Source: a virus (taxonomy: Duplodnaviria; Caudoviricetes). From it: 63,552 bases of DNA. A program made the translations under genes and the position numbers. Numbering within the stretch: position 1 is the first letter of the stretch; every line of letters starts with the position of its first letter. Below, piece after piece: positions 1 through 63,552 of this stretch. The notes beneath the pieces are model-generated. The model was not told where the DNA came from. It did no database searches and saw nothing but the letters and a program-made list of their open reading frames with translations. The stretch lies in the IMG/VR virus record IMGVR_UViG_3300050343_000084, positions 1-63,552 of that record, one strand, 5' to 3'.

Positions 1-2505
1 ACCACCTTTTTGTATATAGGCTACTTCTTTTTGGTATTCTATAGTTAACTGTGCGTCTTGAGCTTTTTTAATTATGCGTTGTTCTAAAGCGTTGTCTTTG
101 TATATTTTTACAAAAAATCTACCTTGATATTCAGGTTTATTTTCAGATCTAGATTGATATATTGCTATGTCTAAAGGCACGCCTGTTTGTCCTTCTGGTA
201 TAAATTCTAAGCTGTCATCAGTGGGGAATCTAAGTTGAACTCTATATATATTACCTTGTTTTTTTATCCATTCTATTTCAAAATAATCAGATATATTTGA
301 ACCAGAAAGTATTCTACAAGAAAGATTGTTCTCTTTGTTTAAATCAGCTAATCCACCACCGGATCCCGTACCGTCTTCTTTACCGTCAAAATCATCTTCG
401 GGTATTTCAAAAAACCCTTTGTTAACTTGAGGGTATCCCGATCCCGTAAACTCTGTAGTTTGCCTACCAGCTTGGTGCCTTCTTATTTTAACAGCATCTG
501 GCGCTTCGTTTGATATAGCTAATATCTTATATCTAGCAGATTCTTCAATAAACGAATTGTTGTCATGCTCTTTTTTAAGCTCTAAAAACGTTTCTTCGTC
601 GACTTTATTCCTGTCAGCAGACGGGAAAGACAACCATACACTACCATCTTCTGGCAGATAAAATCTATCTAATGCTAAGTTATAATACTCGTTAGATGTT
701 TCTTTTACATAAAACTTGTAATGTGTTGCCCACTTTGGTGGGTTTGAAAGCATGCCTATTTCTATAGTATTGTATAGGTCTGCAAATTCTTTTGCTAATG
801 ATCTACCACCACTATCATTTGTAAATACCGGCGTTTGTCTGCCGTATTGGTCTAAATATACCACGCCCATTTGGTAGGTACGCATAGACTTTAAAGACGG
901 CACCGGTGTAGATCCGTCAGGATCCGATGCTACATTTATAAATTGCCCTGGATTATCTGGGTCTTCAATTATATCTTCATTTTTTGTTGGATCATGTACA
1001 ATACTAAACTCAAAGTTTGGTATAACCTCACTGCTAGCGAAGTCAACCATGTCAAAGTTTTGTGTATAGTTGCCATATATGATTCTATTTCCGGTAATTT
1101 CTTGAGCTAACGCTTTTTTAGGAACGTTATCATAAGGTCTTAGCAATTGGTTAGACGGTAATAAAGAAGATATAAGCTCTGTCTCTATTTTAATTCTGCC
1201 GCTATAGCCTGTTGCTCCACCTTCTTGATAGCTTGTATCATTCCATTGATTATATGATTGGCCAGGTAAATTTGGTGCGGTTTTTTCTATAGTATCAACG
1301 CGGTATACATTAGTGCTGTTTGATTCTTTATAAAGTATATCTATAGCTATTACATCATCAGGAATGTTAGGCGTAATAAAATCTCTCACTTCTAACACTC
1401 GTATGTTATTAGTCATGGCTAAGTTATAACCATCAACGCCTGTATACTCAAATTCATCACCTGGTATAAATGCTATCTCTGTAAAAGGAGAAAATGTGGA
1501 AAATTGGTTATCATCGTATTTATAACGATATGCGAAGCGAGGAAATTTAAACTCAAATAATGGATCGTCCTGTTCCAGCTTTACATCAAACCCCTGTGGC
1601 CCCGGGGGTAGATCTTCGCCTACGCTTTGTAATTCACATATAACCTGCGCTTCTGAAACAACTTGTGTAACTTTTACTCTAGCCTGGAATTCTCTAAGAA
1701 AATTATCATCATCATCCGATATTGTTAATAATAAAAAGTCACCTGCTATATAGTCTACTGCGTTTGTCCAGGTTAAAGTTATAACAGTCCCGAAGTCCAT
1801 TGAGATTGTTTCATCAGGATCGTCTTCTGGGTCAGTAGACAGTGTGTTAAACTCAAATGTAGTAGTTGTTTCTATCTTACCGTCTCTAACAGTATTCTTT
1901 TTATATATAGTTGGCCGTAAAAGAGGCGATTTTTTTATAACAGTAATATCAGCTTCTATGAAGTTTCTGCCGAATATTTGGGTGTGTGTAGCAAAATCAG
2001 ATGAACCCTCTTTAAATTTTTTTATTTCAATTTTTTTAGGTTCTGTTTGATTGTCTGTAAAAAATAAAAACCCTTCGAGTATGTTTACACCCGTAATTAA
2101 AAAGTTTTCATTAAACCCAAGTATACCGTTTTTATCAACTAAAATAGGGAATACAACATCTCTTATTTGGTCATATTCAACAATAGCATCTACGCTCTGT
2201 GATGTGATAAACCAATATATCTTTTCTGTGGTCGCGTCTTTTACAGTACCTATACATTTAGCGTCAGCAGGTATATAAGCCAGTCCAGAGGCTGCCCAGG
2301 TAGTATGTAGCGTAGTTATATCGTTTAAAGTACGATTGACCATTTGAACATTACCAACCAATGTCTGCAATGCACCGACGTCTGAGCCTTCGGATGTAGC
2401 TACCTCTAGGTTTAACGCATCCCTATACTCGCCATTTGGAACTAAACGCTCATCAAGGTCTTTATTCATTTTACCCTTGAGAAACGTATGAATCAATTCT
2501 GGCAT
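1..2505 (-). CDS. Large tail/stabilization (nozzle-like) protein, N-terminal part; runs off the left end and probably continues at 63552
   Basis: Not in the ORF track. ATG at 2505 gives MPELIHTFLKGKMNKDLDERLVPNGEYRDALNLEV. Frame spot-checked open (LFEFKFPRFAYRYKY, LRPYDNVPKKALAQEITGNRIIYGNY) down to position 1. Follows the tail ring genes. Confidence 0.8.
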   Translation of the reverse strand, partial: MPELIHTFLKGKMNKDLDERLVPNGEYRDALNLEVATSEGSDVGALQTLVGNVQMVNRTLNDITTLHTTWAASGLAYIPADAKCIGTVKDATTEKIYWFITSQSVDAIVEYDQIRDVVFPILVDKNGILGFNENFLITGVNILEGFLFFTDNQTEPKKIEIKKFKEGSSDFATHTQIFGRNFIEADITVIKKSPLLRPTIYKKNTVRDGKIETTTTFEFNTLSTDPEDDPDETISMDFGTVITLTWTNAVDYIAGDFLLLTISDDDDNFLREFQARVKVTQVVSEAQVICELQSVGEDLPPGPQGFDVKLEQDDPLFEFKFPRFAYRYKYDDNQFSTFSPFTEIAFIPGDEFEYTGVDGYNLAMTNNIRVLEVRDFITPNIPDDVIAIDILYKESNSTNVYRVDTIEKTAPNLPGQSYNQWNDTSYQEGGATGYSGRIKIETELISSLLPSNQLLRPYDNVPKKALAQEITGNRIIYGNYTQNFDMVDFASSEVIPNFEFSIVHDPTKNEDIIEDPDNPGQFINVASDPDGSTPVPSLKSMRTYQMGVVYLDQYGRQTPVFTNDSGGRSLAKEFADLYNTIEIGMLSNPPKWATHYKFYVKETSNEYYNLALDRFYLPEDGSVWLSFPSADRNKVDEETFLELKKEHDNNSFIEESARYKILAISNEAPDAVKIRRHQAGRQTTEFTGSGYPQVNKGFFEIPEDDFDGKEDGTGSGGGLADLNKENNLSCRILSGSNISDYFEIEWIKKQGNIYRVQLRFPTDDSLEFIPEGQTGVPLDIAIYQSRSENKPEYQGRFFVKIYKDNALEQRIIKKAQDAQLTIEYQKEVAYIQKGG

Positions 2506-2508
2506 ATT

Positions 2509-3429
2509 CTAGTGTTTTATTTGCTTAGACTTACCTCGCATAACCTGCGTTAGTTCTTCTAGCTTAATATTTGATAACCTTAATTTAGCATTACGCTTTG
2601 ATGCTCTTGCTTCTTTTTTATATCTTTGCACGATGTATTCCGGCGTTGCAGGACGAGTAGATACTATAGCGTATGCTATATATTTATATAAAGCATCTTC
2701 TGCAAACTTATGGATTTTGCTTTCCTCATCAGTAGCAAGCCCGTCTGACACATACTTTATTGATATTATTTGCCCTACTATATTTGAACTGAAGTGCATT
2801 ACTCCTCTAACGGGGTCTATAAAAAATACACCATTACTTTGCGAATGCTCGGGATCTAATCCGTATCTACGACCTTGCGATGCGCCTTGTATAAGATCGG
2901 CGTTGTTCATATTTTGAAAATCTGTTTCAGGCGTACTGCCGGATCTTTCTGACTTTCTAAATCTTTTAAATGTTTCTGAGGGTGTAGCGGTAACTATCTC
3001 TCTACTTTGTTCATCGAATATATATTCATATTCGTTATCCTGTACGTATGGCACTGGATCACCTGTTTTTCTTGCAGGGTATAATATTCTTTCTATACCA
3101 GATTCATCTGTCATTGCAACTTTTACATAGCCAACAAAGTCTTGAGGCAGCGGCACATACAATGTAGGTCCAACCTCTACTTCAATCCATTTAGAAGATG
3201 GTAATATATCAAAACTCATTTCGGCTAATCCACGCTGTGCATGGAAAGCTACATCAGTTCTTTTAATTTTGCTAACTAGTTTACCTTCGCCAACATAAGA
3301 TATTATAAAGTTATTTATAACGTCTTTTAAAGAAACAGCCTGGTAATCACCGTAATTTTCATCGTAACTATTCCATATGCCATCTGGCCCTAAATAGTAC
3401 TGCTCATTATTTTGATATAGTAAACCCAT
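2509..3429 (-). CDS. Putative tail ring/adaptor structural protein
   Basis: 306-aa ORF between the capsid and tail genes; assignment from gene position in a crAss-like morphogenesis module. Confidence 0.55.
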   Translation of the reverse strand: MGLLYQNNEQYYLGPDGIWNSYDENYGDYQAVSLKDVINNFIISYVGEGKLVSKIKRTDVAFHAQRGLAEMSFDILPSSKWIEVEVGPTLYVPLPQDFVGYVKVAMTDESGIERILYPARKTGDPVPYVQDNEYEYIFDEQSREIVTATPSETFKRFRKSERSGSTPETDFQNMNNADLIQGASQGRRYGLDPEHSQSNGVFFIDPVRGVMHFSSNIVGQIISIKYVSDGLATDEESKIHKFAEDALYKYIAYAIVSTRPATPEYIVQRYKKEARASKRNAKLRLSNIKLEELTQVMRGKSKQIKH

Positions 3430-3432
3430 CTA

Positions 3433-4218
3433 TTATGCTTTTTCTTGTTGTGTATTCTTAACTTCTTCACCGGCTGCTATTTGATACATTTGAATATCTT
3501 TAACAACTAACCCGGCTAATTCTAATACTTTTATTACAAGCTCAGTTTCTTCTGACGGATGTAATTCAAAGTCCTGCGAGTATGTAGCGTCATATAGCGC
3601 TTCGCCATATACCATTTGGTATCTCCATTCAACCTTAGCTGGCTTACGTATATAATTACACTTTACAGCGGAAGTTAATTCGGTATTACCATACACGTTA
3701 ATATTACCGTTTTTTGATATATATATAGGGCGTATATTTTTAGGCTTAGTTAATGGCGAAGAGTTAATATATAAAAACTCATTTCCATTAATTCGCTCTG
3801 CTTCTATATCTTCGTTAAGAGTTTGTCTATATATAGTAGGATTCTCTTCCGGGAAGTTTGCCGGCTGAGTAGGCGATGGGTAAAGATCCCTTATGGTAGT
3901 GTTTGTAAATATAACAGTACCAAGCCTGTACATATCCGTAGGGAGCGGAAAGTAACTATTTGTTTCGTCGTATGTTAGATCTCCCTGAGTTTCGAATACG
4001 GCTATTTTTTTATTCAGTATATCAAGCATGTCCGAGTATTCTGTATCATTACCAGGTGTTCGGCCAAATTGATTTATATCATAAAAATACTGCTCAAATA
4101 AATCTAATTGAGCTTGATTTGCAAATAAATTAAATTCCTGAGGCGTAACATACCCTCGTTGTTCTTTATTGAGTATGCCTAATACTCTTTGATAAACAGT
4201 ATCTATACTTACGCTCAT
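3433..4218 (-). CDS. Putative tail tubular/head-tail connector protein
   Basis: 261 aa; N-terminus (VYQRVLGILNKEQRGYVTPQEFNLFANQAQ) resembles crAss-like ring proteins; position downstream of the capsid gene. Confidence 0.6.
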   Translation of the reverse strand: MSVSIDTVYQRVLGILNKEQRGYVTPQEFNLFANQAQLDLFEQYFYDINQFGRTPGNDTEYSDMLDILNKKIAVFETQGDLTYDETNSYFPLPTDMYRLGTVIFTNTTIRDLYPSPTQPANFPEENPTIYRQTLNEDIEAERINGNEFLYINSSPLTKPKNIRPIYISKNGNINVYGNTELTSAVKCNYIRKPAKVEWRYQMVYGEALYDATYSQDFELHPSEETELVIKVLELAGLVVKDIQMYQIAAGEEVKNTQQEKA

Positions 4219-4229
4219 ATTTTTTTATT

Positions 4230-4270
4230 TATAGTAATTAGGCCACCCATAAGATGGCCTTACCACTATG
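4230..4270 (-). terminator. Intergenic stem-loop (terminator or processing hairpin)
   Basis: Minus strand ATAGTGGTAAGGCCATC-loop-GGTGGCCTAATTACTAT; no clear U-tract. Confidence 0.45.
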
Positions 4271-4275
4271 AGTGA

Positions 4276-5046
4276 CTATTTAAGTCTTTTTTCAATTGCT
4301 TTATAAACTTCAACGCCTTCGTCCGTTTTAAACCATGCTGCTAATGCAGAATATGGGTTTTCATCAAAAGGAACAGTCATAAGCTTTCTATCGCCGTCTC
4401 CATATGTAAATGTTCTTTGGTCTTGCGATAATTTTACTATGCCGTTTTCAACAGCTTTAATACCAAAGTTTCTTAATTGCACGTTATCATCATTTGCTAA
4501 TTCAACAAACAATAATGGATTACGTTTTGCAAATATTAAACCGTCACGTTTTAACTCGCTGCTTGATAGTTCGTTTACTTTAGATCCAAATTGAACTCTT
4601 AATATAGCTTCTATTTGGTCAATGTCTAACGCTTTAGCCAAGTTGAGTGCAGTTATTTCAGCTTCAATCCAATCTAATTGATTCGCAGCTTGCTGCTGAG
4701 GCTTATACTCTTCCCACACCTCGTCTTTCATAGGGTGGTACAATGATAACAGCTTTTGTAATACTTGGTTTTCTTTTGGAACATTCAATGCTCCATTTCT
4801 AAAGACAATACGCCCTAACGTTGCCGGTCCTTTTTGTTCATCTACAAAGGGTGATGGTTGGTTAGTTGCATATTTTAATTCTCGTTGATACCCTTTATCA
4901 GCATCAAACCAAAGTAATGGTTTTCTCCCGCTGTGTTTAGATGGTACCGTAAATACTAATGGACGCTTGTTGTTTCTAAGCGTATATAGTCTATCTTTAA
5001 CTTCCCAAGATTGCTCTACAACCTCGGTTTCTTTCTTTTTTGCCAT
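4276..5046 (-). CDS. Conserved phage protein downstream of the major capsid gene (structural or assembly)
   Basis: 256-aa ORF in the morphogenesis operon. Confidence 0.6.
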   Translation of the reverse strand: MAKKKETEVVEQSWEVKDRLYTLRNNKRPLVFTVPSKHSGRKPLLWFDADKGYQRELKYATNQPSPFVDEQKGPATLGRIVFRNGALNVPKENQVLQKLLSLYHPMKDEVWEEYKPQQQAANQLDWIEAEITALNLAKALDIDQIEAILRVQFGSKVNELSSSELKRDGLIFAKRNPLLFVELANDDNVQLRNFGIKAVENGIVKLSQDQRTFTYGDGDRKLMTVPFDENPYSALAAWFKTDEGVEVYKAIEKRLK

Positions 5047-5059
5047 GATATAATATAAT

Positions 5060-5112
5060 AAAAATGTTAAAAGTAATAACTACCCCCGTCAGTTCAACGA
5101 GGGTAATTACTA
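5060..5112 (-). terminator. Intrinsic terminator after the major capsid gene
   Basis: Minus strand TAATTACCCTCGT-TGAACTG-ACGGGGGTAGTTA followed by T-rich TTACTTTTAACATTTTT. Confidence 0.7.
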
Positions 5113-5120
5113 CAAAGGTT

Positions 5121-6533
5121 TTAGCTTGTCGCTTTCAACAATACGAAGTTGTTAGCAGCTTGAACACACAACGCTCTTTCAGATAAGAAGTGTACGTTCA
5201 TTTCGTCAGCGTCAGAAGTATAGTTACCTCCTACTGATCCAGTCACCCAAGACTTCATTCTACGGTCATCAGCTTCAGAAGCTCTGTAGCGGATGTGTAG
5301 GAATGGACGTGAGATGTTCTTTCCGAGTTGCTGATCGTAAACTGTAGAAGTACCAGCAGGAACTAGTACACCTTCAACATCTGCAACTAATCCACGAGTT
5401 GTAGAATCGTTTAGATATTTCCAGTCAGTTTTATAGAAATCGTAAGAACCTCTACGGAATCCTGAGAAACCTAGGTTAAGTGCCATATCTTCTGAATTGT
5501 CAAATACACCGTAAGATGTACCTCCAGCTCCATAAGAATTTTGAGCAGCCAACATATTGTCAATAGCTAGTGAAGTACCGCGATCTAAGAAAAGCATGTT
5601 TTCTTCGATTGATCCTTGCTTGTCTAGCTCAGCCAAAATAGTGTCAAAGTCAGCAAGACCTGCGCCTGCAGCAGCTCCGAAGTCAGCGTCAGTATAAACT
5701 AATCCTCTTTCTTCAAGAGCAGCAAATAGACCTTCAGATCCAGTTACGTTTGTACCACCGCCAAATCCAGCAGCAGCAGTAATATCACGTACATTACCTG
5801 CACCATCTGTTGATTTTTCTGCTTCAACCATAGCCATTTCAAGTTGATCTTCGAAACGGATACGAGCTTCGTGCTCAGACTTTAAGTACCAAAGGTAACC
5901 AGAAGTTCCAGCTTCAGTAGTTACTTCTACCCAACCAATTTGAGCAACATCAGAACCGTTTACATTATACTTGTCACGCAAGATAATTGGTTTGTTGTTG
6001 AAAGTTGTGAAAGAAGCATCAATTGAATTACCAGCTTTTTCAGTTCCTTTAGCGTACTCAGAACCGTAAACAAATACTTTTACGTCGCCTCCAGTGATAG
6101 TTAATCCTGATGCGTCGCCATAAGTATCTACAGTTACAGCCTGCCCCACTACGTCTTGTACATATGCTTTTTGCGTTGTAAAGCCTTTAGATACAACAAG
6201 TGTCATTCCTTTTCCGATCAAGTGACCTGCAGGGAATGTCAAAGTTGTAGCGTCTGCTACAGCAACATCATCATAAGCAATGTGTAAACGTCCTTGTTCT
6301 GACCAAGTAATTACGTCAGAAGCCATAGGCATTTCAGCGCCTACCATACGTAAAAATCCAGAAATAGTACGATTTCCATATCGCTCTACTTCTTTCTCAT
6401 ATACCTCAGGCAAAAATTGTTGCGTGAAGTCTAAGTCCGCGACAGAAAGGTAGTTGTCTCCAAACAATCCCTTAATAGGTCGTGGTGTTAAATGTGCGAG
6501 AGCTGTTGGGCTCCCAGTAAAAGATCCAGCCAT
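5121..6533 (-). CDS. Major capsid protein
   Basis: 470 aa; follows portal and scaffold genes; motifs QQFLPEVYEKEVERYGNR, WSEQGRLH and GFSGFRRGSYDFYK resemble Bacteroidota-phage capsid proteins; followed by a terminator. Confidence 0.85.
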   Translation of the reverse strand: MAGSFTGSPTALAHLTPRPIKGLFGDNYLSVADLDFTQQFLPEVYEKEVERYGNRTISGFLRMVGAEMPMASDVITWSEQGRLHIAYDDVAVADATTLTFPAGHLIGKGMTLVVSKGFTTQKAYVQDVVGQAVTVDTYGDASGLTITGGDVKVFVYGSEYAKGTEKAGNSIDASFTTFNNKPIILRDKYNVNGSDVAQIGWVEVTTEAGTSGYLWYLKSEHEARIRFEDQLEMAMVEAEKSTDGAGNVRDITAAAGFGGGTNVTGSEGLFAALEERGLVYTDADFGAAAGAGLADFDTILAELDKQGSIEENMLFLDRGTSLAIDNMLAAQNSYGAGGTSYGVFDNSEDMALNLGFSGFRRGSYDFYKTDWKYLNDSTTRGLVADVEGVLVPAGTSTVYDQQLGKNISRPFLHIRYRASEADDRRMKSWVTGSVGGNYTSDADEMNVHFLSERALCVQAANNFVLLKATS

Positions 6534-6554
6534 TTTATAAATTTTTAATGGTTA

Positions 6555-7769
6555 TTATTTTCGTTTTTTAACTTTAAAACTACTCGTACTTACTGCATCA
6601 CTTTCAACCGTGCGTATTGTCCAACCATTTTGTGTTGTTACTTTTTCGTGTCCCCGTCTCGGGTCCATATCAACATTTTTGGTTCTTGACATGCTATCTT
6701 TCACTGCATCGGCCTTGCCTTGCTCGTAAAAGTGGTTTGCAATTGCATCAGCATTCATAGCTGTGAATAAAGACTTATGATAACCCTTAGCGTCTGACAT
6801 TTCATTTTTATCGTTCAAGAACTTCTTGACAAAATTATTAATGTCGCTTTGAGTTTTCTTTACATCTCCAGTATTTTTAATTTTAAACCTATACTTCTTG
6901 TCCCCAACAGAATAATCAAAACCTTTGAAATTCTCATTAAAAACGTTTTCGGTTTCAGTTAAAAATATTTTCTTTTGCGATTCAGCCATTTTAGTGACCT
7001 CTTCGTTTTCTTTATTGTAGCGGTTGAAAAATTCAACTGCCTTTTGCTGGTCCTGTGTTAAATTAGATCCAGCTTTAATATTTTCGTAATATTTGCCCTT
7101 TAAGCTTTCAAGATGTTTTTTAGCTTTAGCAGCTTCTTCTTTAAAAGCTATTTTAGCTTTTCTAATATCCCTTGGCTCATCTAGCTCTTCATCATATGAA
7201 AAGTCTTCCATAAGAATATCAATATCTTCTTTGTCTAAATGAGGCTTTGTCGTTTCGTAAAATTCACGAATTAACTGTGCTTCATTTAATTTAGAATAAT
7301 CAGTATTTAGTTTTACATAATCATCCAAACTTCCGCCTGTTTCATTCATAAAGTCTACAACTTTTTGAATATTTTCCGGGAGTTCAACGCCTGTTTCATT
7401 TGACTCAGCCACGGCTTCTTCAACAATCTCTTTTGTTTCTTCAACTGTGGGAGCGGGCTCTTCCGCTACTTCATCATCGACTATTTCTTCTAGCGCCGCT
7501 TCTTCGGTTTCCCGTACTTCTTCAACCACTTCTTGGCTGTCTGACGTGTCTTCGGATTCTCCGACAATAGCATCGCCGTCATCTGTGCTTTGCTCTTGAA
7601 CGGCATCTTCTTGTGGATTATTAAGTTTACCTAAATCTAATTTTATTGTACCATCTTCAGCGACTGATGCGCCAGTATCTGGTTTTTCTTCAACAACTTC
7701 GTTTTCAGCTGTTGGCTGTTCTTGAGTGTCTTCTTGTACCTCAAGTACTTCTTCTTGGTTTTCTGACAT
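6555..7769 (-). CDS. Putative capsid scaffolding protein
   Basis: Very acidic low-complexity N-terminus, helical C-terminus, between portal and capsid genes. Confidence 0.65.
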   Translation of the reverse strand: MSENQEEVLEVQEDTQEQPTAENEVVEEKPDTGASVAEDGTIKLDLGKLNNPQEDAVQEQSTDDGDAIVGESEDTSDSQEVVEEVRETEEAALEEIVDDEVAEEPAPTVEETKEIVEEAVAESNETGVELPENIQKVVDFMNETGGSLDDYVKLNTDYSKLNEAQLIREFYETTKPHLDKEDIDILMEDFSYDEELDEPRDIRKAKIAFKEEAAKAKKHLESLKGKYYENIKAGSNLTQDQQKAVEFFNRYNKENEEVTKMAESQKKIFLTETENVFNENFKGFDYSVGDKKYRFKIKNTGDVKKTQSDINNFVKKFLNDKNEMSDAKGYHKSLFTAMNADAIANHFYEQGKADAVKDSMSRTKNVDMDPRRGHEKVTTQNGWTIRTVESDAVSTSSFKVKKRK

Positions 7770-7797
7770 GATAAAATATTATATAATTGTACATTAC

Positions 7798-7826
7798 TAT
7801 TATTACTTAGGTTCAAAGGTTCCTAA
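7798..7826 (-). promoter_or_regulatory. Class-2 (middle/late) promoter candidate TTAG-N16-GTAATAATA
   Basis: One of five sites with TTRR-N16-GTAAT spacing; upstream of scaffold and capsid genes. Confidence 0.55.
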
Positions 7827-10229
7827 GTCAAACCCTCCGCCAATTATATCGTTTCCGCCGGATTCGAAGTTTTTTGGTGGTGTATTGTTTTTCCTTTGCT
7901 CAATTAATTCACTTTGTTGTGTAGCTTCCATTTTTGAGCGATCGTCTTTGCGATCTTCTTTTTTACTTTCGCGTTGCTTATAAAGTTCAGTTTCCATACC
8001 TTTAAGCTGCATGTTGTAATCAAACTCTTGCGCCATTAAAGCTTTCTTTGCTTCAACTTCTGCTTGCAACTTTTGCAGATCCAGTTCCCCTTCTAATTGT
8101 TTTAGTTGCGCTTTTTGCTGCGTTATAGCCGCTTGCTTTTGTATTTCAGCTTGCGCAGCTACTTGCTGAGCTTGTGCATTTGCCTGTGCCTGTGCTTGCA
8201 TGTTTTGCTGCTGAATGGCTTGATCTCTCTCTTGTTTTTTCTTGCGCTTAATTTTTAACAGCTGATTAGCTAATTTTAAATTTTGTACTTGACGTATATC
8301 TATAGCATCATCCAGGTCTATTAAACCTGCTGACAATGCTGTTTGTATATTGTTCTCAAGCATTTGTTTTTCTTCCTCATCCGGCATAAGCGTTAAAAAT
8401 ATACCAAAGTCATATAAGTGTAAATTACTCATCTCTGAAAGAGTAGCCACATTATGAGACCCTATTTTTTGTATAAATGCCTCTTTCGCTGGTGAATACT
8501 CTATAATATCAGAAACTCTTAACGATAAGCATTCGGCTAAATGAGCTGTTATATTTAAGCCTGCCTCTAATATATGCCTTGTAGCTGTATTACTATTTGC
8601 CGCGGCTATTTTTTGTATACCTACTAAAGCCTTACCGTCGGGCATACTGCCGTCTCTTGCTTCATTCAATCCGGTCACGTCGCGGATCATTTGCAAATAA
8701 TAGTTGTAGGTATTTATTAAAGCCCCTAGCTTATTGCCGCCGCTACCGCTTGTAATTTCTTGAATAGGTATTTTACCCGGGTTCATATCCCCATCTTGCG
8801 TAAATGATCTACCAATTACAGAACCTGTTTGGAAAAACATATTTAATGCTTCCTGCGGATTATAGTTTGTGCCGTTACCTAAATCAATTTCAGCCAAACC
8901 ATCTGCGTCTAAATAAACGCCATCTGGCACCATTCGCGATAGCAATTGTTGTAACTTTAAATGTGTTAACTGAACCATATCAGCAAACCCTGTAATACGA
9001 TCAACTAAAGATTCAATTTTGCCTTTGTACATTCTAGGCGCGTTAATGCTATAATTTAATAACACTTTTGAGCTATCACTTTTTGGGCGCATCATATTTT
9101 TAGCAAGCTCCCATTGTAATAAATAGTCGGTGCCTAATATTAAAACTCCCTCGTATAACACCTCAATAGATCTTGATAGTTTGCCATACTGCTGCTCTAA
9201 CACTTCAACTGGAGGATCAAATGTATCGTCTCTTAATAAAACTTTAGATGCGCCTGTAGCGGTCTCTTTAATTTTATATACTTCGTTCATGTACGTTTTG
9301 TAATTGAAATACAATACTTGAACTGTATTAGAATCCGTTTCATTATAATTAGAAAGTGTCCTATCGTAAAACCCGTTATTTTGATAACCCGTCTCAGATA
9401 TTCTTTTTAAATCTTCATCTGTTAAATCGGGAAACTGTTTCTTAATTTCGTTAATAGGTACGTTTTTAACCTCGCCGCAATAATATATATCATCAAAATA
9501 AGGTGAATCAGTATACGACCAAACTAAATTAGCAGGATCAACATAATCAATTACAACACTTTCTGACTTACTAAATCTATTTTTAACAGCGCCAATACCT
9601 ATGGTGGTTAAATCATATATTACTCGCTTTTTTGTTAAATCATAATTATTGCCATCTAATAATACATTTATAGCTTGCTCTTCCGCAATCTCTACAGCCT
9701 GTTTGTAGGTAAGCTGCATGTGTACATCCAATTCTTCTTGAGAATCGGGTAACATTTCTGGAGGATTTTCATATAAGTTAACTCCAAAGTTTTCTTTTGC
9801 AAAATCATTTATTTCTTTGGTCTGTATGTCTCTAACTATACTTTGCAAATATTTTGTACGTTTTGAAACTCCATACGGATCTTGGGAATATGCTTTTATA
9901 TCAAAAGCTCTTTCTGAAATACCGTTTACAACAATATCAACAAACTTAGGTATAATAGGAACTGGTTTCCAATCTATATTTAAATATGATAAATCACCGT
10001 TAATAGATAATTCATCTTTATATTTTTGTATTGATTGCTCACCTCTAGCGTATAGTCTTAATCTATGAAATGTATTTTGATTACTTCTATATCTATTAGT
10101 ACCAGAATCGGACTTAAACCATTCGTCTTGAATTGCCCTACCGACTCTTAAACCATATTCAGGCGACATTTTTTCTTGGTCGCTAGCAACTTGGCTTGGA
10201 AAAAAACTATTTATAACTGACTCAGCCAT
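7803..10229 (-). CDS. Portal protein
   Basis: 808 aa, directly after the terminase; WKPVPIIPKFVDIVVNG motif and Gln-rich coiled-coil C-terminus typical of podovirus portals. Confidence 0.85.
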   Translation of the reverse strand: MAESVINSFFPSQVASDQEKMSPEYGLRVGRAIQDEWFKSDSGTNRYRSNQNTFHRLRLYARGEQSIQKYKDELSINGDLSYLNIDWKPVPIIPKFVDIVVNGISERAFDIKAYSQDPYGVSKRTKYLQSIVRDIQTKEINDFAKENFGVNLYENPPEMLPDSQEELDVHMQLTYKQAVEIAEEQAINVLLDGNNYDLTKKRVIYDLTTIGIGAVKNRFSKSESVVIDYVDPANLVWSYTDSPYFDDIYYCGEVKNVPINEIKKQFPDLTDEDLKRISETGYQNNGFYDRTLSNYNETDSNTVQVLYFNYKTYMNEVYKIKETATGASKVLLRDDTFDPPVEVLEQQYGKLSRSIEVLYEGVLILGTDYLLQWELAKNMMRPKSDSSKVLLNYSINAPRMYKGKIESLVDRITGFADMVQLTHLKLQQLLSRMVPDGVYLDADGLAEIDLGNGTNYNPQEALNMFFQTGSVIGRSFTQDGDMNPGKIPIQEITSGSGGNKLGALINTYNYYLQMIRDVTGLNEARDGSMPDGKALVGIQKIAAANSNTATRHILEAGLNITAHLAECLSLRVSDIIEYSPAKEAFIQKIGSHNVATLSEMSNLHLYDFGIFLTLMPDEEEKQMLENNIQTALSAGLIDLDDAIDIRQVQNLKLANQLLKIKRKKKQERDQAIQQQNMQAQAQANAQAQQVAAQAEIQKQAAITQQKAQLKQLEGELDLQKLQAEVEAKKALMAQEFDYNMQLKGMETELYKQRESKKEDRKDDRSKMEATQQSELIEQRKNNTPPKNFESGGNDIIGGGFDLGTFEPK

Positions 10230-10232
10230 ACT

Positions 10233-12443
10233 TTATTTTATTATTTCCGATATTCCACCGGTGTTTTTGTATCTTGCAATACTTAAATTTAACTTTGGTT
10301 TCTCAACTCTTGGGTTAGGCCTATATAAGTGCCGATTGCATGCCATTATCGCTAACCCTGAACTAATAGCCGCATCAAATTTTGTTCTTTTGTTTATATC
10401 GAACTTAGCCCAATCGTTTAAAGTGCGGTTAAAGTACATTGTCCCGTATTCACCATCCCCTTTAACACCAACGTGGCTTTGTATATATGTTTCGATAGCA
10501 GCAGCGTGTGCCTGCTTAATATCTTCACTTGAGTTAGGTATACCGCCTATTTCTTTTTCTGCAACCGAAAGTTTGTTATATAACTTATCCGGTCTATTCA
10601 TAGAGTAACCTCTATAGCCTCTTCGCTTTAAGTAATAAAGCAATCGAGGTTTGTTATTTTCACAAAGCAATGGCATTCCGTAAAATACTAAAGCCATAAG
10701 TACATCTTCAAAAAACATTTCAGCCGTTTGAGGCCTAGCTACATATTCCAAAAAAAATGTGTTTGGCGGGGCATCTTCCATACTAAAAGTTGTTAGCCCG
10801 TGCAAAGACCCTTTAGAACCTTGTCCGTCTGTGGTTCCCGATATATCGTAGCTATCACACCCAAAAGCACCTATGTGTTCATTGCCTGGATGCTTTATAC
10901 CATTTTTAATTACCTGTTTATTTTGCAATGCAACCTTAGGTACCCAAGAAACTTTAAATCTACCATTAGGGTTTGGGCTAAACATTACTTTGGAATCTTT
11001 AACGCCATGTTCCCAATTAAAGCTACCCGTTGTTATAACACCTGAGCTTTTTAAATCTTCGTTGTAATCTATTTGTTCGTATATTTTTACTAAGTTAAAT
11101 ATACTATTTTTAGTTTCATCTCGAAACGCGTGCTCCTCTGTACGCGGGAACTGCCTGTAAAACTCATTTAAAGCATCCTGGTCGCCTTTTAATCCTTCGA
11201 CCTCATTATCCCAGTGTTCAATAACCCCGACCTCGATAGCGTCGCCGTGTGGGCCAATGCAATCTGCTGATGGGGTTTCGAATACAGGCATTCCATAAGA
11301 ATCAATGAACCCCTCGTAGTTCCATTCCATAGGTATGAACAAAGAATATAATCCTGACTTAGTTTGTCCATTGCGGTTTCTTTTTGTAACGTCTGAGTCA
11401 TTGTAAAGTTTTTTAAAGTTTTCGCCACCTTTGTCTAGCGCGTTTGATGTTGATCCCATCATACACTTACCTATAACTCTGCTACCTAATCTTAATGTAG
11501 TTTTTGTTACGCGCCAGTTATTCAATATGTTATCTGGCTTTTCCCACTTACCGCTTTCATCGTGTACTAACAGTTTTAGTTTTTCACCATCATAGCTGTT
11601 ATCACCTGTATTTTTCCAGTCAATAGTTGTATCTAATCCTTCTAACAACTCTTGATCCTGTTTGTTTTGTATTGACTTCCTTGTAAGCCTTGAAGCTGGT
11701 ATTCTATACGCTAGCTCTGTTTTCGGACGGTCCATACCGTCTTGTATTGGCTTAAAGAAAAATGGATAGTTTACAGATATTGGTACTACCTTGTCTGTAA
11801 ACATTTTTTTAGCGTCAGAACCGGACTTTGATAATATTCCGAATCGCGCATCGCTTGATATTGTGGCCATGTTAACGGTCTCACCGCTTGCCATGAATGA
11901 AAATCCCGAACGTCTATTTTTGAGGTAACACATGCCGTAGCATCTCTGGTCTGCTTTGCAAGCTTCCCAAAAGATGAAGAATAATCTGTTGGCTTCCCTA
12001 AATTCTGGGTGCCCAACGTCAATTTTAGACCATTGCAAGTACATAAAGTGAGTGCCAGTAACGTAAGTGCCCACACCCTTATTATTGAACCAATGGCCAT
12101 CTTCGCGGCGTCTGAATTGTTCATCTATATATGGTTCCCATTTTTCTTTAAAGTCGTCAGGATAATCGCGCCAATCAAAAACGCTTTGTATTCGTTTTAG
12201 TTCCTTTGGCAATTCCTCAACAACCCATCTGTCATTTGATTTATTTATTTTAGCTGGAGTTTTAGGTAACGCTATCTTTAAATTTTGTATCTGATATATG
12301 TCACCTATTTGACCGTTTTTGCTTATAACAACAATATCATGCTCTTTGTTATAACCGTAACTCCATTTTTTGCTTTTATTTAACCTAGATATTGTGGTTT
12401 GCTTTATGGGTGTTATTATGCTATATAAAGTTTGCTCGTACAT
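10233..12443 (-). CDS. terL: Terminase large subunit
   Basis: Walker A-like KNRRSGFS, Walker B LLVHDESGK, coupling motif GSTSN, nuclease GCDSYD and C-terminal DAAISSG. Confidence 0.9.
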   Translation of the reverse strand: MYEQTLYSIITPIKQTTISRLNKSKKWSYGYNKEHDIVVISKNGQIGDIYQIQNLKIALPKTPAKINKSNDRWVVEELPKELKRIQSVFDWRDYPDDFKEKWEPYIDEQFRRREDGHWFNNKGVGTYVTGTHFMYLQWSKIDVGHPEFREANRLFFIFWEACKADQRCYGMCYLKNRRSGFSFMASGETVNMATISSDARFGILSKSGSDAKKMFTDKVVPISVNYPFFFKPIQDGMDRPKTELAYRIPASRLTRKSIQNKQDQELLEGLDTTIDWKNTGDNSYDGEKLKLLVHDESGKWEKPDNILNNWRVTKTTLRLGSRVIGKCMMGSTSNALDKGGENFKKLYNDSDVTKRNRNGQTKSGLYSLFIPMEWNYEGFIDSYGMPVFETPSADCIGPHGDAIEVGVIEHWDNEVEGLKGDQDALNEFYRQFPRTEEHAFRDETKNSIFNLVKIYEQIDYNEDLKSSGVITTGSFNWEHGVKDSKVMFSPNPNGRFKVSWVPKVALQNKQVIKNGIKHPGNEHIGAFGCDSYDISGTTDGQGSKGSLHGLTTFSMEDAPPNTFFLEYVARPQTAEMFFEDVLMALVFYGMPLLCENNKPRLLYYLKRRGYRGYSMNRPDKLYNKLSVAEKEIGGIPNSSEDIKQAHAAAIETYIQSHVGVKGDGEYGTMYFNRTLNDWAKFDINKRTKFDAAISSGLAIMACNRHLYRPNPRVEKPKLNLSIARYKNTGGISEIIK

Positions 12444-12718
12444 TACTTAGATCGTCTTTCCGCAAACCCTGAAAAAGCTTTTTTCTTTTCTTCCTCTACA
12501 GGTTTATTTTCAAGTATAGCTTCTTCTTCTTGAATACGTGTTAATATTTCAAACGCATCAAATATAGCTAGCTTTTTTGTAGCAGCAGCGTTCTTAAGTC
12601 TATCAGCGGATATATCATCGTCTGAATCAACTATAGGTTCTTTAGCTACCTTTATTAACTCCTCAACTGCTCGCTGCCCAGCTTGGATTATATTCTTCTT
12701 CGTCTCCTTGATATTCAT
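12443..12718 (-). CDS. Putative terminase small subunit
   Basis: 91-aa helical protein whose stop overlaps the terL start; position-based. Confidence 0.5.
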   Translation of the reverse strand: MNIKETKKNIIQAGQRAVEELIKVAKEPIVDSDDDISADRLKNAAATKKLAIFDAFEILTRIQEEEAILENKPVEEEKKKAFSGFAERRSK

Positions 12719-13262
12719 ATTTGATTGTAATTAAATTTGTTGGAACACGATATAATTTTTCTTTATTTATAATAAACTCGTACTCTGCGCCAGGTCTAAA
12801 GCCTACAAGATCACCTTCTTTAACACTTTTCAAACTAGGGTCCTTATATTTAAGCACTCCCATTAATGGTTTTTCAAAGTTGATTGAAAACATTTTATTT
12901 TCTTTTAGCGGCTTAACAAAGTTAAACCCATCCAGCGGTATCCACTTATATATACGCTTGTACGCAAATATTTGATCTGGTGAAACAAAATACATATTGT
13001 CTTTATAATAACTCCTGCTATTTTTTTCTTCACCTCTAATATCTCGAAACCTGCGGAACACATTGTGGTGTAGTATAACCTCATCACCTTTGCGTATACC
13101 CGTCAGATTTGTTGCTGGCGTAGCCATAACAATACCTATTCTTGAAACAAAATTATGATTTTGTAATTCTGTATTAAGTATTAATTCTTGGTCACCTATT
13201 GTTTTTGTATTGTTATACCTATCTTCTTTAGGCATAATAACAAAATCAAAAACACCTTTCAT
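12663..13262 (-). CDS. GroES-like (possibly tandem) co-chaperonin-fold protein
   Basis: Two GroES-like segments: GIVMATP...GIRKGDEVILHH and MGVLKY...VKEGDLVGF...EFIINKEKLYRV. Confidence 0.5.
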   Translation of the reverse strand: MKGVFDFVIMPKEDRYNNTKTIGDQELILNTELQNHNFVSRIGIVMATPATNLTGIRKGDEVILHHNVFRRFRDIRGEEKNSRSYYKDNMYFVSPDQIFAYKRIYKWIPLDGFNFVKPLKENKMFSINFEKPLMGVLKYKDPSLKSVKEGDLVGFRPGAEYEFIINKEKLYRVPTNLITIKYEYQGDEEEYNPSWAASS

Positions 13263-13480
13263 TAGTAATCAATATTGTACTCTATGGCTATTGCCATATT
13301 TTTATTGAAATCTTTCCAAGGTATTACGTCGCTACCTTTTTGAATATAGATAGAATACTTTTCTTCTTCTTCTATAATATTAACTATGGTATGACCGCCA
13401 TACACTTCCTGGCCAACAGAATAGTGCATGGCGTCATTTTTATAGTCTTTCCCTATACTAATCTTCCTTAGCAGGCTCAC
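13262..13480 (-). CDS. Hypothetical protein (likely GTG start at 13480)
   Basis: Tightly packed ORF, (M)SLLRKISIGKDYKNDAMHY. Confidence 0.6.
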   Translation of the reverse strand: MSLLRKISIGKDYKNDAMHYSVGQEVYGGHTIVNIIEEEEKYSIYIQKGSDVIPWKDFNKNMAIAIEYNIDY

Positions 13481-13715
13481 GTAATTCGCCGGTATTAATA
13501 TCAATCACCTTGTCTCCATACTTATCTTGCAACTCTTTTTGTTGCTCATCAAGCTTTGTTTTAACTTGAGCAAATGTATGTAGCAGCTCATGCTTTTGTA
13601 ATTCTAATCCGCCGATCTGCGATTGAACACTATTTAATTGTTTAATAATGTTTGTTAGAACTTCTAGTTCTTCTGCTGTTAGTTTTTCAGGTACTAAATT
13701 TACTTCTTTTGCCAT
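13458..13715 (-). CDS. Small coiled-coil protein (likely start MAKEVN at 13715)
   Basis: Heptad-rich; AT-rich leader AATTAAATTAAATCAA before ATG. Confidence 0.6.
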   Translation of the reverse strand: MAKEVNLVPEKLTAEELEVLTNIIKQLNSVQSQIGGLELQKHELLHTFAQVKTKLDEQQKELQDKYGDKVIDINTGELREPAKED

Positions 13716-13725
13716 TTGATTTAAT

Positions 13726-14124
13726 TTAATTATTATTGCTGGATTTCTTTGCTTTTTCCCAGGTACGCCCAACAAAATACGCCCCGTAGACTGTTATTAA
13801 TAAAGATTGAAAAATTGGTATATAGTCTTCAGCTATTTTAAACTCTCCTATATTACCATCAAAAAAACATAGCGCTGTAAATATAACAGTCAAATATATA
13901 AGAACCATAGGTCTTATGTTTTTAGATAAAAACGAATCTGAATTCATATCCGCTTCCCATCTTGCTGTTACTTGCTCTTGCGCTTCTTTATCTGCTTTTT
14001 CTAGTATCTCAGTTATTAATCGCTGAGCTTCTAATTTTTCTTCTTTAGTTGTAGTTAATTTATCAATGACATCACCGACTTCTTTAATTACTCCGCCGGT
14101 AAGCCATTCCCATATTTTTTTCAT
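13726..14124 (-). CDS. Holin-like membrane protein (3TM holin family-like)
   Basis: RWEADMNSDSFLSKNIRP followed by two hydrophobic helices and YFVGRTWEK. Confidence 0.7.
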   Translation of the reverse strand: MKKIWEWLTGGVIKEVGDVIDKLTTTKEEKLEAQRLITEILEKADKEAQEQVTARWEADMNSDSFLSKNIRPMVLIYLTVIFTALCFFDGNIGEFKIAEDYIPIFQSLLITVYGAYFVGRTWEKAKKSSNNN

Positions 14125-14126
14125 TA

Positions 14127-14501
14127 CTATTTTTTCTTAGCTTCTTTTACAATAGCAGCATAAAGACCTGGATTTGGCTCGCTACCGCTTGGGCCAAATT
14201 TATCTGTTTGACCTTTTGTTTGCTTAGCAGTTGCTTTAGGAGGTTCCTCATTGCTTTCTGGCTGCTCATTGCTTTCTGGCTGCCCATTACCTTCTTTAAT
14301 GGAATCCATACCTTCTTTTAAAGGCTTGGTTATATCTACAAATTTGTCGTGGTGGACGTCGGTCATTAAACTAGAATCTGCGCTGTAATCTATTTCTGCT
14401 TTCTTTACTGCAGAGCCTATATCCAGTAAAGGGTCTTGTACTTTCATTCCCTTATTTGTGGAATGTTGAATTCTTGCTGTAATTGGTTTATTATATCCCA
14501 T
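14127..14501 (-). CDS. Hypothetical low-complexity protein (possible internal virion protein)
   Basis: 124 aa; contains QPESNE x2 encoded by an 18-bp tandem duplication at about 14247-14282. Confidence 0.55.
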   Translation of the reverse strand: MGYNKPITARIQHSTNKGMKVQDPLLDIGSAVKKAEIDYSADSSLMTDVHHDKFVDITKPLKEGMDSIKEGNGQPESNEQPESNEEPPKATAKQTKGQTDKFGPSGSEPNPGLYAAIVKEAKKK

Positions 14502-14505
14502 TGTA

Positions 14506-14661
14506 TTATTTTTTATAAGGAAACATTTTGTTTAACTTTTCTTTACGATGCTGACATCCACAGGGAATGTTCAAACCCTCAGATACCTTATCAACCACGG
14601 TTTTAATTCCTGTGGCTTTAGTAATTTTTTCCACTGTATCGCCTAAACCTTGTGATTTCAT
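14506..14661 (-). CDS. Small conserved phage protein with CGC motif (51 aa)
   Basis: Below ORF-track cutoff; translated by hand: MKSQGLGDTVEKITKATGIKTVVDKVSEGLNIPCGCQHRKEKLNKMFPYKK. Confidence 0.7.
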   Translation of the reverse strand: MKSQGLGDTVEKITKATGIKTVVDKVSEGLNIPCGCQHRKEKLNKMFPYKK

Positions 14662-14665
14662 AATA

Positions 14666-14956
14666 TTAGCATTTCCATCTGCGCCTTGCAGCGCAAATTC
14701 TTTTCTTTGGTGTTTTTGAACAGTTGATACCGTGTTGTTTCATTTGGCCTTTTGATCTAGCGCAATAAGACGTCCGTCTTTTACCACCTCCTGGTTGAGG
14801 AGCCTTAAGATTACCACCTGTCTTTTTATTGTAAGCTTTCCGGCCAGCAGCTGTCATACCGGCGCCTTCTTCAGCTGTCAAGAAATGTCTACCTTTTCCC
14901 TTTGTTGTCTTACGGAGCTTTTGCACCATAGAACTTGCTGGTTGTTGATCGTACAT
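14666..14956 (-). CDS. Basic protein, DUF6321-like
   Basis: NLKAPQPGGGKRRTSYCARSKG...RICAARRRWKC pattern. Confidence 0.55.
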   Translation of the reverse strand: MYDQQPASSMVQKLRKTTKGKGRHFLTAEEGAGMTAAGRKAYNKKTGGNLKAPQPGGGKRRTSYCARSKGQMKQHGINCSKTPKKRICAARRRWKC

Positions 14957-14959
14957 ATC

Positions 14960-15991
14960 TTATTTATTAAAATAGTTTTTTTGAAGTGGCGCGGGTTTTT
15001 TGCCTCCACGTAATAAGTTGCCGACAAAACTACCTTCTTCTTTTTTCCCAAAAACACCTCTAAGAGCATTACCTACAGCAGTGCCATTTTCTTTTTTCCC
15101 AAAAATATCTCTGGCTATATTACCTACAGTAGTTCCATTAGAATCAGGAGCGTCAGCTACTTTTGTTGATGAAACTTGCGCATCAGCTGTTCTAGTCGCT
15201 GCTTCTTTAGGTGTTTCTACAATGCTCGTTGTACTAAACTCGCTTGTGCCTATACCACCCTGATCACGTTGTAAATTTCTGAGAGCTTTTCTGTCCTTTA
15301 TAAGATTTAAAACGTCTTGCTGTCTTTGCTCGTTAGATGCTTGCCTATCGCTTCTTTGTTTTTTTCTTAAAGCACGTTTGTATTGCCCTTTGCTTTTGTA
15401 CCCTTTGCTTTCCCAATCTTCATCAGTTATTGATTTTCTTTCTGCGCGGTCTTGTCTACGTTCAGCTTGTTTAGATAGTCTATTTAATATTTTTTCACTG
15501 CGAATATCTTGTCTTAAACCAAAGCTACTAGCACCTTTAGCTTTAGTTTGATCAGGAGTAAATTCAGTTTCAGTTTCTGTAGCGCCTTCTGAACCTGGCG
15601 TTGTGATTGTTACTTCTCCAGGTCCCCCGGATACGCCAGTGGCCGCAACCATACCAGCTTCGAATCCTTCAGGATCTTTTTTACGCTGCGCTTCTCTGTC
15701 CGCAACGTAGGCATTATAATCTTTGTACATACCAGTTGTTCTCACACCATCTATGTCTTGATCATAAGCTTCTCTATACGAAAGCCTTTTATTTGTTTTA
15801 GTGGTTCCCCCTGAACCTGGACTAATTATGCTTGTTCTGGTTTCGTCGCCTACAATGGCCCTAGAGTCGCCAGTTGGTCTTATAACGTCTGATGAAACAG
15901 ACACCTTTTGTATTTCGCCAGAGCCAACTTGTTTAACCGCTGAATTCTTCGCGCATGAACGAGATGCTATTGCTGTAATTGGGTTTGCCAT
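14960..15991 (-). CDS. Hypothetical low-complexity (possible internal virion) protein
   Basis: 343 aa; C-terminal 17-aa repeats of the form GTxVGNxxRxxFGKKE. Confidence 0.6.
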   Translation of the reverse strand: MANPITAIASRSCAKNSAVKQVGSGEIQKVSVSSDVIRPTGDSRAIVGDETRTSIISPGSGGTTKTNKRLSYREAYDQDIDGVRTTGMYKDYNAYVADREAQRKKDPEGFEAGMVAATGVSGGPGEVTITTPGSEGATETETEFTPDQTKAKGASSFGLRQDIRSEKILNRLSKQAERRQDRAERKSITDEDWESKGYKSKGQYKRALRKKQRSDRQASNEQRQQDVLNLIKDRKALRNLQRDQGGIGTSEFSTTSIVETPKEAATRTADAQVSSTKVADAPDSNGTTVGNIARDIFGKKENGTAVGNALRGVFGKKEEGSFVGNLLRGGKKPAPLQKNYFNK

Positions 15992-15996
15992 AATTA

Positions 15997-16368
15997 TTAT
16001 GCTTTTTTAGCCTCGGCTTCCCATTCAAGGTTACCGCCTTCCGGCTCATTTGTTGTTTTATTTACTATTCTTCCACCAAGCCGCTGATATACTCTAGCTG
16101 GTGACTTTGTATCTTTTTTCCAAGTGACTTCTTCGTTTGTGTATTGCAAACGCCCTGTTATCATTTGGTCGTGATGAGCATTCTCTTCAGGAATAGAATC
16201 ACGCTTTTCTTTTTCACTTGCATTTTCATTTACAAATGTGGTGCCGTCGCGATTAGCTTCAGCTATAATACCATCGCCTAAATCTTTTTCAAACACTGGC
16301 CTACCAAACTCAGATAATTCTTCGTTGTAGCCGAAAAGCTCGCCTTTAGACTTTAATTTAAAACTCAT
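15997..16368 (-). CDS. Small zincin-like protein with degenerate HExxH (EENAH)
   Basis: IAEANRDGT...PEENAHHDQM...LEWEAEA resembles small phage metallopeptidase-like proteins. Confidence 0.4.
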   Translation of the reverse strand: MSFKLKSKGELFGYNEELSEFGRPVFEKDLGDGIIAEANRDGTTFVNENASEKEKRDSIPEENAHHDQMITGRLQYTNEEVTWKKDTKSPARVYQRLGGRIVNKTTNEPEGGNLEWEAEAKKA

Positions 16369-16778
16369 TAGTAATCGGTATAGCTTTTAATTTCTTTTTT
16401 AGCTTCTTTAAATTTTTTACGCTGTTCTTTTATAAGACCTTTTTTAACTTTACGTAATTGTTTTTTGTCAACAGAGGTATTATTTTTAGGCTTAATAGAA
16501 CTCATGTCAGCGTTGGACGTTGGCATGCTGTTGTCTGTATTAACGATACCTTTTGATTCTAAAGTAGATACTTTTTTTGTAGGTAATCTTTTTAGTTCTT
16601 TACTGTACGTTTGCTTAGGCTCTGATTTAATAATTTCTTTGCTCAAAGGCTTTAGCTTCTCCGCGATCATTTCTTTGCCCAAAGGCTTTAATTTCTCCGC
16701 GTTTATCGATTTGCCTGTCTGCTTAGCCGCGGCTTTTGGTGCACCTAGTCTATTTGGCCCTATACCTTTTGGTCCCAT
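16368..16778 (-). CDS. Lys-rich hypothetical protein
   Basis: 136 aa; repeat AEKLKPLxKE x2. Confidence 0.55.
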   Translation of the reverse strand: MGPKGIGPNRLGAPKAAAKQTGKSINAEKLKPLGKEMIAEKLKPLSKEIIKSEPKQTYSKELKRLPTKKVSTLESKGIVNTDNSMPTSNADMSSIKPKNNTSVDKKQLRKVKKGLIKEQRKKFKEAKKEIKSYTDY

Positions 16779-16779
16779 A

Positions 16780-17220
16780 CTATCTTTCTTTATCGTTAAT
16801 CATATCGTCAATAGCTTTGTTATAAACTTTATCGGTATATGTTTTGTTTTTATAAAATGTACTTCTCTCAGATGTTGGCAAATCTTCTTCTGCTAACATT
16901 ATTCTGTATATTCTTTTAATTAGTAGCTTACACTTATTCGATGTTTTATAAACAGCATACTTAGACGTAGTACGGTTTCTTTCTTTAAATACATCAATCC
17001 AGCCATTCCGCCTTAAGCGTTCCCACCGGTTTTTATCCCAGCTGTAAGTGTAAACACCGTTAATAAAATCATTACGTGTAAAAAGCTTTTTGCAATCTAA
17101 GTATATAAGAAGCTCTAAATCTGCGTCTTTTAAATCGTAAGTCTTACAGGCCCATCTTCTGATAAGCCTGTAATACTTTAACAAATTCATATCTTGCAGG
17201 TCAGTTCCAGTTAGCCTCAT
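16780..17220 (-). CDS. Conserved phage protein, possible winged-helix DNA-binding (likely start MRLTG at 17220)
   Basis: LKDADLELLIYL...WERLRRNGWIDV...YKTSNKCKLLI pattern resembles a MarR-type wHTH. Confidence 0.5.
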   Translation of the reverse strand: MRLTGTDLQDMNLLKYYRLIRRWACKTYDLKDADLELLIYLDCKKLFTRNDFINGVYTYSWDKNRWERLRRNGWIDVFKERNRTTSKYAVYKTSNKCKLLIKRIYRIMLAEEDLPTSERSTFYKNKTYTDKVYNKAIDDMINDKER

Positions 17221-17474
17221 TCTATAAGCACTATATCTGAAATTTTCAGCACATAATACAAATGATCGTTCCATTCTATTCCATGCCCAGCGTGTTTGTC
17301 ATATCTAACAAAATCACCGTCTTGCAGTATATCTATTTGATCACCTATACTTATTACTCTACCTTTAACGTAACGAACGTCTTTATTTTGTTTTTCAGTA
17401 AGCTCTAGCCCACCAACTTTTGTAGGCTCCTCTTTAATTTTATCTACAATTACAAAATGATTTATTGCTTTCAT
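17217..17474 (-). CDS. groES: Co-chaperonin GroES
   Basis: MKAINHFVIV...VGGLEL...GRVISIG...GDFVRYDKHAG; adjacent to groEL. Confidence 0.9.
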   Translation of the reverse strand: MKAINHFVIVDKIKEEPTKVGGLELTEKQNKDVRYVKGRVISIGDQIDILQDGDFVRYDKHAGHGIEWNDHLYYVLKISDIVLIE

Positions 17475-19024
17475 GCTAATCGTTTATTACTGATTACACA
17501 ATCTGCAGATATAATAGTTGTAACAACACTTACCGCATTCTTTAAAGCTGTTTTGGTAACTAACACCGGATCTATAATGCCGGCTTTAACCATATTAACA
17601 TCTTTACCTGTTTTAACGTCTATACCTCTGTTTTTGATTTGAGGATAAACTACTTGCATATTAGCGTTTTCTAATATAGTCTCATATGGTGATCTTATTG
17701 CAGCAAGCAATATCTCCTCACCTTTATTTTTCGGCTTAATCAGTGTAGAAGCATTCAGCAAAGCTACACCTCCGCCTGGAACTATACCTTCTTTATAAGC
17801 GGCTTTTGTCGCATATATCGCATCTTCAATACGATCTTTCTTTTCTTTAAGCTCAACCTTAGAGTCAGCCCCGACATAAATTATACCGACTTGACCAGTT
17901 AGCATTGATAATCGTTGCTCTAATTTTTTCTTAAAGAACGGATTGGTTTCTTCAGCTATTTGCTTTTCAACATCCATTATTCGTAGAGCTACTTCTTCAT
18001 TTGCTTCAGCTACTTGCAGAACAGTGTTTTTATCGTCCGTAACAGCTTTAAAAGCTTTTCCTAATACATTAGGCTCTATGAAGTCTAAATCGTCTCCTAA
18101 CTCTTCGTTTATGATTTGAGCGCCAGTGAGTATTGCTAAGTCTTCAAGCGTTTGCTGCTTAGTTGGACCAAAGCCAGGTAAATCAACTATATTTACTTTT
18201 ATATTACCTTTTACTTTATTAGCTAATAATGTTTGATACGGCTGTTGATCCATATCCGCTACTATTAGCAGGCTCTTTTTATTTTTAATTACAAACTCTA
18301 ATACGTTTTGTATTCTTCTTATATTAGGTATCGGCGAAGATACTATAAGAACATATGGGTCTTCTAATGTAGCTGTACCTTTATTTTTATCCGTAGATAA
18401 ATGCGAGGATTTTAAACCGCTGTCAAATTGCACGCCGTCAACAAACTCAACATAAGTTTCGTTTGTATCAGACTCTTCCATTAGAACGACTCCATTTTTT
18501 CCAACTTTTTCATAAGCTTGTCCAATTTTATTTCCAAGCTCTGTGTCGTTGTTGCATGAAATACCAGCAACTTGGTTAAGCATTTCACCTTTAACTTCAG
18601 TACTGGCTTTGTCAAGATAAACCATAACTTTTTCAGCACCACTAATAATGCCGCTTTTAAGCTCTCTAACTTCTTCCTCATTTAAATGCTTGTTAACTGT
18701 TTTTAATAAAGAATGCGCAAGGACGGTTGATGTTGTTGTGCCGTCCCCGGCTTCTTTTACTGTATTGCTTGCCGCTTCCTTTATAAGTGTAGCGCCAATA
18801 TTCTCAACCGGATGTAATAAGACTACGCTTTCCGCAACGGTTACACCATCTTTTGTAATCACCGGTTTTCCAAGGGCGTCTTCATATATAACGCATTTTC
18901 CAGACGCACCTAATGTGCTCTTTACTGCGTTTGACAATTTTTCAACGCCTTGCATAATTTGTTGTTTGGCATCATTGCCAAATGTGAGAGTTTTAACTAT
19001 CTCACTAGGGTTATTAAATTCCAT
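17471..19024 (-). CDS. groEL: Chaperonin GroEL
   Basis: ITKDGVTVA, AGDGTTT, PGFG, EGIVPGGG and GIIDP motifs; lacks the GGM tail. Confidence 0.97.
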   Translation of the reverse strand: MEFNNPSEIVKTLTFGNDAKQQIMQGVEKLSNAVKSTLGASGKCVIYEDALGKPVITKDGVTVAESVVLLHPVENIGATLIKEAASNTVKEAGDGTTTSTVLAHSLLKTVNKHLNEEEVRELKSGIISGAEKVMVYLDKASTEVKGEMLNQVAGISCNNDTELGNKIGQAYEKVGKNGVVLMEESDTNETYVEFVDGVQFDSGLKSSHLSTDKNKGTATLEDPYVLIVSSPIPNIRRIQNVLEFVIKNKKSLLIVADMDQQPYQTLLANKVKGNIKVNIVDLPGFGPTKQQTLEDLAILTGAQIINEELGDDLDFIEPNVLGKAFKAVTDDKNTVLQVAEANEEVALRIMDVEKQIAEETNPFFKKKLEQRLSMLTGQVGIIYVGADSKVELKEKKDRIEDAIYATKAAYKEGIVPGGGVALLNASTLIKPKNKGEEILLAAIRSPYETILENANMQVVYPQIKNRGIDVKTGKDVNMVKAGIIDPVLVTKTALKNAVSVVTTIISADCVISNKRLA

Positions 19025-19044
19025 TAAATTAAATTTTAAATTAT

Positions 19045-19338
19045 TTACTCTTTTTCAAAAGTCTTTACAACTTTAGGTCCTTTCATAAAATCTAGCTTTT
19101 TCTGATAATATTGAATTGATCCGTCAATTGCTGCTTCTGCACCCTCGATAGTTTCTCTCCTTGTAATATCTTTCCAGGAGTCTTCGTCTGGTACTTTGAT
19201 TTCTGTTTGGTAGAATCCATTTGGTAGTTGCACAATTCGCCAGTTGCTTTTGTCGGATGCATGCTTCCAGGTTTCTACGGTTTTTTCATTTACTTGTGGC
19301 TGACTACTCCACGAACTAGTCTGATAAAATAGTGTCAT
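19045..19338 (-). CDS. Hypothetical protein
   Basis: 97-aa ORF preceding groEL, downstream of a class-2 promoter candidate. Confidence 0.65.
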   Translation of the reverse strand: MTLFYQTSSWSSQPQVNEKTVETWKHASDKSNWRIVQLPNGFYQTEIKVPDEDSWKDITRRETIEGAEAAIDGSIQYYQKKLDFMKGPKVVKTFEKE

Positions 19339-19396
19339 TGGTTTTGGTTTTAATTATTACTATTTGGTTTGCTCTATCCCGAGCAGGGTATATTTT

Positions 19397-19425
19397 ATAT
19401 ATTACGTGGTTTATGACGGCGTTAA
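19397..19425 (-). promoter_or_regulatory. Class-2 promoter candidate TTAA-N16-GTAAT
   Basis: Minus strand TTAA CGCCGTCATAAACCAC GTAATATAT upstream of the groEL operon. Confidence 0.6.
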
Positions 19426-19770
19426 CCCGCCTTGATTTTTAGTAGGATCAAACTCGTCCTTATCCCAAGGTTTACCACCCTCTACAACTGGTGTTTCTAA
19501 TTCTTGTTTTTTAGCTAATGCTTCCGCCGCAATAGTAGATTCTGTTTCATTTACCGCATCTGGGCCTAATTTATCTTTAACCCACCCTATAACAGTTTCT
19601 TCTGTTAAATTTTCGTAAGGTATAAATCCAGGACCCGCTGTTTCTTCAAACTCTTGCATAAACACTTTTCTAGCATAGCCCAGTCCATCTTGTACTTCGT
19701 AGCATGACGAAACCTCTATAACAAAACCATCTGAGGTTTTATGTTGCATATCTAATATTTTCCAACTCAT
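19411..19770 (-). CDS. Tail-fibre-associated small protein
   Basis: FIPYENLTEETVIGWVK...KPW pattern commonly found beside tail fibre genes. Confidence 0.55.
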   Translation of the reverse strand: MSWKILDMQHKTSDGFVIEVSSCYEVQDGLGYARKVFMQEFEETAGPGFIPYENLTEETVIGWVKDKLGPDAVNETESTIAAEALAKKQELETPVVEGGKPWDKDEFDPTKNQGGLTPS

Positions 19771-19780
19771 AATTTATTTT

Positions 19781-22588
19781 TTAATGTGCTTTTGCTTGAA
19801 TTATATACCATTCAGATCCGTCTGACCATACCGCAACACCTTCATAAGCTTTTGATATTTCAAAGTTTGCTGCGCCATCAATTGTATCACCGCTTCTTGC
19901 GGTTAATAAAACTTTATCGCCCGCGCCCGTACCAAACGTACCATCTGTAATAAATCTAATCATTCTATTTGTTGTTCCGCTTGCAGGTGGTAGCCTTAAT
20001 GTAAAATTACCATTTCCACCACTCCAAGATATTTTTCCCAGATCGCCAATATTAGATGCTGTTAACCAAAAGCTCTGCCCAGATACAGCGGTTATATTTG
20101 TTGGCGTTAATGTCGCGAGTGGAGCAGGTGGCAATCCTCCTGAACCCATTCTTATTCTTAAATCACTACCAGTGCGGTAAACTCCTCTTATTGGCACACC
20201 AGCACTAGCGGCGGCTGCATCATCTGCTAAATTCTTAATACCATCACCTATTATTATATAACTTGGAGTACTTGTGGAGGTAATTTTTTCGGTAATTTCA
20301 ATAGCATTGTATTCCTGCCCCAGCCCATCACCTGCTTGCCCTGCGGCAATTACAACAGAGGTTGGATAAGTTGTTTGACTTGGGAACGTATTATTAGTAC
20401 CTATAACAACACAAGCATCACCTGCTCCAACAAGGTTAGATTTTCTAGCATTGTCGGCGGCATTAAATCCTGATAAATGTCTACCGATTAATATATTGTG
20501 CTCCATGTCCCCATAGTTCGTACTATTAACCTGGTTATCCCTACCTACTAAAACGTTTCCTTCAGAACCAGTAAATACCACCTCGTTCCCTTGTCCAAAC
20601 ATAAAGTTAGGATCGTTACCGTTTGTATTATCAATATTAGTAAGACCTATTGCAATACCATTTGTAGTGCTTACATTGTTATTATAGCCAATTGCAACAG
20701 AGTTGTTCCCGCTCGCTATACTATCATAACCTAACGCAACCGATCTAAGCCCTGATGCGGTATTTGCTTGTCCAGCCGAAAAACTGTTATTACCTGTTAC
20801 TGTATTATTATTACCCAATGCTTGCGCTGCTGTTCCACTAACAGTATTATTTAATCCAACTGCAAAAGAATTTACAGCACCCGCTGTGGTTCCATTACCT
20901 AAAGCCACTGCTTGACTAGCACTTGCCGTTGTATTTAATCCTGAGGCTATAGAGTTTGCGCCGCTTGCAGTGGTTCCATTACCTATAGCAAAAGATTGAT
21001 TACCACTTGCTGTTACGCTACTACCCATCGCAACAGAGTTAATAGCCGTAGAAGACGCGCCTTTACCAAATATAAGAGCCGCACCGGGGTTTGAAGATCC
21101 GCCTGCGTTTTGTTTTATTTCAAACTTTCTTTCGCCATAGCCTGATTTTAGCAAAAACAGACTAGTTCCCCCAATAGCGGTATAATTGTTGTTGTCATAT
21201 CGCGCGTCAAAAGTAAATATACCTTGACTACCTGGAGTTGATTGCGGTCCGTTTTGGTAATCATAATTTTGGCTTGATGTTCTATATTCAACCACACCAG
21301 CGCTACAGTTTGCTTGAGATTCAGTCCCAAATACATCGCCTAGCCCAGTTCCGCCGCTGGGCGATCCAAATTGAGGATCAAACGCCATTTGAAATCTAGC
21401 GCCGTCAGCGTGCGTATCAGTAAACCCGCTAAGTCCCACATTTATACTCGATACGTAAAGGAATCTATTAGCGTACAGAGTGCTGCCTTGAGAAATTGTT
21501 GGAAAAAAGCCTTGTATACCTGGGTAATTTACAAAAGCATTAGAGCGAACCCATTCTGGATCACCCATATGTATTGTAGGTATTGTATTAAAAATACTAT
21601 TATCTGTTACTTGTGCAGATCCCATTTTTAATACTCTATCCAACATTACCGTGTTTTCTTGGTAATATTTTCTTCCTTGTACACCGCCATATGAGCCTTC
21701 ACCTAAAACTACATTAGTTGCGTTCGTTATTAATGATTCATTTAAAGCGTCAATACCTTCACCTATAAGTTTCTGGTTATATGGCGTTGCGTTGTTAGTA
21801 CCTATAACAACCTGTGGTGAATTAATTTCTACTAAAGAGCCAGCTGATGGGGATCCTTGTGATATTAAAGAATCTGTTAAGTTTTCTGTTTGGTCCCAAA
21901 GCGCTAACTTATAAGGAGTGCCGCTACCAGTTATAAAACCAGCCGCACTGATTGTTAGCGTTTGGTCTAGCATAGTTGTTGACACGTTAGCTCCACCAAT
22001 TATGTTTAGCGATTGCGTATCTAAATCTATTGTGCCTGTGCCTAAATCACCGGTAACAGTTAGATCGTCGTCTTCAGGATCAGCCCAGTATACTTTTCCA
22101 ATTCCATCTGTCGTAAGCTGTGAGCCAGCCGCCCCAATGTCATTGGGCAACTCCATAATATACGAAGCTGGCAGATCAGCATGCGCTGGAGCTTTGATTG
22201 TAATGCCTGTAGCGTTTAAGCTTGAGTTTAAAATAAGTTGTCCAGATTCTGCAACACCCTCTGTTAGTTTACCTTTTATTTTGGCTTCTTTATCAACTTG
22301 CAATTTTCCTGCAATTGTAATTAATGTGCCGTCAGGGTTTATATCTTGCGACATAATAGAACCTGTTATGCGTGTTGCATTCGAACCTAATGTATCTTGA
22401 GTATCTCTCAGTACTGGTATCGTAAAACTAACTGCATCCGGATCTATAAACTTATCAATGACATATTCTGCAATATCCCCTAGGAAAAAGTTTTTTGTTA
22501 CTAGCTCATTAGTATCTCCATCTGTGCCGATTATACGGTCAAGATCGGATATGTATATATCTTTTTGATAAGTAGGTATTCTAGCCAT
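19781..22588 (-). CDS. Tail fibre / receptor-binding protein with YadA-head-like beta-roll repeats
   Basis: About 14-aa repeats such as ASGNQSFAIGNGTT, ASGANSIASGLNTT and ASGNNSVAIGYNNN. Confidence 0.8.
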   Translation of the reverse strand: MARIPTYQKDIYISDLDRIIGTDGDTNELVTKNFFLGDIAEYVIDKFIDPDAVSFTIPVLRDTQDTLGSNATRITGSIMSQDINPDGTLITIAGKLQVDKEAKIKGKLTEGVAESGQLILNSSLNATGITIKAPAHADLPASYIMELPNDIGAAGSQLTTDGIGKVYWADPEDDDLTVTGDLGTGTIDLDTQSLNIIGGANVSTTMLDQTLTISAAGFITGSGTPYKLALWDQTENLTDSLISQGSPSAGSLVEINSPQVVIGTNNATPYNQKLIGEGIDALNESLITNATNVVLGEGSYGGVQGRKYYQENTVMLDRVLKMGSAQVTDNSIFNTIPTIHMGDPEWVRSNAFVNYPGIQGFFPTISQGSTLYANRFLYVSSINVGLSGFTDTHADGARFQMAFDPQFGSPSGGTGLGDVFGTESQANCSAGVVEYRTSSQNYDYQNGPQSTPGSQGIFTFDARYDNNNYTAIGGTSLFLLKSGYGERKFEIKQNAGGSSNPGAALIFGKGASSTAINSVAMGSSVTASGNQSFAIGNGTTASGANSIASGLNTTASASQAVALGNGTTAGAVNSFAVGLNNTVSGTAAQALGNNNTVTGNNSFSAGQANTASGLRSVALGYDSIASGNNSVAIGYNNNVSTTNGIAIGLTNIDNTNGNDPNFMFGQGNEVVFTGSEGNVLVGRDNQVNSTNYGDMEHNILIGRHLSGFNAADNARKSNLVGAGDACVVIGTNNTFPSQTTYPTSVVIAAGQAGDGLGQEYNAIEITEKITSTSTPSYIIIGDGIKNLADDAAAASAGVPIRGVYRTGSDLRIRMGSGGLPPAPLATLTPTNITAVSGQSFWLTASNIGDLGKISWSGGNGNFTLRLPPASGTTNRMIRFITDGTFGTGAGDKVLLTARSGDTIDGAANFEISKAYEGVAVWSDGSEWYIIQAKAH

Positions 22589-25500
22589 TGTTTTGTTTTA
22601 ATGTTTTTATCTCTTCTTTGAGTTCATTTATTTCGCTCACTAGCTCTTTAATAGCCGCAGTGTTTATCGATATAATATTATTATGCTCTAATGTTAAGTG
22701 CTCCCCTTCTTTTACAATAGTGGGTAGGACTTCCTGCATGTCTTGCGCTATAAACCCATATCTTGTTTCTAAGTCAATCCCGCGCATATCTGGTTTCCAA
22801 TTAAAAGAAACGGGCTCCAATTTCGAAACCGTGTCTAGTGCATTAGAAATTGGTGTAATGTTATCTTTTAAATTTTTATCTGAAAATGTTCGAGTAACAT
22901 TACTTGTTAATGTACCAAACACTTGCGCATTACCCCATACCTGAGCAACCGCATTTGCAGACCCGGGAACAACATCACCAAGAGCAACAAATCCTTTATT
23001 ACCTCTAACTTGTATACCATTTAAACCAATATTTGTTTTTCCGGATGCCCCTGTAAATAATACGTTACTAAAGGAATTAGTTAGGTCTTCGCCAGAGGAT
23101 AAGTAATTTTTGCCAGTAACATCTAGATAAGCCCAAGGGTATTGGTCCTCATTTAATCGGTAGCCAGTAGTTGTAGAATTAGCCGACCATACATATATAT
23201 CGGTAATTTCATAAAAATATTGGGCCGTTACCTTTATTTCACCGGGATCGGAAGCCGTACCCATATTAGGTCTACTAGAAGGCGGGCTGAAGGATCCGTC
23301 TATTTGCCCCGCTGACCAAGTGCCTGGCACGTCGCAAAACCAACCAAAAAATTGCTTAGTATTAGGGTCATTAGCACCAGGGGCTGGAGCTAAAATAGCG
23401 CCTGTTGCTTCATTTAAATTTTTTGTAATAGTACCCGTAGCTAATACTTTTTCTTCTGTTGCAACAATTGACGTTTGCTGGAACCCCCCTCCTGAGTCAG
23501 GGATAAACGTAAAAGTAAATTTAACTTTCAGCTCATAGTCAAAGCCGGCGACATCTGCTATGTTTGGTATCGAGCTAAAGTCTAAAGAGCCGCTTCCATC
23601 GTTAGTTTCGAAGTTTTCTTCACCACCGCCTAAGTCTCCATCTCCCCGGTTTGGCCCCGAGTTGCTATCTGCGCTTAGTGATCCCCAGCCGTAATCTTTA
23701 CCAAATTCTTCTTGCATTCCTATCACTATCCTAAAAGAATCGCCCTGTTGATTACTATTGCCAGGCCCCTCGCTGTAAGGTATAGAATAAGTGGCCGTGC
23801 CTCCAGTGTAAGCATCGTAAGCTATATTGTTTTGGACGTTAGTCCCTACTAAATTCCCTGTTATATCTGGAAAATAATACTTAACGTTTTTAACCCCGGA
23901 TTGAGCGGTTACCCCGCCTGATCTTGAAGTTAATCTAAAATTATTACTAGCGCTAGTTGTCCCAAAAGGACTCGCGAAGGTATTCGGTGAAAAAGAAAAG
24001 TTAGCACTAACAGCTGCACTAGGCGAAATTGCCGGCAGGTTTTCCGAAGACAACACGAGCTTTTCAGTTCCTACCTCTGTGTAGTTGCCGCTTGGATCCA
24101 AAACAATTTCTGATGATCCGTCTTTTAATGCACCGCTGCTGTCTACTGTCCAGCTACCAATTGATCCAGCTGAATGAGTACCTCCAAAGTTTGCGGATCC
24201 GTCTGCGTTAATGTAGAATTGTTCAGCATGTATAGAACTGTTATCTAGGTTTATACCCATGCCAGCCGTTGAGAATCCTGACAACGCAGAGTTAATCGGC
24301 ATTGCGAAATCCTCGCTAGCTATGATGCCTGTTGTTATGTTGCTACCATTTATAACAGTGTTAGCTGTTGTATTTTGGCCGCTTAATATATTAAGGAGTT
24401 GCACCTCTGTAATACCAGCTGTATTCCCAGTTACATAACCATTGTTTTGTAAATAAGAAGCAAGAGCTGCCTGGTCCAAAAACGCAGATGTATCTGGCAG
24501 ATCACTAGTTTGGGTGTAGTTGTTTTGGCTTAGGTATGTAGAAAGATCGTCAAAGTCAATACCCTGTCCTGTCGATGCGTTTGAGAATGTTACTTGCCCG
24601 TTTAATGATATAGTTCCGTCGGAGTTAACAACAAATGGAGATACCGTTCCGCCTGGAGTATCAATCTTAAATACATTAGCTAAGAAAGAAATTTCAGAAA
24701 GATTAGTAGTACCATCAGCCAAGAAGGTCATACCTGCAATTGCATTGCCGGCTGTTACATTTAAACCATAAGAAGCTGCTAGTTGCCCATCAACTTCAGC
24801 AATAGCCGATTGATTAGTGGAAACGCCAGCAGATAGTGTGGTATTGTTTTGTGTTACTGTAGCTGTAAGATCTGTAACGCTTTGAGCGCTCGCCAAGTTT
24901 TCAGTGGCAATAATATCTGTTAATTCAGTTGAAAACGCGGTCGATAAACCTGTTAGGTTTCCGTTTGCGTCGAAAGTGCCAATCTCAGCCTTTAGTTCAT
25001 TTAAATCTGTTACTTGCGCAAATGTGTCTGTTGCAATCGCTGAAGTAACTTGAGTAGCGAAAGCTGTCGACAACCCGGTTATATTCCCGTTGGCGTCGAA
25101 CGTTCCTATCGATGCTTGCAATTCTGTTAAATCCGTGGCCTCTGCATAGTCCGCTAAAACAGTTGTTAAATAGCTGGCGGTAATACCAGCGTTCGATGCT
25201 CCCGTTATTGCACCATCTACATATGACTCTAATGTAGCTTGTAAATTTGTTAAATCCTGCGCGGTAGCGCTATTTTGCGTAGCGGTTGTAATTAATTGGT
25301 TAGTTGCCGTAGTATCTGAGTAGCTTGTTAACTGACCGTCGGTGTAATTTTCTAATGTAGACTGTAAAGTCGTTAAATCTGACGCTGTAGCTAATGTATC
25401 GTCAGTGTATGCTGTTAAAACATTATTTGCAAAAGAACTTGAAAGTGTTAATAGGTTGCCGTCCGCATCAAATGTACCAAAATTAGCTTTAAGGTTACTA

Positions 25501-26144
25501 TATTCAGTTGAAGAAGCAAAAGTATCTGTTGCCGTTACTTCTACGCCTCGTACAGCTGCTGCAAAAGAGTCTGTTGTGAGTATGCCATCAGTGTAAGCTT
25601 GGTAACCCGCAGTTAAAGTGTCTTCTAATGTAGCAATTGAACCAGTTAAAGTAGAGGTTGTATTAGCTAATTGGTCAATTGTGGCGTATGTGTCTATTGT
25701 AAGGACACCATCTACTATTTGCTGGACTTGTGAAGATAAAGAATCAACCGTGGTGGCTGACGCAAAGCCCTCAGAGGCGATAGTTTCAGCAAAATTAGTG
25801 ATATTTGCTGTAGAAAGCGTCAATGTTCCATCAACATTTGTATTAAACACAGATTCTAGTGTTTCTGTACGTGTTACAACGGACTCAAATTCGGTCGTAA
25901 GGGTATTTACTATGTTTTGATAACTAGCTATGGCTGTAGTATTGCCATCTAAGCTCGTTGTGATGTCCAGAAGACTCTGATTTATGCCATCACCGTTACC
26001 ATTTACTGAAAAGTAATCAATAGCTAGGTCAACAATAGCTGCAATCGGTATATTTACCGTAGCTTTTTGATTTTCTACATCGGTCCCTACCAATGTATCT
26101 GATAATGTTACATTACCTTTTGTATATCTATGTATTCTAGCCAT
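22581..26144 (-). CDS. Tail fibre/spike with C-terminal intramolecular chaperone (Peptidase S74-like)
   Basis: SDKNLKDNI...LEPVSFNWK...GFIAQDMQEVLP plus terminal coiled coil; internal GTFDANGN repeats. Confidence 0.85.
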   Translation of the reverse strand: MARIHRYTKGNVTLSDTLVGTDVENQKATVNIPIAAIVDLAIDYFSVNGNGDGINQSLLDITTSLDGNTTAIASYQNIVNTLTTEFESVVTRTETLESVFNTNVDGTLTLSTANITNFAETIASEGFASATTVDSLSSQVQQIVDGVLTIDTYATIDQLANTTSTLTGSIATLEDTLTAGYQAYTDGILTTDSFAAAVRGVEVTATDTFASSTEYSNLKANFGTFDADGNLLTLSSSFANNVLTAYTDDTLATASDLTTLQSTLENYTDGQLTSYSDTTATNQLITTATQNSATAQDLTNLQATLESYVDGAITGASNAGITASYLTTVLADYAEATDLTELQASIGTFDANGNITGLSTAFATQVTSAIATDTFAQVTDLNELKAEIGTFDANGNLTGLSTAFSTELTDIIATENLASAQSVTDLTATVTQNNTTLSAGVSTNQSAIAEVDGQLAASYGLNVTAGNAIAGMTFLADGTTNLSEISFLANVFKIDTPGGTVSPFVVNSDGTISLNGQVTFSNASTGQGIDFDDLSTYLSQNNYTQTSDLPDTSAFLDQAALASYLQNNGYVTGNTAGITEVQLLNILSGQNTTANTVINGSNITTGIIASEDFAMPINSALSGFSTAGMGINLDNSSIHAEQFYINADGSANFGGTHSAGSIGSWTVDSSGALKDGSSEIVLDPSGNYTEVGTEKLVLSSENLPAISPSAAVSANFSFSPNTFASPFGTTSASNNFRLTSRSGGVTAQSGVKNVKYYFPDITGNLVGTNVQNNIAYDAYTGGTATYSIPYSEGPGNSNQQGDSFRIVIGMQEEFGKDYGWGSLSADSNSGPNRGDGDLGGGEENFETNDGSGSLDFSSIPNIADVAGFDYELKVKFTFTFIPDSGGGFQQTSIVATEEKVLATGTITKNLNEATGAILAPAPGANDPNTKQFFGWFCDVPGTWSAGQIDGSFSPPSSRPNMGTASDPGEIKVTAQYFYEITDIYVWSANSTTTGYRLNEDQYPWAYLDVTGKNYLSSGEDLTNSFSNVLFTGASGKTNIGLNGIQVRGNKGFVALGDVVPGSANAVAQVWGNAQVFGTLTSNVTRTFSDKNLKDNITPISNALDTVSKLEPVSFNWKPDMRGIDLETRYGFIAQDMQEVLPTIVKEGEHLTLEHNNIISINTAAIKELVSEINELKEEIKTLKQNNG

Positions 26145-26146
26145 GT

Positions 26147-26389
26147 TTAGTTTGTGTTGTAGTTGTTACCACTTTCTTTTTTAGTTCCCTCGCCCTCGTT
26201 TCCTCTATTGGAGGCTATTGGTACGCACTTTTGTCTCTTGTGATCGTAGTCATAACCGTCAGGGCAGGGCTTTTTCCTGCGCTCTCGCTGGGAATGTGCT
26301 TTTTTCCTTCTCCGATCAGGTGTCATAGCGTATGCTTTGTCCCGTGCACGCTTAGCTCTTCTTGCTGCCGGAGATAGTTTTTGTGTCAT
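26147..26389 (-). CDS. Small basic protein with a minimal HNH-like motif
   Basis: DYDHKRQKCVPIASNRG; first gene of the leftward arm. Confidence 0.5.
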   Translation of the reverse strand: MTQKLSPAARRAKRARDKAYAMTPDRRRKKAHSQRERRKKPCPDGYDYDHKRQKCVPIASNRGNEGEGTKKESGNNYNTN

Positions 26390-26395
26390 ACTGTG

Positions 26396-26424
26396 TATGA
26401 TTACGCTGTTTTCGGAGTACTTAA
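26396..26424 (-). promoter_or_regulatory. Class-2 promoter candidate TTAA-N16-GTAATCATA heading the leftward arm
   Basis: Minus strand TTAA GTACTCCGAAAACAGC GTAATCATA. Confidence 0.6.
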
Positions 26425-26470
26425 TGCGACAGTTGCCTGCTACTATTATATATAACTACCTAGTGTCACA
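26425..26470. repeat. Spaced inverted-repeat site, copy 1 (TGCGAC-N34-GTCACA, AT-rich core)
   Basis: Similar sites at 27755 and 35219. Confidence 0.65.
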
Positions 26471-26580
26471 TTATATTTAAAAAATAGTTAGATATAGGGA
26501 AGTAATGGGTTGCTACTATATATACACTGTACACCCACATAAGTAAAACCCGTTTCTTTTTGCCAGCCCCCATATCGTTT

Positions 26581-26688
26581 CCAGGTTTCAGGATCACGTT
26601 CCCAGGATCAGCTGCCAGGTCCCAGCAGGCACAGCTCGCAGGATCTCGGCCAGGATTCAGGCTTTCCCAGGATCAGGATACAGGATCC
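26581..26688 (+). repeat. Array of short CAGG(ATC) direct repeats
   Basis: 11 CAGG (7 as CAGGAT) counted by eye in about 108 bp, all on one strand; GC-rich relative to flanks. Confidence 0.75.
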
Positions 26689-26700
26689 ATGTATAGCATT

Positions 26701-26732
26701 TACATACCTAGTACGAATAGTATACGATAATA
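26701..26732 (+). promoter_or_regulatory. Class-1 early promoter motif, copy 1
   Basis: TACA TACCTAGT ACGA ATAGTATA CGATAATA. Confidence 0.75.
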
Positions 26733-26755
26733 TATATGAATAACAATTAGAAACT

Positions 26756-26890
26756 ATGATACACTTCAACGATATATATAACATGAAAGATGTTGTAAGC
26801 AACAGGATCTTCAAAGAAAACTGCAGCAGACTTACAGATGAACAGCTACTGGTTGTTAAGCAAGAGATGCAGGATCACGGCCTGGAATAG
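26756..26890 (+). CDS. Early micro-protein (44 aa)
   Basis: MIHFNDIYNMKDVVSNRIFKENCSRLTDEQLLVVKQEMQDHGLE; directly after motif copy 1. Confidence 0.65.
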   Translation: MIHFNDIYNMKDVVSNRIFKENCSRLTDEQLLVVKQEMQDHGLE

Positions 26891-26922
26891 CACAGACGTA
26901 ACACGAAACGTAAACGATAATA
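26891..26922 (+). promoter_or_regulatory. Class-1 early promoter motif, copy 2
   Basis: CACA GACGTAAC ACGA AACGTAAA CGATAATA. Confidence 0.75.
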
Positions 26923-26941
26923 TAAATGTAAAACGAATAAT

Positions 26942-27076
26942 ATGAAACGTAAATTCACACACAAAGTACTGATAGTTGTAACGTACACAGTAATAACTGG
27001 ACTGACAACTCTAGCTGTAACAGGGATCCTGTTCTCGATCTATCAACTGATAACTGATCCTTCATTCAGAGTCTAA
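26942..27076 (+). CDS. Early single-pass membrane micro-protein (44 aa)
   Basis: MKRKFTHKVLIVVTYTVITGLTTLAVTGILFSIYQLITDPSFRV. Confidence 0.65.
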   Translation: MKRKFTHKVLIVVTYTVITGLTTLAVTGILFSIYQLITDPSFRV

Positions 27077-27109
27077 TCAAATAATTAATAACCTTTAAAA
27101 TCTTAAACT

Positions 27110-27229
27110 ATGTCAAACTTTTCTTACACACTACTGAAAATAAGCTGGAGAGTATTCGATAAGCATTACACTCAGCTGACAGACGAACAGAAGTCTGAAG
27201 TCCTGGATATCTATTACGATTTCTACTAG
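27110..27229 (+). CDS. Early micro-protein (39 aa)
   Basis: MSNFSYTLLKISWRVFDKHYTQLTDEQKSEVLDIYYDFY; shares LTDEQ with the 26756 ORF. Confidence 0.65.
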   Translation: MSNFSYTLLKISWRVFDKHYTQLTDEQKSEVLDIYYDFY

Positions 27230-27238
27230 ACTTAAAAA

Positions 27239-27270
27239 TACAAACTGAATACGAATGGTATTCGATAATA
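27239..27270 (+). promoter_or_regulatory. Class-1 early promoter motif, copy 3
   Basis: TACA AACTGAAT ACGA ATGGTATT CGATAATA. Confidence 0.75.
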
Positions 27271-27304
27271 TAAATGTAAATAAATAATAATTAAAATAAT
27301 AAAT

Positions 27305-27619
27305 ATGTCAAATTCTAAATTAACTGAAGCAATTTCAAAACTATCTAAAGAAGAACTAAATGAAATCTTCCCACCGATCGAACGTAAAAACTTCGTAGTC
27401 CGTAAATCTTGGTACGGTAGAAACCAAATCATTACCTTTGTAAATAACAAAAATCAAAAGATTACTTACAATCACGATGAGGTTCTCAAAGTAATGTTAC
27501 CTAAACTAAACATTATGCCTTGCTGGATTAAAAGAGGTTATTGGTCTCAAAGTACCGATATGCCTTCGAATGTTCGAACTAATGTAATCGAAAGAATTGA
27601 ACTAGACGAAGTAAAGTAA
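27305..27619 (+). CDS. Early hypothetical protein
   Basis: 104-aa ORF after motif copy 3. Confidence 0.75.
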   Translation: MSNSKLTEAISKLSKEELNEIFPPIERKNFVVRKSWYGRNQIITFVNNKNQKITYNHDEVLKVMLPKLNIMPCWIKRGYWSQSTDMPSNVRTNVIERIELDEVK

Positions 27620-27754
27620 TCTAGTTCAAACCCTAACGGGACTGGCGCGTTGAGATGTGTGCATCACCAGTATAAATAACGTTGAACAGATCGCAGGTAT
27701 GCATCGTAACTGATGTGTATAGCAACCACCTATAACTTATTCAATCGATCGGTA

Positions 27755-27801
27755 TGCGACGATAGCTTCTTATTATATATACTTAACACCCTATTGTCAC
27801 A
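27755..27801. repeat. Spaced inverted-repeat site, copy 2 (TGCGAC-N35-GTCACA)
   Basis: TGCGACGATAG...CTATTGTCACA with AT-rich core. Confidence 0.65.
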
Positions 27802-27891
27802 CTATTTGGGTAAATAATTTTCTAGGTACTTAGAGGTAGAGTACAATACCTGTAATACTATTTTAACTAACAAACAAAGTGTATACTTTTT

Positions 27892-27923
27892 TACAAACTA
27901 AATACGAAGTATATTCGATAATA
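27892..27923 (+). promoter_or_regulatory. Class-1 early promoter motif, copy 4
   Basis: TACA AACTAAAT ACGA AGTATATT CGATAATA. Confidence 0.75.
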
Positions 27924-27948
27924 TATATGAATAAAAAATATAACTACT

Positions 27949-28083
27949 ATGCAATTTATACTTACTTGTGAAAACGGAAAACAAATAGATATGTCTACCG
28001 ATGTTTTACAGCAAATGGAGGGTCTTATAGAAAGACAAGAAATACTAGAAAGAATTAACTACTATAAAACCACTAACAAATGA
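27949..28083 (+). CDS. Early micro-protein (44 aa)
   Basis: MQFILTCENGKQIDMSTDVLQQMEGLIERQEILERINYYKTTNK. Confidence 0.6.
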   Translation: MQFILTCENGKQIDMSTDVLQQMEGLIERQEILERINYYKTTNK

Positions 28084-28214
28084 GAAATATTAAACTCACC
28101 GAAAACGATTGTACCTTTGTACACTATGTATTAAGAATGTACGCTAATCAAACTGAAGGTTTAGATAGCGAAGACAAATCAGAAATCTACGAAGTAGCGG
28201 CTAAATTTAAGTAA
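28080..28214 (+). CDS. Early micro-protein (44 aa)
   Basis: MRNIKLTENDCTFVHYVLRMYANQTEGLDSEDKSEIYEVAAKFK; ATGA overlap with the previous gene. Confidence 0.6.
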   Translation: MRNIKLTENDCTFVHYVLRMYANQTEGLDSEDKSEIYEVAAKFK

Positions 28215-28215
28215 T

Positions 28216-28386
28216 ATGGGATTTCACTGGAATGACGATACTATAGAGTACTTCAAGGAATTATACTCTAAAGACGAAAGTAACTACCGAGAACTATGGA
28301 ACTTCGTTAAAAACGATTGTGACCTTGAAGACGGCGAAACATATGAAATGTTAGCAAACGATTTAATAAACAAAATACAAAACTAA
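28216..28386 (+). CDS. Early acidic micro-protein (56 aa)
   Basis: MGFHWNDDTIEYFKELYSKDESNYRELWNFVKNDCDLEDGETYEMLANDLINKIQN. Confidence 0.6.
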   Translation: MGFHWNDDTIEYFKELYSKDESNYRELWNFVKNDCDLEDGETYEMLANDLINKIQN

Positions 28387-28407
28387 TACGATTACCTAAC
28401 GATAATA
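28376..28407 (+). promoter_or_regulatory. Class-1 early promoter motif, copy 5
   Basis: TACA AAACTAAT ACGA TTACCTAA CGATAATA. Confidence 0.75.
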
Positions 28408-28414
28408 TATAAGT

Positions 28415-28699
28415 ATGAAACTAATAGAAATAAATAATAACGGAACTACCACGTTCCTACTAAACGACGGACGTAAAATAAAATCCTATCAATCAGGTTA
28501 TATAAGAATTGATAGCAACCGACTCGACAGGTTATACCAAATAAACAAAGTGGTAAAAATTAAAGACGAGTATTGGACGGGCGTATGGCACGGCAGGGGT
28601 AGAATGGATGTAACTATCTATAACCACAAACGAGTACTAATACCTAACGAACTCGATCGACTTGAATATATTATTAACTGGGTAAAACGAAATGTATAA
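28415..28699 (+). CDS. Early hypothetical protein
   Basis: 94-aa ORF after motif copy 5. Confidence 0.65.
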   Translation: MKLIEINNNGTTTFLLNDGRKIKSYQSGYIRIDSNRLDRLYQINKVVKIKDEYWTGVWHGRGRMDVTIYNHKRVLIPNELDRLEYIINWVKRNV

Positions 28700-28947
28700 T
28701 GGAATTATGTGAAAATATTACCGTAAACGGTTGGAGCTTTGAGCTAGTAAGAAACGATATAGACGACGTGTTTTACCAATGTAGAGGCGAAGTAATGTAT
28801 GACGACGATCACGACGAAATGCCAGAACCAAGTCTTTGGCGAGCAGCGGAGAAGTTAGAAGAAATACTAACTAAAGACGGATTGAAAGTATATGCTGGCC
28901 ACAGTGAAAAAGGCTGGGTTGAAGTAACTATAAATACACAACTATGA
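28699..28947 (+). CDS. Early acidic hypothetical protein
   Basis: 82 aa; TAATG coupling to the previous gene. Confidence 0.65.
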   Translation: MELCENITVNGWSFELVRNDIDDVFYQCRGEVMYDDDHDEMPEPSLWRAAEKLEEILTKDGLKVYAGHSEKGWVEVTINTQL

Positions 28948-29195
28948 TGACTATGAAAGAAGCGTGTGAGTACGTTAAAAACTCAAGACTAGCGAAGAAT
29001 CGCAAACACCGACTTGAAGTAACAAAAGGTGACTATTGTAGTGGTTTAACGGCCAAAGAGTATAACCGTTGGCACGTTAGAGGTAAAGGTGCTGGCAATA
29101 AAGGTAGAACTCATTCACACACTAAACTGTGGGAAACACAAAGGTTCTCTAATAACATACACACTATGTACCACGATGGAACTTTTACAAACTAA
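28944..29195 (+). CDS. Early basic hypothetical protein
   Basis: 83 aa; ATGA coupling. Confidence 0.6.
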   Translation: MMTMKEACEYVKNSRLAKNRKHRLEVTKGDYCSGLTAKEYNRWHVRGKGAGNKGRTHSHTKLWETQRFSNNIHTMYHDGTFTN

Positions 29196-29217
29196 ACACG
29201 AATACAAATCGATAATA
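29186..29217 (+). promoter_or_regulatory. Class-1 early promoter motif, copy 6
   Basis: TACA AACTAAAC ACGA ATACAAAT CGATAATA. Confidence 0.75.
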
Positions 29218-29243
29218 TATACGAATCAAATAAATAATTTACT

Positions 29244-29450
29244 ATGCAAAATACAATTAAATTTACCGCAAACAAAAAAATTAAACTCAACGGAGTTACT
29301 TACAAACCTTATACTGTCGGCAATTTGCCTCCTTCATTCGGTTTCAAATACAATGAAGACAAAGACAAAGACGGTATATACCAATGGTTTAACTACAAAG
29401 GTCTAACATACCTTGAAGAAAAGAAAGGATTTTGGGATGCTTTTGCATAG
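29244..29450 (+). CDS. Early hypothetical protein
   Basis: 68-aa ORF after motif copy 6. Confidence 0.65.
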   Translation: MQNTIKFTANKKIKLNGVTYKPYTVGNLPPSFGFKYNEDKDKDGIYQWFNYKGLTYLEEKKGFWDAFA

Positions 29451-29703
29451 GGGCATCCAGTACCACTACAAAGAGTGGACGACTTGGAACGGCAAGCAAG
29501 CTAGCGGTTATGGTTGCGAACACTTTAACTTCGCGCCTTATCACGTTAGCTATCTGCCCGCCCAAACGGAAAACGAAATGAAAGCTCGTATTGACGAATT
29601 GATCGACAATCACGACAAATATGTAGAACAGCGTAGACTGCACGATGCCGGATGTGCAGAGTATTACGCAAGTAAAAAACCCGGCGATTATACAGGAGAT
29701 TAA
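29413..29703 (+). CDS. Early hypothetical protein (true start probably the later MLLHRG)
   Basis: ORF track; packed in the operon. Confidence 0.6.
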   Translation: MKKRKDFGMLLHRGIQYHYKEWTTWNGKQASGYGCEHFNFAPYHVSYLPAQTENEMKARIDELIDNHDKYVEQRRLHDAGCAEYYASKKPGDYTGD

Positions 29704-29706
29704 ATT

Positions 29707-29997
29707 ATGAGTGATACAATAACTAAATGGCACGAAATGCAAGAAGAAAAAATACTTAGCGACCAAGGTGGCAAATATACTGTACCTAAAAAAGGTGACG
29801 AAGCTATACCATACCACCAAAAAGCACAATGGGTATTCATTATGGATTATACTGACGGTAAAGCGTACAGATATGATGTAAGTGACCTAGCTAACGATAG
29901 TGAAGTGATCGAAGCATTCTTACACGGTGCAGGTCATAAGCTTTCCAATTGCGAATGGATGGTAACTAAACATAAAGATTTTGTAAATGGCAACTAA
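29707..29997 (+). CDS. Early hypothetical protein
   Basis: 96 aa. Confidence 0.65.
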   Translation: MSDTITKWHEMQEEKILSDQGGKYTVPKKGDEAIPYHQKAQWVFIMDYTDGKAYRYDVSDLANDSEVIEAFLHGAGHKLSNCEWMVTKHKDFVNGN

Positions 29998-30103
29998 TAA
30001 AGAATTATACGAAGCGTTTATATACAATTTAAACTGCTATGACTCTAAAATAATCGATAAAAACGATTTTATTAACGCAATGGAAGAATATATCTATGAG
30101 TAA
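29987..30103 (+). CDS. Early micro-protein (38 aa)
   Basis: MATNKELYEAFIYNLNCYDSKIIDKNDFINAMEEYIYE fills the gap between neighbours. Confidence 0.5.
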   Translation: MATNKELYEAFIYNLNCYDSKIIDKNDFINAMEEYIYE

Positions 30104-30293
30104 AATGAAAGAACTTGACGAAATCGCACAAGGTGTCGCTGACGTCACAATGGAACTAATGTATGATAGTGTTGAATGGCAACTATCGGATTTTGAACAA
30201 GACGGTGATGACTTTAATGCTATACACAGCCACGTCATGCACGTCGCAATAGCTAAAATGTATGAAGAAACAAAGAAAACAACGAAAGTTTAG
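30096..30293 (+). CDS. Early acidic hypothetical protein
   Basis: 65 aa. Confidence 0.6.
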   Translation: MSKMKELDEIAQGVADVTMELMYDSVEWQLSDFEQDGDDFNAIHSHVMHVAIAKMYEETKKTTKV

Positions 30294-30396
30294 CCACAAA
30301 CCGCTCAAAAGAGTAGAGATTGAGGCGATCGAAAGAGAATACTGGGACAGATATAACTCCGGTATGCCACAGTGGCAAGCGAATATGTACAACTAA
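30262..30396 (+). CDS. Early micro-protein (44 aa)
   Basis: MKKQRKQRKFSHKPLKRVEIEAIEREYWDRYNSGMPQWQANMYN; ends just before motif copy 7. Confidence 0.5.
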   Translation: MKKQRKQRKFSHKPLKRVEIEAIEREYWDRYNSGMPQWQANMYN

Positions 30397-30397
30397 T

Positions 30398-30429
30398 TAC
30401 AAACATAATACGAACCACTTACGATAATA
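30398..30429 (+). promoter_or_regulatory. Class-1 early promoter motif, copy 7
   Basis: TACA AACATAAT ACGA ACCACTTA CGATAATA. Confidence 0.75.
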
Positions 30430-30455
30430 TATATGTAACAACAAAAAACAAAATT

Positions 30456-30644
30456 ATGTATTGCAAATGCGGAGATAAAGTACACCCAGTACGACTAAAT
30501 TTAGGTTATAAAACATGTGTACCATGTTCAACTACCCAAACGTACAGCTATGTACCAATTATCGAACACAAAACAGGTAATACAATACAAATCGTCAGCC
30601 AAGAAGTTAGCGCTTCTGTACACAGAGCTTGGCGGCGTAAATAG
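30456..30644 (+). CDS. C4 zinc-finger protein, DksA/TraR-finger-like (start MYCKC at 30456)
   Basis: CKCGDKVHPVRLNLGYKTCVPCS resembles the TraR/DksA finger pattern (C..CG..I...RL......C..C). Confidence 0.6.
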   Translation: MYCKCGDKVHPVRLNLGYKTCVPCSTTQTYSYVPIIEHKTGNTIQIVSQEVSASVHRAWRRK

Positions 30645-31020
30645 TGTGTTTCCCACTAAGACTCTGACGAAGGGTTGAAACTTGCTAATCGGCAAGCAGC
30701 AGAAAGGATGTTTGACACATTACAGAGAGGTTTAAGGTTGGAAGCCGTATCGAGTAGTAAAGCGAGTGAGAATGCAAGTACAGGCTTTGATGAGTCACAC
30801 GTACTAAAAACACTCAATAGTTATTACCCGGCAGAAAGACGGGATAAAACAGATAAAAGGATATAAGTCAGGGCATACTAGTAAATGACGTGCATTCCTA
30901 ACATTCCAGTCCCGTCCACCTCTCAAATATAACCGGCGCGCATACCGGTGTGCCGCCGTCCCTCGCGGGAAACATGTGCTACACAGCACCAAGCCTTTTA
31001 GGTTGAAAACAAGTGAGGGA
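30645..31020 (+). ncRNA. Candidate large structured non-coding RNA
   Basis: No convincing ORF; many complementary segments (see findings); family not recognised. Confidence 0.45.
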
Positions 31021-31024
31021 ATAT

Positions 31025-31093
31025 GGGCGTGAAATGGATAGGGGTTCTGCTTTGTGCATTACCTAAACGCAGGTTCGATTCCTGCCACGTCCA
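31025..31093 (+). ncRNA. tRNA-like element resembling the tmRNA tRNA-like domain (G3-U70, no D-stem)
   Basis: Acceptor stem GGGCGTG/CACGTCC + A; T-arm GCAGG-TTCGATT-CCTGC; stemless D-loop AAATGGA; irregular central hairpin; no encoded CCA. Confidence 0.7.
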
Positions 31094-31095
31094 CT

Positions 31096-31302
31096 ATGGA
31101 AATAAATAAATATATAAAAACAGAGATGGCGAAGCTCGATCGAGGTATCGTAGCAACGCCTGAAGACAGAGAACAACTAGAGAACTTTGCCGGTGGATGC
31201 GGTCAAGGCTCTTTAATACTAATGCAAATGGCAATTAACTTCGGTTATAAAATAGCGTTAGAAAATTTACAAATTGAATACGAACAAGAATCGATAATAT
31301 AA
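31096..31302 (+). CDS. Hypothetical protein (start MEINKY at 31096)
   Basis: The upstream GTG in the ORF track lies inside the tRNA-like element. Confidence 0.6.
   Translation: MEINKYIKTEMAKLDRGIVATPEDREQLENFAGGCGQGSLILMQMAINFGYKIALENLQIEYEQESII
31268..31299 (+). promoter_or_regulatory. Class-1 early promoter motif, copy 8
   Basis: TACA AATTGAAT ACGA ACAAGAAT CGATAATA, inside the 3' end of the upstream ORF. Confidence 0.75.
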
Positions 31303-31317
31303 TAAATTAAAACAAAT

Positions 31318-31569
31318 ATGAGTAGACTTACCATTTATGAAAGGCTAAAGCCTGAAATCAAAGAGGCATTACATTCCTCTGAAAACGACAAATACAAAGC
31401 TTCTATCGACTCTATAGTCGAGGCTTTTTCAAACACTACATTTTATAGTGACTTAAAAATTAGCGACGTTAGCTCGTTATATACATTTTCTAACCTTGAG
31501 CTTATGAGAGTTTCAGCGTGGGATTTTAAATACGGCGATAACATTTTAATATCTAAAGACTATGAGTAA
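31318..31569 (+). CDS. Hypothetical protein
   Basis: 83 aa after motif copy 8. Confidence 0.65.
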   Translation: MSRLTIYERLKPEIKEALHSSENDKYKASIDSIVEAFSNTTFYSDLKISDVSSLYTFSNLELMRVSAWDFKYGDNILISKDYE

Positions 31570-32023
31570 AATACTAACCGACGAATTGATCGAAACAAGA
31601 CTGCGTAAAATCAACGTGCTTGAAAGAGAAGACTTAGACCATGACTATATGCTTAAAACTATAGCTAATCACTTTGATTTTAAGATAACTAGCGACTGGC
31701 CTAATAGACCTGACATGATGTTTTATACTGAAACAACTGCCGATGGCTATGAAGTATGGATTGCAACCGACAATGATCGCAACCCTAATGTTAATGAAGA
31801 CGTATACTATTACGATAACGACTGGTTAGAAAAAATGCCTGACGCTATGATTGATGGCGCTAGCATATACTACGACCAGCTTGATGATGAAGACTATGCT
31901 TTTCAAGAAGTTGTTGAAGAAGTATACGACGACTATTACAATGATAAGAAAAAAGAAATTGAAAACGAACTAATTGAAGAAGGTTATGAGTACGAAAGAG
32001 AAGACGAAACAATCAGTGCCTAA
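31562..32023 (+). CDS. Highly acidic hypothetical protein (possible DNA mimic)
   Basis: 153 aa, rich in D/E/Y. Confidence 0.65.
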   Translation: MSKILTDELIETRLRKINVLEREDLDHDYMLKTIANHFDFKITSDWPNRPDMMFYTETTADGYEVWIATDNDRNPNVNEDVYYYDNDWLEKMPDAMIDGASIYYDQLDDEDYAFQEVVEEVYDDYYNDKKKEIENELIEEGYEYEREDETISA

Positions 32024-32258
32024 ATGGTTTACTGGTATGATATACGAAAATGGTGAAACAGTAACAAACCCGTTCAGCGGCGAAACATACGATCTAAACG
32101 GTGTTGAGCTATCAATGTACGATTTTATTATGGGTAGCCAGTATGTAATGGAAGTTGCACCTAAAACAGTAACAAGTAAACAAATAAATGAATTTCACAA
32201 AGCACTACGTTGGTTTCAAAAAAACAATATTGAAGCCTATATGGTATTGCTAGACTAA
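31974..32258 (+). CDS. Conserved phage hypothetical protein
   Basis: PKWFTG.IY..G..VTNPFSGE...LSMYD...WF...N.EAYMVLLD. Confidence 0.65.
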   Translation: MKKVMSTKEKTKQSVPKWFTGMIYENGETVTNPFSGETYDLNGVELSMYDFIMGSQYVMEVAPKTVTSKQINEFHKALRWFQKNNIEAYMVLLD

Positions 32259-32268
32259 TACTAAAATT

Positions 32269-32481
32269 ATGCCAAATATGAGTTATTGCCGCTTCGAAAA
32301 CACGGCAAAAGATATGAGAGACTGCATCTACGCGATCGAAGAGCGTGATGTGTATGAATTCAGTAGTTATGAACTATCTGGATTTAAAGATTTGCTAGAA
32401 TATGCGCGGGACATTATAAACATGGAAGACGATATTGAAAAAATAATTGAGTACTATGAATCTCCTGACACAGAACAGTAA
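32269..32481 (+). CDS. Conserved phage hypothetical protein
   Basis: MPNMSYCRFENT N-terminus. Confidence 0.65.
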   Translation: MPNMSYCRFENTAKDMRDCIYAIEERDVYEFSSYELSGFKDLLEYARDIINMEDDIEKIIEYYESPDTEQ

Positions 32482-33061
32482 ACTAAAAAAGACAAGTAAA
32501 GAACTCGGGCTTCGCGTGTTCAACTTCGGTATACCTGCATATAAATCTGCAAGTGGTAAGTTGACATGCCCGATGGCTGACGAATGCGTTAAATTTTGTT
32601 ATGCCAAGAAAGGAGCCTACATCTGGTCTAATGTAAAACCGGCGTTTGAGAAGCGTTATCAGCTAACAAAGACTGACAACTTTGTTGAGGCTATGAACGC
32701 TGAAATACGTAAGAAGAAACCTGATTACGTCAGAGTCCATGATAGCGGAGATTACTACTCACCCGCATATCTAAAAAAGTGGATCGAAGTTGCTATACAC
32801 AACCCAAGCGTACGGTTTTACAGTTATACCAATATGATAGATATGGTGTTAAAGACCTCATTGCCAAGTAATTACGATATAATATTTAGTGATTCAGGCA
32901 AACAAAAGCATATGATAAATGAAAGAAAACATAGACACACAAAAATCTTTTCTACTAATAGCGATCTTGTATCTAACGGTTATGTGGATGCTTCTAGTAT
33001 TGATCTGATGGCAACAAAGTGGTTCAGTAAAAACCACAAAGTGGGATTAGTATTCCATTAA
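32447..33061 (+). CDS. Phage Gp88-like protein (Cys cluster, RxHDSGD motif)
   Basis: TCPMADECVKFCYA...VRVHDSGDYY...FYSYT. Confidence 0.7.
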   Translation: MSTMNLLTQNSKLKKTSKELGLRVFNFGIPAYKSASGKLTCPMADECVKFCYAKKGAYIWSNVKPAFEKRYQLTKTDNFVEAMNAEIRKKKPDYVRVHDSGDYYSPAYLKKWIEVAIHNPSVRFYSYTNMIDMVLKTSLPSNYDIIFSDSGKQKHMINERKHRHTKIFSTNSDLVSNGYVDASSIDLMATKWFSKNHKVGLVFH

Positions 33062-33065
33062 AATT

Positions 33066-33097
33066 TACAAAGTTAACACGAAGTATAATCGATAATA
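33066..33097 (+). promoter_or_regulatory. Class-1 early promoter motif, copy 9
   Basis: TACA AAGTTAAC ACGA AGTATAAT CGATAATA; heads the unit leading to the ligase, HTH and sigma genes. Confidence 0.75.
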
Positions 33098-33108
33098 AAT
33101 TAAAAACA

Positions 33109-33333
33109 ATGAGTAATATAATTGAAAAAGTCCTAGTAGACTCTGAGTGCATACACGATGCACAGTACAATAACGTAACCAAAAGACTAAGGTTATTTTA
33201 TAAAAACGGCGGTGTGTACAACTATGAGCGTGTACCATCTTTTTACTGGCACGGTTTATTTAATTCCCAATCTAAAGGTAAATTTATTAACAGCCACATC
33301 ATTGGCCAGTGGGAATATAATAAAGTAGGTTAA
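33109..33333 (+). CDS. KTSC-domain protein
   Basis: VDSECIHDAQYN...L.L.YKNGGVYNYERVP...LFNSQSKGKFINSHI. Confidence 0.8.
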   Translation: MSNIIEKVLVDSECIHDAQYNNVTKRLRLFYKNGGVYNYERVPSFYWHGLFNSQSKGKFINSHIIGQWEYNKVG

Positions 33334-33617
33334 TGACTGAAGATGAAATTGAACAGTTAGCGGTAAGAGTTGCTGACCTCGTTATGATCGGCTTAATTGA
33401 AAAGCAGAAAGAATGGGATCAGCAGTTCACCACTGACGTAAACCAAATGTTTGGCAATGGTTATATGGCAGCGCCAGACGATGAGCAACTACTATTAGCT
33501 GAATTAGCTAGACTAATGACGTTATTAACGGCTTATGAAGAAAACGAGCAGTATGAAAAAGCTGCAATAGTAAATAATAAAATACAAAAAATACAAAATA
33601 AATTAAGTAAATTATGA
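33333..33617 (+). CDS. Protein with C-terminal UvrB/UvrC-like (UVR) motif
   Basis: AYEENEQYEKAAIVNNKIQKI. Confidence 0.55.
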   Translation: MTEDEIEQLAVRVADLVMIGLIEKQKEWDQQFTTDVNQMFGNGYMAAPDDEQLLLAELARLMTLLTAYEENEQYEKAAIVNNKIQKIQNKLSKL

Positions 33618-34456
33618 TAAAACCAATGCTCGCATACAAAGTAGGCAAGAAAGAAGTCGACTGGTCCGAGAAAGTATTTATGCAACCTAAGCTTGACGGC
33701 GTACGCTGTGTAATATCTAAAGACGGCGCTTATTCGCGCACCGGTAAAGAGTGGCTTAATATCCATCACATTACCGCAAACCTCGAACCGTTCTTCGAAA
33801 CGTATCCTGATGTGGTACTCGATGGCGAATTGTACAACCACGAACTAAAAGATGACTTCGAAAAAATTATCTCACTTGTTCGTAAAACAAAGCCAACAGA
33901 AGGTGATCGAGTTGAGTCCGCTGGATATGTACAGTTTCATTGCTACGACTATATCCCGGGTCCTGCACTTCGCCGTGCTAAATTTTCTAGCCGAATTACA
34001 TGGCTTAAAAATGAACTGCCGGAAAGCTATTGTGTTAAATTTACTAACACATACCTAGTTGATAAATATGAAGAGGCTTTAAACATGCACAACGATGCTT
34101 TCTTAGCTAATGGCTACGAAGGTTCTATACTGCGTCTTGACAAACCGTACGAATGTAAACGTTCTTACAACCTTCAAAAGTTTAAAGACTTTCACGACAC
34201 CGAAGCTACTATTGTTGGCTACGAGGCGGGCAAAGGTAAATTTACTGGTCTAATCGGTAAGTTTCTTATGCAAGATGACGATGGCGTTGAGTTTGGCTGC
34301 CCTATCGGCAAAGGCTACAACTTTGATGATCGTCGCTACATTCTAAACAATGTGCATGACTATATCGGCAAGCGTGCTACGTTTACATACTTTGAACGTA
34401 CAAAAGCTGGTAGCTATCGTCATCCTCTGTATAAAACACTACGTAACTATGAGTAA
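33614..34456 (+). CDS. lig: ATP-dependent DNA ligase (minimal viral type)
   Basis: KPMLA, QPKLDGVR (motif I), LDGELY, GYEGSILR, LQKFK and RHP motifs. Confidence 0.93.
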   Translation: MIKPMLAYKVGKKEVDWSEKVFMQPKLDGVRCVISKDGAYSRTGKEWLNIHHITANLEPFFETYPDVVLDGELYNHELKDDFEKIISLVRKTKPTEGDRVESAGYVQFHCYDYIPGPALRRAKFSSRITWLKNELPESYCVKFTNTYLVDKYEEALNMHNDAFLANGYEGSILRLDKPYECKRSYNLQKFKDFHDTEATIVGYEAGKGKFTGLIGKFLMQDDDGVEFGCPIGKGYNFDDRRYILNNVHDYIGKRATFTYFERTKAGSYRHPLYKTLRNYE

Positions 34457-34555
34457 ACTAATATGGCAACTATACAACGAAAATATGATAAGCGAAGAAG
34501 TCGCTCACCTATTATTAGACAAACATTATAATAGAGTTAACAACAAAAGGTTTTA

Positions 34556-35059
34556 ATGAATATATTTTATTTACACCCAGACCCAGCTAAAGCGGCTAGT
34601 TTCTTTTACGACAAGCATAAGGTTAAAATGATTCTGGAGTCGGCGCAAATGTTATGTACTGCACATCATGTATATAACAACGGTGACAATGTGCCATACA
34701 AAAAAGCACACCTTAATCATCCAAGTACTATATGGGTACGTGATAGTATACACCACTACAATTGGTTGTACGATCACATGCTTGCATTAGGTAAAGAGTA
34801 TACAGCTAGATACAATAAGCATCACCTTAGTATTGCTAAGTGTCGTGAAGCTTTAATGTACCCGCCTTCAGGTATGCCCGATAATGGATTTATCCAACCG
34901 CCTCAATGTATGCCTGACGAATACAAAGAGCTTAGTAGCTTAGCTGCGTATTGGAATTATTATGAACAAGAAAAACACACAGTAAAAAATAAAAATGAGC
35001 AAAAAATTATACGACCACATTATATCAACGAATTATGCGAACATTACGAAGAAAGTTAA
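34556..35059 (+). CDS. Pyrimidine-dimer DNA glycosylase (DenV-related) family protein
   Basis: MNIFYLH...DKHKVKMILESAQMLCTAH...HLNHPSTIW...PQCMPDEYK. Confidence 0.75.
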   Translation: MNIFYLHPDPAKAASFFYDKHKVKMILESAQMLCTAHHVYNNGDNVPYKKAHLNHPSTIWVRDSIHHYNWLYDHMLALGKEYTARYNKHHLSIAKCREALMYPPSGMPDNGFIQPPQCMPDEYKELSSLAAYWNYYEQEKHTVKNKNEQKIIRPHYINELCEHYEES

Positions 35060-35229
35060 AACATTTCAAAAGAAAAAGAAAACATCTAAGGTATCTTCAA
35101 AATAGTATATGGACATTAAAGTATGAAATACTTAATGATGCCCTTATATTAGAAATTAATGAAACCAAAATAAATTTGTTTCACAAATACCAGAAAAGAT
35201 ACAAGCTAATCACATTTATGCGACGATAG
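35035..35229 (+). CDS. Basic hypothetical protein
   Basis: 64 aa. Confidence 0.45.
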   Translation: MRTLRRKLKHFKRKRKHLRYLQNSIWTLKYEILNDALILEINETKINLFHKYQKRYKLITFMRR

Positions 35230-35265
35230 CTAATATATAATAAATAGTAAGAAGCTAATGTCATA
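35219..35265. repeat. Spaced inverted-repeat site, copy 3 (TGCGAC-N35-GTCATA), overlapping the start codon of the HTH gene
   Basis: TGCGACGATAGC...GCTAATGTCATA; ATG at 35258 lies in the right arm. Confidence 0.65.
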
Positions 35266-35878
35266 CTACGACCGAAATACCAAATATCTAGAGCAGCATC
35301 GTATTATATACCGGCAAAATCCAACAACAGACGAACCAACGGAATCGTTTGACTGGGGCTGGTATTACGAGAGTGGCACACATCAATGCTATACACTCTT
35401 TAATTCGCGGGCTAAAATAAACACATATAAGAGCCTTAAATGGCATCTGTATGTATTATGGTATCTTAATCCTCAAATGGATCAAGAAGCATTCGCGGGG
35501 CTTGTTAAATACGTTTGTAATAAGCGCACAGGGTTTATAACATTCAATGTTTCGGATCAACTCAGGGAAAGCATGATATATGATGTTTCGTTAATGGAAT
35601 TAGATACACCGCCACCTAATAAATTACGTAAAGTTATATTCAAAGACTTCACGGGTTTAGACATGCGACAAAAGCTATCTATAGTAGGTAAGCTAGTCGG
35701 TAGATCTAAAATATCTGAAAGCGAAATATACGATGCGATGTTACTTATAAATGATAGTCAAATTAAAATAACGGTTGCAAGGCTTGCTGATGCACTTAAA
35801 TGTTCAACAAGAACTATATATCGCAATATGAGTAACGAACTTAAAAAAGAAAAAGAATTACTTAATCAACAACTATGA
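35258..35878 (+). CDS. DNA-binding protein with C-terminal HTH (regulator or replication initiator)
   Basis: KITVARLADALKCSTRTIYRNM helix-turn-helix. Confidence 0.7.
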   Translation: MSYYDRNTKYLEQHRIIYRQNPTTDEPTESFDWGWYYESGTHQCYTLFNSRAKINTYKSLKWHLYVLWYLNPQMDQEAFAGLVKYVCNKRTGFITFNVSDQLRESMIYDVSLMELDTPPPNKLRKVIFKDFTGLDMRQKLSIVGKLVGRSKISESEIYDAMLLINDSQIKITVARLADALKCSTRTIYRNMSNELKKEKELLNQQL

Positions 35879-36627
35879 AAAAGTACAATGTACAAAACTA
35901 TATAAGGTATAAGGAAGATCTTAAACGTTCTATGCCCGAAGATAAGTTTTATGATTACTACACAAGAGATGAGTTAATTGTAAAATTTTTACCGCTTGTT
36001 GAGAATTTAGCGCGCAAGTTCGCTACATCAGAACAAGCATCCGGAGTACTAAGTATTAACGATTTAATACAAGAAGGTAGCAAAGGTTTAACTCTTGCGG
36101 TAGATAAGTTAGAATGGGATAAGCTTATTGACTCTGAAGATATTGAAAAAACTTTAAAAAGTTTCTTTAGTAAAAGAATTAAAGGAGCTATAAGACGTGC
36201 AATTGATATTAACCGCGGCGACATACGTATACCAGAACATAAGCTAACTGAAATACGTAAGAATCCTAAAGATGAAAAAATTGTTACAATGTTTTTTAAT
36301 TCTATATTTTCCAGTATAGACGCTAATTATAATACAGATGAAGAAAATCCATTGTTTCAAATACCAGATGAATCTGAACCATATAATATTAATTTACTTA
36401 ATGCTTATTTGTTAAGTTTAATGAAACAACACTTAACAGGTATTGAATATGAAGTATTGAGATTATCATATGGTTTGGATTGCGATAAGCACTCTGCTAA
36501 TTATATAGCGGGTAAATTAAACATAAATGTAAACACTGCAAACGTACGTGTTTCACAGATAAAAAGAGAAGCTATAAATAAACTTATCGCTAACACTGAC
36601 GCAAACCAAGTGATTGATTATCTGTAA
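35875..36627 (+). CDS. Phage sigma70-family RNA polymerase sigma factor
   Basis: Region 2 (ELIVKFLPLVENLARKF...DLIQEGSKGL...RIKGAIRRAI...IRIP) and region 4 (EVLRLSYGL...IAGKL...RVSQIKREAINKL). Confidence 0.9.
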   Translation: MKKYNVQNYIRYKEDLKRSMPEDKFYDYYTRDELIVKFLPLVENLARKFATSEQASGVLSINDLIQEGSKGLTLAVDKLEWDKLIDSEDIEKTLKSFFSKRIKGAIRRAIDINRGDIRIPEHKLTEIRKNPKDEKIVTMFFNSIFSSIDANYNTDEENPLFQIPDESEPYNINLLNAYLLSLMKQHLTGIEYEVLRLSYGLDCDKHSANYIAGKLNINVNTANVRVSQIKREAINKLIANTDANQVIDYL

Positions 36628-36636
36628 GTTATGAAC

Positions 36637-36665
36637 TTAAATGCAATTAAAAATGTGTAATTATA
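36637..36665 (+). promoter_or_regulatory. Class-2 promoter candidate TTAA-N16-GTAATTATA heading the replication operon
   Basis: TTAA ATGCAATTAAAAATGT GTAATTATA, immediately after the sigma gene. Confidence 0.6.
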
Positions 36666-36690
36666 TTAATATACCAAATAAGAAAACCCT

Positions 36691-37227
36691 ATGACCATAA
36701 ATGACAAACTGGCAACGATCCAGACAAAATTTAAATCTAAAAAATCAAGGTTTAATTCATTCGGCAAATACTACTTCAGATCAGCCGAAGACATTCTCGA
36801 AGCAACAAAACCCTTTCTATTAGAGTTAGGAGTTAGCGTAACAATCAATGAGAAATTAACTAGCATTGAGCAATTACCTATTATGGAAACTACAGCTACA
36901 ATTTCTGATGGCGAAAATGCTATACACGCTACGGCTATTGTTGGTGTTGACCTTAATCAAAAAGGTATGCAAACACCTCAGCAGTTTGGTAGTGCGTCGA
37001 GTTATGGAAAGAAGTATGCGTTAGGTAATTTATTCCTAATAGATGACACTCAAGATAGCGATGCTACTAATAACCACGGTAAAGGTGCGAGTGCAACATT
37101 AACATCAACGAAAGATCCAGCATTTGCTAAAGCAAAGGATTATGTGCAAAAAGGCGGAAAGCTTGATGCAATTAAAAAGAAGTACAAATTAAGCGCTGAA
37201 GTTGAAAAAGCGTTAACAACACTATAA
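36691..37227 (+). CDS. ERF-family single-strand annealing protein
   Basis: FNSFGKYYFRSAEDILEA...QQFGSASSYGKKYALGNLFLIDD. Confidence 0.85.
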   Translation: MTINDKLATIQTKFKSKKSRFNSFGKYYFRSAEDILEATKPFLLELGVSVTINEKLTSIEQLPIMETTATISDGENAIHATAIVGVDLNQKGMQTPQQFGSASSYGKKYALGNLFLIDDTQDSDATNNHGKGASATLTSTKDPAFAKAKDYVQKGGKLDAIKKKYKLSAEVEKALTTL

Positions 37228-37958
37228 TGAAAAACAAAGCAGCTATTGAAAAGCTGAGGGACGATGAAAACTACTACGGCAAGTTTGGTAAACAATACTT
37301 GTCTAATAGTGATATTGGAACTTTGCTTACAAATCCTTTAGCGCTTGGTACACCACTAAAACCGTCAGCCGCATTTTTGGTTGGCGGTTACTTTCACACT
37401 GCAATACTTGAGCCCGATAAGCTTAAGAAGTATAAGATAGTTGAAAGTTCTACGCGGAATACTAAAGCGTATAAAGAGATCTCAGGCGGTGAGCTGTGTC
37501 TTCTACAAAAAGAAGTAGATCAAATTGAACTAATGACAGACAAAATGTTAGAGAACGATGTCTGCCGTGGTTTAATACGAGGTACTAAAGTAGATTACGA
37601 ACAGCCTGCGATTACAGAGTTAGAAGGTTTGCAATGGAAAGGCAAAGCGGATATTGTTAATCACGAAGAAGGTTTAATAATTGATTTAAAAACCACGGGT
37701 GATATAACAAAATTTCGCAGCTCAGCATGGCGATACAATTACGACTCACAAGCTTACATTTATAGTAAACTATTTGGTTATGAAATGTTGTTTATAGTAA
37801 TAGACAAAACAACACATCAAATAGGAATATTTGATTGCTCACCTGAATTTTATCAGCGTGGTGCGGACAAAGTTCAACAAGCGGCGGAACAATATAAATT
37901 GTTTTACCAAAACCCGGATTTCGATCCAAACAATTATTTTATTAACAAAACCCTTTAA
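37227..37958 (+). CDS. PD-(D/E)XK exonuclease (RecE/ExoVIII-like)
   Basis: G.YFHTAILEP, KGKADIV, IIDLKTT and YDSQAYIY motifs. Confidence 0.8.
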   Translation: MKNKAAIEKLRDDENYYGKFGKQYLSNSDIGTLLTNPLALGTPLKPSAAFLVGGYFHTAILEPDKLKKYKIVESSTRNTKAYKEISGGELCLLQKEVDQIELMTDKMLENDVCRGLIRGTKVDYEQPAITELEGLQWKGKADIVNHEEGLIIDLKTTGDITKFRSSAWRYNYDSQAYIYSKLFGYEMLFIVIDKTTHQIGIFDCSPEFYQRGADKVQQAAEQYKLFYQNPDFDPNNYFINKTL

Positions 37959-37961
37959 ACA

Positions 37962-38141
37962 ATGGCAAGAACCAGAAAAAACCAAACAAAAGTATGTACA
38001 GTAACAGGAATGGAAACAAGTGTAGATAACTTCTATGCTAACCAGAACCATGTAAAAGCCGTAGACAACTTAAGGCGGAATAGCGGCGCAACTAAAGATC
38101 AGTTGCAAAGAATGTTTAATCAGTTAAATCAATATGCGTAA
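37962..38141 (+). CDS. Small hypothetical protein (59 aa)
   Basis: MARTRKNQTKVCTVTGMETSVDNFYANQ...; fills the gap, TAATG-coupled to the next gene. Confidence 0.6.
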   Translation: MARTRKNQTKVCTVTGMETSVDNFYANQNHVKAVDNLRRNSGATKDQLQRMFNQLNQYA

Positions 38142-38455
38142 TGGCAAGTATAATTAAAACGAGTATCAATTTATCGGAAATCCCGGCGGATAAAATCATT
38201 ACTGGTAAGAAAGGTAAGTATTTACCTATTACAATTACTATAAATGACGAAACAGATCAGTTTGGGAATCAAGGCCCGGTAGTTGTAGCGCAATCAAAAG
38301 AAGAGCGCGAGGCTAAACAAAAGAAAACTTACTTAGGTAATGTTCAAGTTGTTTGGACTAACGGCGACAATGTTGCCGCAGCCCCAAGACAAGACCAACC
38401 AATGCAAGCTGCTCCAGTGGGGCAAGCGGCGCCTGAAGTTGATCTGCCTTTCTAA
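38141..38455 (+). CDS. Putative single-stranded DNA-binding protein
   Basis: Small beta-rich protein with flexible tail ending EVDLPF; in the replication operon. Confidence 0.65.
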   Translation: MASIIKTSINLSEIPADKIITGKKGKYLPITITINDETDQFGNQGPVVVAQSKEEREAKQKKTYLGNVQVVWTNGDNVAAAPRQDQPMQAAPVGQAAPEVDLPF

Positions 38456-38618
38456 TGCAGCAATGCGAAATATGTAATGAGGAAATGTCGCAGGAGGAAC
38501 ACGACTTCTGCGATATATGCCCTAAATGTAGAGAGGAATGGTAGATGAAAACGATTACATTAGTATCAACACAGACAACGATGGTAATGTAACATTAATA
38601 GAAGATTAATTAAATTAA

Positions 38619-40328
38619 ATGCAGACAACAGAGATCAATGGATTTGTTATTGACGAGTTCAATATACATAAGCTTGAAGAGGGCAAGGCACAGGGTATAT
38701 GTCCTGTGTGCTCCCACGATAGAAAACCCAAGAATCAAAAAGCAAAATGTGCTTCTTACGATTGGGAACGGGGTCTCGGTACTTGTCATAATTGTAATAA
38801 ATCATTTCAACTACATACGTATCAGCGCAAAGGCAAAGCCGAAAAGGTTTACGTTAAGCCGGAGCCAGTTGCTATACACAAGCCAGGTACAAAAGTAGAA
38901 GAGTGGTTTAAAACTCGTGGTATATCTCAGGAAACCCTTGCTGATCTTAAAATTAGCGAGGGCCCTGAATATATGCCTCAGACCGGTAAATCCGAGAATG
39001 TAATAAAGTTCAATTATTTTATGGGCGGCGAATTAACTAATGTTAAATACCGTGATGGAAGAAAGAACTTTAAATTATATAAGGGTGCTGAAAAGGTATT
39101 CTACAATATAGATAGCATTGTAGGTTGGGAGTATTGTATTATTGTTGAAGGTGAAATGGACGTATTAGCGTTGCATGAAGCTGGTATAACAAATGCAATA
39201 TCTGTTCCTAACGGTGCAACACTTAATACTAACAACTTAGATTATTTAGACAATTGTATAGATTATTTCGAAGACAAAGAGAAGGTTATATTGGCCGTAG
39301 ATTCAGACGAAGCTGGCCAAGCTTTGCAGACAGAGTTAATACGTAGATTAGGTTCAGAAGTATGTTACTTAGCTACATTTGACGATTGCAAAGACGCTAA
39401 TGAATATTTATTAAAATATGGAAAAGAAAAATTGGCAGAGCGTATTTCGCGAAGCAAGCCAGTACCGCTGGAGAATGTTACAACGTTCAGGGATATTGAA
39501 GACGAAGTTACCGACTTTGTTCGTAATGGCTTTAAACCAGGATTCCAAATTGGCTTACAAAATTTTGATGACATATTTTCGACTTACACTGGTCAATTTA
39601 TTACTGTCACTGGTATCCCTAGTTCCGGGAAGAGTGACTTTGTCGATCAGATGGTTGTTGGGTATAACGCTAATTACGGTTGGAAAACGGCATTCGCTTC
39701 GCCAGAAAATGTTCCAACATATTTACATGCTCATAAGCTAATGCGTAAAACTTGGCAAGGCATGCCGAGTAGAGATGATATTGGTACTGATCGATGGAAT
39801 CAAGTGGCGGATCATTGTAACACTAATTACTTTCATATAGATATGGAACGCTACACATTAGAATCTGTATTAAAGAAAGGTGCTGAGCTTGTTAAACGTA
39901 AAGGTATTAAATGTTTAGTTATAGATCCATATAATAAGGTTAGAGACGTTGATTGTAAAACAGAAGACGTTAATCGTTATACTATGGAGTACTTAACTAA
40001 GATTGAAATCTTTGCTAAGAAGTATGATGTGCTAGTTTTTATTGTAGCACACCCAACTAAGATGTACAAAGATGGCAATGGCAAAATTGAAGAGCCATCA
40101 ATGTATAATATTAAAGGTGGTGGCGAATGGTACGATGCTAGTTATCATGGGCTATTAGTCCACAGAGATTATGAAGCTAAAACTGTTAAAGCTAAAGTTC
40201 TTAAAGTTAAGTTTCAAAACTTAGGCGAGAATGGGGCTGAAGCTCATTTTAAATGGGAACCAAAGTCTGGTTGTTTTATTCCTCACGAGCAAGTTAATCT
40301 TGCTGGCGAGAAAATGCCCTGGGAATAA
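38619..40328 (+). CDS. Primase-helicase (T7 gp4/Twinkle-like)
   Basis: Zn finger CPVC...CHNC, TOPRIM EGEMD and DSDEAG, Walker A GIPSSGKS, VIDPYN, VAHP. Confidence 0.93.
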   Translation: MQTTEINGFVIDEFNIHKLEEGKAQGICPVCSHDRKPKNQKAKCASYDWERGLGTCHNCNKSFQLHTYQRKGKAEKVYVKPEPVAIHKPGTKVEEWFKTRGISQETLADLKISEGPEYMPQTGKSENVIKFNYFMGGELTNVKYRDGRKNFKLYKGAEKVFYNIDSIVGWEYCIIVEGEMDVLALHEAGITNAISVPNGATLNTNNLDYLDNCIDYFEDKEKVILAVDSDEAGQALQTELIRRLGSEVCYLATFDDCKDANEYLLKYGKEKLAERISRSKPVPLENVTTFRDIEDEVTDFVRNGFKPGFQIGLQNFDDIFSTYTGQFITVTGIPSSGKSDFVDQMVVGYNANYGWKTAFASPENVPTYLHAHKLMRKTWQGMPSRDDIGTDRWNQVADHCNTNYFHIDMERYTLESVLKKGAELVKRKGIKCLVIDPYNKVRDVDCKTEDVNRYTMEYLTKIEIFAKKYDVLVFIVAHPTKMYKDGNGKIEEPSMYNIKGGGEWYDASYHGLLVHRDYEAKTVKAKVLKVKFQNLGENGAEAHFKWEPKSGCFIPHEQVNLAGEKMPWE

Positions 40329-40606
40329 TGCCAAGTTTATATGGCAAACGGGTGAAACCAATGCCAAGTTATACGTATAATGAAGAGGAGTTTAAGTGGT
40401 ATAGCTTTTGTGTTAAAAACAATATAAGAATATCACCTTACGGTATACAAGGCGATACAGAGCATTGGCATATAGCAATTAGCTTAGGCCCTTACAAAAA
40501 ATGGGAAAAGCCACACTTGTCACCCAGCAAGTATTGTAGAAAAACAATTTGGCCAGAATACTATAAAATGTGTAAATACTATTATGAGAAATACAATAAT
40601 AAATAA
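40328..40606 (+). CDS. Hypothetical protein
   Basis: 92 aa, translationally coupled. Confidence 0.6.
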   Translation: MPSLYGKRVKPMPSYTYNEEEFKWYSFCVKNNIRISPYGIQGDTEHWHIAISLGPYKKWEKPHLSPSKYCRKTIWPEYYKMCKYYYEKYNNK

Positions 40607-41393
40607 CGATCCCAAATACGCAGAAGCGGATTATGAATTACAATACAGGGATTTATTACTAGACGTAATGGAAAATCATGTAATACGTGACAACGAAAGA
40701 ACTGGAGTTGGCTGCGCATCTACATTTTCTTTAGATATTGATATTGATATATCTAAGCATTTTCCTATATTAAGCGGGCGCAAAATGTTTCCGCATATAT
40801 TTAAATCAGAGTTTAAATGGTTTATCAACGGCGAAACAAATATTAAAACGTTACAGGAAGCTGGTAATAAAATATGGAATGAATGGGCAGATGAGAATGG
40901 AGACTTAGGTCCTGTTTATGGTCATCAGCTTAGAAACTTTAATAGCCAAGGATATGATCAATTAGAGGCTGTAATAAAGAATATAAACGAGAAGCCTGAC
41001 AGTAGACGTCATGTAGTAAGTTTATGGAATCCAGCACAGCTTGAAGAAATGGCTTTGCCTCCTTGCTATTTGTACTTCCAGTTTTTTGTTGAGAAGAACA
41101 ACCTGCATATGTTTGCTCTGCAAAGAAGCGCAGATATATTTCTTGGTGTGCCGTACGATATGGCTTTGTACTCTCAAATTTTGCTATACATAGCTGAGAA
41201 AACGGGTTATAATGCAAAGCGTGTAAACGTTAAGTTTATTGACGCTCACATATATAAGAATCAACAAGAAGCAGTTGAGCAGTACTTAGATGAAGATTTT
41301 AACGGCGCTCCTACATATGCTTTTCACAATGGATTATTAACCTTAAATAATTATCAGCCAGGCAAAGTGATTACTGCGCCAGTAGCTGTTTAA
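40584..41393 (+). CDS. thyA: Thymidylate synthase (ThyA) family enzyme with Asn-to-Asp specificity change; possible dCMP methylase/hydroxymethylase
   Basis: RTGVG, IWNEWA, LGPVYG, DSRR, LPPCY, QRSADIFLGVPYD and DAHIY motifs. Confidence 0.9.
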   Translation: MRNTIINNDPKYAEADYELQYRDLLLDVMENHVIRDNERTGVGCASTFSLDIDIDISKHFPILSGRKMFPHIFKSEFKWFINGETNIKTLQEAGNKIWNEWADENGDLGPVYGHQLRNFNSQGYDQLEAVIKNINEKPDSRRHVVSLWNPAQLEEMALPPCYLYFQFFVEKNNLHMFALQRSADIFLGVPYDMALYSQILLYIAEKTGYNAKRVNVKFIDAHIYKNQQEAVEQYLDEDFNGAPTYAFHNGLLTLNNYQPGKVITAPVAV

Positions 41394-41397
41394 AACT

Positions 41398-42171
41398 ATG
41401 TATAACATTTATCATATTCCTGGTAAAAAGATCGGAGTTACACGTGATCTTAATAAGAGGGTTACGGAGCAGCAAGGTTATGCGCCAGGCGAATACGAAG
41501 TTTTATTTACGAGTGATGATATTAATTTAATATCTAACAAAGAGATAGAACTTCAACAGTCTTATGGCTACAGAAAAGACAGAACATTATATAAAAATTT
41601 ATTTAAATCAAATATGAGAATAAACCCGACAGAACAAACAAGTACGTTTCCAGTACCTATAACAAAGCTTAAAGGCAATCTTATGGACAACATAGGATTA
41701 GAATGGGAAACGCCAGAGTATAAATTTAAATTAGAAAAAGAACATGTACCCTGGATAATGCAGAACGCAAGAACCTCGATGTTTAATGATGATCGAAGCT
41801 ATATATATAATAAGGCTTTCTATGAGGCCTTTTTTAATCTAAAGCATAATCCAAAGGCAACGGCATTAAACAGCGCCAGATTTGATTTAATACGCGATTG
41901 GGCCGCTGTAAGGGGTATATATGACAACGGCGATGGCAAGACGCAATACGTGAAGCTTATGGAAGAAGCAGGCGAGTTGGCTAAAGCTTTATTAACTAAA
42001 GATAAACCTGAAATAAAAGATGCTATTGGCGATATGATTGTAGTTCTTACTAACTTAGCGCATCTTGAAGGTTTTGAAGTTGAGGATTGTATTGACTCAG
42101 CTTATCAAGAAATAGCCGCTAGAACAGGTAAAATGATTAACGGTACATTTGTTAAAACAGAATCATTATGA
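41398..42171 (+). CDS. Fusion of a GIY-YIG-like N-terminus and a MazG-like NTP pyrophosphohydrolase
   Basis: MYNIYHIPGKKIGVTRDLNKR; C-terminal KLMEEAGELA...DAIGDMIVVL...AYQEIAARTG. Confidence 0.75.
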   Translation: MYNIYHIPGKKIGVTRDLNKRVTEQQGYAPGEYEVLFTSDDINLISNKEIELQQSYGYRKDRTLYKNLFKSNMRINPTEQTSTFPVPITKLKGNLMDNIGLEWETPEYKFKLEKEHVPWIMQNARTSMFNDDRSYIYNKAFYEAFFNLKHNPKATALNSARFDLIRDWAAVRGIYDNGDGKTQYVKLMEEAGELAKALLTKDKPEIKDAIGDMIVVLTNLAHLEGFEVEDCIDSAYQEIAARTGKMINGTFVKTESL

Positions 42172-42431
42172 ATAAAAAACAAATAGAGTTTAGAGACCCA
42201 GTTGTTGAACGCGTTGTTGATAAGTTTGTATCAAGATCAGACGTTGGCTTTGCAAAGTACGGCGTAACGCTTAACGATGACAAATCAAATTTGTTTGCTT
42301 GGATTAATCACTTACAAGAAGAACTAATGGACGCTGTGCTATACATGCAAAAATTAAAAGAATCTAGTACAGAAGAGATGCAAGAAGCTTTGCTAAGAAA
42401 TATAGAGATCCATGAGGAGACAACCGTATAA
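42168..42431 (+). CDS. Small all-alpha protein, possible nucleotide pyrophosphohydrolase-like
   Basis: RSDVGFAKYGVTL...WINHLQEELMDAVLY. Confidence 0.5.
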   Translation: MNKKQIEFRDPVVERVVDKFVSRSDVGFAKYGVTLNDDKSNLFAWINHLQEELMDAVLYMQKLKESSTEEMQEALLRNIEIHEETTV

Positions 42432-42873
42432 AAGAAAAAGTAAAAAGCGAGGGCCAGTACAAGCAAAGAAGGTGTCATATGATGGCATCAACTTTGCTTC
42501 AGGGCTTGAGCGCTATATGTATATGGCTTTGAAAAAAGCAAAAATCAAAGCTAAGTACGAAGGGGAAACATTTGTTTTACTTGCTGGTTTTCATTTTGAA
42601 AACGAGGTTTACGAAAGACAAGCTAATGGCAAAGGTGATTACAAAAACAGGGGGTGCAAGCGCATACTACCTATTAAGTACACGCCTGATTTCATTGGTG
42701 AAGATTTCATAATAGAAACAAAAGGCAGAGCTAATGAATCATTCCCTATGCGTTGGAAGTTGTTTAAAAGATTAGTGATGACGCAGTTTCCAAATGTAAC
42801 ATTATACAAACCACAAAATCAAAAAGAATGCGACGAAACAATTCGCCTAATCCTTTCGAAGCGAAAAGGATAG
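42412..42873 (+). CDS. PD-(D/E)XK endonuclease (T7 endonuclease I-like resolvase)
   Basis: FASGLE...YEG...YTPDF...IIETKG. Confidence 0.75.
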   Translation: MRRQPYKRKSKKRGPVQAKKVSYDGINFASGLERYMYMALKKAKIKAKYEGETFVLLAGFHFENEVYERQANGKGDYKNRGCKRILPIKYTPDFIGEDFIIETKGRANESFPMRWKLFKRLVMTQFPNVTLYKPQNQKECDETIRLILSKRKG

Positions 42874-43001
42874 CCAGGCAAAAGTACGCTGAGCGTCAAA
42901 TTGATAAGTTTGTCAAATGGAGTTGGGACGTACGAGGCAAAGTAAAATACAAAGAATTAGTAGAAATAATGGATAAACACAATATAAAAGTATATGGATA
43001 A
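42828..43001 (+). CDS. Small hypothetical protein (57 aa)
   Basis: MRRNNSPNPFEAKRIARQKYAERQIDKFVKWSW..., translated by hand. Confidence 0.45.
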   Translation: MRRNNSPNPFEAKRIARQKYAERQIDKFVKWSWDVRGKVKYKELVEIMDKHNIKVYG

Positions 43002-43143
43002 ACAAGACAAGCCTGAGTGGGCTTTATCCTTTGGGTTATACCCAGGGATATTAATAGGTATGAGAACTTATGAGGAAGAAAAGCAAACGGCATATGTTTT
43101 TTATTTGCCATTTGTGGATATAGCATTGGAGTTTTATAAGTAA
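42994..43143 (+). CDS. Small hypothetical protein (49 aa)
   Basis: MDKQDKPEWALSFGLYPGILIGMRTY...YLPFVDIALEFYK; TAATG-coupled to nrdB. Confidence 0.55.
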   Translation: MDKQDKPEWALSFGLYPGILIGMRTYEEEKQTAYVFYLPFVDIALEFYK

Positions 43144-44111
43144 TGGGATTGTTTGATGAGCGCATAGCGTATAAACCGTTTGAGTACCCTGAGTACTACA
43201 CAGAAGGTTGGCTTAAGCAAGCACAGGCATTTTGGTTACACACTGAAATACCAATGCAAGGCGATATAAAAGACTGGAAAGAAAAATTAACACCAGAAGA
43301 AAAGAATCTAGTAGGTAATATACTATTAGGTTTTGCACAAACCGAATGTGCTGTTTCAGATTACTGGACACAAAAAGTGGTATCATGGTTTCCTAAACAC
43401 GAAATACAGCAAATGGCTATGATGTTCGGATCACAAGAAACAATACATGCTGTAGCGTATAGTTATTTAAATGAAACACTTGGTCTTGAAAATTATGAAG
43501 CCTTTCTCCATGAGCCTGCAACTGCTGAAAGGTTTGATAACCTGGTTAGTTATGGCGGGACAAGCTCTATTGGTATTGGCAAGTCTCTTGCTGTTTTTAG
43601 CGCTTTTGCTGAGGGGGTTAGTTTATATTCTGCTTTTGCTGTTCTCTATTCTTTTCAATTAAGAAACTTATTGAAAGGTATAGGCCAACAAATGAAGTGG
43701 AGTGTGCGAGACGAATCTTTACACAGCAAAATGGGTTGTAAGTTGTTTCGCGATATGTGCAGTGAAAATAATCAATTATTAGAATTATGTCGAGAAGATA
43801 TAATTAAAGCTGCTGAAACAATGGTAAAACTTGAGGGTAAGTATATAGATAAAATGTTTGAGATGGGTGACATTGAAGGCATTAAAGCAAATGATTTAAA
43901 ACACTTTATAAAGAAAAGAACAAATGAAAAACTGGTGGAACTTGGTTATGTTGACCTTGGCTCGTACTTCCCGTATGACAAAGATGCAGCGGCTAATCTT
44001 GATTGGTTCTATCATCTTACCGGCGGGGTCACTCATACTGATTTTTTCGCGGTTCGGCCGACGGACTATTCGAAAGCTGGTGAAGGCGAAGACTTCGAGG
44101 ACATTTGGTAA
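43143..44111 (+). CDS. nrdB: Ribonucleotide reductase class I beta subunit
   Basis: FWLHTE, QETIHAVAYS (radical Tyr), EGVSLYSAF, RDESLH, TDFF. Confidence 0.95.
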   Translation: MGLFDERIAYKPFEYPEYYTEGWLKQAQAFWLHTEIPMQGDIKDWKEKLTPEEKNLVGNILLGFAQTECAVSDYWTQKVVSWFPKHEIQQMAMMFGSQETIHAVAYSYLNETLGLENYEAFLHEPATAERFDNLVSYGGTSSIGIGKSLAVFSAFAEGVSLYSAFAVLYSFQLRNLLKGIGQQMKWSVRDESLHSKMGCKLFRDMCSENNQLLELCREDIIKAAETMVKLEGKYIDKMFEMGDIEGIKANDLKHFIKKRTNEKLVELGYVDLGSYFPYDKDAAANLDWFYHLTGGVTHTDFFAVRPTDYSKAGEGEDFEDIW

Positions 44112-44134
44112 TTTAATAACCGAAGAAGAAATAT

Positions 44135-44407
44135 ATGAAGACCTCTACGACAAAGCGTAGTTTATTAAAAGCGCTTGTAAGACAAAGAAGATTAAAGCCT
44201 CACGAGAGGATAGCAAATAGGTTAGGATATATGGGGACTGGATTTATGATGACAGCTCCCCACCTCCTACCAGATCCGACCGGCATAGTAATATACATTA
44301 TTGCTGGTGTAATATCAATACCGCAGGTATTTGTTGCAAAGCAATGGAACTTAGTAGCGGTTAATTTAAACGTAGCAATAGCCTACACAATACTATACTT
44401 TACATAA
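44135..44407 (+). CDS. Small membrane protein between nrdB and nrdA
   Basis: Two to three hydrophobic segments. Confidence 0.55.
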   Translation: MKTSTTKRSLLKALVRQRRLKPHERIANRLGYMGTGFMMTAPHLLPDPTGIVIYIIAGVISIPQVFVAKQWNLVAVNLNVAIAYTILYFT

Positions 44408-46125
44408 TGTGGAATGAAAACTGGAAAAAAGGTGAGGATTACCCGGCGTGGGGTAATAACGACGTATACAAGAAAACTATATCCGGGGGATATTTATTGT
44501 ACGACGAATCACCGAGAGACGCTTACATGCGGGTTGCTAAGACAGTTGCTCGCAGATTATATAAGCCAGAAATGGCGGAAACTTTTTTTGAATATATCTG
44601 GAACGGTTGGTTATGCTTGGCTTCGCCGGTTCTTAGTAACACTGGTACCGATCGCGGTTTGCCTATTAGTTGCTTTGGCATTGATGTTGCTGACTCGATA
44701 CAAGATATAGGGCAAAAGAATTTAGAGATGATGCTACTCGCTAAGCACGGCGGTGGAGTTGGCATCGGTGTAAATCAAATCAGACCCGCCGGCGCTAAAA
44801 TTACAGGAAATGGAACATCAGATGGAGTTGTCCCCTTTTGCAAAATCTACGACTCAACTATCCTCGCGACTAATCAAGGCTCTGTTCGCAGAGGCGCAGC
44901 ATCAGTCAACATCAATATTGAACACGACGATTTTGAAGAGTGGCTTGAAATTAGAGAACCAAAAGGCGACGTTAACAGACAGTCACTCAACCTTCATCAA
45001 TGCGCAGTTGTTGGTGATAAGTTTATGCGACGCCTTGAACAAGGAGATTCGGAAGCGCGGACTAGATGGAGTAAACTTATTAGAAAACGAAAAGCAACTG
45101 GAGAACCGTATATACTGTTTAAAGGAAATACTAACAAAGCAAATCCGAAAGCATACAAAGACAACGGATTAAAAGTACATATGACAAATATCTGTAGTGA
45201 GATTACATTACACACAGATGAGAGTCATAGTTTTGTTTGTTGCTTATCATCATTAAATTTAGCTAAATATGAAGAATGGAAAGGTACTAACCTTATATAC
45301 GACGCCACGTGGTTTCTTGACGGCGTTATGGAGGAATTTATTCAAAGAGCCAAAGGACTTAGAGGTTTTGAAAATGCCGTTCGTTCTGCTTCAAAGGGAC
45401 GAGCGCTTGGATTGGGTGTACTCGGATGGCACACGTATCTCCAAGAAAAGGGAATTCCTTTTGAAGGTTTACTTGCTCAATTTGAAACTAGGAAAATATT
45501 TTCGCAAATCAAAATCGAAAGCGAACGAGCATCTATGGACCTTGCGGAAATTTACGGCGAACCTCTTTGGTGTGCTGGCACTGGTTATCGTAACACCCAT
45601 CTTAGGGCTGTTGCTCCTACTGTGTCTAATAGTAAGCTTAGCGGTAACGTTAGTCCTGGCATTGAGCCTTGGGCCGCTAATGTTTTCACGGAACAAAGTG
45701 CGAAGGGTACGTTCATTAGGAAGAACCCCACACTTGTAAAGCTTCTTAGAAAACATAAGTTAAATACAAATGAAATATGGGATAAGATACTTGCTGATGG
45801 CGGGAGTGTACAAGATATTAAAGAGCTAGATGAAGTAATGCTAGCGCATGACATACCAGCTAAAGAAGTATTTAAAACCTTTAAAGAAATAAACCAACTA
45901 GAGCTAGTGAATCAAGCAGGCATACGCCAGCAGTACATAGATCAGTCGGTTAGTTTGAATCTCGCTTTCCCAAGTGTTGCTACGCCAAAATGGATTAACC
46001 AGGTGCATATGCAAGCATGGAAGAACGGAATAAAGACTTTGTATTATACTAGAACAGAGAGTGTTCTACGCGGAGATATAGCACAACAAGCTATGGATCC
46101 TGAATGTGCTGCCTGTGATGGTTAG
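44407..46125 (+). CDS. nrdA: Ribonucleotide reductase class I alpha subunit (no ATP cone)
   Basis: PISCF, GGGVG, RRGA, TNICSEI, VCCLSS, APTVS, KTLYY and C-terminal CAAC. Confidence 0.95.
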   Translation: MWNENWKKGEDYPAWGNNDVYKKTISGGYLLYDESPRDAYMRVAKTVARRLYKPEMAETFFEYIWNGWLCLASPVLSNTGTDRGLPISCFGIDVADSIQDIGQKNLEMMLLAKHGGGVGIGVNQIRPAGAKITGNGTSDGVVPFCKIYDSTILATNQGSVRRGAASVNINIEHDDFEEWLEIREPKGDVNRQSLNLHQCAVVGDKFMRRLEQGDSEARTRWSKLIRKRKATGEPYILFKGNTNKANPKAYKDNGLKVHMTNICSEITLHTDESHSFVCCLSSLNLAKYEEWKGTNLIYDATWFLDGVMEEFIQRAKGLRGFENAVRSASKGRALGLGVLGWHTYLQEKGIPFEGLLAQFETRKIFSQIKIESERASMDLAEIYGEPLWCAGTGYRNTHLRAVAPTVSNSKLSGNVSPGIEPWAANVFTEQSAKGTFIRKNPTLVKLLRKHKLNTNEIWDKILADGGSVQDIKELDEVMLAHDIPAKEVFKTFKEINQLELVNQAGIRQQYIDQSVSLNLAFPSVATPKWINQVHMQAWKNGIKTLYYTRTESVLRGDIAQQAMDPECAACDG

Positions 46126-46478
46126 TACGTCCAAATAACGTTAGGTGATTTATCAGGGTCGACATCAATGTGGATAAAAGTATCTGCGATGCCGATCCTG
46201 TTTATACCTAAGTCTAAGAATATATCAATAAGCTCAAATCTATCTTTTGATTTGCGACAATCAATATCAGCAGCTAAACCTTTTAGGTGGGAAGACTTCT
46301 CAGTTCCACCAACATAATCATTATGCTGCGGCGTACGATACCCAGAATTTATATTAATAGGTTTATCAAAGCGATCTCTCGCTTGATCTAGTATTTGTAA
46401 AAAATCCCTATCCATCATCTGCCCAGAGCCCTGCACATCGGGACTATCAAATTCTGAATAATTAAAATACTTCATCAT
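46122..46478 (-). CDS. Peptidase M15 family endolysin
   Basis: INSGYRT..HN..VGG...SSHLKGLAADI...FIHID. Confidence 0.88.
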   Translation of the reverse strand: MMKYFNYSEFDSPDVQGSGQMMDRDFLQILDQARDRFDKPININSGYRTPQHNDYVGGTEKSSHLKGLAADIDCRKSKDRFELIDIFLDLGINRIGIADTFIHIDVDPDKSPNVIWTY

Positions 46479-46633
46479 TACTTTTTCTTTTTAATGTCTT
46501 TCCATTTCGCTATGGTATATCCAATAGTCACTAAGAGCAGCATTATTTTTAAACCATCTTCTATTTGTGTAAAAGTGGTGAGACCAAGTGTACTGCCGTT
46601 TATAGCGTATAATTTTAGTTCTTGTAAACTCAT
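46478..46633 (-). CDS. Small holin-like membrane protein (51 aa)
   Basis: MSLQELKLYAINGSTLGLTTFTQIEDGLKIMLLLVTIGYTIAKWKDIKKKK; directly upstream of the endolysin. Confidence 0.6.
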   Translation of the reverse strand: MSLQELKLYAINGSTLGLTTFTQIEDGLKIMLLLVTIGYTIAKWKDIKKKK

Positions 46634-46935
46634 TTTCTTCTTTTAACAGGTTTAACTCTTCTGGGTTTGCCTTTTGGTTGTCCTAGTCTTTTCTTTTCAG
46701 CGATCTTTGCAGCTTTTTCTTTAGCTGACATTTCGCTTGCGGTCTTTGGGGTTTTACTTGATATTCTTTTCTTTGGCCTACAATATGGCGTACCACGGCT
46801 TTCGCCTTCGCTTCGGCCGCATGGCTTACCTGTTCTTACATCAATCCATTCTTCTTTAAACCAACGTTTAAGCGATGCTCCTTTTTTAGTCTTACGTACT
46901 TTGGGGAACGCGGACTTGCTTTGCTCGTATGCCAT
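46630..46935 (-). CDS. Basic protein with LKRWFKEEW...CGR...YCRP motif (DUF5872-like)
   Basis: Motif recognition. Confidence 0.55.
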   Translation of the reverse strand: MAYEQSKSAFPKVRKTKKGASLKRWFKEEWIDVRTGKPCGRSEGESRGTPYCRPKKRISSKTPKTASEMSAKEKAAKIAEKKRLGQPKGKPRRVKPVKRRK

Positions 46936-47519
46936 TATCCTAATTTACCTCCTCGTTTTCTACATTTAGCTATATAACCAGAAGCGTAAGCGGACGGGAA
47001 TACATCATACTTTGCTTTTGCTTTGCGGTAGCATGCGTCTTTTTTCTTTGCTACAGCTCTAACACTACTTCTTAAACCTTCTTTATCATGCAAATCATAA
47101 GTGGTTGTACGACCGTCTGGTTCACGATATGAAGCAGAGTCTTTAGGCCCTCTCATGTTATTTATTGTATAATTATTGGATGTATTACCATCGCGTAAAT
47201 GAGTAGCAGCGTTTTGAGCTTTAGCTAGGTTCATTGTTTTGTTAAGATTATAATTACCACTTGTGGTGCTTATAATAGTGTCTGTCTCTTGATTAAACTG
47301 CGGAAACTTATCAACGGATTTTTGATAAGGATCTTGTTTATACTGTTCTAATCTTTTTTTATATTGTTTTTTATTTTTTGGGTCCTGTTGAGGTGTATAT
47401 ACCTGCTTAGCAATAGCAATAGGCCCACCGCTACCATCAGCATTTTGCGTTACCTCTTGGTTAACAGGTTTTTTTGTGCCTTGCGTTATGTTTTGTATTC
47501 TAATGTTAAATGGTTCCAT
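46935..47519 (-). CDS. Hypothetical protein with C-terminal DACY...PSAYASG...CRK motif
   Basis: 194 aa. Confidence 0.55.
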   Translation of the reverse strand: MEPFNIRIQNITQGTKKPVNQEVTQNADGSGGPIAIAKQVYTPQQDPKNKKQYKKRLEQYKQDPYQKSVDKFPQFNQETDTIISTTSGNYNLNKTMNLAKAQNAATHLRDGNTSNNYTINNMRGPKDSASYREPDGRTTTYDLHDKEGLRSSVRAVAKKKDACYRKAKAKYDVFPSAYASGYIAKCRKRGGKLG

Positions 47520-47520
47520 A

Positions 47521-50500
47521 TTAAAATTTTACTTTTCTTCCTGATTCGAAATCTATTGAATCTTTTATTCTTTTATTTTCTATTCTGGTTGCCGCGGCTT
47601 TACGAGCAGACGCGCTTCGTTTTGCTCTTTGCTTAGCGTCATAATCCGCTCTTTCCTCGGGTGTCATAGCAGCGTAATCAGCTAGTTTCTTTTTTCTGTT
47701 TTCTATTCTAGTTTTAGCGGCTTTAATTTTACCCTCAGCTTTTCTTCTAGCTTTACCTTCTGTTTTAACAAATTCTTCCTCTTCTTTTTTAGCGTTAACA
47801 TCCCAGGTTCTCCAGCCAAGACCTAGCATCATTCTTTGATAAGATGTATTACGGGCGTCAAGTGCTTCGGATATACCGTCTAATTCAGCTAAAGCTCTAT
47901 CTAGCGGCAGGTTTAATCCAGCAGATGAAAGTGATGCTAATATTTCGTAATTAGGTGATATGTTAAATCTTCCATTTAAAGTAACATCCCAGCCTTGAGC
48001 TTCTATTACATCTTTGTCAAACTTCTTAGTTTGAATTGCGCCGTATACTTTCCTCATCTTAGAACCTATAGGTGGCGATACGTTTGCTAGTTCTAATAGT
48101 GTATAAGCGTGATCAGCATTATAACCTTTTTTCTCTTCTTTGTAATATCTATTAATAACATTTTTTAATGTTGATATAACAGCGCCTGTTAGTCCGGATC
48201 CCCTAAGAATAGTGTCCACCATAGAATTAACAATTCTTTCAGCCTTTGTATTAATGATTCTTTCGTATTTTTCATCATCTTCTTCTTCATCACCAAATCC
48301 TGGTATTAACGCAAACAATGAATTTTGCAATGCGCTAAATATAAGGTTTTGCACAAACCCGTAATAAGCTATCTTACTAATATTGGTCTTAGCATCGCCA
48401 CGGCCGTTTATAAGATCCTGGCCAGCTTTTTTCATTAATCTAGTGTATTGCATCGGCGTGTTTTGAAAAGCCAATATAAGACGCCCTAAATGGCTCGACT
48501 GTTGTGCAGACACAAGCATAGGGTCACCTGATTGCTGTGTCTCATCGGATATAGCGCTAAAGTCTTCAAATGCTTTTGCTTCTGCCTCTGCCTGTGATAA
48601 ACCCTGCTTCTTATAAGTTTTTGTTCTGTTAATTAAAAACGTAGCTCCTCCTGTCGCAATGGCAAAACTATCCGCTATTTGAGTAGGCGTGAAACCTATT
48701 TTTAATAAGTATGCAATTACAGCGCTTGCTTTGTCTTTACTGTTTTTAGCTTGGTTAGCTATCTCTTGCTCTTGTACGTCTGATTTTAAACCGCCCCGAC
48801 GTTCTTTAAGTTTATCGGAATTGAATATCTTCGACCATGCGCTCCAGTAAGCCGGCTGATTAGCAAATGCCAAACCAGCTTTTAACGGATTATTGTCACT
48901 CCAATTTACAAAGTTAGCAAATGATAACATCTGCATTGCCGCTGACCTACGGTTAAAGAACATTATAGTACCGACAGAGTTATTAACCCAGTTTAACCAT
49001 TGTTGCTCGTAAGCGCCAGGTTGTGCCGGTCTGTTTCTGCCAGACTTCATTCGCGCTATAGAGTTTTTTAAAGCGTTTACATAACGAGTACCGTATAAAG
49101 CCTCAAGCTTAGTTAAATTTTTTTCGTCAAATATAATATCTACATTATCGTTAAACTCTTGTAAATATTCAGATCTTGTTCCAACCTCGTTTATTTGATT
49201 AATATCTTTTAATACAGAGCCCGCTACCCAGTATTCCGCGGGTGATGGCCATTGTTCTTGCTTTGATATTGTTTGAAGACCATCAGCAAACGCTGATAAA
49301 TCAGGATCATTTGCCACAAGGCTATTTAATTTCTTTTGGTCTCTTTTAGATATACCGGGAACTTCTTGGCCTTGCTGTGTCCATAAATATACACGCACAG
49401 CTTGATCAACGGTGTAATCTGTATCGCCAATTTGTTTGCCCAGGCGTTTTTTCATTCCGGGAAACATTTTTAATAATATAGCGAAATCATTTTTAAGAGC
49501 TCGTCTAGCTTTTTCCATAGCAGATATACCTCTCATATACGGCACAACCAAATTATCTTCAAAGAATTTTTGATCAGCTTCGCCTTGCTTGCCTTTGCCG
49601 GCTAATGCGTATGACGTTAGCCCTCTAAAGTCCTCTGCCCCATACGGTAAGAAAACTTTAAATCTACCTTTCTTAGCACCTTCTTTTCGCGCTCTAATTT
49701 TAGAGTATACAGCTTCTGCAGCAACGCCTTTATTACGCTCAATCATTTTATTAAGATCTTGCGATAATCCCATACTCCTTTTCACTCTTGCCTGCTGCAC
49801 TTTCCCTTTAACGTCAAATACATCAAGCACCTCTTTAACAGCTTTAACATTACCCATGTGATCATCCACAAAGTAAAAATCGTTGAACCCATCCGCGACC
49901 TTGCCAACCATCCAGGCGGCTTTTGCGGCGGGTGCGCCGTTAGCAAGTCCAGTTATATTTTCAAGAGGTATCTCTAAGCCTATACCTTTTAAAAATGCGT
50001 GTATAGCAACTGCCGATTCTGCAGGTCTAGCAGTTAATACAAATATATTTTTATTACCAAACTTTTCAATCGCTTTTTTAAGCCTTGGGGCAAGAGGGCC
50101 TGGTGTACCTTTAACAACCTTATTGAATTCGCTAAAGTCAAATGTTGCTCCTTCAGCGGTTAATTGTTCGCTATTTTTAGCAAACTCTGCAGGTGTTATT
50201 TTATATGTCTTACCGTCTTTATTTACAATCACTTGGCTTTTACTGAACGCCAGTGTATCATCAAAGTCATATACACTAATACCTTTAGGGTTCGAGGTGT
50301 AAGAACGCTTGCGGGCATTGTTTATAGCTTTTTGCTGTATCGTTATTTTTTTAACTTCAGCTTCAGCGTCTTTTTTAACCTCAGGCTTAAAGCCTTTTTG
50401 ATTAAAATAATCAGCGTACTGTTGGCCAATAATAGATCCATCTTCTAAAGACTCTAATGCGTATTGCACTTTGCCTCTTGTAGCGAAATTATAATATCTT

Positions 50501-53500
50501 TTCCACCAAGGTGTTTCGCCTGGCTTATACCCTGCTATCATAACTTGCTGATAACCAGATTTGCCAATCACTTTATCCATTTCAACTGGTATAATAGCAA
50601 CTTGGTAATCTGACTTTAGCGCATCAAGATCGATGTCTTTATTGCCTTTCACAATAACCTCATACATATGAGCTAACACAACCCGCGCTGGAACACCGTG
50701 CTCATACCTATATTTTTTAGTTTCCATAGTAGGTAGTACTGAGCTTCTGTAAGTAACAGGGGCAGCGGATCTTAATGCTGTATTGGTACCAGAGTTTAAT
50801 GAAGCCATCACCATAGCCTGCACCGCAGCGTCTGCTCCCTTAATACTTTGTAATATTGTTGTTGTGTAATTCCACGCCGCCTCAGCGTTTGCTTTATCAG
50901 CTTTTGCGTCAAACTTACCGGTTAAATGTCCCTTAAGAACATTACCTGTTGCGGAATATTTTCTTTTAAGTACTTTGCCTGTATTTAATTCTATCTCTGT
51001 AGGTGATATACTTTTTATATTAAACCCAGCTCTATTAAGCGCTTCTATAACCTGCGCTTGACCGGCGTATAAATCTGACCTATGCGTTTTCGAAGGAACC
51101 AAAACGCCATCAATCCATCTTCCCACCCTGCCTGAATTAGCAAAAGAAGCCGATGTGAATGCAACAGCGGTTTGTATATCCATAGTTTCTAAAGCGGATT
51201 CTACTACAATCCGGGAGCGCTCTACGTTGTTCCAGTCTGTAAACATACTTGAAACAGAATCGTAGGCATTAGTCATTGCTGTAATGGTCGATTGGCCATC
51301 TATATCTGCCGCAATATCATTTAGGTAGTCTTCAAATGTTTTGCCCTCTGCTTTAAGCTCTGATTCAAAATCAGGTGATAAAGGTTTAAGCAATTTAAAA
51401 AATTGTTTACCTATAGACTTGTGCTGCTCTTTTGAAAAATCGGGATATACATTTTTAACAGCTCTAGTTATACTGGCTTCAGTATATTTGCCGCCCATTA
51501 AGGTTCTCAGCTGGTTAAAAAATTCAGCTCTATTAAGTTCAAATTTATTAAATTCAGTTGGCGATAAACTAGATATAGAATATTTACGTCTACCAATTTG
51601 CGTTTCAACTTCTTGTATAGCTGCTTCGTTTTCTAAGCCTTCTGCTCTTAACACGTCAGGCAACTCGTCTTTAAGCATTTGATCAGCAATAACCTCAGCT
51701 AAAGATACTTTCCTCGCGTTACGTACATTGGTAGGTCTATCATTTGCTTTTAGATATTCAGTACCTTCTTTCTTTACCTCTGCACTATATGGTTTTTTAA
51801 TACGCAGCTTATTATTAGCGTATATGTTTTTTATTTTTTTAGCTTGGCTTTCGCCGCGATCAATTGCATCGTTGTATGCTTTAACCTCATCAACGGACAT
51901 TGGTATTTCTTTTCCGTTTTCATCTAAAGCGGTTTCTATTAAGAACGGGAATCTAGCAGATACCTGATCAACCGTCATCAGATTATATATAGATTGGAAA
52001 TTAGCATCTACAAAAGAATCATAGTTAGCGCGCTTGTCTTTATTACCAACTTTAGTAGAGTTATTCCAGTTAGACGCTCGGTCCATCATGTCTCTAATCT
52101 GGTTTACAAACATAGTCCTACCGTCTTTAAGTAGCGCTTGTCTAAAACCAAAATCAGCAATATTGTATTTACCAGTAGCCCAAAGCTTTTTAACTTTTTC
52201 AGCAAAGGAAGTAGAAAACGTTTCGTCTATTGTAGATATTTTATTATCATCACCAATAATAACTATTTCATCCGCTGCTTTTTTAAATACCTTTTTCTTT
52301 TCTTTTCCTTTACGTGTTTTTTTCGTAATCTCTTGCTCTGCGCTTTCGTCGCCAACAAGCTGTTTTTTACCTGGCTCGGAAGGGGCTGCTTCAGTAGTAA
52401 TTTCTCCAAATCCTGGAGTTTTATTAATTACCCCTTGTAGCCTATTGTCTATTTGGCCAAATATATACGTACTAAGCTTTGTACCACCCTCGGGGTCGTA
52501 TGATTTTATTAAGAAAGGTATACCGTCATCTCCCTTTTGAATACCTGTTGCGGCTCTATTTATTATTTCATCTTTGAGCTCATCGTATCTAGGGACTTGA
52601 TCTCTGGATTTCATTCTGTATGCTACATATGTAGCGTATTGTTCACCAACCAAAAATCCAATACCTAGTTTAGTATCGTCATCAACGGCGTCCCATTGTT
52701 CTTTTGTAAAGTTGGGTGTGCCATCGGGGTTTATTTTTAAATTTAAACCATAAAGCCCAGCCGCTTCATTAAAGGCTTTGTTACCATCTTGGAACATGCC
52801 ATCTTTATTTTCTTGAGTAAACTTCTCAGGTGCCGTAATTGACTTTGATTTTTTACCTTTAATGCCCTCACCTGCTTTTATTTTAGCTAATGATAGTTTT
52901 GATAGCTTACCTTTTTGAAAATTCTTTTGATAATTTATAATAAAATTAAATACCTCCTGACCAGAATCAAATGTTTGTTTTGTGCCTAGCCTACCTCGTA
53001 ATAACCTGCTTATAAATCTACCTACACTTTGCCAAAAGCTTTCGCCTAGCTTACTAACATCTTGTCCAAGTTTTAATTTAGTACCAACAATATCAGAAAA
53101 CGCTGTAAAAAACTCGTCCATATGTACCGTGTCTATATCCGAGTAATTTAGCTTTAGCTGCTTTTCAATGGCTTTTAATAAACCATTCTTTTTAAGTATA
53201 CCTTTAAATTCTGTTAATATTCTAGTTTGCAACTCTGTCGGCTTGCCATCGTTTGTAAATTCAGCCTTTAGTATTTTGTGCAAGAGTTCGTGCGACGCCA
53301 CTGAAATTTGGCTATTCTCCGCGGCTACATCCAACATTATAACAATCTTGCCGTCTTCCTCCATAAAACCATTGCTAAACAAATCTTTACCTTTATACTT
53401 CTTAGCGATAGCTTCAGCCTTATTTTTAAGGACGACCACACCATCATTGCCGGCTACTTTTTTGAGAAACTTAGTGTCTTTATATATTTCTGCTATATTT

Positions 53501-56157
53501 TCACCTTTGGCTAATTTTTTCTGTGCTTGGTTTAGTTTATCTATTTGAGCTTCTAAGTCGCCTTGCAGCCCTTTGTCTAATTGACTTTTTTCTGTTTCTA
53601 GCTCATTAATTTTTAATGAATTTCTAGCCATTTTAACATATGTATCGGGATTTAACTCGATCATATATTCAGGTACTTTTTTGTTTCCAAAAGAAAACTT
53701 TACAGCATCGGCATCTTTTAATATTTGATTTGCTTGCCGGCGTGTAATTTGGTTTTCATTAACCAAATAATCAAGTCTTGTAGAAGCCCCTTCTGTATCT
53801 GCGCTAACGGTCATTAAATCCATTAACTTATTAGGATTATACTTATAGCTAACCCCCGATATACCACCGGATAGCCCACCAACAGCTAAAGACAATATTG
53901 ATGTTTCCACAAACTGCTCTAAAGTATATTCTGTTTCTAAAATATCTTTACCCGCTCTAAGATTGATGTCTGGGTTAACAAGAAATGTTTCACCTAATTG
54001 TTGTACGTTTTCTTGCACAACTTCTTTAACGCCCTCTGCGGCAAACAGCCCACCTGTTTTTTTATTAAATACAGATTGTACTGCTCTTGAAAATTCATTT
54101 TTAACAGCAGCGTATGGATTTGCTTTGCCTTTCTTAGCCGTATTATAAGCTGTTGTTAAACGTTTATATACATTATTCTTAGGATCAAACAATCTACCTA
54201 AAAGCTTTTGCTGTGGAACCTTAGGGGCTAACGGCCCTGTAAGTGTATATAGCGCGGCCATTTCAGCACTTGCTATTCTAGCTAGCTCATCGGCGTCCTC
54301 TGTGGACATGTTAGCATCCAAAGCTGCTCTCATAGTATTGTTATAACCATGAGAAGCTCCGTATAAACCTTGGAACATTGTAGCATTTATAACTTCGGGT
54401 GAAGCTTTTACTTTCGGCATTTTAATACCAAAGGTTTCTGTATTTTTAACTAAATAAGCTCCTTTGTTTTTACCCGCTTGAGCTCTTTTAGCATACCTGG
54501 CATACTCAGCAGCGGATTTAAATCTGCCTAATTTACCAGCCTTAGCTAGCATATTTAAAGATGCTTTTGCTCTCGCTGCGCCTACCGCTGTTCTAGCTAG
54601 CCCAACGCCTTTAGGTCCTGCTACTTGAAACCCTAAGCTGCCAACAGTTGTTCCGAATATTTTGCTTGAGCCTCTTGCGCTTATGTGGTAATCTTCTTCT
54701 CCGTTTTCTTGTAAAAAATTACTTAGCTTTTCATAATCTTTTGAGTCTAGTATTCTGCTAATCTCTTTTTCGGCTTTAGTATCCCAAATCTCGCCATTTT
54801 CACCTAATATATAATTTCTACCGTCAGTATAAACAGCCTCTAAGCCGTTTGCGTAGCGGTAATCCATTGTGCTAATTTCATTACGTCTGCGTAAAGACCT
54901 AAGTGCAGACTGATTTTCAGACCATGTATCAAACCCTATTAAGTCTGTTACCCACAAACCAAAATCAACTGATTCTTGACCAAACCCCTCTATAGCGCTT
55001 ATAAATGGGTTAAAAACAACATCAAATCCCTTTCTAACTATATTTCTATCCTTGTCTTGCTCGTAATCCGCAAGATTTTTTTTGCGAACAGATTCATTAT
55101 ATGCAGCTAAATTTTTTTGGTTTTCCTCAGACCAACTATATGACTCATATAAAAAGTCTTTATTGGGTAATTTTACATAAGCATCTTTGCCTTGCTTATT
55201 TGTATTGTATTGATCAATGTCAAAAGCTATATTTTCAATTTCGTCTATTGTATCAGCATCTTTATATAAGTCAGGATTGCTTTTAGCGTGCTGTAGCGCC
55301 GCCTTTTTGCGATTACGTCTATTTACATGCTCGTTATACTCGACTAGCATAGTAAATAATTTGTCCTCCTCTAAAGCATTCTCTTCAAGATCCGAATATG
55401 TTAATGTTTCTTGATCAAACATGCCTTGCTGCTCATAATCAGTAATAGCTTCGTCGTAACCATTTCTAGCTAAGTAGCCTTGGAAATCAACTTTATTTAT
55501 TGACTCGGGTAGATTTGGGTAATACTTGTCAGTGAAATTTGTAGTCTTGCCTTTATTATAAGCGTAATTATCGTAAGCAATATCTAAATCTTCTTGCTTT
55601 ATTGTTTCGTTTACAAAAAAGTTAATATCTTTTTCCTCTACATAAAGAGGATTTTCAATTTCACGGCCGCGCTTGTTGCTTTTTGTTTTTGCTTGCCCAT
55701 AGTTATAGAGCTTCCAAGCCGTTGCTTCTTCTGGTGTTGGTTCTTCCCAGCCTATTCCTTTTCTTTCGTTGCGAGTTCCTTCTGATAAAATTATTTCTTT
55801 TTTACGCGTAGCCCCTGTTATTGGGTTATAACCTTCGCCGCTTTGGTATATTTTAAGTAAACCATCTGCGTTAGGCAATTTAAATCCATCAGCTCTTTGT
55901 TGTGATTCCAATAAACCAGGATCCAAGTCTAATTCCGTACTCTCTTGTGGCTTCGCTATTATGGATGCCCTGCTTGGTGTTGCTACTGGAGTTACAGGCG
56001 CATCCGTCCCCGCAACCCCGGTTTGAAAATCATCTTTTAAGTCGCTTTCCCAGCCAAAATCACTCGCCCATTCCTCAACGCTAATCCCAAGGCTTTCCGC
56101 GTTTATAGTAGCCTCTTCGCGTGTGATACTTTTGTCACCTTTTTTAAATCCGCTCAT
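47521..56157 (-). CDS. Giant polyvalent virion/ejection protein (2878 aa): zincin HExxH, sigma70 region-2-like segment, EHxVP nuclease-like motif, HAD domain, helical C-terminus
   Basis: SHELLH (about aa 956); GIPFLIKSYDPEGGTKLSTYIFGQI (about aa 1220); YEHGVP (about aa 1819); DFDDTL...LTAR...K...FVDD (about aa 1964-2100); follows two ejection-like genes. Confidence 0.8.
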   Translation of the reverse strand: MSGFKKGDKSITREEATINAESLGISVEEWASDFGWESDLKDDFQTGVAGTDAPVTPVATPSRASIIAKPQESTELDLDPGLLESQQRADGFKLPNADGLLKIYQSGEGYNPITGATRKKEIILSEGTRNERKGIGWEEPTPEEATAWKLYNYGQAKTKSNKRGREIENPLYVEEKDINFFVNETIKQEDLDIAYDNYAYNKGKTTNFTDKYYPNLPESINKVDFQGYLARNGYDEAITDYEQQGMFDQETLTYSDLEENALEEDKLFTMLVEYNEHVNRRNRKKAALQHAKSNPDLYKDADTIDEIENIAFDIDQYNTNKQGKDAYVKLPNKDFLYESYSWSEENQKNLAAYNESVRKKNLADYEQDKDRNIVRKGFDVVFNPFISAIEGFGQESVDFGLWVTDLIGFDTWSENQSALRSLRRRNEISTMDYRYANGLEAVYTDGRNYILGENGEIWDTKAEKEISRILDSKDYEKLSNFLQENGEEDYHISARGSSKIFGTTVGSLGFQVAGPKGVGLARTAVGAARAKASLNMLAKAGKLGRFKSAAEYARYAKRAQAGKNKGAYLVKNTETFGIKMPKVKASPEVINATMFQGLYGASHGYNNTMRAALDANMSTEDADELARIASAEMAALYTLTGPLAPKVPQQKLLGRLFDPKNNVYKRLTTAYNTAKKGKANPYAAVKNEFSRAVQSVFNKKTGGLFAAEGVKEVVQENVQQLGETFLVNPDINLRAGKDILETEYTLEQFVETSILSLAVGGLSGGISGVSYKYNPNKLMDLMTVSADTEGASTRLDYLVNENQITRRQANQILKDADAVKFSFGNKKVPEYMIELNPDTYVKMARNSLKINELETEKSQLDKGLQGDLEAQIDKLNQAQKKLAKGENIAEIYKDTKFLKKVAGNDGVVVLKNKAEAIAKKYKGKDLFSNGFMEEDGKIVIMLDVAAENSQISVASHELLHKILKAEFTNDGKPTELQTRILTEFKGILKKNGLLKAIEKQLKLNYSDIDTVHMDEFFTAFSDIVGTKLKLGQDVSKLGESFWQSVGRFISRLLRGRLGTKQTFDSGQEVFNFIINYQKNFQKGKLSKLSLAKIKAGEGIKGKKSKSITAPEKFTQENKDGMFQDGNKAFNEAAGLYGLNLKINPDGTPNFTKEQWDAVDDDTKLGIGFLVGEQYATYVAYRMKSRDQVPRYDELKDEIINRAATGIQKGDDGIPFLIKSYDPEGGTKLSTYIFGQIDNRLQGVINKTPGFGEITTEAAPSEPGKKQLVGDESAEQEITKKTRKGKEKKKVFKKAADEIVIIGDDNKISTIDETFSTSFAEKVKKLWATGKYNIADFGFRQALLKDGRTMFVNQIRDMMDRASNWNNSTKVGNKDKRANYDSFVDANFQSIYNLMTVDQVSARFPFLIETALDENGKEIPMSVDEVKAYNDAIDRGESQAKKIKNIYANNKLRIKKPYSAEVKKEGTEYLKANDRPTNVRNARKVSLAEVIADQMLKDELPDVLRAEGLENEAAIQEVETQIGRRKYSISSLSPTEFNKFELNRAEFFNQLRTLMGGKYTEASITRAVKNVYPDFSKEQHKSIGKQFFKLLKPLSPDFESELKAEGKTFEDYLNDIAADIDGQSTITAMTNAYDSVSSMFTDWNNVERSRIVVESALETMDIQTAVAFTSASFANSGRVGRWIDGVLVPSKTHRSDLYAGQAQVIEALNRAGFNIKSISPTEIELNTGKVLKRKYSATGNVLKGHLTGKFDAKADKANAEAAWNYTTTILQSIKGADAAVQAMVMASLNSGTNTALRSAAPVTYRSSVLPTMETKKYRYEHGVPARVVLAHMYEVIVKGNKDIDLDALKSDYQVAIIPVEMDKVIGKSGYQQVMIAGYKPGETPWWKRYYNFATRGKVQYALESLEDGSIIGQQYADYFNQKGFKPEVKKDAEAEVKKITIQQKAINNARKRSYTSNPKGISVYDFDDTLAFSKSQVIVNKDGKTYKITPAEFAKNSEQLTAEGATFDFSEFNKVVKGTPGPLAPRLKKAIEKFGNKNIFVLTARPAESAVAIHAFLKGIGLEIPLENITGLANGAPAAKAAWMVGKVADGFNDFYFVDDHMGNVKAVKEVLDVFDVKGKVQQARVKRSMGLSQDLNKMIERNKGVAAEAVYSKIRARKEGAKKGRFKVFLPYGAEDFRGLTSYALAGKGKQGEADQKFFEDNLVVPYMRGISAMEKARRALKNDFAILLKMFPGMKKRLGKQIGDTDYTVDQAVRVYLWTQQGQEVPGISKRDQKKLNSLVANDPDLSAFADGLQTISKQEQWPSPAEYWVAGSVLKDINQINEVGTRSEYLQEFNDNVDIIFDEKNLTKLEALYGTRYVNALKNSIARMKSGRNRPAQPGAYEQQWLNWVNNSVGTIMFFNRRSAAMQMLSFANFVNWSDNNPLKAGLAFANQPAYWSAWSKIFNSDKLKERRGGLKSDVQEQEIANQAKNSKDKASAVIAYLLKIGFTPTQIADSFAIATGGATFLINRTKTYKKQGLSQAEAEAKAFEDFSAISDETQQSGDPMLVSAQQSSHLGRLILAFQNTPMQYTRLMKKAGQDLINGRGDAKTNISKIAYYGFVQNLIFSALQNSLFALIPGFGDEEEDDEKYERIINTKAERIVNSMVDTILRGSGLTGAVISTLKNVINRYYKEEKKGYNADHAYTLLELANVSPPIGSKMRKVYGAIQTKKFDKDVIEAQGWDVTLNGRFNISPNYEILASLSSAGLNLPLDRALAELDGISEALDARNTSYQRMMLGLGWRTWDVNAKKEEEEFVKTEGKARRKAEGKIKAAKTRIENRKKKLADYAAMTPEERADYDAKQRAKRSASARKAAATRIENKRIKDSIDFESGRKVKF

Positions 56158-56169
56158 ATTATATTATAT

Positions 56170-57312
56170 TTAATAAGTTGAATACCCGCTAAAAATTAAA
56201 GCTTCTTCTTTTGTCATTGGATCTGTTACATCTAAACGAACGCCATCGTCATTACGAACTTCATATAAACCGTCTTTGTTTACTACTAAAAACTGGTTGG
56301 TTTTTCTTCTAACTGGTATACCTCCCTTAATAGTTTTACCTTGTCTAATAGTGTCTGCAAATCCTATATATTCTTGCGTACGCCTAGACTCTTTTTGATT
56401 GCTTATTTTTGCTTGTTTACCATTTGCCGCTGCACCGCGTGCTGCTTCGCTTGATATTTTTACAAATCCATTAACCAGCTCTTGCGAAAGATTAGGGTCA
56501 TCTAATAATGGTATTAAGGTTTCAAAATTCCCAAAGCTACTTAGTTTATCAGCTACAATTGATTTCATCGCCTCCGGGTTATTTAACGCGAAAGCTTTTA
56601 TCCTATCTTCAAACATTTTTTGCTTGGTAGCGTCATACGAACCAGAACTATAAATAGGGGTAAATAGATCGTTATATTCTATAGCCTGCTGATAAGCTTG
56701 CTTAAAAGGCATTTTAATGTCTTTATAATCTATACCTTTACCTTCTTTATCTTGGAATACTAATTGACCGTTTTCTTTAAGGCTAAGAGGCGCTCTGCCT
56801 GTAAAGACAAGGCCCGCCATGCTAGATTCGTACTCACTGTTTCCTTCAGATTGATCTTTAACAGACTCGGAATAATTAACTTTTGAGTCTTTAAAACCGT
56901 CAATTTCTGCCTTAGCTGTTGCTATAGCGTTTTTTTCATTATTCATAATATCAAGCTGCTCCATGTATTCAGGAGTGCCTGGGGTGAAATTAACTATAGC
57001 GCTAGCTGCGGCCGCGTACCTATCTTTTACACCCATTAAAAAATTGTTAATTTCTTTTTGGTTTTGCGGTGATAAAGCAGATACATCAACATTTGAATTA
57101 AACGTTTGCAGATAATTTTTAACCTCTGCGTTTCTAGCCCGAGATCTAGCTTCTCTTTGTTCCGCGGCCTGTTGCAAAACTTTCATTTGTCGGTCTATGC
57201 CTTTGTTCATTGAACCGGCTATATCAACAAAGCCGCCAGCTTGTCGCATAGCGCCTTCGCCACGTATTAAGCCTGCGTCTGCGGAATAACTTATACCTTG
57301 TTTCTTTGCCAT
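56170..57312 (-). CDS. Putative internal virion/ejection protein
   Basis: 380-aa helical protein between the pilot-like gene and the giant gene. Confidence 0.55.
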   Translation of the reverse strand: MAKKQGISYSADAGLIRGEGAMRQAGGFVDIAGSMNKGIDRQMKVLQQAAEQREARSRARNAEVKNYLQTFNSNVDVSALSPQNQKEINNFLMGVKDRYAAAASAIVNFTPGTPEYMEQLDIMNNEKNAIATAKAEIDGFKDSKVNYSESVKDQSEGNSEYESSMAGLVFTGRAPLSLKENGQLVFQDKEGKGIDYKDIKMPFKQAYQQAIEYNDLFTPIYSSGSYDATKQKMFEDRIKAFALNNPEAMKSIVADKLSSFGNFETLIPLLDDPNLSQELVNGFVKISSEAARGAAANGKQAKISNQKESRRTQEYIGFADTIRQGKTIKGGIPVRRKTNQFLVVNKDGLYEVRNDDGVRLDVTDPMTKEEALIFSGYSTY

Positions 57313-57323
57313 AATTTAATTTT

Positions 57324-57983
57324 TTACTGTTGGCCGGTTACTGATGCACCGCCAAATCCAAAACCTCCATCTGCGCCACCTCCAATTCCAGAGGCCGCGG
57401 CTCCTGCTAAATCTCCTATGCCACCCATAATAGACTGCGTAGCCTGTGCCCTTGCTGCTTTAGCTGCTCCTAACCTTTGTTGAGCCATGCCTAATTGAGT
57501 GCCTGTTTTCTTATATTCTAATCCTCTTGCTGTTTCAGCCCCGCCAGCTTCAGCCATCTGTAGGCTCCCGGCCATTTGCGCTTTTGCCATTTGGTTAGAC
57601 CTTTCTTGTTGTCCTATGCTTGCTGCGGCTTGTGCTGCTCCTTGCGTTTGTTGATTAGCCATAGCTTGCGCCAATGCAGCTATGCCAGATCCGCCAGCTG
57701 CGCCAGCCATTTGATCCATAATATTAGCTTGCCCCTGTTGCTGTGCTTGCAATTGAAACTCCGCTGCTCTTTGGTCAACCGTTAGGTCTTCCATAGTGTT
57801 TTCTAAGTTAGCATACAAGTTAGATGTGTCAAGTTCAGCGTATTGATTTTTAAACATATCGTACTCCTCCTGAGCCGCCGCTTCTTCTCTTTTTCTTTTA
57901 CCACTACCTATAATACCGCCAGCTATGCCGGTAAGTCCTTTTACCGCGCCTCCAATTGCCATTGCTGTTGCTACTCCTGCCAT
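57324..57983 (-). CDS. Putative DNA ejection/pilot protein
   Basis: Gly/Ala-rich hydrophobic ends and Gln/Ala-rich coiled coil. Confidence 0.65.
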   Translation of the reverse strand: MAGVATAMAIGGAVKGLTGIAGGIIGSGKRKREEAAAQEEYDMFKNQYAELDTSNLYANLENTMEDLTVDQRAAEFQLQAQQQGQANIMDQMAGAAGGSGIAALAQAMANQQTQGAAQAAASIGQQERSNQMAKAQMAGSLQMAEAGGAETARGLEYKKTGTQLGMAQQRLGAAKAARAQATQSIMGGIGDLAGAAASGIGGGADGGFGFGGASVTGQQ

Positions 57984-58459
57984 AGTTTTTCTTTTTTATT
58001 ATATTCCTCAAGGGTTATAGAATACAAAGATTCTTCAACCTCTTTCATATCTTTAGTGTTCGTGGGGTTTTTATGTACATTTATAAATAATGAATCTTCT
58101 AAAGATAGTATTAATCGTTTTGCTCCTTTTATAGATTTTTCATAACACGGAGCTATGTGTTCAACCTCCTGCCCGTCTGTTGTAACTAGTATTCTGCCTT
58201 TTAACAAAAACCAAAAATGCTCTGTATGATGTATCGCGCTTATCACCACGCATTCTGCAGGCATATACATTTTGCGCATGTAAAGCTGATCCGCAAACTC
58301 GTTTTCGATGCGAAATATATCGTTATTAACTAAGTTTTTACCATCACCAAAAACGTTTTCTAAATGGTTGTTTTCAATCATTGTGTTTTGCAAGCTTTCA
58401 AGTTCGCCAACAAAGCTACTTAATTTATTATTATTAGATTCAATTTTATTTTTTAACAT
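57971..58459 (-). CDS. Cupin-fold protein
   Basis: LYMRKMYMPAECVVISAIHHTEHFWFLLKG...GAKRLI...FINVH. Confidence 0.65.
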   Translation of the reverse strand: MLKNKIESNNNKLSSFVGELESLQNTMIENNHLENVFGDGKNLVNNDIFRIENEFADQLYMRKMYMPAECVVISAIHHTEHFWFLLKGRILVTTDGQEVEHIAPCYEKSIKGAKRLILSLEDSLFINVHKNPTNTKDMKEVEESLYSITLEEYNKKEKLWQE

Positions 58460-58464
58460 ATAAT

Positions 58465-58493
58465 TATTATTACATGTTATTTACTGCTCTCAA
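58465..58493 (-). promoter_or_regulatory. Class-2 promoter candidate TTGA-N16-GTAATAATA heading the ejection-protein operon
   Basis: Minus strand TTGA GAGCAGTAAATAACAT GTAATAATA. Confidence 0.55.
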
Positions 58494-58809
58494 ATATCTC
58501 TGAGCCTACAGAAAACAATTCTGATTTGTTTAATGAATCGTTTCTAAGTTCAACTTCTGCAAAATATCCTAATATACCACTTGTATTAACTTTATTATCT
58601 TTAGTAAATAATATAAACGATGCAGCTGTTGGCCTAACCGTTTGCGGAGCTATGTTACATACAATTGTATTTGCCCCGTGGTTTATTGACACCACATCAC
58701 CTATTTTCACAACGGTTGTACCCATTGGATCGTTAGTGTAATATAGTATATCTCCAATTTGTACAGATACTTGTATAGGGCTGCTAAATGTTAATGTTAT
58801 TTGATCCAT
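58477..58809 (-). CDS. Small tail-associated protein
   Basis: 110 aa, ending SGILGYFAEV...ELFSVGSEIFESSK. Confidence 0.55.
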   Translation of the reverse strand: MDQITLTFSSPIQVSVQIGDILYYTNDPMGTTVVKIGDVVSINHGANTIVCNIAPQTVRPTAASFILFTKDNKVNTSGILGYFAEVELRNDSLNKSELFSVGSEIFESSK

Positions 58810-58810
58810 A

Positions 58811-60334
58811 TTATGGGCATTCTATTGTTGGATTAAGAGCGGGTGGATTTCCATCGCCTGATATTAATGAAGGTGCCGGGACTACTCGGGCGCATTGCCC
58901 TGTAACAACCCCTCCCGCGAGCACTGTATCTTGTGTAATTGTACCAGTGTCGCAATCAGCATATTCATACACAGAATCTACAGCGCTTTGTGAATTGTCA
59001 AAATCAAATGTAGCGCATGTATACGTCTTAGTGATGTAAGTATCGATGTCATCCGTAAGCGAGTAGCTCATATTCTGTACACCTGTAAATGGCGAAGTAA
59101 TATCAACTCTAAGTGTTAAATCAGAACTTCCTAAATTTAGTAGCTTCGCTCCTTGGGTTATTGTAAAATTACCATCGGCTTCTGTTTTTGTAAAATCGGA
59201 ATCAACTAAAGAGTTGGTGGCTGTCCATGATATAGTGAAGCCTGCTACAGGCGAAATAGTAATATCATGCGTCAAGCTGCCGCTTTGTGTAAAGTTATAA
59301 CTAGCATCCAAAGGCAATGGCGTAGGGTTAGTAACTGAAATATCAGTATCGCCCGAGGTTATTGTTCCGCTTAATTGAATAGAAGTAATAACTCTTCTTT
59401 GGAAAACTATTGGATTAGGCTGATTAAAATCAGGGCTTAAATCCGTTCCGGGAACAACAAATGTTAAATTATGTGTTTGGGTCGATGTTACCGCTGGGAA
59501 TGTTATAGGTACAAGCTCTTGGCCAGACGGTAATATACCTGTAATAGCATTTGTGCCGTTAGAAAAAGTAGCACCATTATCTATTGTTAAAGAATAATCT
59601 GCCCCTTGAACACCTGTTATAGCTAGATTCCTAATCGTCTGCGTAGCTGGAACCGTTGTATTTATTGAATACCCAGTTACATATTCTAAAATAATTGGTA
59701 TTTCAATAGCATGAGCGTATACGTCTATTTCATCACCGCTATGATTTACAAAAGGATATGTGTAGTCTGCATTAACTCTTATAGCGGTTAATCTATTATT
59801 TGAATCAAATACAGATGCTGAAGTATATAGATTGTAATCAGTAGGGTCGCCAGTTCTAAGAGATATAGTTGGGGTAGATTGAAAGTAATAACCTGTGTCT
59901 GCTTGTATAAGCTGCGATAATATTTCTTCTGTGCTTTCAGCAGGGCCTGAATTAGAATAGCTAACAGTGCTAGTCAACGGCGTGGCATTTTGTGTATCAT
60001 AAAACACATCGCCATCTATTGTCACCCCAAGTTCTTGAGCCGCTCCACGCATACATATTTTTATATCAAGATTGTAGTTAGGCATAGTTGCTGTTGTTAC
60101 AAAAACTACTGTCAATATAACGTTTTCGCCATCTTGCGTAAAATAAGAACCAGGTACATCTACCTCTGGGTTTGATGAAACAACCGTAAAATTACTTGCT
60201 TCAATCTCGTAACCCTGATTGGGCACTATTGTTAATACAGCCTGAGGAGCAACGCTGCTTATTAAACCTCCGCCTGGTATTACAAATTCTTGCGATGTTA
60301 CCGTAAAATTATCTATTGCTACTATATTACTCAT
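58811..60334 (-). CDS. Beta-rich tail/structural protein
   Basis: 507 aa, T/S/V-rich Ig-like composition. Confidence 0.55.
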   Translation of the reverse strand: MSNIVAIDNFTVTSQEFVIPGGGLISSVAPQAVLTIVPNQGYEIEASNFTVVSSNPEVDVPGSYFTQDGENVILTVVFVTTATMPNYNLDIKICMRGAAQELGVTIDGDVFYDTQNATPLTSTVSYSNSGPAESTEEILSQLIQADTGYYFQSTPTISLRTGDPTDYNLYTSASVFDSNNRLTAIRVNADYTYPFVNHSGDEIDVYAHAIEIPIILEYVTGYSINTTVPATQTIRNLAITGVQGADYSLTIDNGATFSNGTNAITGILPSGQELVPITFPAVTSTQTHNLTFVVPGTDLSPDFNQPNPIVFQRRVITSIQLSGTITSGDTDISVTNPTPLPLDASYNFTQSGSLTHDITISPVAGFTISWTATNSLVDSDFTKTEADGNFTITQGAKLLNLGSSDLTLRVDITSPFTGVQNMSYSLTDDIDTYITKTYTCATFDFDNSQSAVDSVYEYADCDTGTITQDTVLAGGVVTGQCARVVPAPSLISGDGNPPALNPTIECP

Positions 60335-63300
60335 TATGGTATTGGATTTACGGGTTGACCTGTATATATGTCAATTGTTATTAAAGTTCCGGTTGTAAAT
60401 GCCGTACAAAGTATTTGTTGCGCGTTGCCGTCAAATACATTAAACCAAAGAGCGGTGCCGTGACAATTAGCGGTTGTAGTACCAGTATTAAATGTACCAC
60501 ATTCCATAAAAAACGTAATCTGACCATTGCTTGAGTTTTGCGCTAATGTCTGGGCATCTGCTTCACTTATTTTGAAAGCACTATATCTATCGCTTGTGCT
60601 TCTAACCTGTCCTTGTGGCGTATAGTATTTTTCATTTCCACTTGGTGCGCCTAAATCAGGTGTTGGATTGCCATCACTATCAACATAGCTTGAGCCACCG
60701 CCACCTGTGTTGGAAATATGAACTCTACCAATTTCTACAGCGTTACCGGAATCCGCTGCTGCGAATATATTAAATGTGCCCCTGCTGCAATTATGACTGC
60801 CTGAAGCTGGAGATGCGCATACCGTTGTCTGTACCCCAGTGCTAGGGTCAACCCAGACCCCTTGTGGTTCGTTAGTAGAAACATACCTACCTACTATGTC
60901 TAAGTTAGTTAGCAAATTAGCTAAACCTTCTACGGTTACATTTTGTGTAGCTGTATTAGGCGGATTATCCGGATCGCTTACAACCAAATCAAAAGAGTAT
61001 GGTTGGGCATCTGGAACTGTACCTGTTACAACAGCGGTCCCGTCTCCGTTATCAGTAAGTGTCAACCAGCTTGGTATATTACTTGAAGTTATAGTTAACT
61101 CTGCTCCAGTATGATCTGCGTCAGCTACTCCGACATTATAAATATACGTATCACCTATAGCATACGCTGTAGTTGGTGGAGTTGTTGTAAAGTAAGGAAT
61201 ATCCGCGACTGGATCAACCGCAATTGTAACTGTACCAACATTGCTTACAAGTTGTGATCCATTAAAAGTATCAGTTGCCGTAAAGTTAAATGCTCCAGCG
61301 TCACCGTTAAAGTTTGCGTTTGGAGTAAAAGTAACAATGCCGCCATTTATAGTTAATGCACCGTTATTTGTGTTATCCGATGTAATATCATACGTAATAA
61401 CCCCTGCTGGTATATTATTGTCTGTAGTTAAATTAGCAAGGTCAATTGTCGGACAAGTAGTACAATCTTCTATAGAGGTTAAACTTCCGTTCACAACGTA
61501 GGGCGCAACCCTTGCTACAAAACAAGATGGGTCAACTTCAACATGCAAAACAAATGAACTTTGAGTGTCCCCTGATATTTCTGCACGCCCGATACCTTGC
61601 ATTGAAAACTCTGCAGCATCTAAATTGTTATCTAAATTAGTGCTAAATTGCGTGCCAATACCTTTTATGTAATTAAAGTATTTACCTTCTTTATCCAAAA
61701 ACTCTTTAACACTACCCTCTTGGAGATTTGTTTGTATTAAACTTGTATACCAGCCAGGTGTAAACACCTCGCTTGTTGGGTTATAATTTGGATTAGCTTG
61801 TAATTCAGCTAAATTAAATGTTTGCTCTTCTGGTTTTCCTTCTACCTGGTATCTATATTCCCTAGACTCTGTGCCTGAATAATTTAATGTTTTATATTTT
61901 TTAACAATATTTGGCTGGTCATTTATTAAGAATCTAATCGAGCTATCATATTGAACACCATAAAAATTATTTCTTGTAGCGCTTGTTGCCCCGTGCTCCC
62001 AAATCTTACCGTTTTTAATACTGTAATACTTGTTATTTAAGGATATAGCCCCTTCAGGTATAAAATCTTTACGAGAAGTCCAGCCTTTAACGTCTTCTTT
62101 AAAGGAAACAGTGGTCCCAGCCTGAGTTAATGACGGATTGAAATAATTGAGTTTAAGCTTATCTTTCCATTCATCTGTAAGATTATTAAGCGTAAGGTTA
62201 TAAACGTCCTTATCGTCGTCATATGAGCCTAATAATACGCTTGATGAGTGTAAGTTATCAGCAAAGAAGTCACGCATGTTGGCTGCTGAAATTTCTTCTA
62301 GCCCATTACGCGATAACCTTAAAATAACACCTCTATTTTTATCAGTAAAATATGCTCTAAACCCATAGGTAGCAAAGCTTTCTGGGTTTTTAGATATGCC
62401 ATATTCACCAACAAAAGGTATCGCTTGTCCTAACACAGCCGTATTACCCACAATGTTTGTATTCCCATCTGCATTAAACAACGCGTCTTTATTCGCTAGC
62501 ACCTTAAGAACTTTATCTTCACAGAAAGCAATTAAGTCCGTATCTCTTGAGTGCAACTTTTGAACACTTGTATAATACGGGTTTAAATCTTTAGTTATTG
62601 GTTCTGCAGCTATAAACTGGTTTAATCTATTAATACCAGAAGTGGAATTAAATATTTGCGAGAATATTAAACCCGTGGCTTTTGTTTCTTCGCCATACGC
62701 TTCGTCTAAAACAGTTGAAACAACAGGACCTTTGTCTATACGTGTTGCATTAAAATCATCACGTATACGATCAGATTCTACACCTTGCCCAAAAGAATAG
62801 CAATTAAACCAATCTAGTTTTTGTAATGGCTGGTGAGCAGCCATGGGAGTGCCTGCATTTTGTATTTCATATATATCGCTAGCCGAATAATATAAGTCTA
62901 AATCAACAGCTTCCTTTGGGTAAGTTTCAAATATAGCAGGATCGTTAGATGTGTATGTATCCGCATCTACCGCATATAGTCTTAAAAATTCTACACCTGT
63001 TCTTGTTGGATTTGCTTGGCCAGTATTAATAGGTGGTAAACCCACAGACGTGGCTATAGGTTTATCTATTTTTATATTCCATCTTACAACTCGTTGGCTA
63101 CCATATTTACCAGAACCATGTCTACCAGTTCTTCTGCTAGCAACACAGTACGCTGAGCGATAGCTCATTGTTATATTGTAAGTATGAGAATCAAGCTCTT
63201 TGTCTGGATCGTCTGTAATTCTAAATATACTACCCGCTGTGTCCAACGATTTAGCAAAACCTATATGATGGCCAGCGCTTGGTTGATTAGTTGGCCAATT

Positions 63301-63552
63301 CCACCAAATGCCTTGTCTATTATAAAAAGCCTTCTTTTGTTTCCAAGGATTACCAAATCCGTGAAATGATATGGTTAAATTTCTTTCGCCAACCACAATA
63401 CCTTTTCCTTGATATGGTCGATCGTCTTGGTTACCCCGCTGATATTTAAGATCACTACCCGCTCTTCTTTTTACATTTAATGGAGATGATTTATCCCAAA
63501 ACCATCCTTTACTATTATCCGGAGCTGTATCTCTCCAGAAACTACTCTTACC
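60334..63552 (-). CDS. Large tail/stabilization protein, C-terminal part with cadherin/Ig-like domains; frame open to the window end
   Basis: 63397-63552 has no stop in this frame; LDWFNCYSFGQGVESDRIRDDFN, YGISKNPESFA, TFTPNANFNG motifs. Confidence 0.8.
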   Translation of the reverse strand, partial: GKSSFWRDTAPDNSKGWFWDKSSPLNVKRRAGSDLKYQRGNQDDRPYQGKGIVVGERNLTISFHGFGNPWKQKKAFYNRQGIWWNWPTNQPSAGHHIGFAKSLDTAGSIFRITDDPDKELDSHTYNITMSYRSAYCVASRRTGRHGSGKYGSQRVVRWNIKIDKPIATSVGLPPINTGQANPTRTGVEFLRLYAVDADTYTSNDPAIFETYPKEAVDLDLYYSASDIYEIQNAGTPMAAHQPLQKLDWFNCYSFGQGVESDRIRDDFNATRIDKGPVVSTVLDEAYGEETKATGLIFSQIFNSTSGINRLNQFIAAEPITKDLNPYYTSVQKLHSRDTDLIAFCEDKVLKVLANKDALFNADGNTNIVGNTAVLGQAIPFVGEYGISKNPESFATYGFRAYFTDKNRGVILRLSRNGLEEISAANMRDFFADNLHSSSVLLGSYDDDKDVYNLTLNNLTDEWKDKLKLNYFNPSLTQAGTTVSFKEDVKGWTSRKDFIPEGAISLNNKYYSIKNGKIWEHGATSATRNNFYGVQYDSSIRFLINDQPNIVKKYKTLNYSGTESREYRYQVEGKPEEQTFNLAELQANPNYNPTSEVFTPGWYTSLIQTNLQEGSVKEFLDKEGKYFNYIKGIGTQFSTNLDNNLDAAEFSMQGIGRAEISGDTQSSFVLHVEVDPSCFVARVAPYVVNGSLTSIEDCTTCPTIDLANLTTDNNIPAGVITYDITSDNTNNGALTINGGIVTFTPNANFNGDAGAFNFTATDTFNGSQLVSNVGTVTIAVDPVADIPYFTTTPPTTAYAIGDTYIYNVGVADADHTGAELTITSSNIPSWLTLTDNGDGTAVVTGTVPDAQPYSFDLVVSDPDNPPNTATQNVTVEGLANLLTNLDIVGRYVSTNEPQGVWVDPSTGVQTTVCASPASGSHNCSRGTFNIFAAADSGNAVEIGRVHISNTGGGGSSYVDSDGNPTPDLGAPSGNEKYYTPQGQVRSTSDRYSAFKISEADAQTLAQNSSNGQITFFMECGTFNTGTTTANCHGTALWFNVFDGNAQQILCTAFTTGTLITIDIYTGQPVNPIP

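Follow-up and report, generated by a model that had tools for sequence, protein, structure and literature searches.

A ThyA-family enzyme with aspartate at the dUMP/dCMP specificity position, a predicted 5-methyl-dCMP synthase of an uncultured phage

Introduction

A thyA-like gene in a phage genome raises the question of whether its product supplies thymidylate or acts on dCMP and thereby provides modified cytosine for phage DNA. The window analysed here is the whole IMG/VR record IMGVR_UViG_3300050343_000084 (Caudoviricetes), which has a length of 63,552 nucleotides and is approximately 99% complete. The host of this phage group is probably to be found among the flavobacteria. A sequence-only reading of the locus had proposed a candidate cytosine-modification pathway centred on a ThyA homologue in which the specificity position is occupied by Asp, and this proposal agrees with the residue rule and the enzyme assays reported in the sources cited below. 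Judging from the sequence, we consider it probable that the 269-aa product is an enzyme of the thymidylate synthase (TS) fold that was retargeted from dUMP to dCMP and would make 5-methyl-dCMP for phage DNA. The features of the locus are presented in Table 1.

Table 1. Features of the locus in the phage record
Feature	Coordinates	Strand	Basis
92-aa ORF, overlaps the TS start by 23 nt	40328..40606	+	no Pfam or PHROG family
ThyA-family enzyme, 269 aa, predicted dCMP C5-methyltransferase (5-methyl-dCMP synthase)	40584..41393	+	PF00303, phrog_160, PDB relatives
Leu158-Pro-Pro-Cys161-Tyr162 codons (E. coli Leu143 ... Cys146-His147)	41055..41069	+	invariant, 17-row clade alignment
Tyr191-Asp192 codons (E. 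coli Phe176-Asn177); dUMP/dCMP specificity position is Asp	41154..41159	+	alignments
Conserved N-terminal part (~147 residues) of the 257-aa protein, with weak similarity to T5orf172/MUG113 (GIY-YIG superfamily)	41398..41838	+	sub-cut-off Pfam, Atlas
MazG-type domain at the C-terminus of the 257-aa protein (residues ~160-257), all-alpha NTP pyrophosphohydrolase and candidate dCTP pyrophosphatase	41875..42171	+	Pfam, PHROG, fold
87-aa conserved phage protein; start overlaps the stop of the 257-aa gene	42168..42431	+	conservation
Class I ribonucleotide reductase, small subunit	43143-44111	+	PF00268 E 5e-57
Class I ribonucleotide reductase, large subunit	44407-46125	+	PF02867 E 5.5e-93

Identity and catalytic residues of the ThyA-like protein

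The TS fold of the 269-aa protein is evident from its match to PF00303 (E 4.2e-73, 246.2 bits against a cut-off of 24.3), in which residues 20-268 are aligned with profile positions 2-265 of 266, i.e., nearly at full length. It is the sole match to this family in the whole phage record. Likewise, the protein matched phrog_160 with an E-value of 5e-80, and its best relatives in the PDB were thymidylate synthases throughout, e.g., 6auj (E 3.6e-56). In the comparison with NCBIfam, the protein reached 213.5 bits with the thymidylate synthase model TIGR03284, above the cut-off of 108.35, but its 247 bits with the equivalog NF002497 are below the cut-off of 327, and the cut-offs of NF002496 and NF002499 were likewise missed.

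In a 10-row alignment the protein shares 35% identity with E. coli ThyA, all of whose catalytic residues are kept except Asn177 and His147. The equivalents of R21, E58, W80, W83, Y94, R126/R127, C146, R166, D169, H207 and Y209 were all found, and the catalytic Cys146 together with the phosphate- and folate-binding set is invariant or almost so in the alignments. Cys161 is the retained nucleophile, Leu158 corresponds to Leu143 and Trp101 to Trp83, while the C-terminal tail, ITAPVAV, matches IKAPVAI of the E. coli enzyme. Asn at E. coli position 177, the hallmark of canonical thymidylate synthase (EC 2.1.1.45), is absent, and its place is taken by Asp192, encoded by GAT at 41157-41159 within QRSADIFLGVPYD. 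This Asp had already been noticed in the sequence-only reading, and the open reading frame and the alignments agree with it; its distance of 31 residues from Cys161, the same as between C146 and N177 of E. coli, and the occurrence of PPCY instead of the P/A-P-C-H of ThyA were borne out as well. The further fixed changes relative to E. coli ThyA are His147Tyr (Tyr162), Phe176Tyr and Ser180Leu.

Conservation of the signature among relatives

The pattern Cys-Tyr ... Tyr-Asp is kept in all 14 related IMG/VR loci, whose proteins are 51-100% identical, and the signature is therefore not a product of chance. A residue survey was performed on the best 150 representatives (at 50% identity) of the TS homologues. 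Position 177 is Asp in 32 and Asn in 114 of them, the column being uncovered in four fragments, and residues other than His at position 147 are present in 22 of the 32 Asp-type proteins vs one of the 114 Asn-type proteins. Leu occupies position 143 in 39 of the 41 Asp-type rows, that of the 269-aa protein among them; an acidic residue is found there in T4 gp42 (Asp) and in the T4-like, RB69 and DLP3 enzymes (Asp or Glu). The tree showed that the clade of the 269-aa protein is separate from the ThyA of PaMx74, although the latter is placed on a long branch. A search for related loci starting from two other Asp-type proteins (P0028 and P0053) returned three loci, and megablast of isolated phages with the region 38000-46500 gave zero DNA matches.

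Among all TS positions, the same two, 177 and 147, are reported to tell modified virome contigs best from unmodified ones, the former being contigs with modified cytosine, and the MetaGPA data associate the Asp-type TS with modified DNA (PMC8670742). E. coli ThyA N177D and L. casei TS N229D are cited in that article as dCMP methylases. According to bioRxiv 10.1101/2024.12.05.627091, five of seven Asp-type virome TS enzymes produced 5-methyl-dC in E. coli DNA when T4 gp1 was co-expressed, as did the Xp12 TS in vivo, also with T4 gp1; the remaining two gave no 5-methyl-dC, and the residue rule is thus imperfect.

Asp177 fixed jointly with His147Tyr across a clade of such divergence, the near restriction of non-His147 residues to Asp-type proteins and the failure at the stricter equivalog NF002497 all speak against a working thymidylate synthase that converts dUMP to dTMP, perhaps one that discriminates less strictly between dUMP and dCMP, in a phage with ordinary cytosine. 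We regard this alternative as unlikely, although it would accord with the identity to E. coli ThyA and the retained catalytic residues, with the score above the TIGR03284 cut-off, with the position of the gene within an ordinary nucleotide-supply block with ribonucleotide reductase, with the lack of an accompanying kinase, deaminase or polymerase and with the avoidance of two cytosine-containing palindromes (see below).

The MazG-domain partner

The gene of the 257-aa protein (41398-42171) begins after a gap of 4 nt, and the pair is present in all 14 related loci, with identities down to 51% for the TS and 44% for the partner. The next two genes had previously been taken as MazG-like; this holds for the 257-aa protein, in which the MazG domain is confined to the last ~100 residues (~160-257), and found no support for the 87-aa protein encoded downstream, whose profile gave an hhalign probability of 0.1% against that of the 257-aa protein. 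The MazG domain matched PF03819 (28.4 bits, cut-off 22) and PF01503 (24.8 bits, cut-off 21.3), as well as phrog_1992 and phrog_715, 'MazG-like pyrophosphatase'. All 16 sequences compared share its acidic residues E189, E190, E193, D208 and D212, which form the motif EExxE ... DxxxD, taken here to be metal-binding. The structural comparison of the model using VIA-align gave Z 10.1 with 1vmg (rmsd 2.3, 82 residues aligned) and Z 9.2 with the S-2L MazG-like enzyme 7ody; dCTPases, HisE and the dATP/dGTP-specific S-2L enzyme are alike among the structural neighbours.

The MazG domain plausibly hydrolyses dCTP to dCMP. This dCTPase role is putative, because MazG genes also occur near ordinary Asn-type TS genes: a PF03819 match was present within 6 kb of the TS in five of 35 Asn-type records (four of these above the cut-off), in neither of two other Asp-type (His147) records and in 12 of 12 records of the clade, which represent one lineage. 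A MazG neighbour is not specific to the Asp-type TS. The closest phage relatives of the domain come from Staphylococcus, Brochothrix and Paenibacillus phages, which are not known to be cytosine-modified. The candidate homologues of the 257-aa protein number at least 8000, and their sources include Tara and other marine metagenomes.

The N-terminal part of the 257-aa protein matched T5orf172 in 10 and MUG113 in nine of 16 family members, with a best E-value of 0.004 and all matches below the Pfam cut-offs. The Atlas feature hits of this domain are viral clusters in which T5orf172 is present in 11-48% of members. In the AF2 model, residues 2-55 are arranged as strand-strand-helix-strand-helix (pLDDT 83-92), and Y5, K11, G13, T15, R21 and E49 are invariant in the family. 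The Foldseek and VIA-align rows obtained with the model span only residues ~141-257.

The complex prediction for two TS copies and the 257-aa protein had a score of 0.00, which gives no verdict and speaks neither for nor against binding. In one related locus (L010, a 4.1-kb contig), the two genes lie in a single open frame of 519 aa, joined such that the TS has lost its tail and the partner its initial ~22 residues; as the junction reads as a deletion, this fusion was given no weight as Rosetta-stone evidence. No TS-MazG fusion was found among longer proteins, where the three hits carry other domains.

Proposed pathway

The fold, the catalytic residues, the Asp/Tyr signature with its conservation and the conserved gene pair are established by the analysis, whereas the pathway proposed here infers the substrate and product of the ThyA-like protein, the dCTPase specificity of its partner, and whether and how far virion DNA carries 5-methylcytosine. 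Cys161 would attack C6 of dCMP, and Asp192 would read and protonate N3/N4 of cytosine, replacing the Asn that reads uracil. The carbon donor would be methylene-tetrahydrofolate, and the exocyclic methylene intermediate would be reduced by hydride transfer, a step that is predicted because the site-sealing Leu143, Trp83 and the ThyA C-terminal tail are retained; the products would be 5-methyl-dCMP and dihydrofolate. A hydrophobic residue at position 143, Trp83 and the C-terminal tail are given as the criteria for a methyl product formed by hydride transfer (PMC13326640, PMC6400193), and the tail is described as sealing the site for methylation in E. coli TS and as absent from T4 dCH (PMC6400193).

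The MazG domain of the presumably co-transcribed 257-aa protein would convert dCTP to dCMP, both feeding the methylase and depleting the competing dCTP. Host kinases would phosphorylate 5-methyl-dCMP up to 5-methyl-dCTP, which the host replisome would then incorporate into phage DNA as 5-methylcytosine, a base that would shield the DNA against many restriction enzymes. The flux to 5-methyl-dCTP is uncertain, since no match to the thymidylate kinase family was found in the record and the published in vivo assays added the T4 gp1 kinase.

Gene content and genome-wide signals

The search of the phage record revealed no match at E <= 1 to the deaminase family PF00383 or to the DHFR family PF00186, and none to the thymidylate kinase family. 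A P-loop kinase is absent as well, the only true Walker A motif of the record being located in the primase-helicase, and neither Pol A nor Pol B is encoded; in lacking a polymerase, a deaminase and DHFR, the phage differs from those of the Xp12 type. The record, complete to ~99%, also contains no second TS, ThyX or C5 DNA methylase, a result in favour of the dCMP methylase reading. No glycosyltransferase match in it reached the Pfam cut-off: PF00534 gave none, and a PF00535 (glycosyltransferase-2) lead in a 204-aa protein of the GP88 family (11.2 bits, E 0.01) is below the cut-off and was treated as noise. A PDB relative of the 204-aa protein and a literature mention of PF17338 were sought and not found. 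The kinase-family, Walker A and PF00534/PF00535 searches fit the earlier remark that no dedicated dNMP kinase or glycosyltransferase was identified. Because the kinase, the polymerase and the other enzymes are absent from the record, any 5-methylcytosine DNA would depend on host enzymes.

This gene content bears on a further alternative, namely that dCMP is methylated but that 5-methyl-dCMP, or its triphosphate, is mainly deaminated to thymidylate by a host enzyme, serving as an alternative dTMP route or giving partial replacement only. Neither a canonical ThyA nor a ThyX is encoded by the phage, a dedicated kinase that would drive the flux to the triphosphate is absent, and in 5-methylcytosine phages a deaminase is reported to convert 5-methyl-dCTP to dTTP (bioRxiv 10.1101/2024.12.05.627091), all of which would suit such a route. 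We nevertheless find it improbable, as the record lacks a deaminase, so that a host activity, so far hypothetical, would have to account for the whole route, and as the MetaGPA data associate Asp-type TS with modified DNA (PMC8670742).

Two palindromes are avoided in the record: CATG was seen 99 times vs 165 expected (z -6.2) and GATATC once vs 18 expected (z -4.8). Such avoidance hints that restriction still acts on sites containing cytosine, although not every enzyme is blocked by 5-methylcytosine, and its meaning is ambiguous. No public bisulfite run containing the region 36001-46000 was listed, in a search relying on a fully methylated genome assembling unconverted. The promoter-like sites numbered 22 against a shuffle mean of 27, in a scan that is uninformative for a likely Bacteroidota host.

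Comparison with known systems

Earlier publications have described and assayed Asp177 enzymes encoded beside pyrophosphatases in phages with modified cytosine. The locus resembles the module of Xanthomonas phage Xp12 and its Pamexvirus relatives, represented in the comparison by PaMx74, in combining a ThyA-family enzyme with Asp177, Tyr176 (PYD) and a residue other than His147 with an adjacent all-alpha NTP pyrophosphohydrolase; in Xp12 and PaMx74, C is reported to be replaced by 5mC (bioRxiv 10.1101/2024.12.05.627091). The gene order in PaMx74 (Pseudomonas phage, JQ067093; Pamexvirus) is PRA-PH pyrophosphatase, ThyA (PCP ... PYD) and dCMP deaminase. However, PaMx74 ThyA is only 25% identical to the 269-aa protein and carries Pro instead of Tyr at position 147, and its pyrophosphatase, with PRA-PH at the N-terminus, differs in architecture from the 257-aa protein and lacks significant similarity to it in a pairwise comparison. 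Moreover, PaMx74 has a dCMP deaminase, DHFR and its own DNA polymerase, none of which was found in this phage; of the companions in the Xp12-type cassette, the pyrophosphatase is present, whereas the deaminase and DHFR are missing.

The metavirome Asp177 TS homologues share the diagnostic positions 177 and 147, and PRA-PH/MazG-type domains are reported among their commonest neighbours (PMC8670742; bioRxiv 10.1101/2024.12.05.627091). These sets are described as chosen for an adjoining dCMP-deaminase gene, which this phage lacks. The engineered E. coli N177D and L. casei N229D enzymes have the same scaffold and a single Asn-to-Asp switch, while the 269-aa protein is changed at more positions.

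The product had been left earlier as either 5-methyl- or 5-hydroxymethyl-dCMP; the presence of Leu143 and of the C-terminal tail favours the former over the latter. A dCMP hydroxymethylase or 5-hydroxy-dCMP synthase like T4 gp42 or RB69 gp48, which would provide 5hmC or 5hoC for further decoration, is very unlikely: T4 gp42, RB69 gp48 and DLP3 gp80 share with the 269-aa protein the ThyA fold, the catalytic Cys and the Asp at the specificity position, but they have Asp or Glu where it has Leu158, T4 gp42 is only 18% identical to it and ends early, without the tail, and, in contrast to T4-type systems, no DNA glycosyltransferase was found in this phage at the Pfam cut-off.

The reading favoured here, a dCMP methylase, makes the 269-aa protein a new lineage of a known kind of enzyme, with a predicted activity; since this kind has already been described and assayed, the gain is in breadth and not in a new principle. 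If the prediction is true, a widespread group of uncultured marine phages has 5-methylcytosine DNA, which would affect their interplay with host restriction and methyl-dependent defence and alter the behaviour of their DNA in nanopore basecalling and in library preparation that is sensitive to methylation. With its minimal gene set, the phage would also be an example of pre-replicative replacement of cytosine that relies on host kinases and the host polymerase.

An extended version, which we put forward as a long shot, is that these marine phages achieve full replacement of C by 5-methylcytosine with a two-gene core, without their own polymerase, kinase or deaminase, and that the partner unites a GIY-YIG-type nuclease and a dCTP pyrophosphatase in one polypeptide. 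Such a partner would supply the methylase by degrading both dCTP and DNA that contains cytosine, and would be a one-protein counterpart of the separate host-DNA nuclease and dCTPase of T4. In T4 these roles are held by EndoII and gp56, respectively.

Flanking genes

The ribonucleotide reductase genes lie on the same strand, 0.7 kb downstream of the cassette, which places it in a context of dNTP supply. The 87-aa protein belongs to zero Pfam families, its PHROG matches are families without known function, the comparison with PDB profiles gave nothing below E 0.17, and Foldseek found no match to its AF2 model (pLDDT 62); the Atlas search returned unnamed viral clusters only. It is present in 11 of the 14 related loci, and its family has 21 invariant columns, including RSDVG, KY and QEE..DA..Y. 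The 92-aa ORF upstream of the TS has tblastn matches in 10 of the 14 loci.

Identity and predicted product of the ThyA homologue

The 269-aa protein gave an end-to-end match to PF00303 (E 4.2e-73), and its best solved relatives were all thymidylate synthases (TS; 6auj, E 3.6e-56). In the HMMER alignments, QRSADIFLGVPYD is aligned to QRSAD.FLGVPFN and PPCY to PPCH/APCH. Cys161, Tyr162, Leu158 and Asp192 (GAT at 41157-41159) were confirmed by script, which bears out the sequence-only reading of a ThyA homologue with Asp at the specificity position (177 in E. coli ThyA numbering). Aligned with E. coli ThyA, T4 gp42 and the ThyA of the 5-methylcytosine phage PaMx74, the protein keeps all catalytic and binding residues (R21, E58, W80/W83, Y94, R126/R127, C146, R166, D169, H207 and Y209).

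Positions 177 and 147 are described as the two TS positions that best discriminate cytosine-modified from unmodified virome contigs (PMC8670742). Among the best 150 representatives from a 1.8-billion-protein library, position 177 is Asn in 114 and Asp in 32, with the column missing from four fragments; at position 147, His is replaced in 22 of the 32 Asp-type proteins versus one of the 114 Asn-type ones. The query retrieved 59 IMG/VR loci. Cys-Tyr ... Tyr-Asp is present in all 14 closest loci (51-100% identity), and the other 45 comprise 42 with Asn, two with Asp and His147, and one truncated.

The FastTree phylogeny (159 rows, three representatives below 200 aa left out, four trait columns dropped) placed the query in a starred clade (support 97) made up of 10 Asp/Tyr rows. 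Since the Asp/Asn label changes at least 18 times on this tree, five changes being forced by starred branches, the switch has been gained or reversed repeatedly. PaMx74 was placed away from the query's clade, on a long branch whose placement is unsure.

The proposed cytosine-modification pathway, which had left open a methyl or hydroxymethyl product, is supported and narrowed to the former. Leu143 is described as keeping water out, while T4-like hydroxymethylases and the RB69/DLP3 5-hydroxy-dCMP synthases have Asp or Glu there (PMC13326640); the C-terminal tail of E. coli TS closes the site for methylation, and the T4 enzyme is described without it (PMC6400193). The query has Leu at position 143, as do 39 of 41 Asp-type rows, and retains the Trp83 equivalent and the tail (ITAPVAV; E. 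coli, IKAPVAI), whereas T4 gp42 has an aligned Asp at 143 and ends early. Because these three features are kept, 5-methyl-dCMP is the predicted product. Five of seven Asp-type virome enzymes, as well as the enzyme of the 5-methylcytosine phage Xp12, are reported to yield 5-methyl-dC in E. coli DNA (bioRxiv 10.1101/2024.12.05.627091); five of seven is a realistic success rate for the residue rule.

Gene block and probable host

The window is an entire IMG/VR virus record (63,552 bases; completeness rating about 99%). The tightly packed plus-strand early block runs from a primase-helicase to a ribonucleotide reductase, and the large minus-strand genes are structural.

Coordinates of the ThyA block and of other features in the window
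Feature	Position	Strand	Remark
End ORF	1-2505	-	phrog_14478
GroEL-type chaperonin, 517 aa	17471-19024	-	phrog_5725, E 6e-138
GP88-family protein, 204 aa	32447-33061	+	PF17338, E 1.4e-38
Glycosylase-domain protein, 167 aa	34556-35059	+	PF03013, E 2.8e-7; phrog_624
206-aa protein	35258-35878		C-terminal helix-turn-helix
Sigma-factor-like protein	35875-36627	+	phrog_351, E 1e-19; weak Sigma70 r2/r4
Primase-helicase	38619-40328	+	
92-aa ORF	between primase-helicase and ThyA homologue	+	
ThyA homologue, 269 aa	40584-41393	+	PF00303
257-aa protein	41398-42171	+	begins 4 nt past TS stop
87-aa protein	42168-42431	+	start overlaps stop of 257-aa gene
DUF1064/resolvase-like protein	after 87-aa gene	+	
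Class I ribonucleotide reductase	after DUF1064/resolvase-like gene	+	
Peptidase M15	46122-46478		
2878-aa ORF	47521-56157	-	no PHROG family at E <= 1e-5
End ORF	60334-63396	-	phrog_14478

A marine flavobacterium is the likely host, because Cellulophaga phage phi10:1 is the isolated phage with the closest primase-helicase (44% identity) and identical or near-identical proteins occur in Tara and other marine metagenomes.

The phage-encoded chaperonin lies amid the structural genes, the 2878-aa ORF adjoins the peptidase M15 gene, and the two end ORFs match different parts of the same virion structural profile. The 206-aa protein is encoded upstream of the sigma-factor-like gene.

Neighbouring genes and the MazG link

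Both genes after TS had been read as MazG-like or pyrophosphohydrolase-like; this was confirmed for the C-terminal part of the 257-aa protein only. Its residues ~160-257 form a MazG-type domain (PF03819 and PF01503 above cut-offs) with an acidic EExxE ... DxxxD invariant in 16 sequences, and the AF2 model (pLDDT 82) aligned to 1vmg with Z 10.1 and to the S-2L MazG-like enzyme with Z 9.2. Residues 1-~147 are a separate conserved domain, which opens with strand-strand-helix-strand-helix in the model and is a standalone short protein in some relatives (59-66 kb contigs). Its sub-threshold matches to T5orf172 (10 of 16 members) and MUG113 (9 of 16) recur, and the Atlas lead agrees with them. For the conserved 87-aa protein, profile, PDB, fold and Atlas comparisons found no MazG relation.

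The pair of TS and 257-aa genes is kept in 14/14 related loci and the 87-aa gene in 11/14. At 1440-1560 of L010, a 4.1-kb relative, the two genes are joined in one 519-aa frame, with an apparent deletion of the TS tail and the first ~22 residues of its partner; this reflects either misassembly or a defective variant.

PF03819 was searched in 49 records drawn from the 59 loci. It matched in 12/12 clade records, all of one lineage, and in 7/37 outside the clade, including neither of the two other Asp-type records. MazG genes beside TS are common in phage nucleotide-metabolism blocks, and adjacency alone is no sign of a dCTPase, because Asn-type loci also carry PF03819 nearby (within 6 kb of TS in 5/35 records, once directly adjacent). 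PaMx74 likewise has an NTP pyrophosphatase gene (PRA-PH) beside its Asp-type ThyA, placed upstream; together with the commonest neighbouring domains listed in the preprint (bioRxiv 10.1101/2024.12.05.627091), this gene order provides independent support for the pyrophosphatase link. Published work, assays included, already covers the enzyme kind, its diagnostic residues and its pyrophosphatase neighbour; the less ordinary points are confined to the MazG protein's N-terminal domain and the minimal gene set.

Predicted host dependence and other features related to DNA modification

Six-frame family searches of the whole record (~99% complete) found no dCMP deaminase, Pol A, Pol B, ThyX, C5 DNA methylase, thymidylate kinase or DHFR, and a true Walker A motif occurs only in the primase-helicase. 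Because the corresponding genes were not found, the host would have to supply 5-methyl-dCMP phosphorylation, dihydrofolate recycling and DNA synthesis. This reliance is what chiefly distinguishes the phage from Xp12-type phages, and it is also the largest source of uncertainty about how far cytosine would be replaced.

A pyrimidine-dimer DNA glycosylase domain is present in the 167-aa protein, also encoded in the early block. An endonuclease III-like gene is reported to adjoin the pyrophosphatase gene in Xp12 and AXL1 (PMC9206674), and a DNA glycosylase may merit attention in a phage whose cytosine is predicted to be modified. In the GP88-family protein, glycosyltransferase-2 was matched below threshold (11.2 bits, E 0.01); a search for PDB relatives gave none, and the literature search returned no mention of PF17338. 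Palindrome counts showed no avoidance of GATC in the window; CATG (99 seen, 165 expected, z -6.2) and GATATC (1 seen, 18 expected, z -4.8) are rarer than expected.
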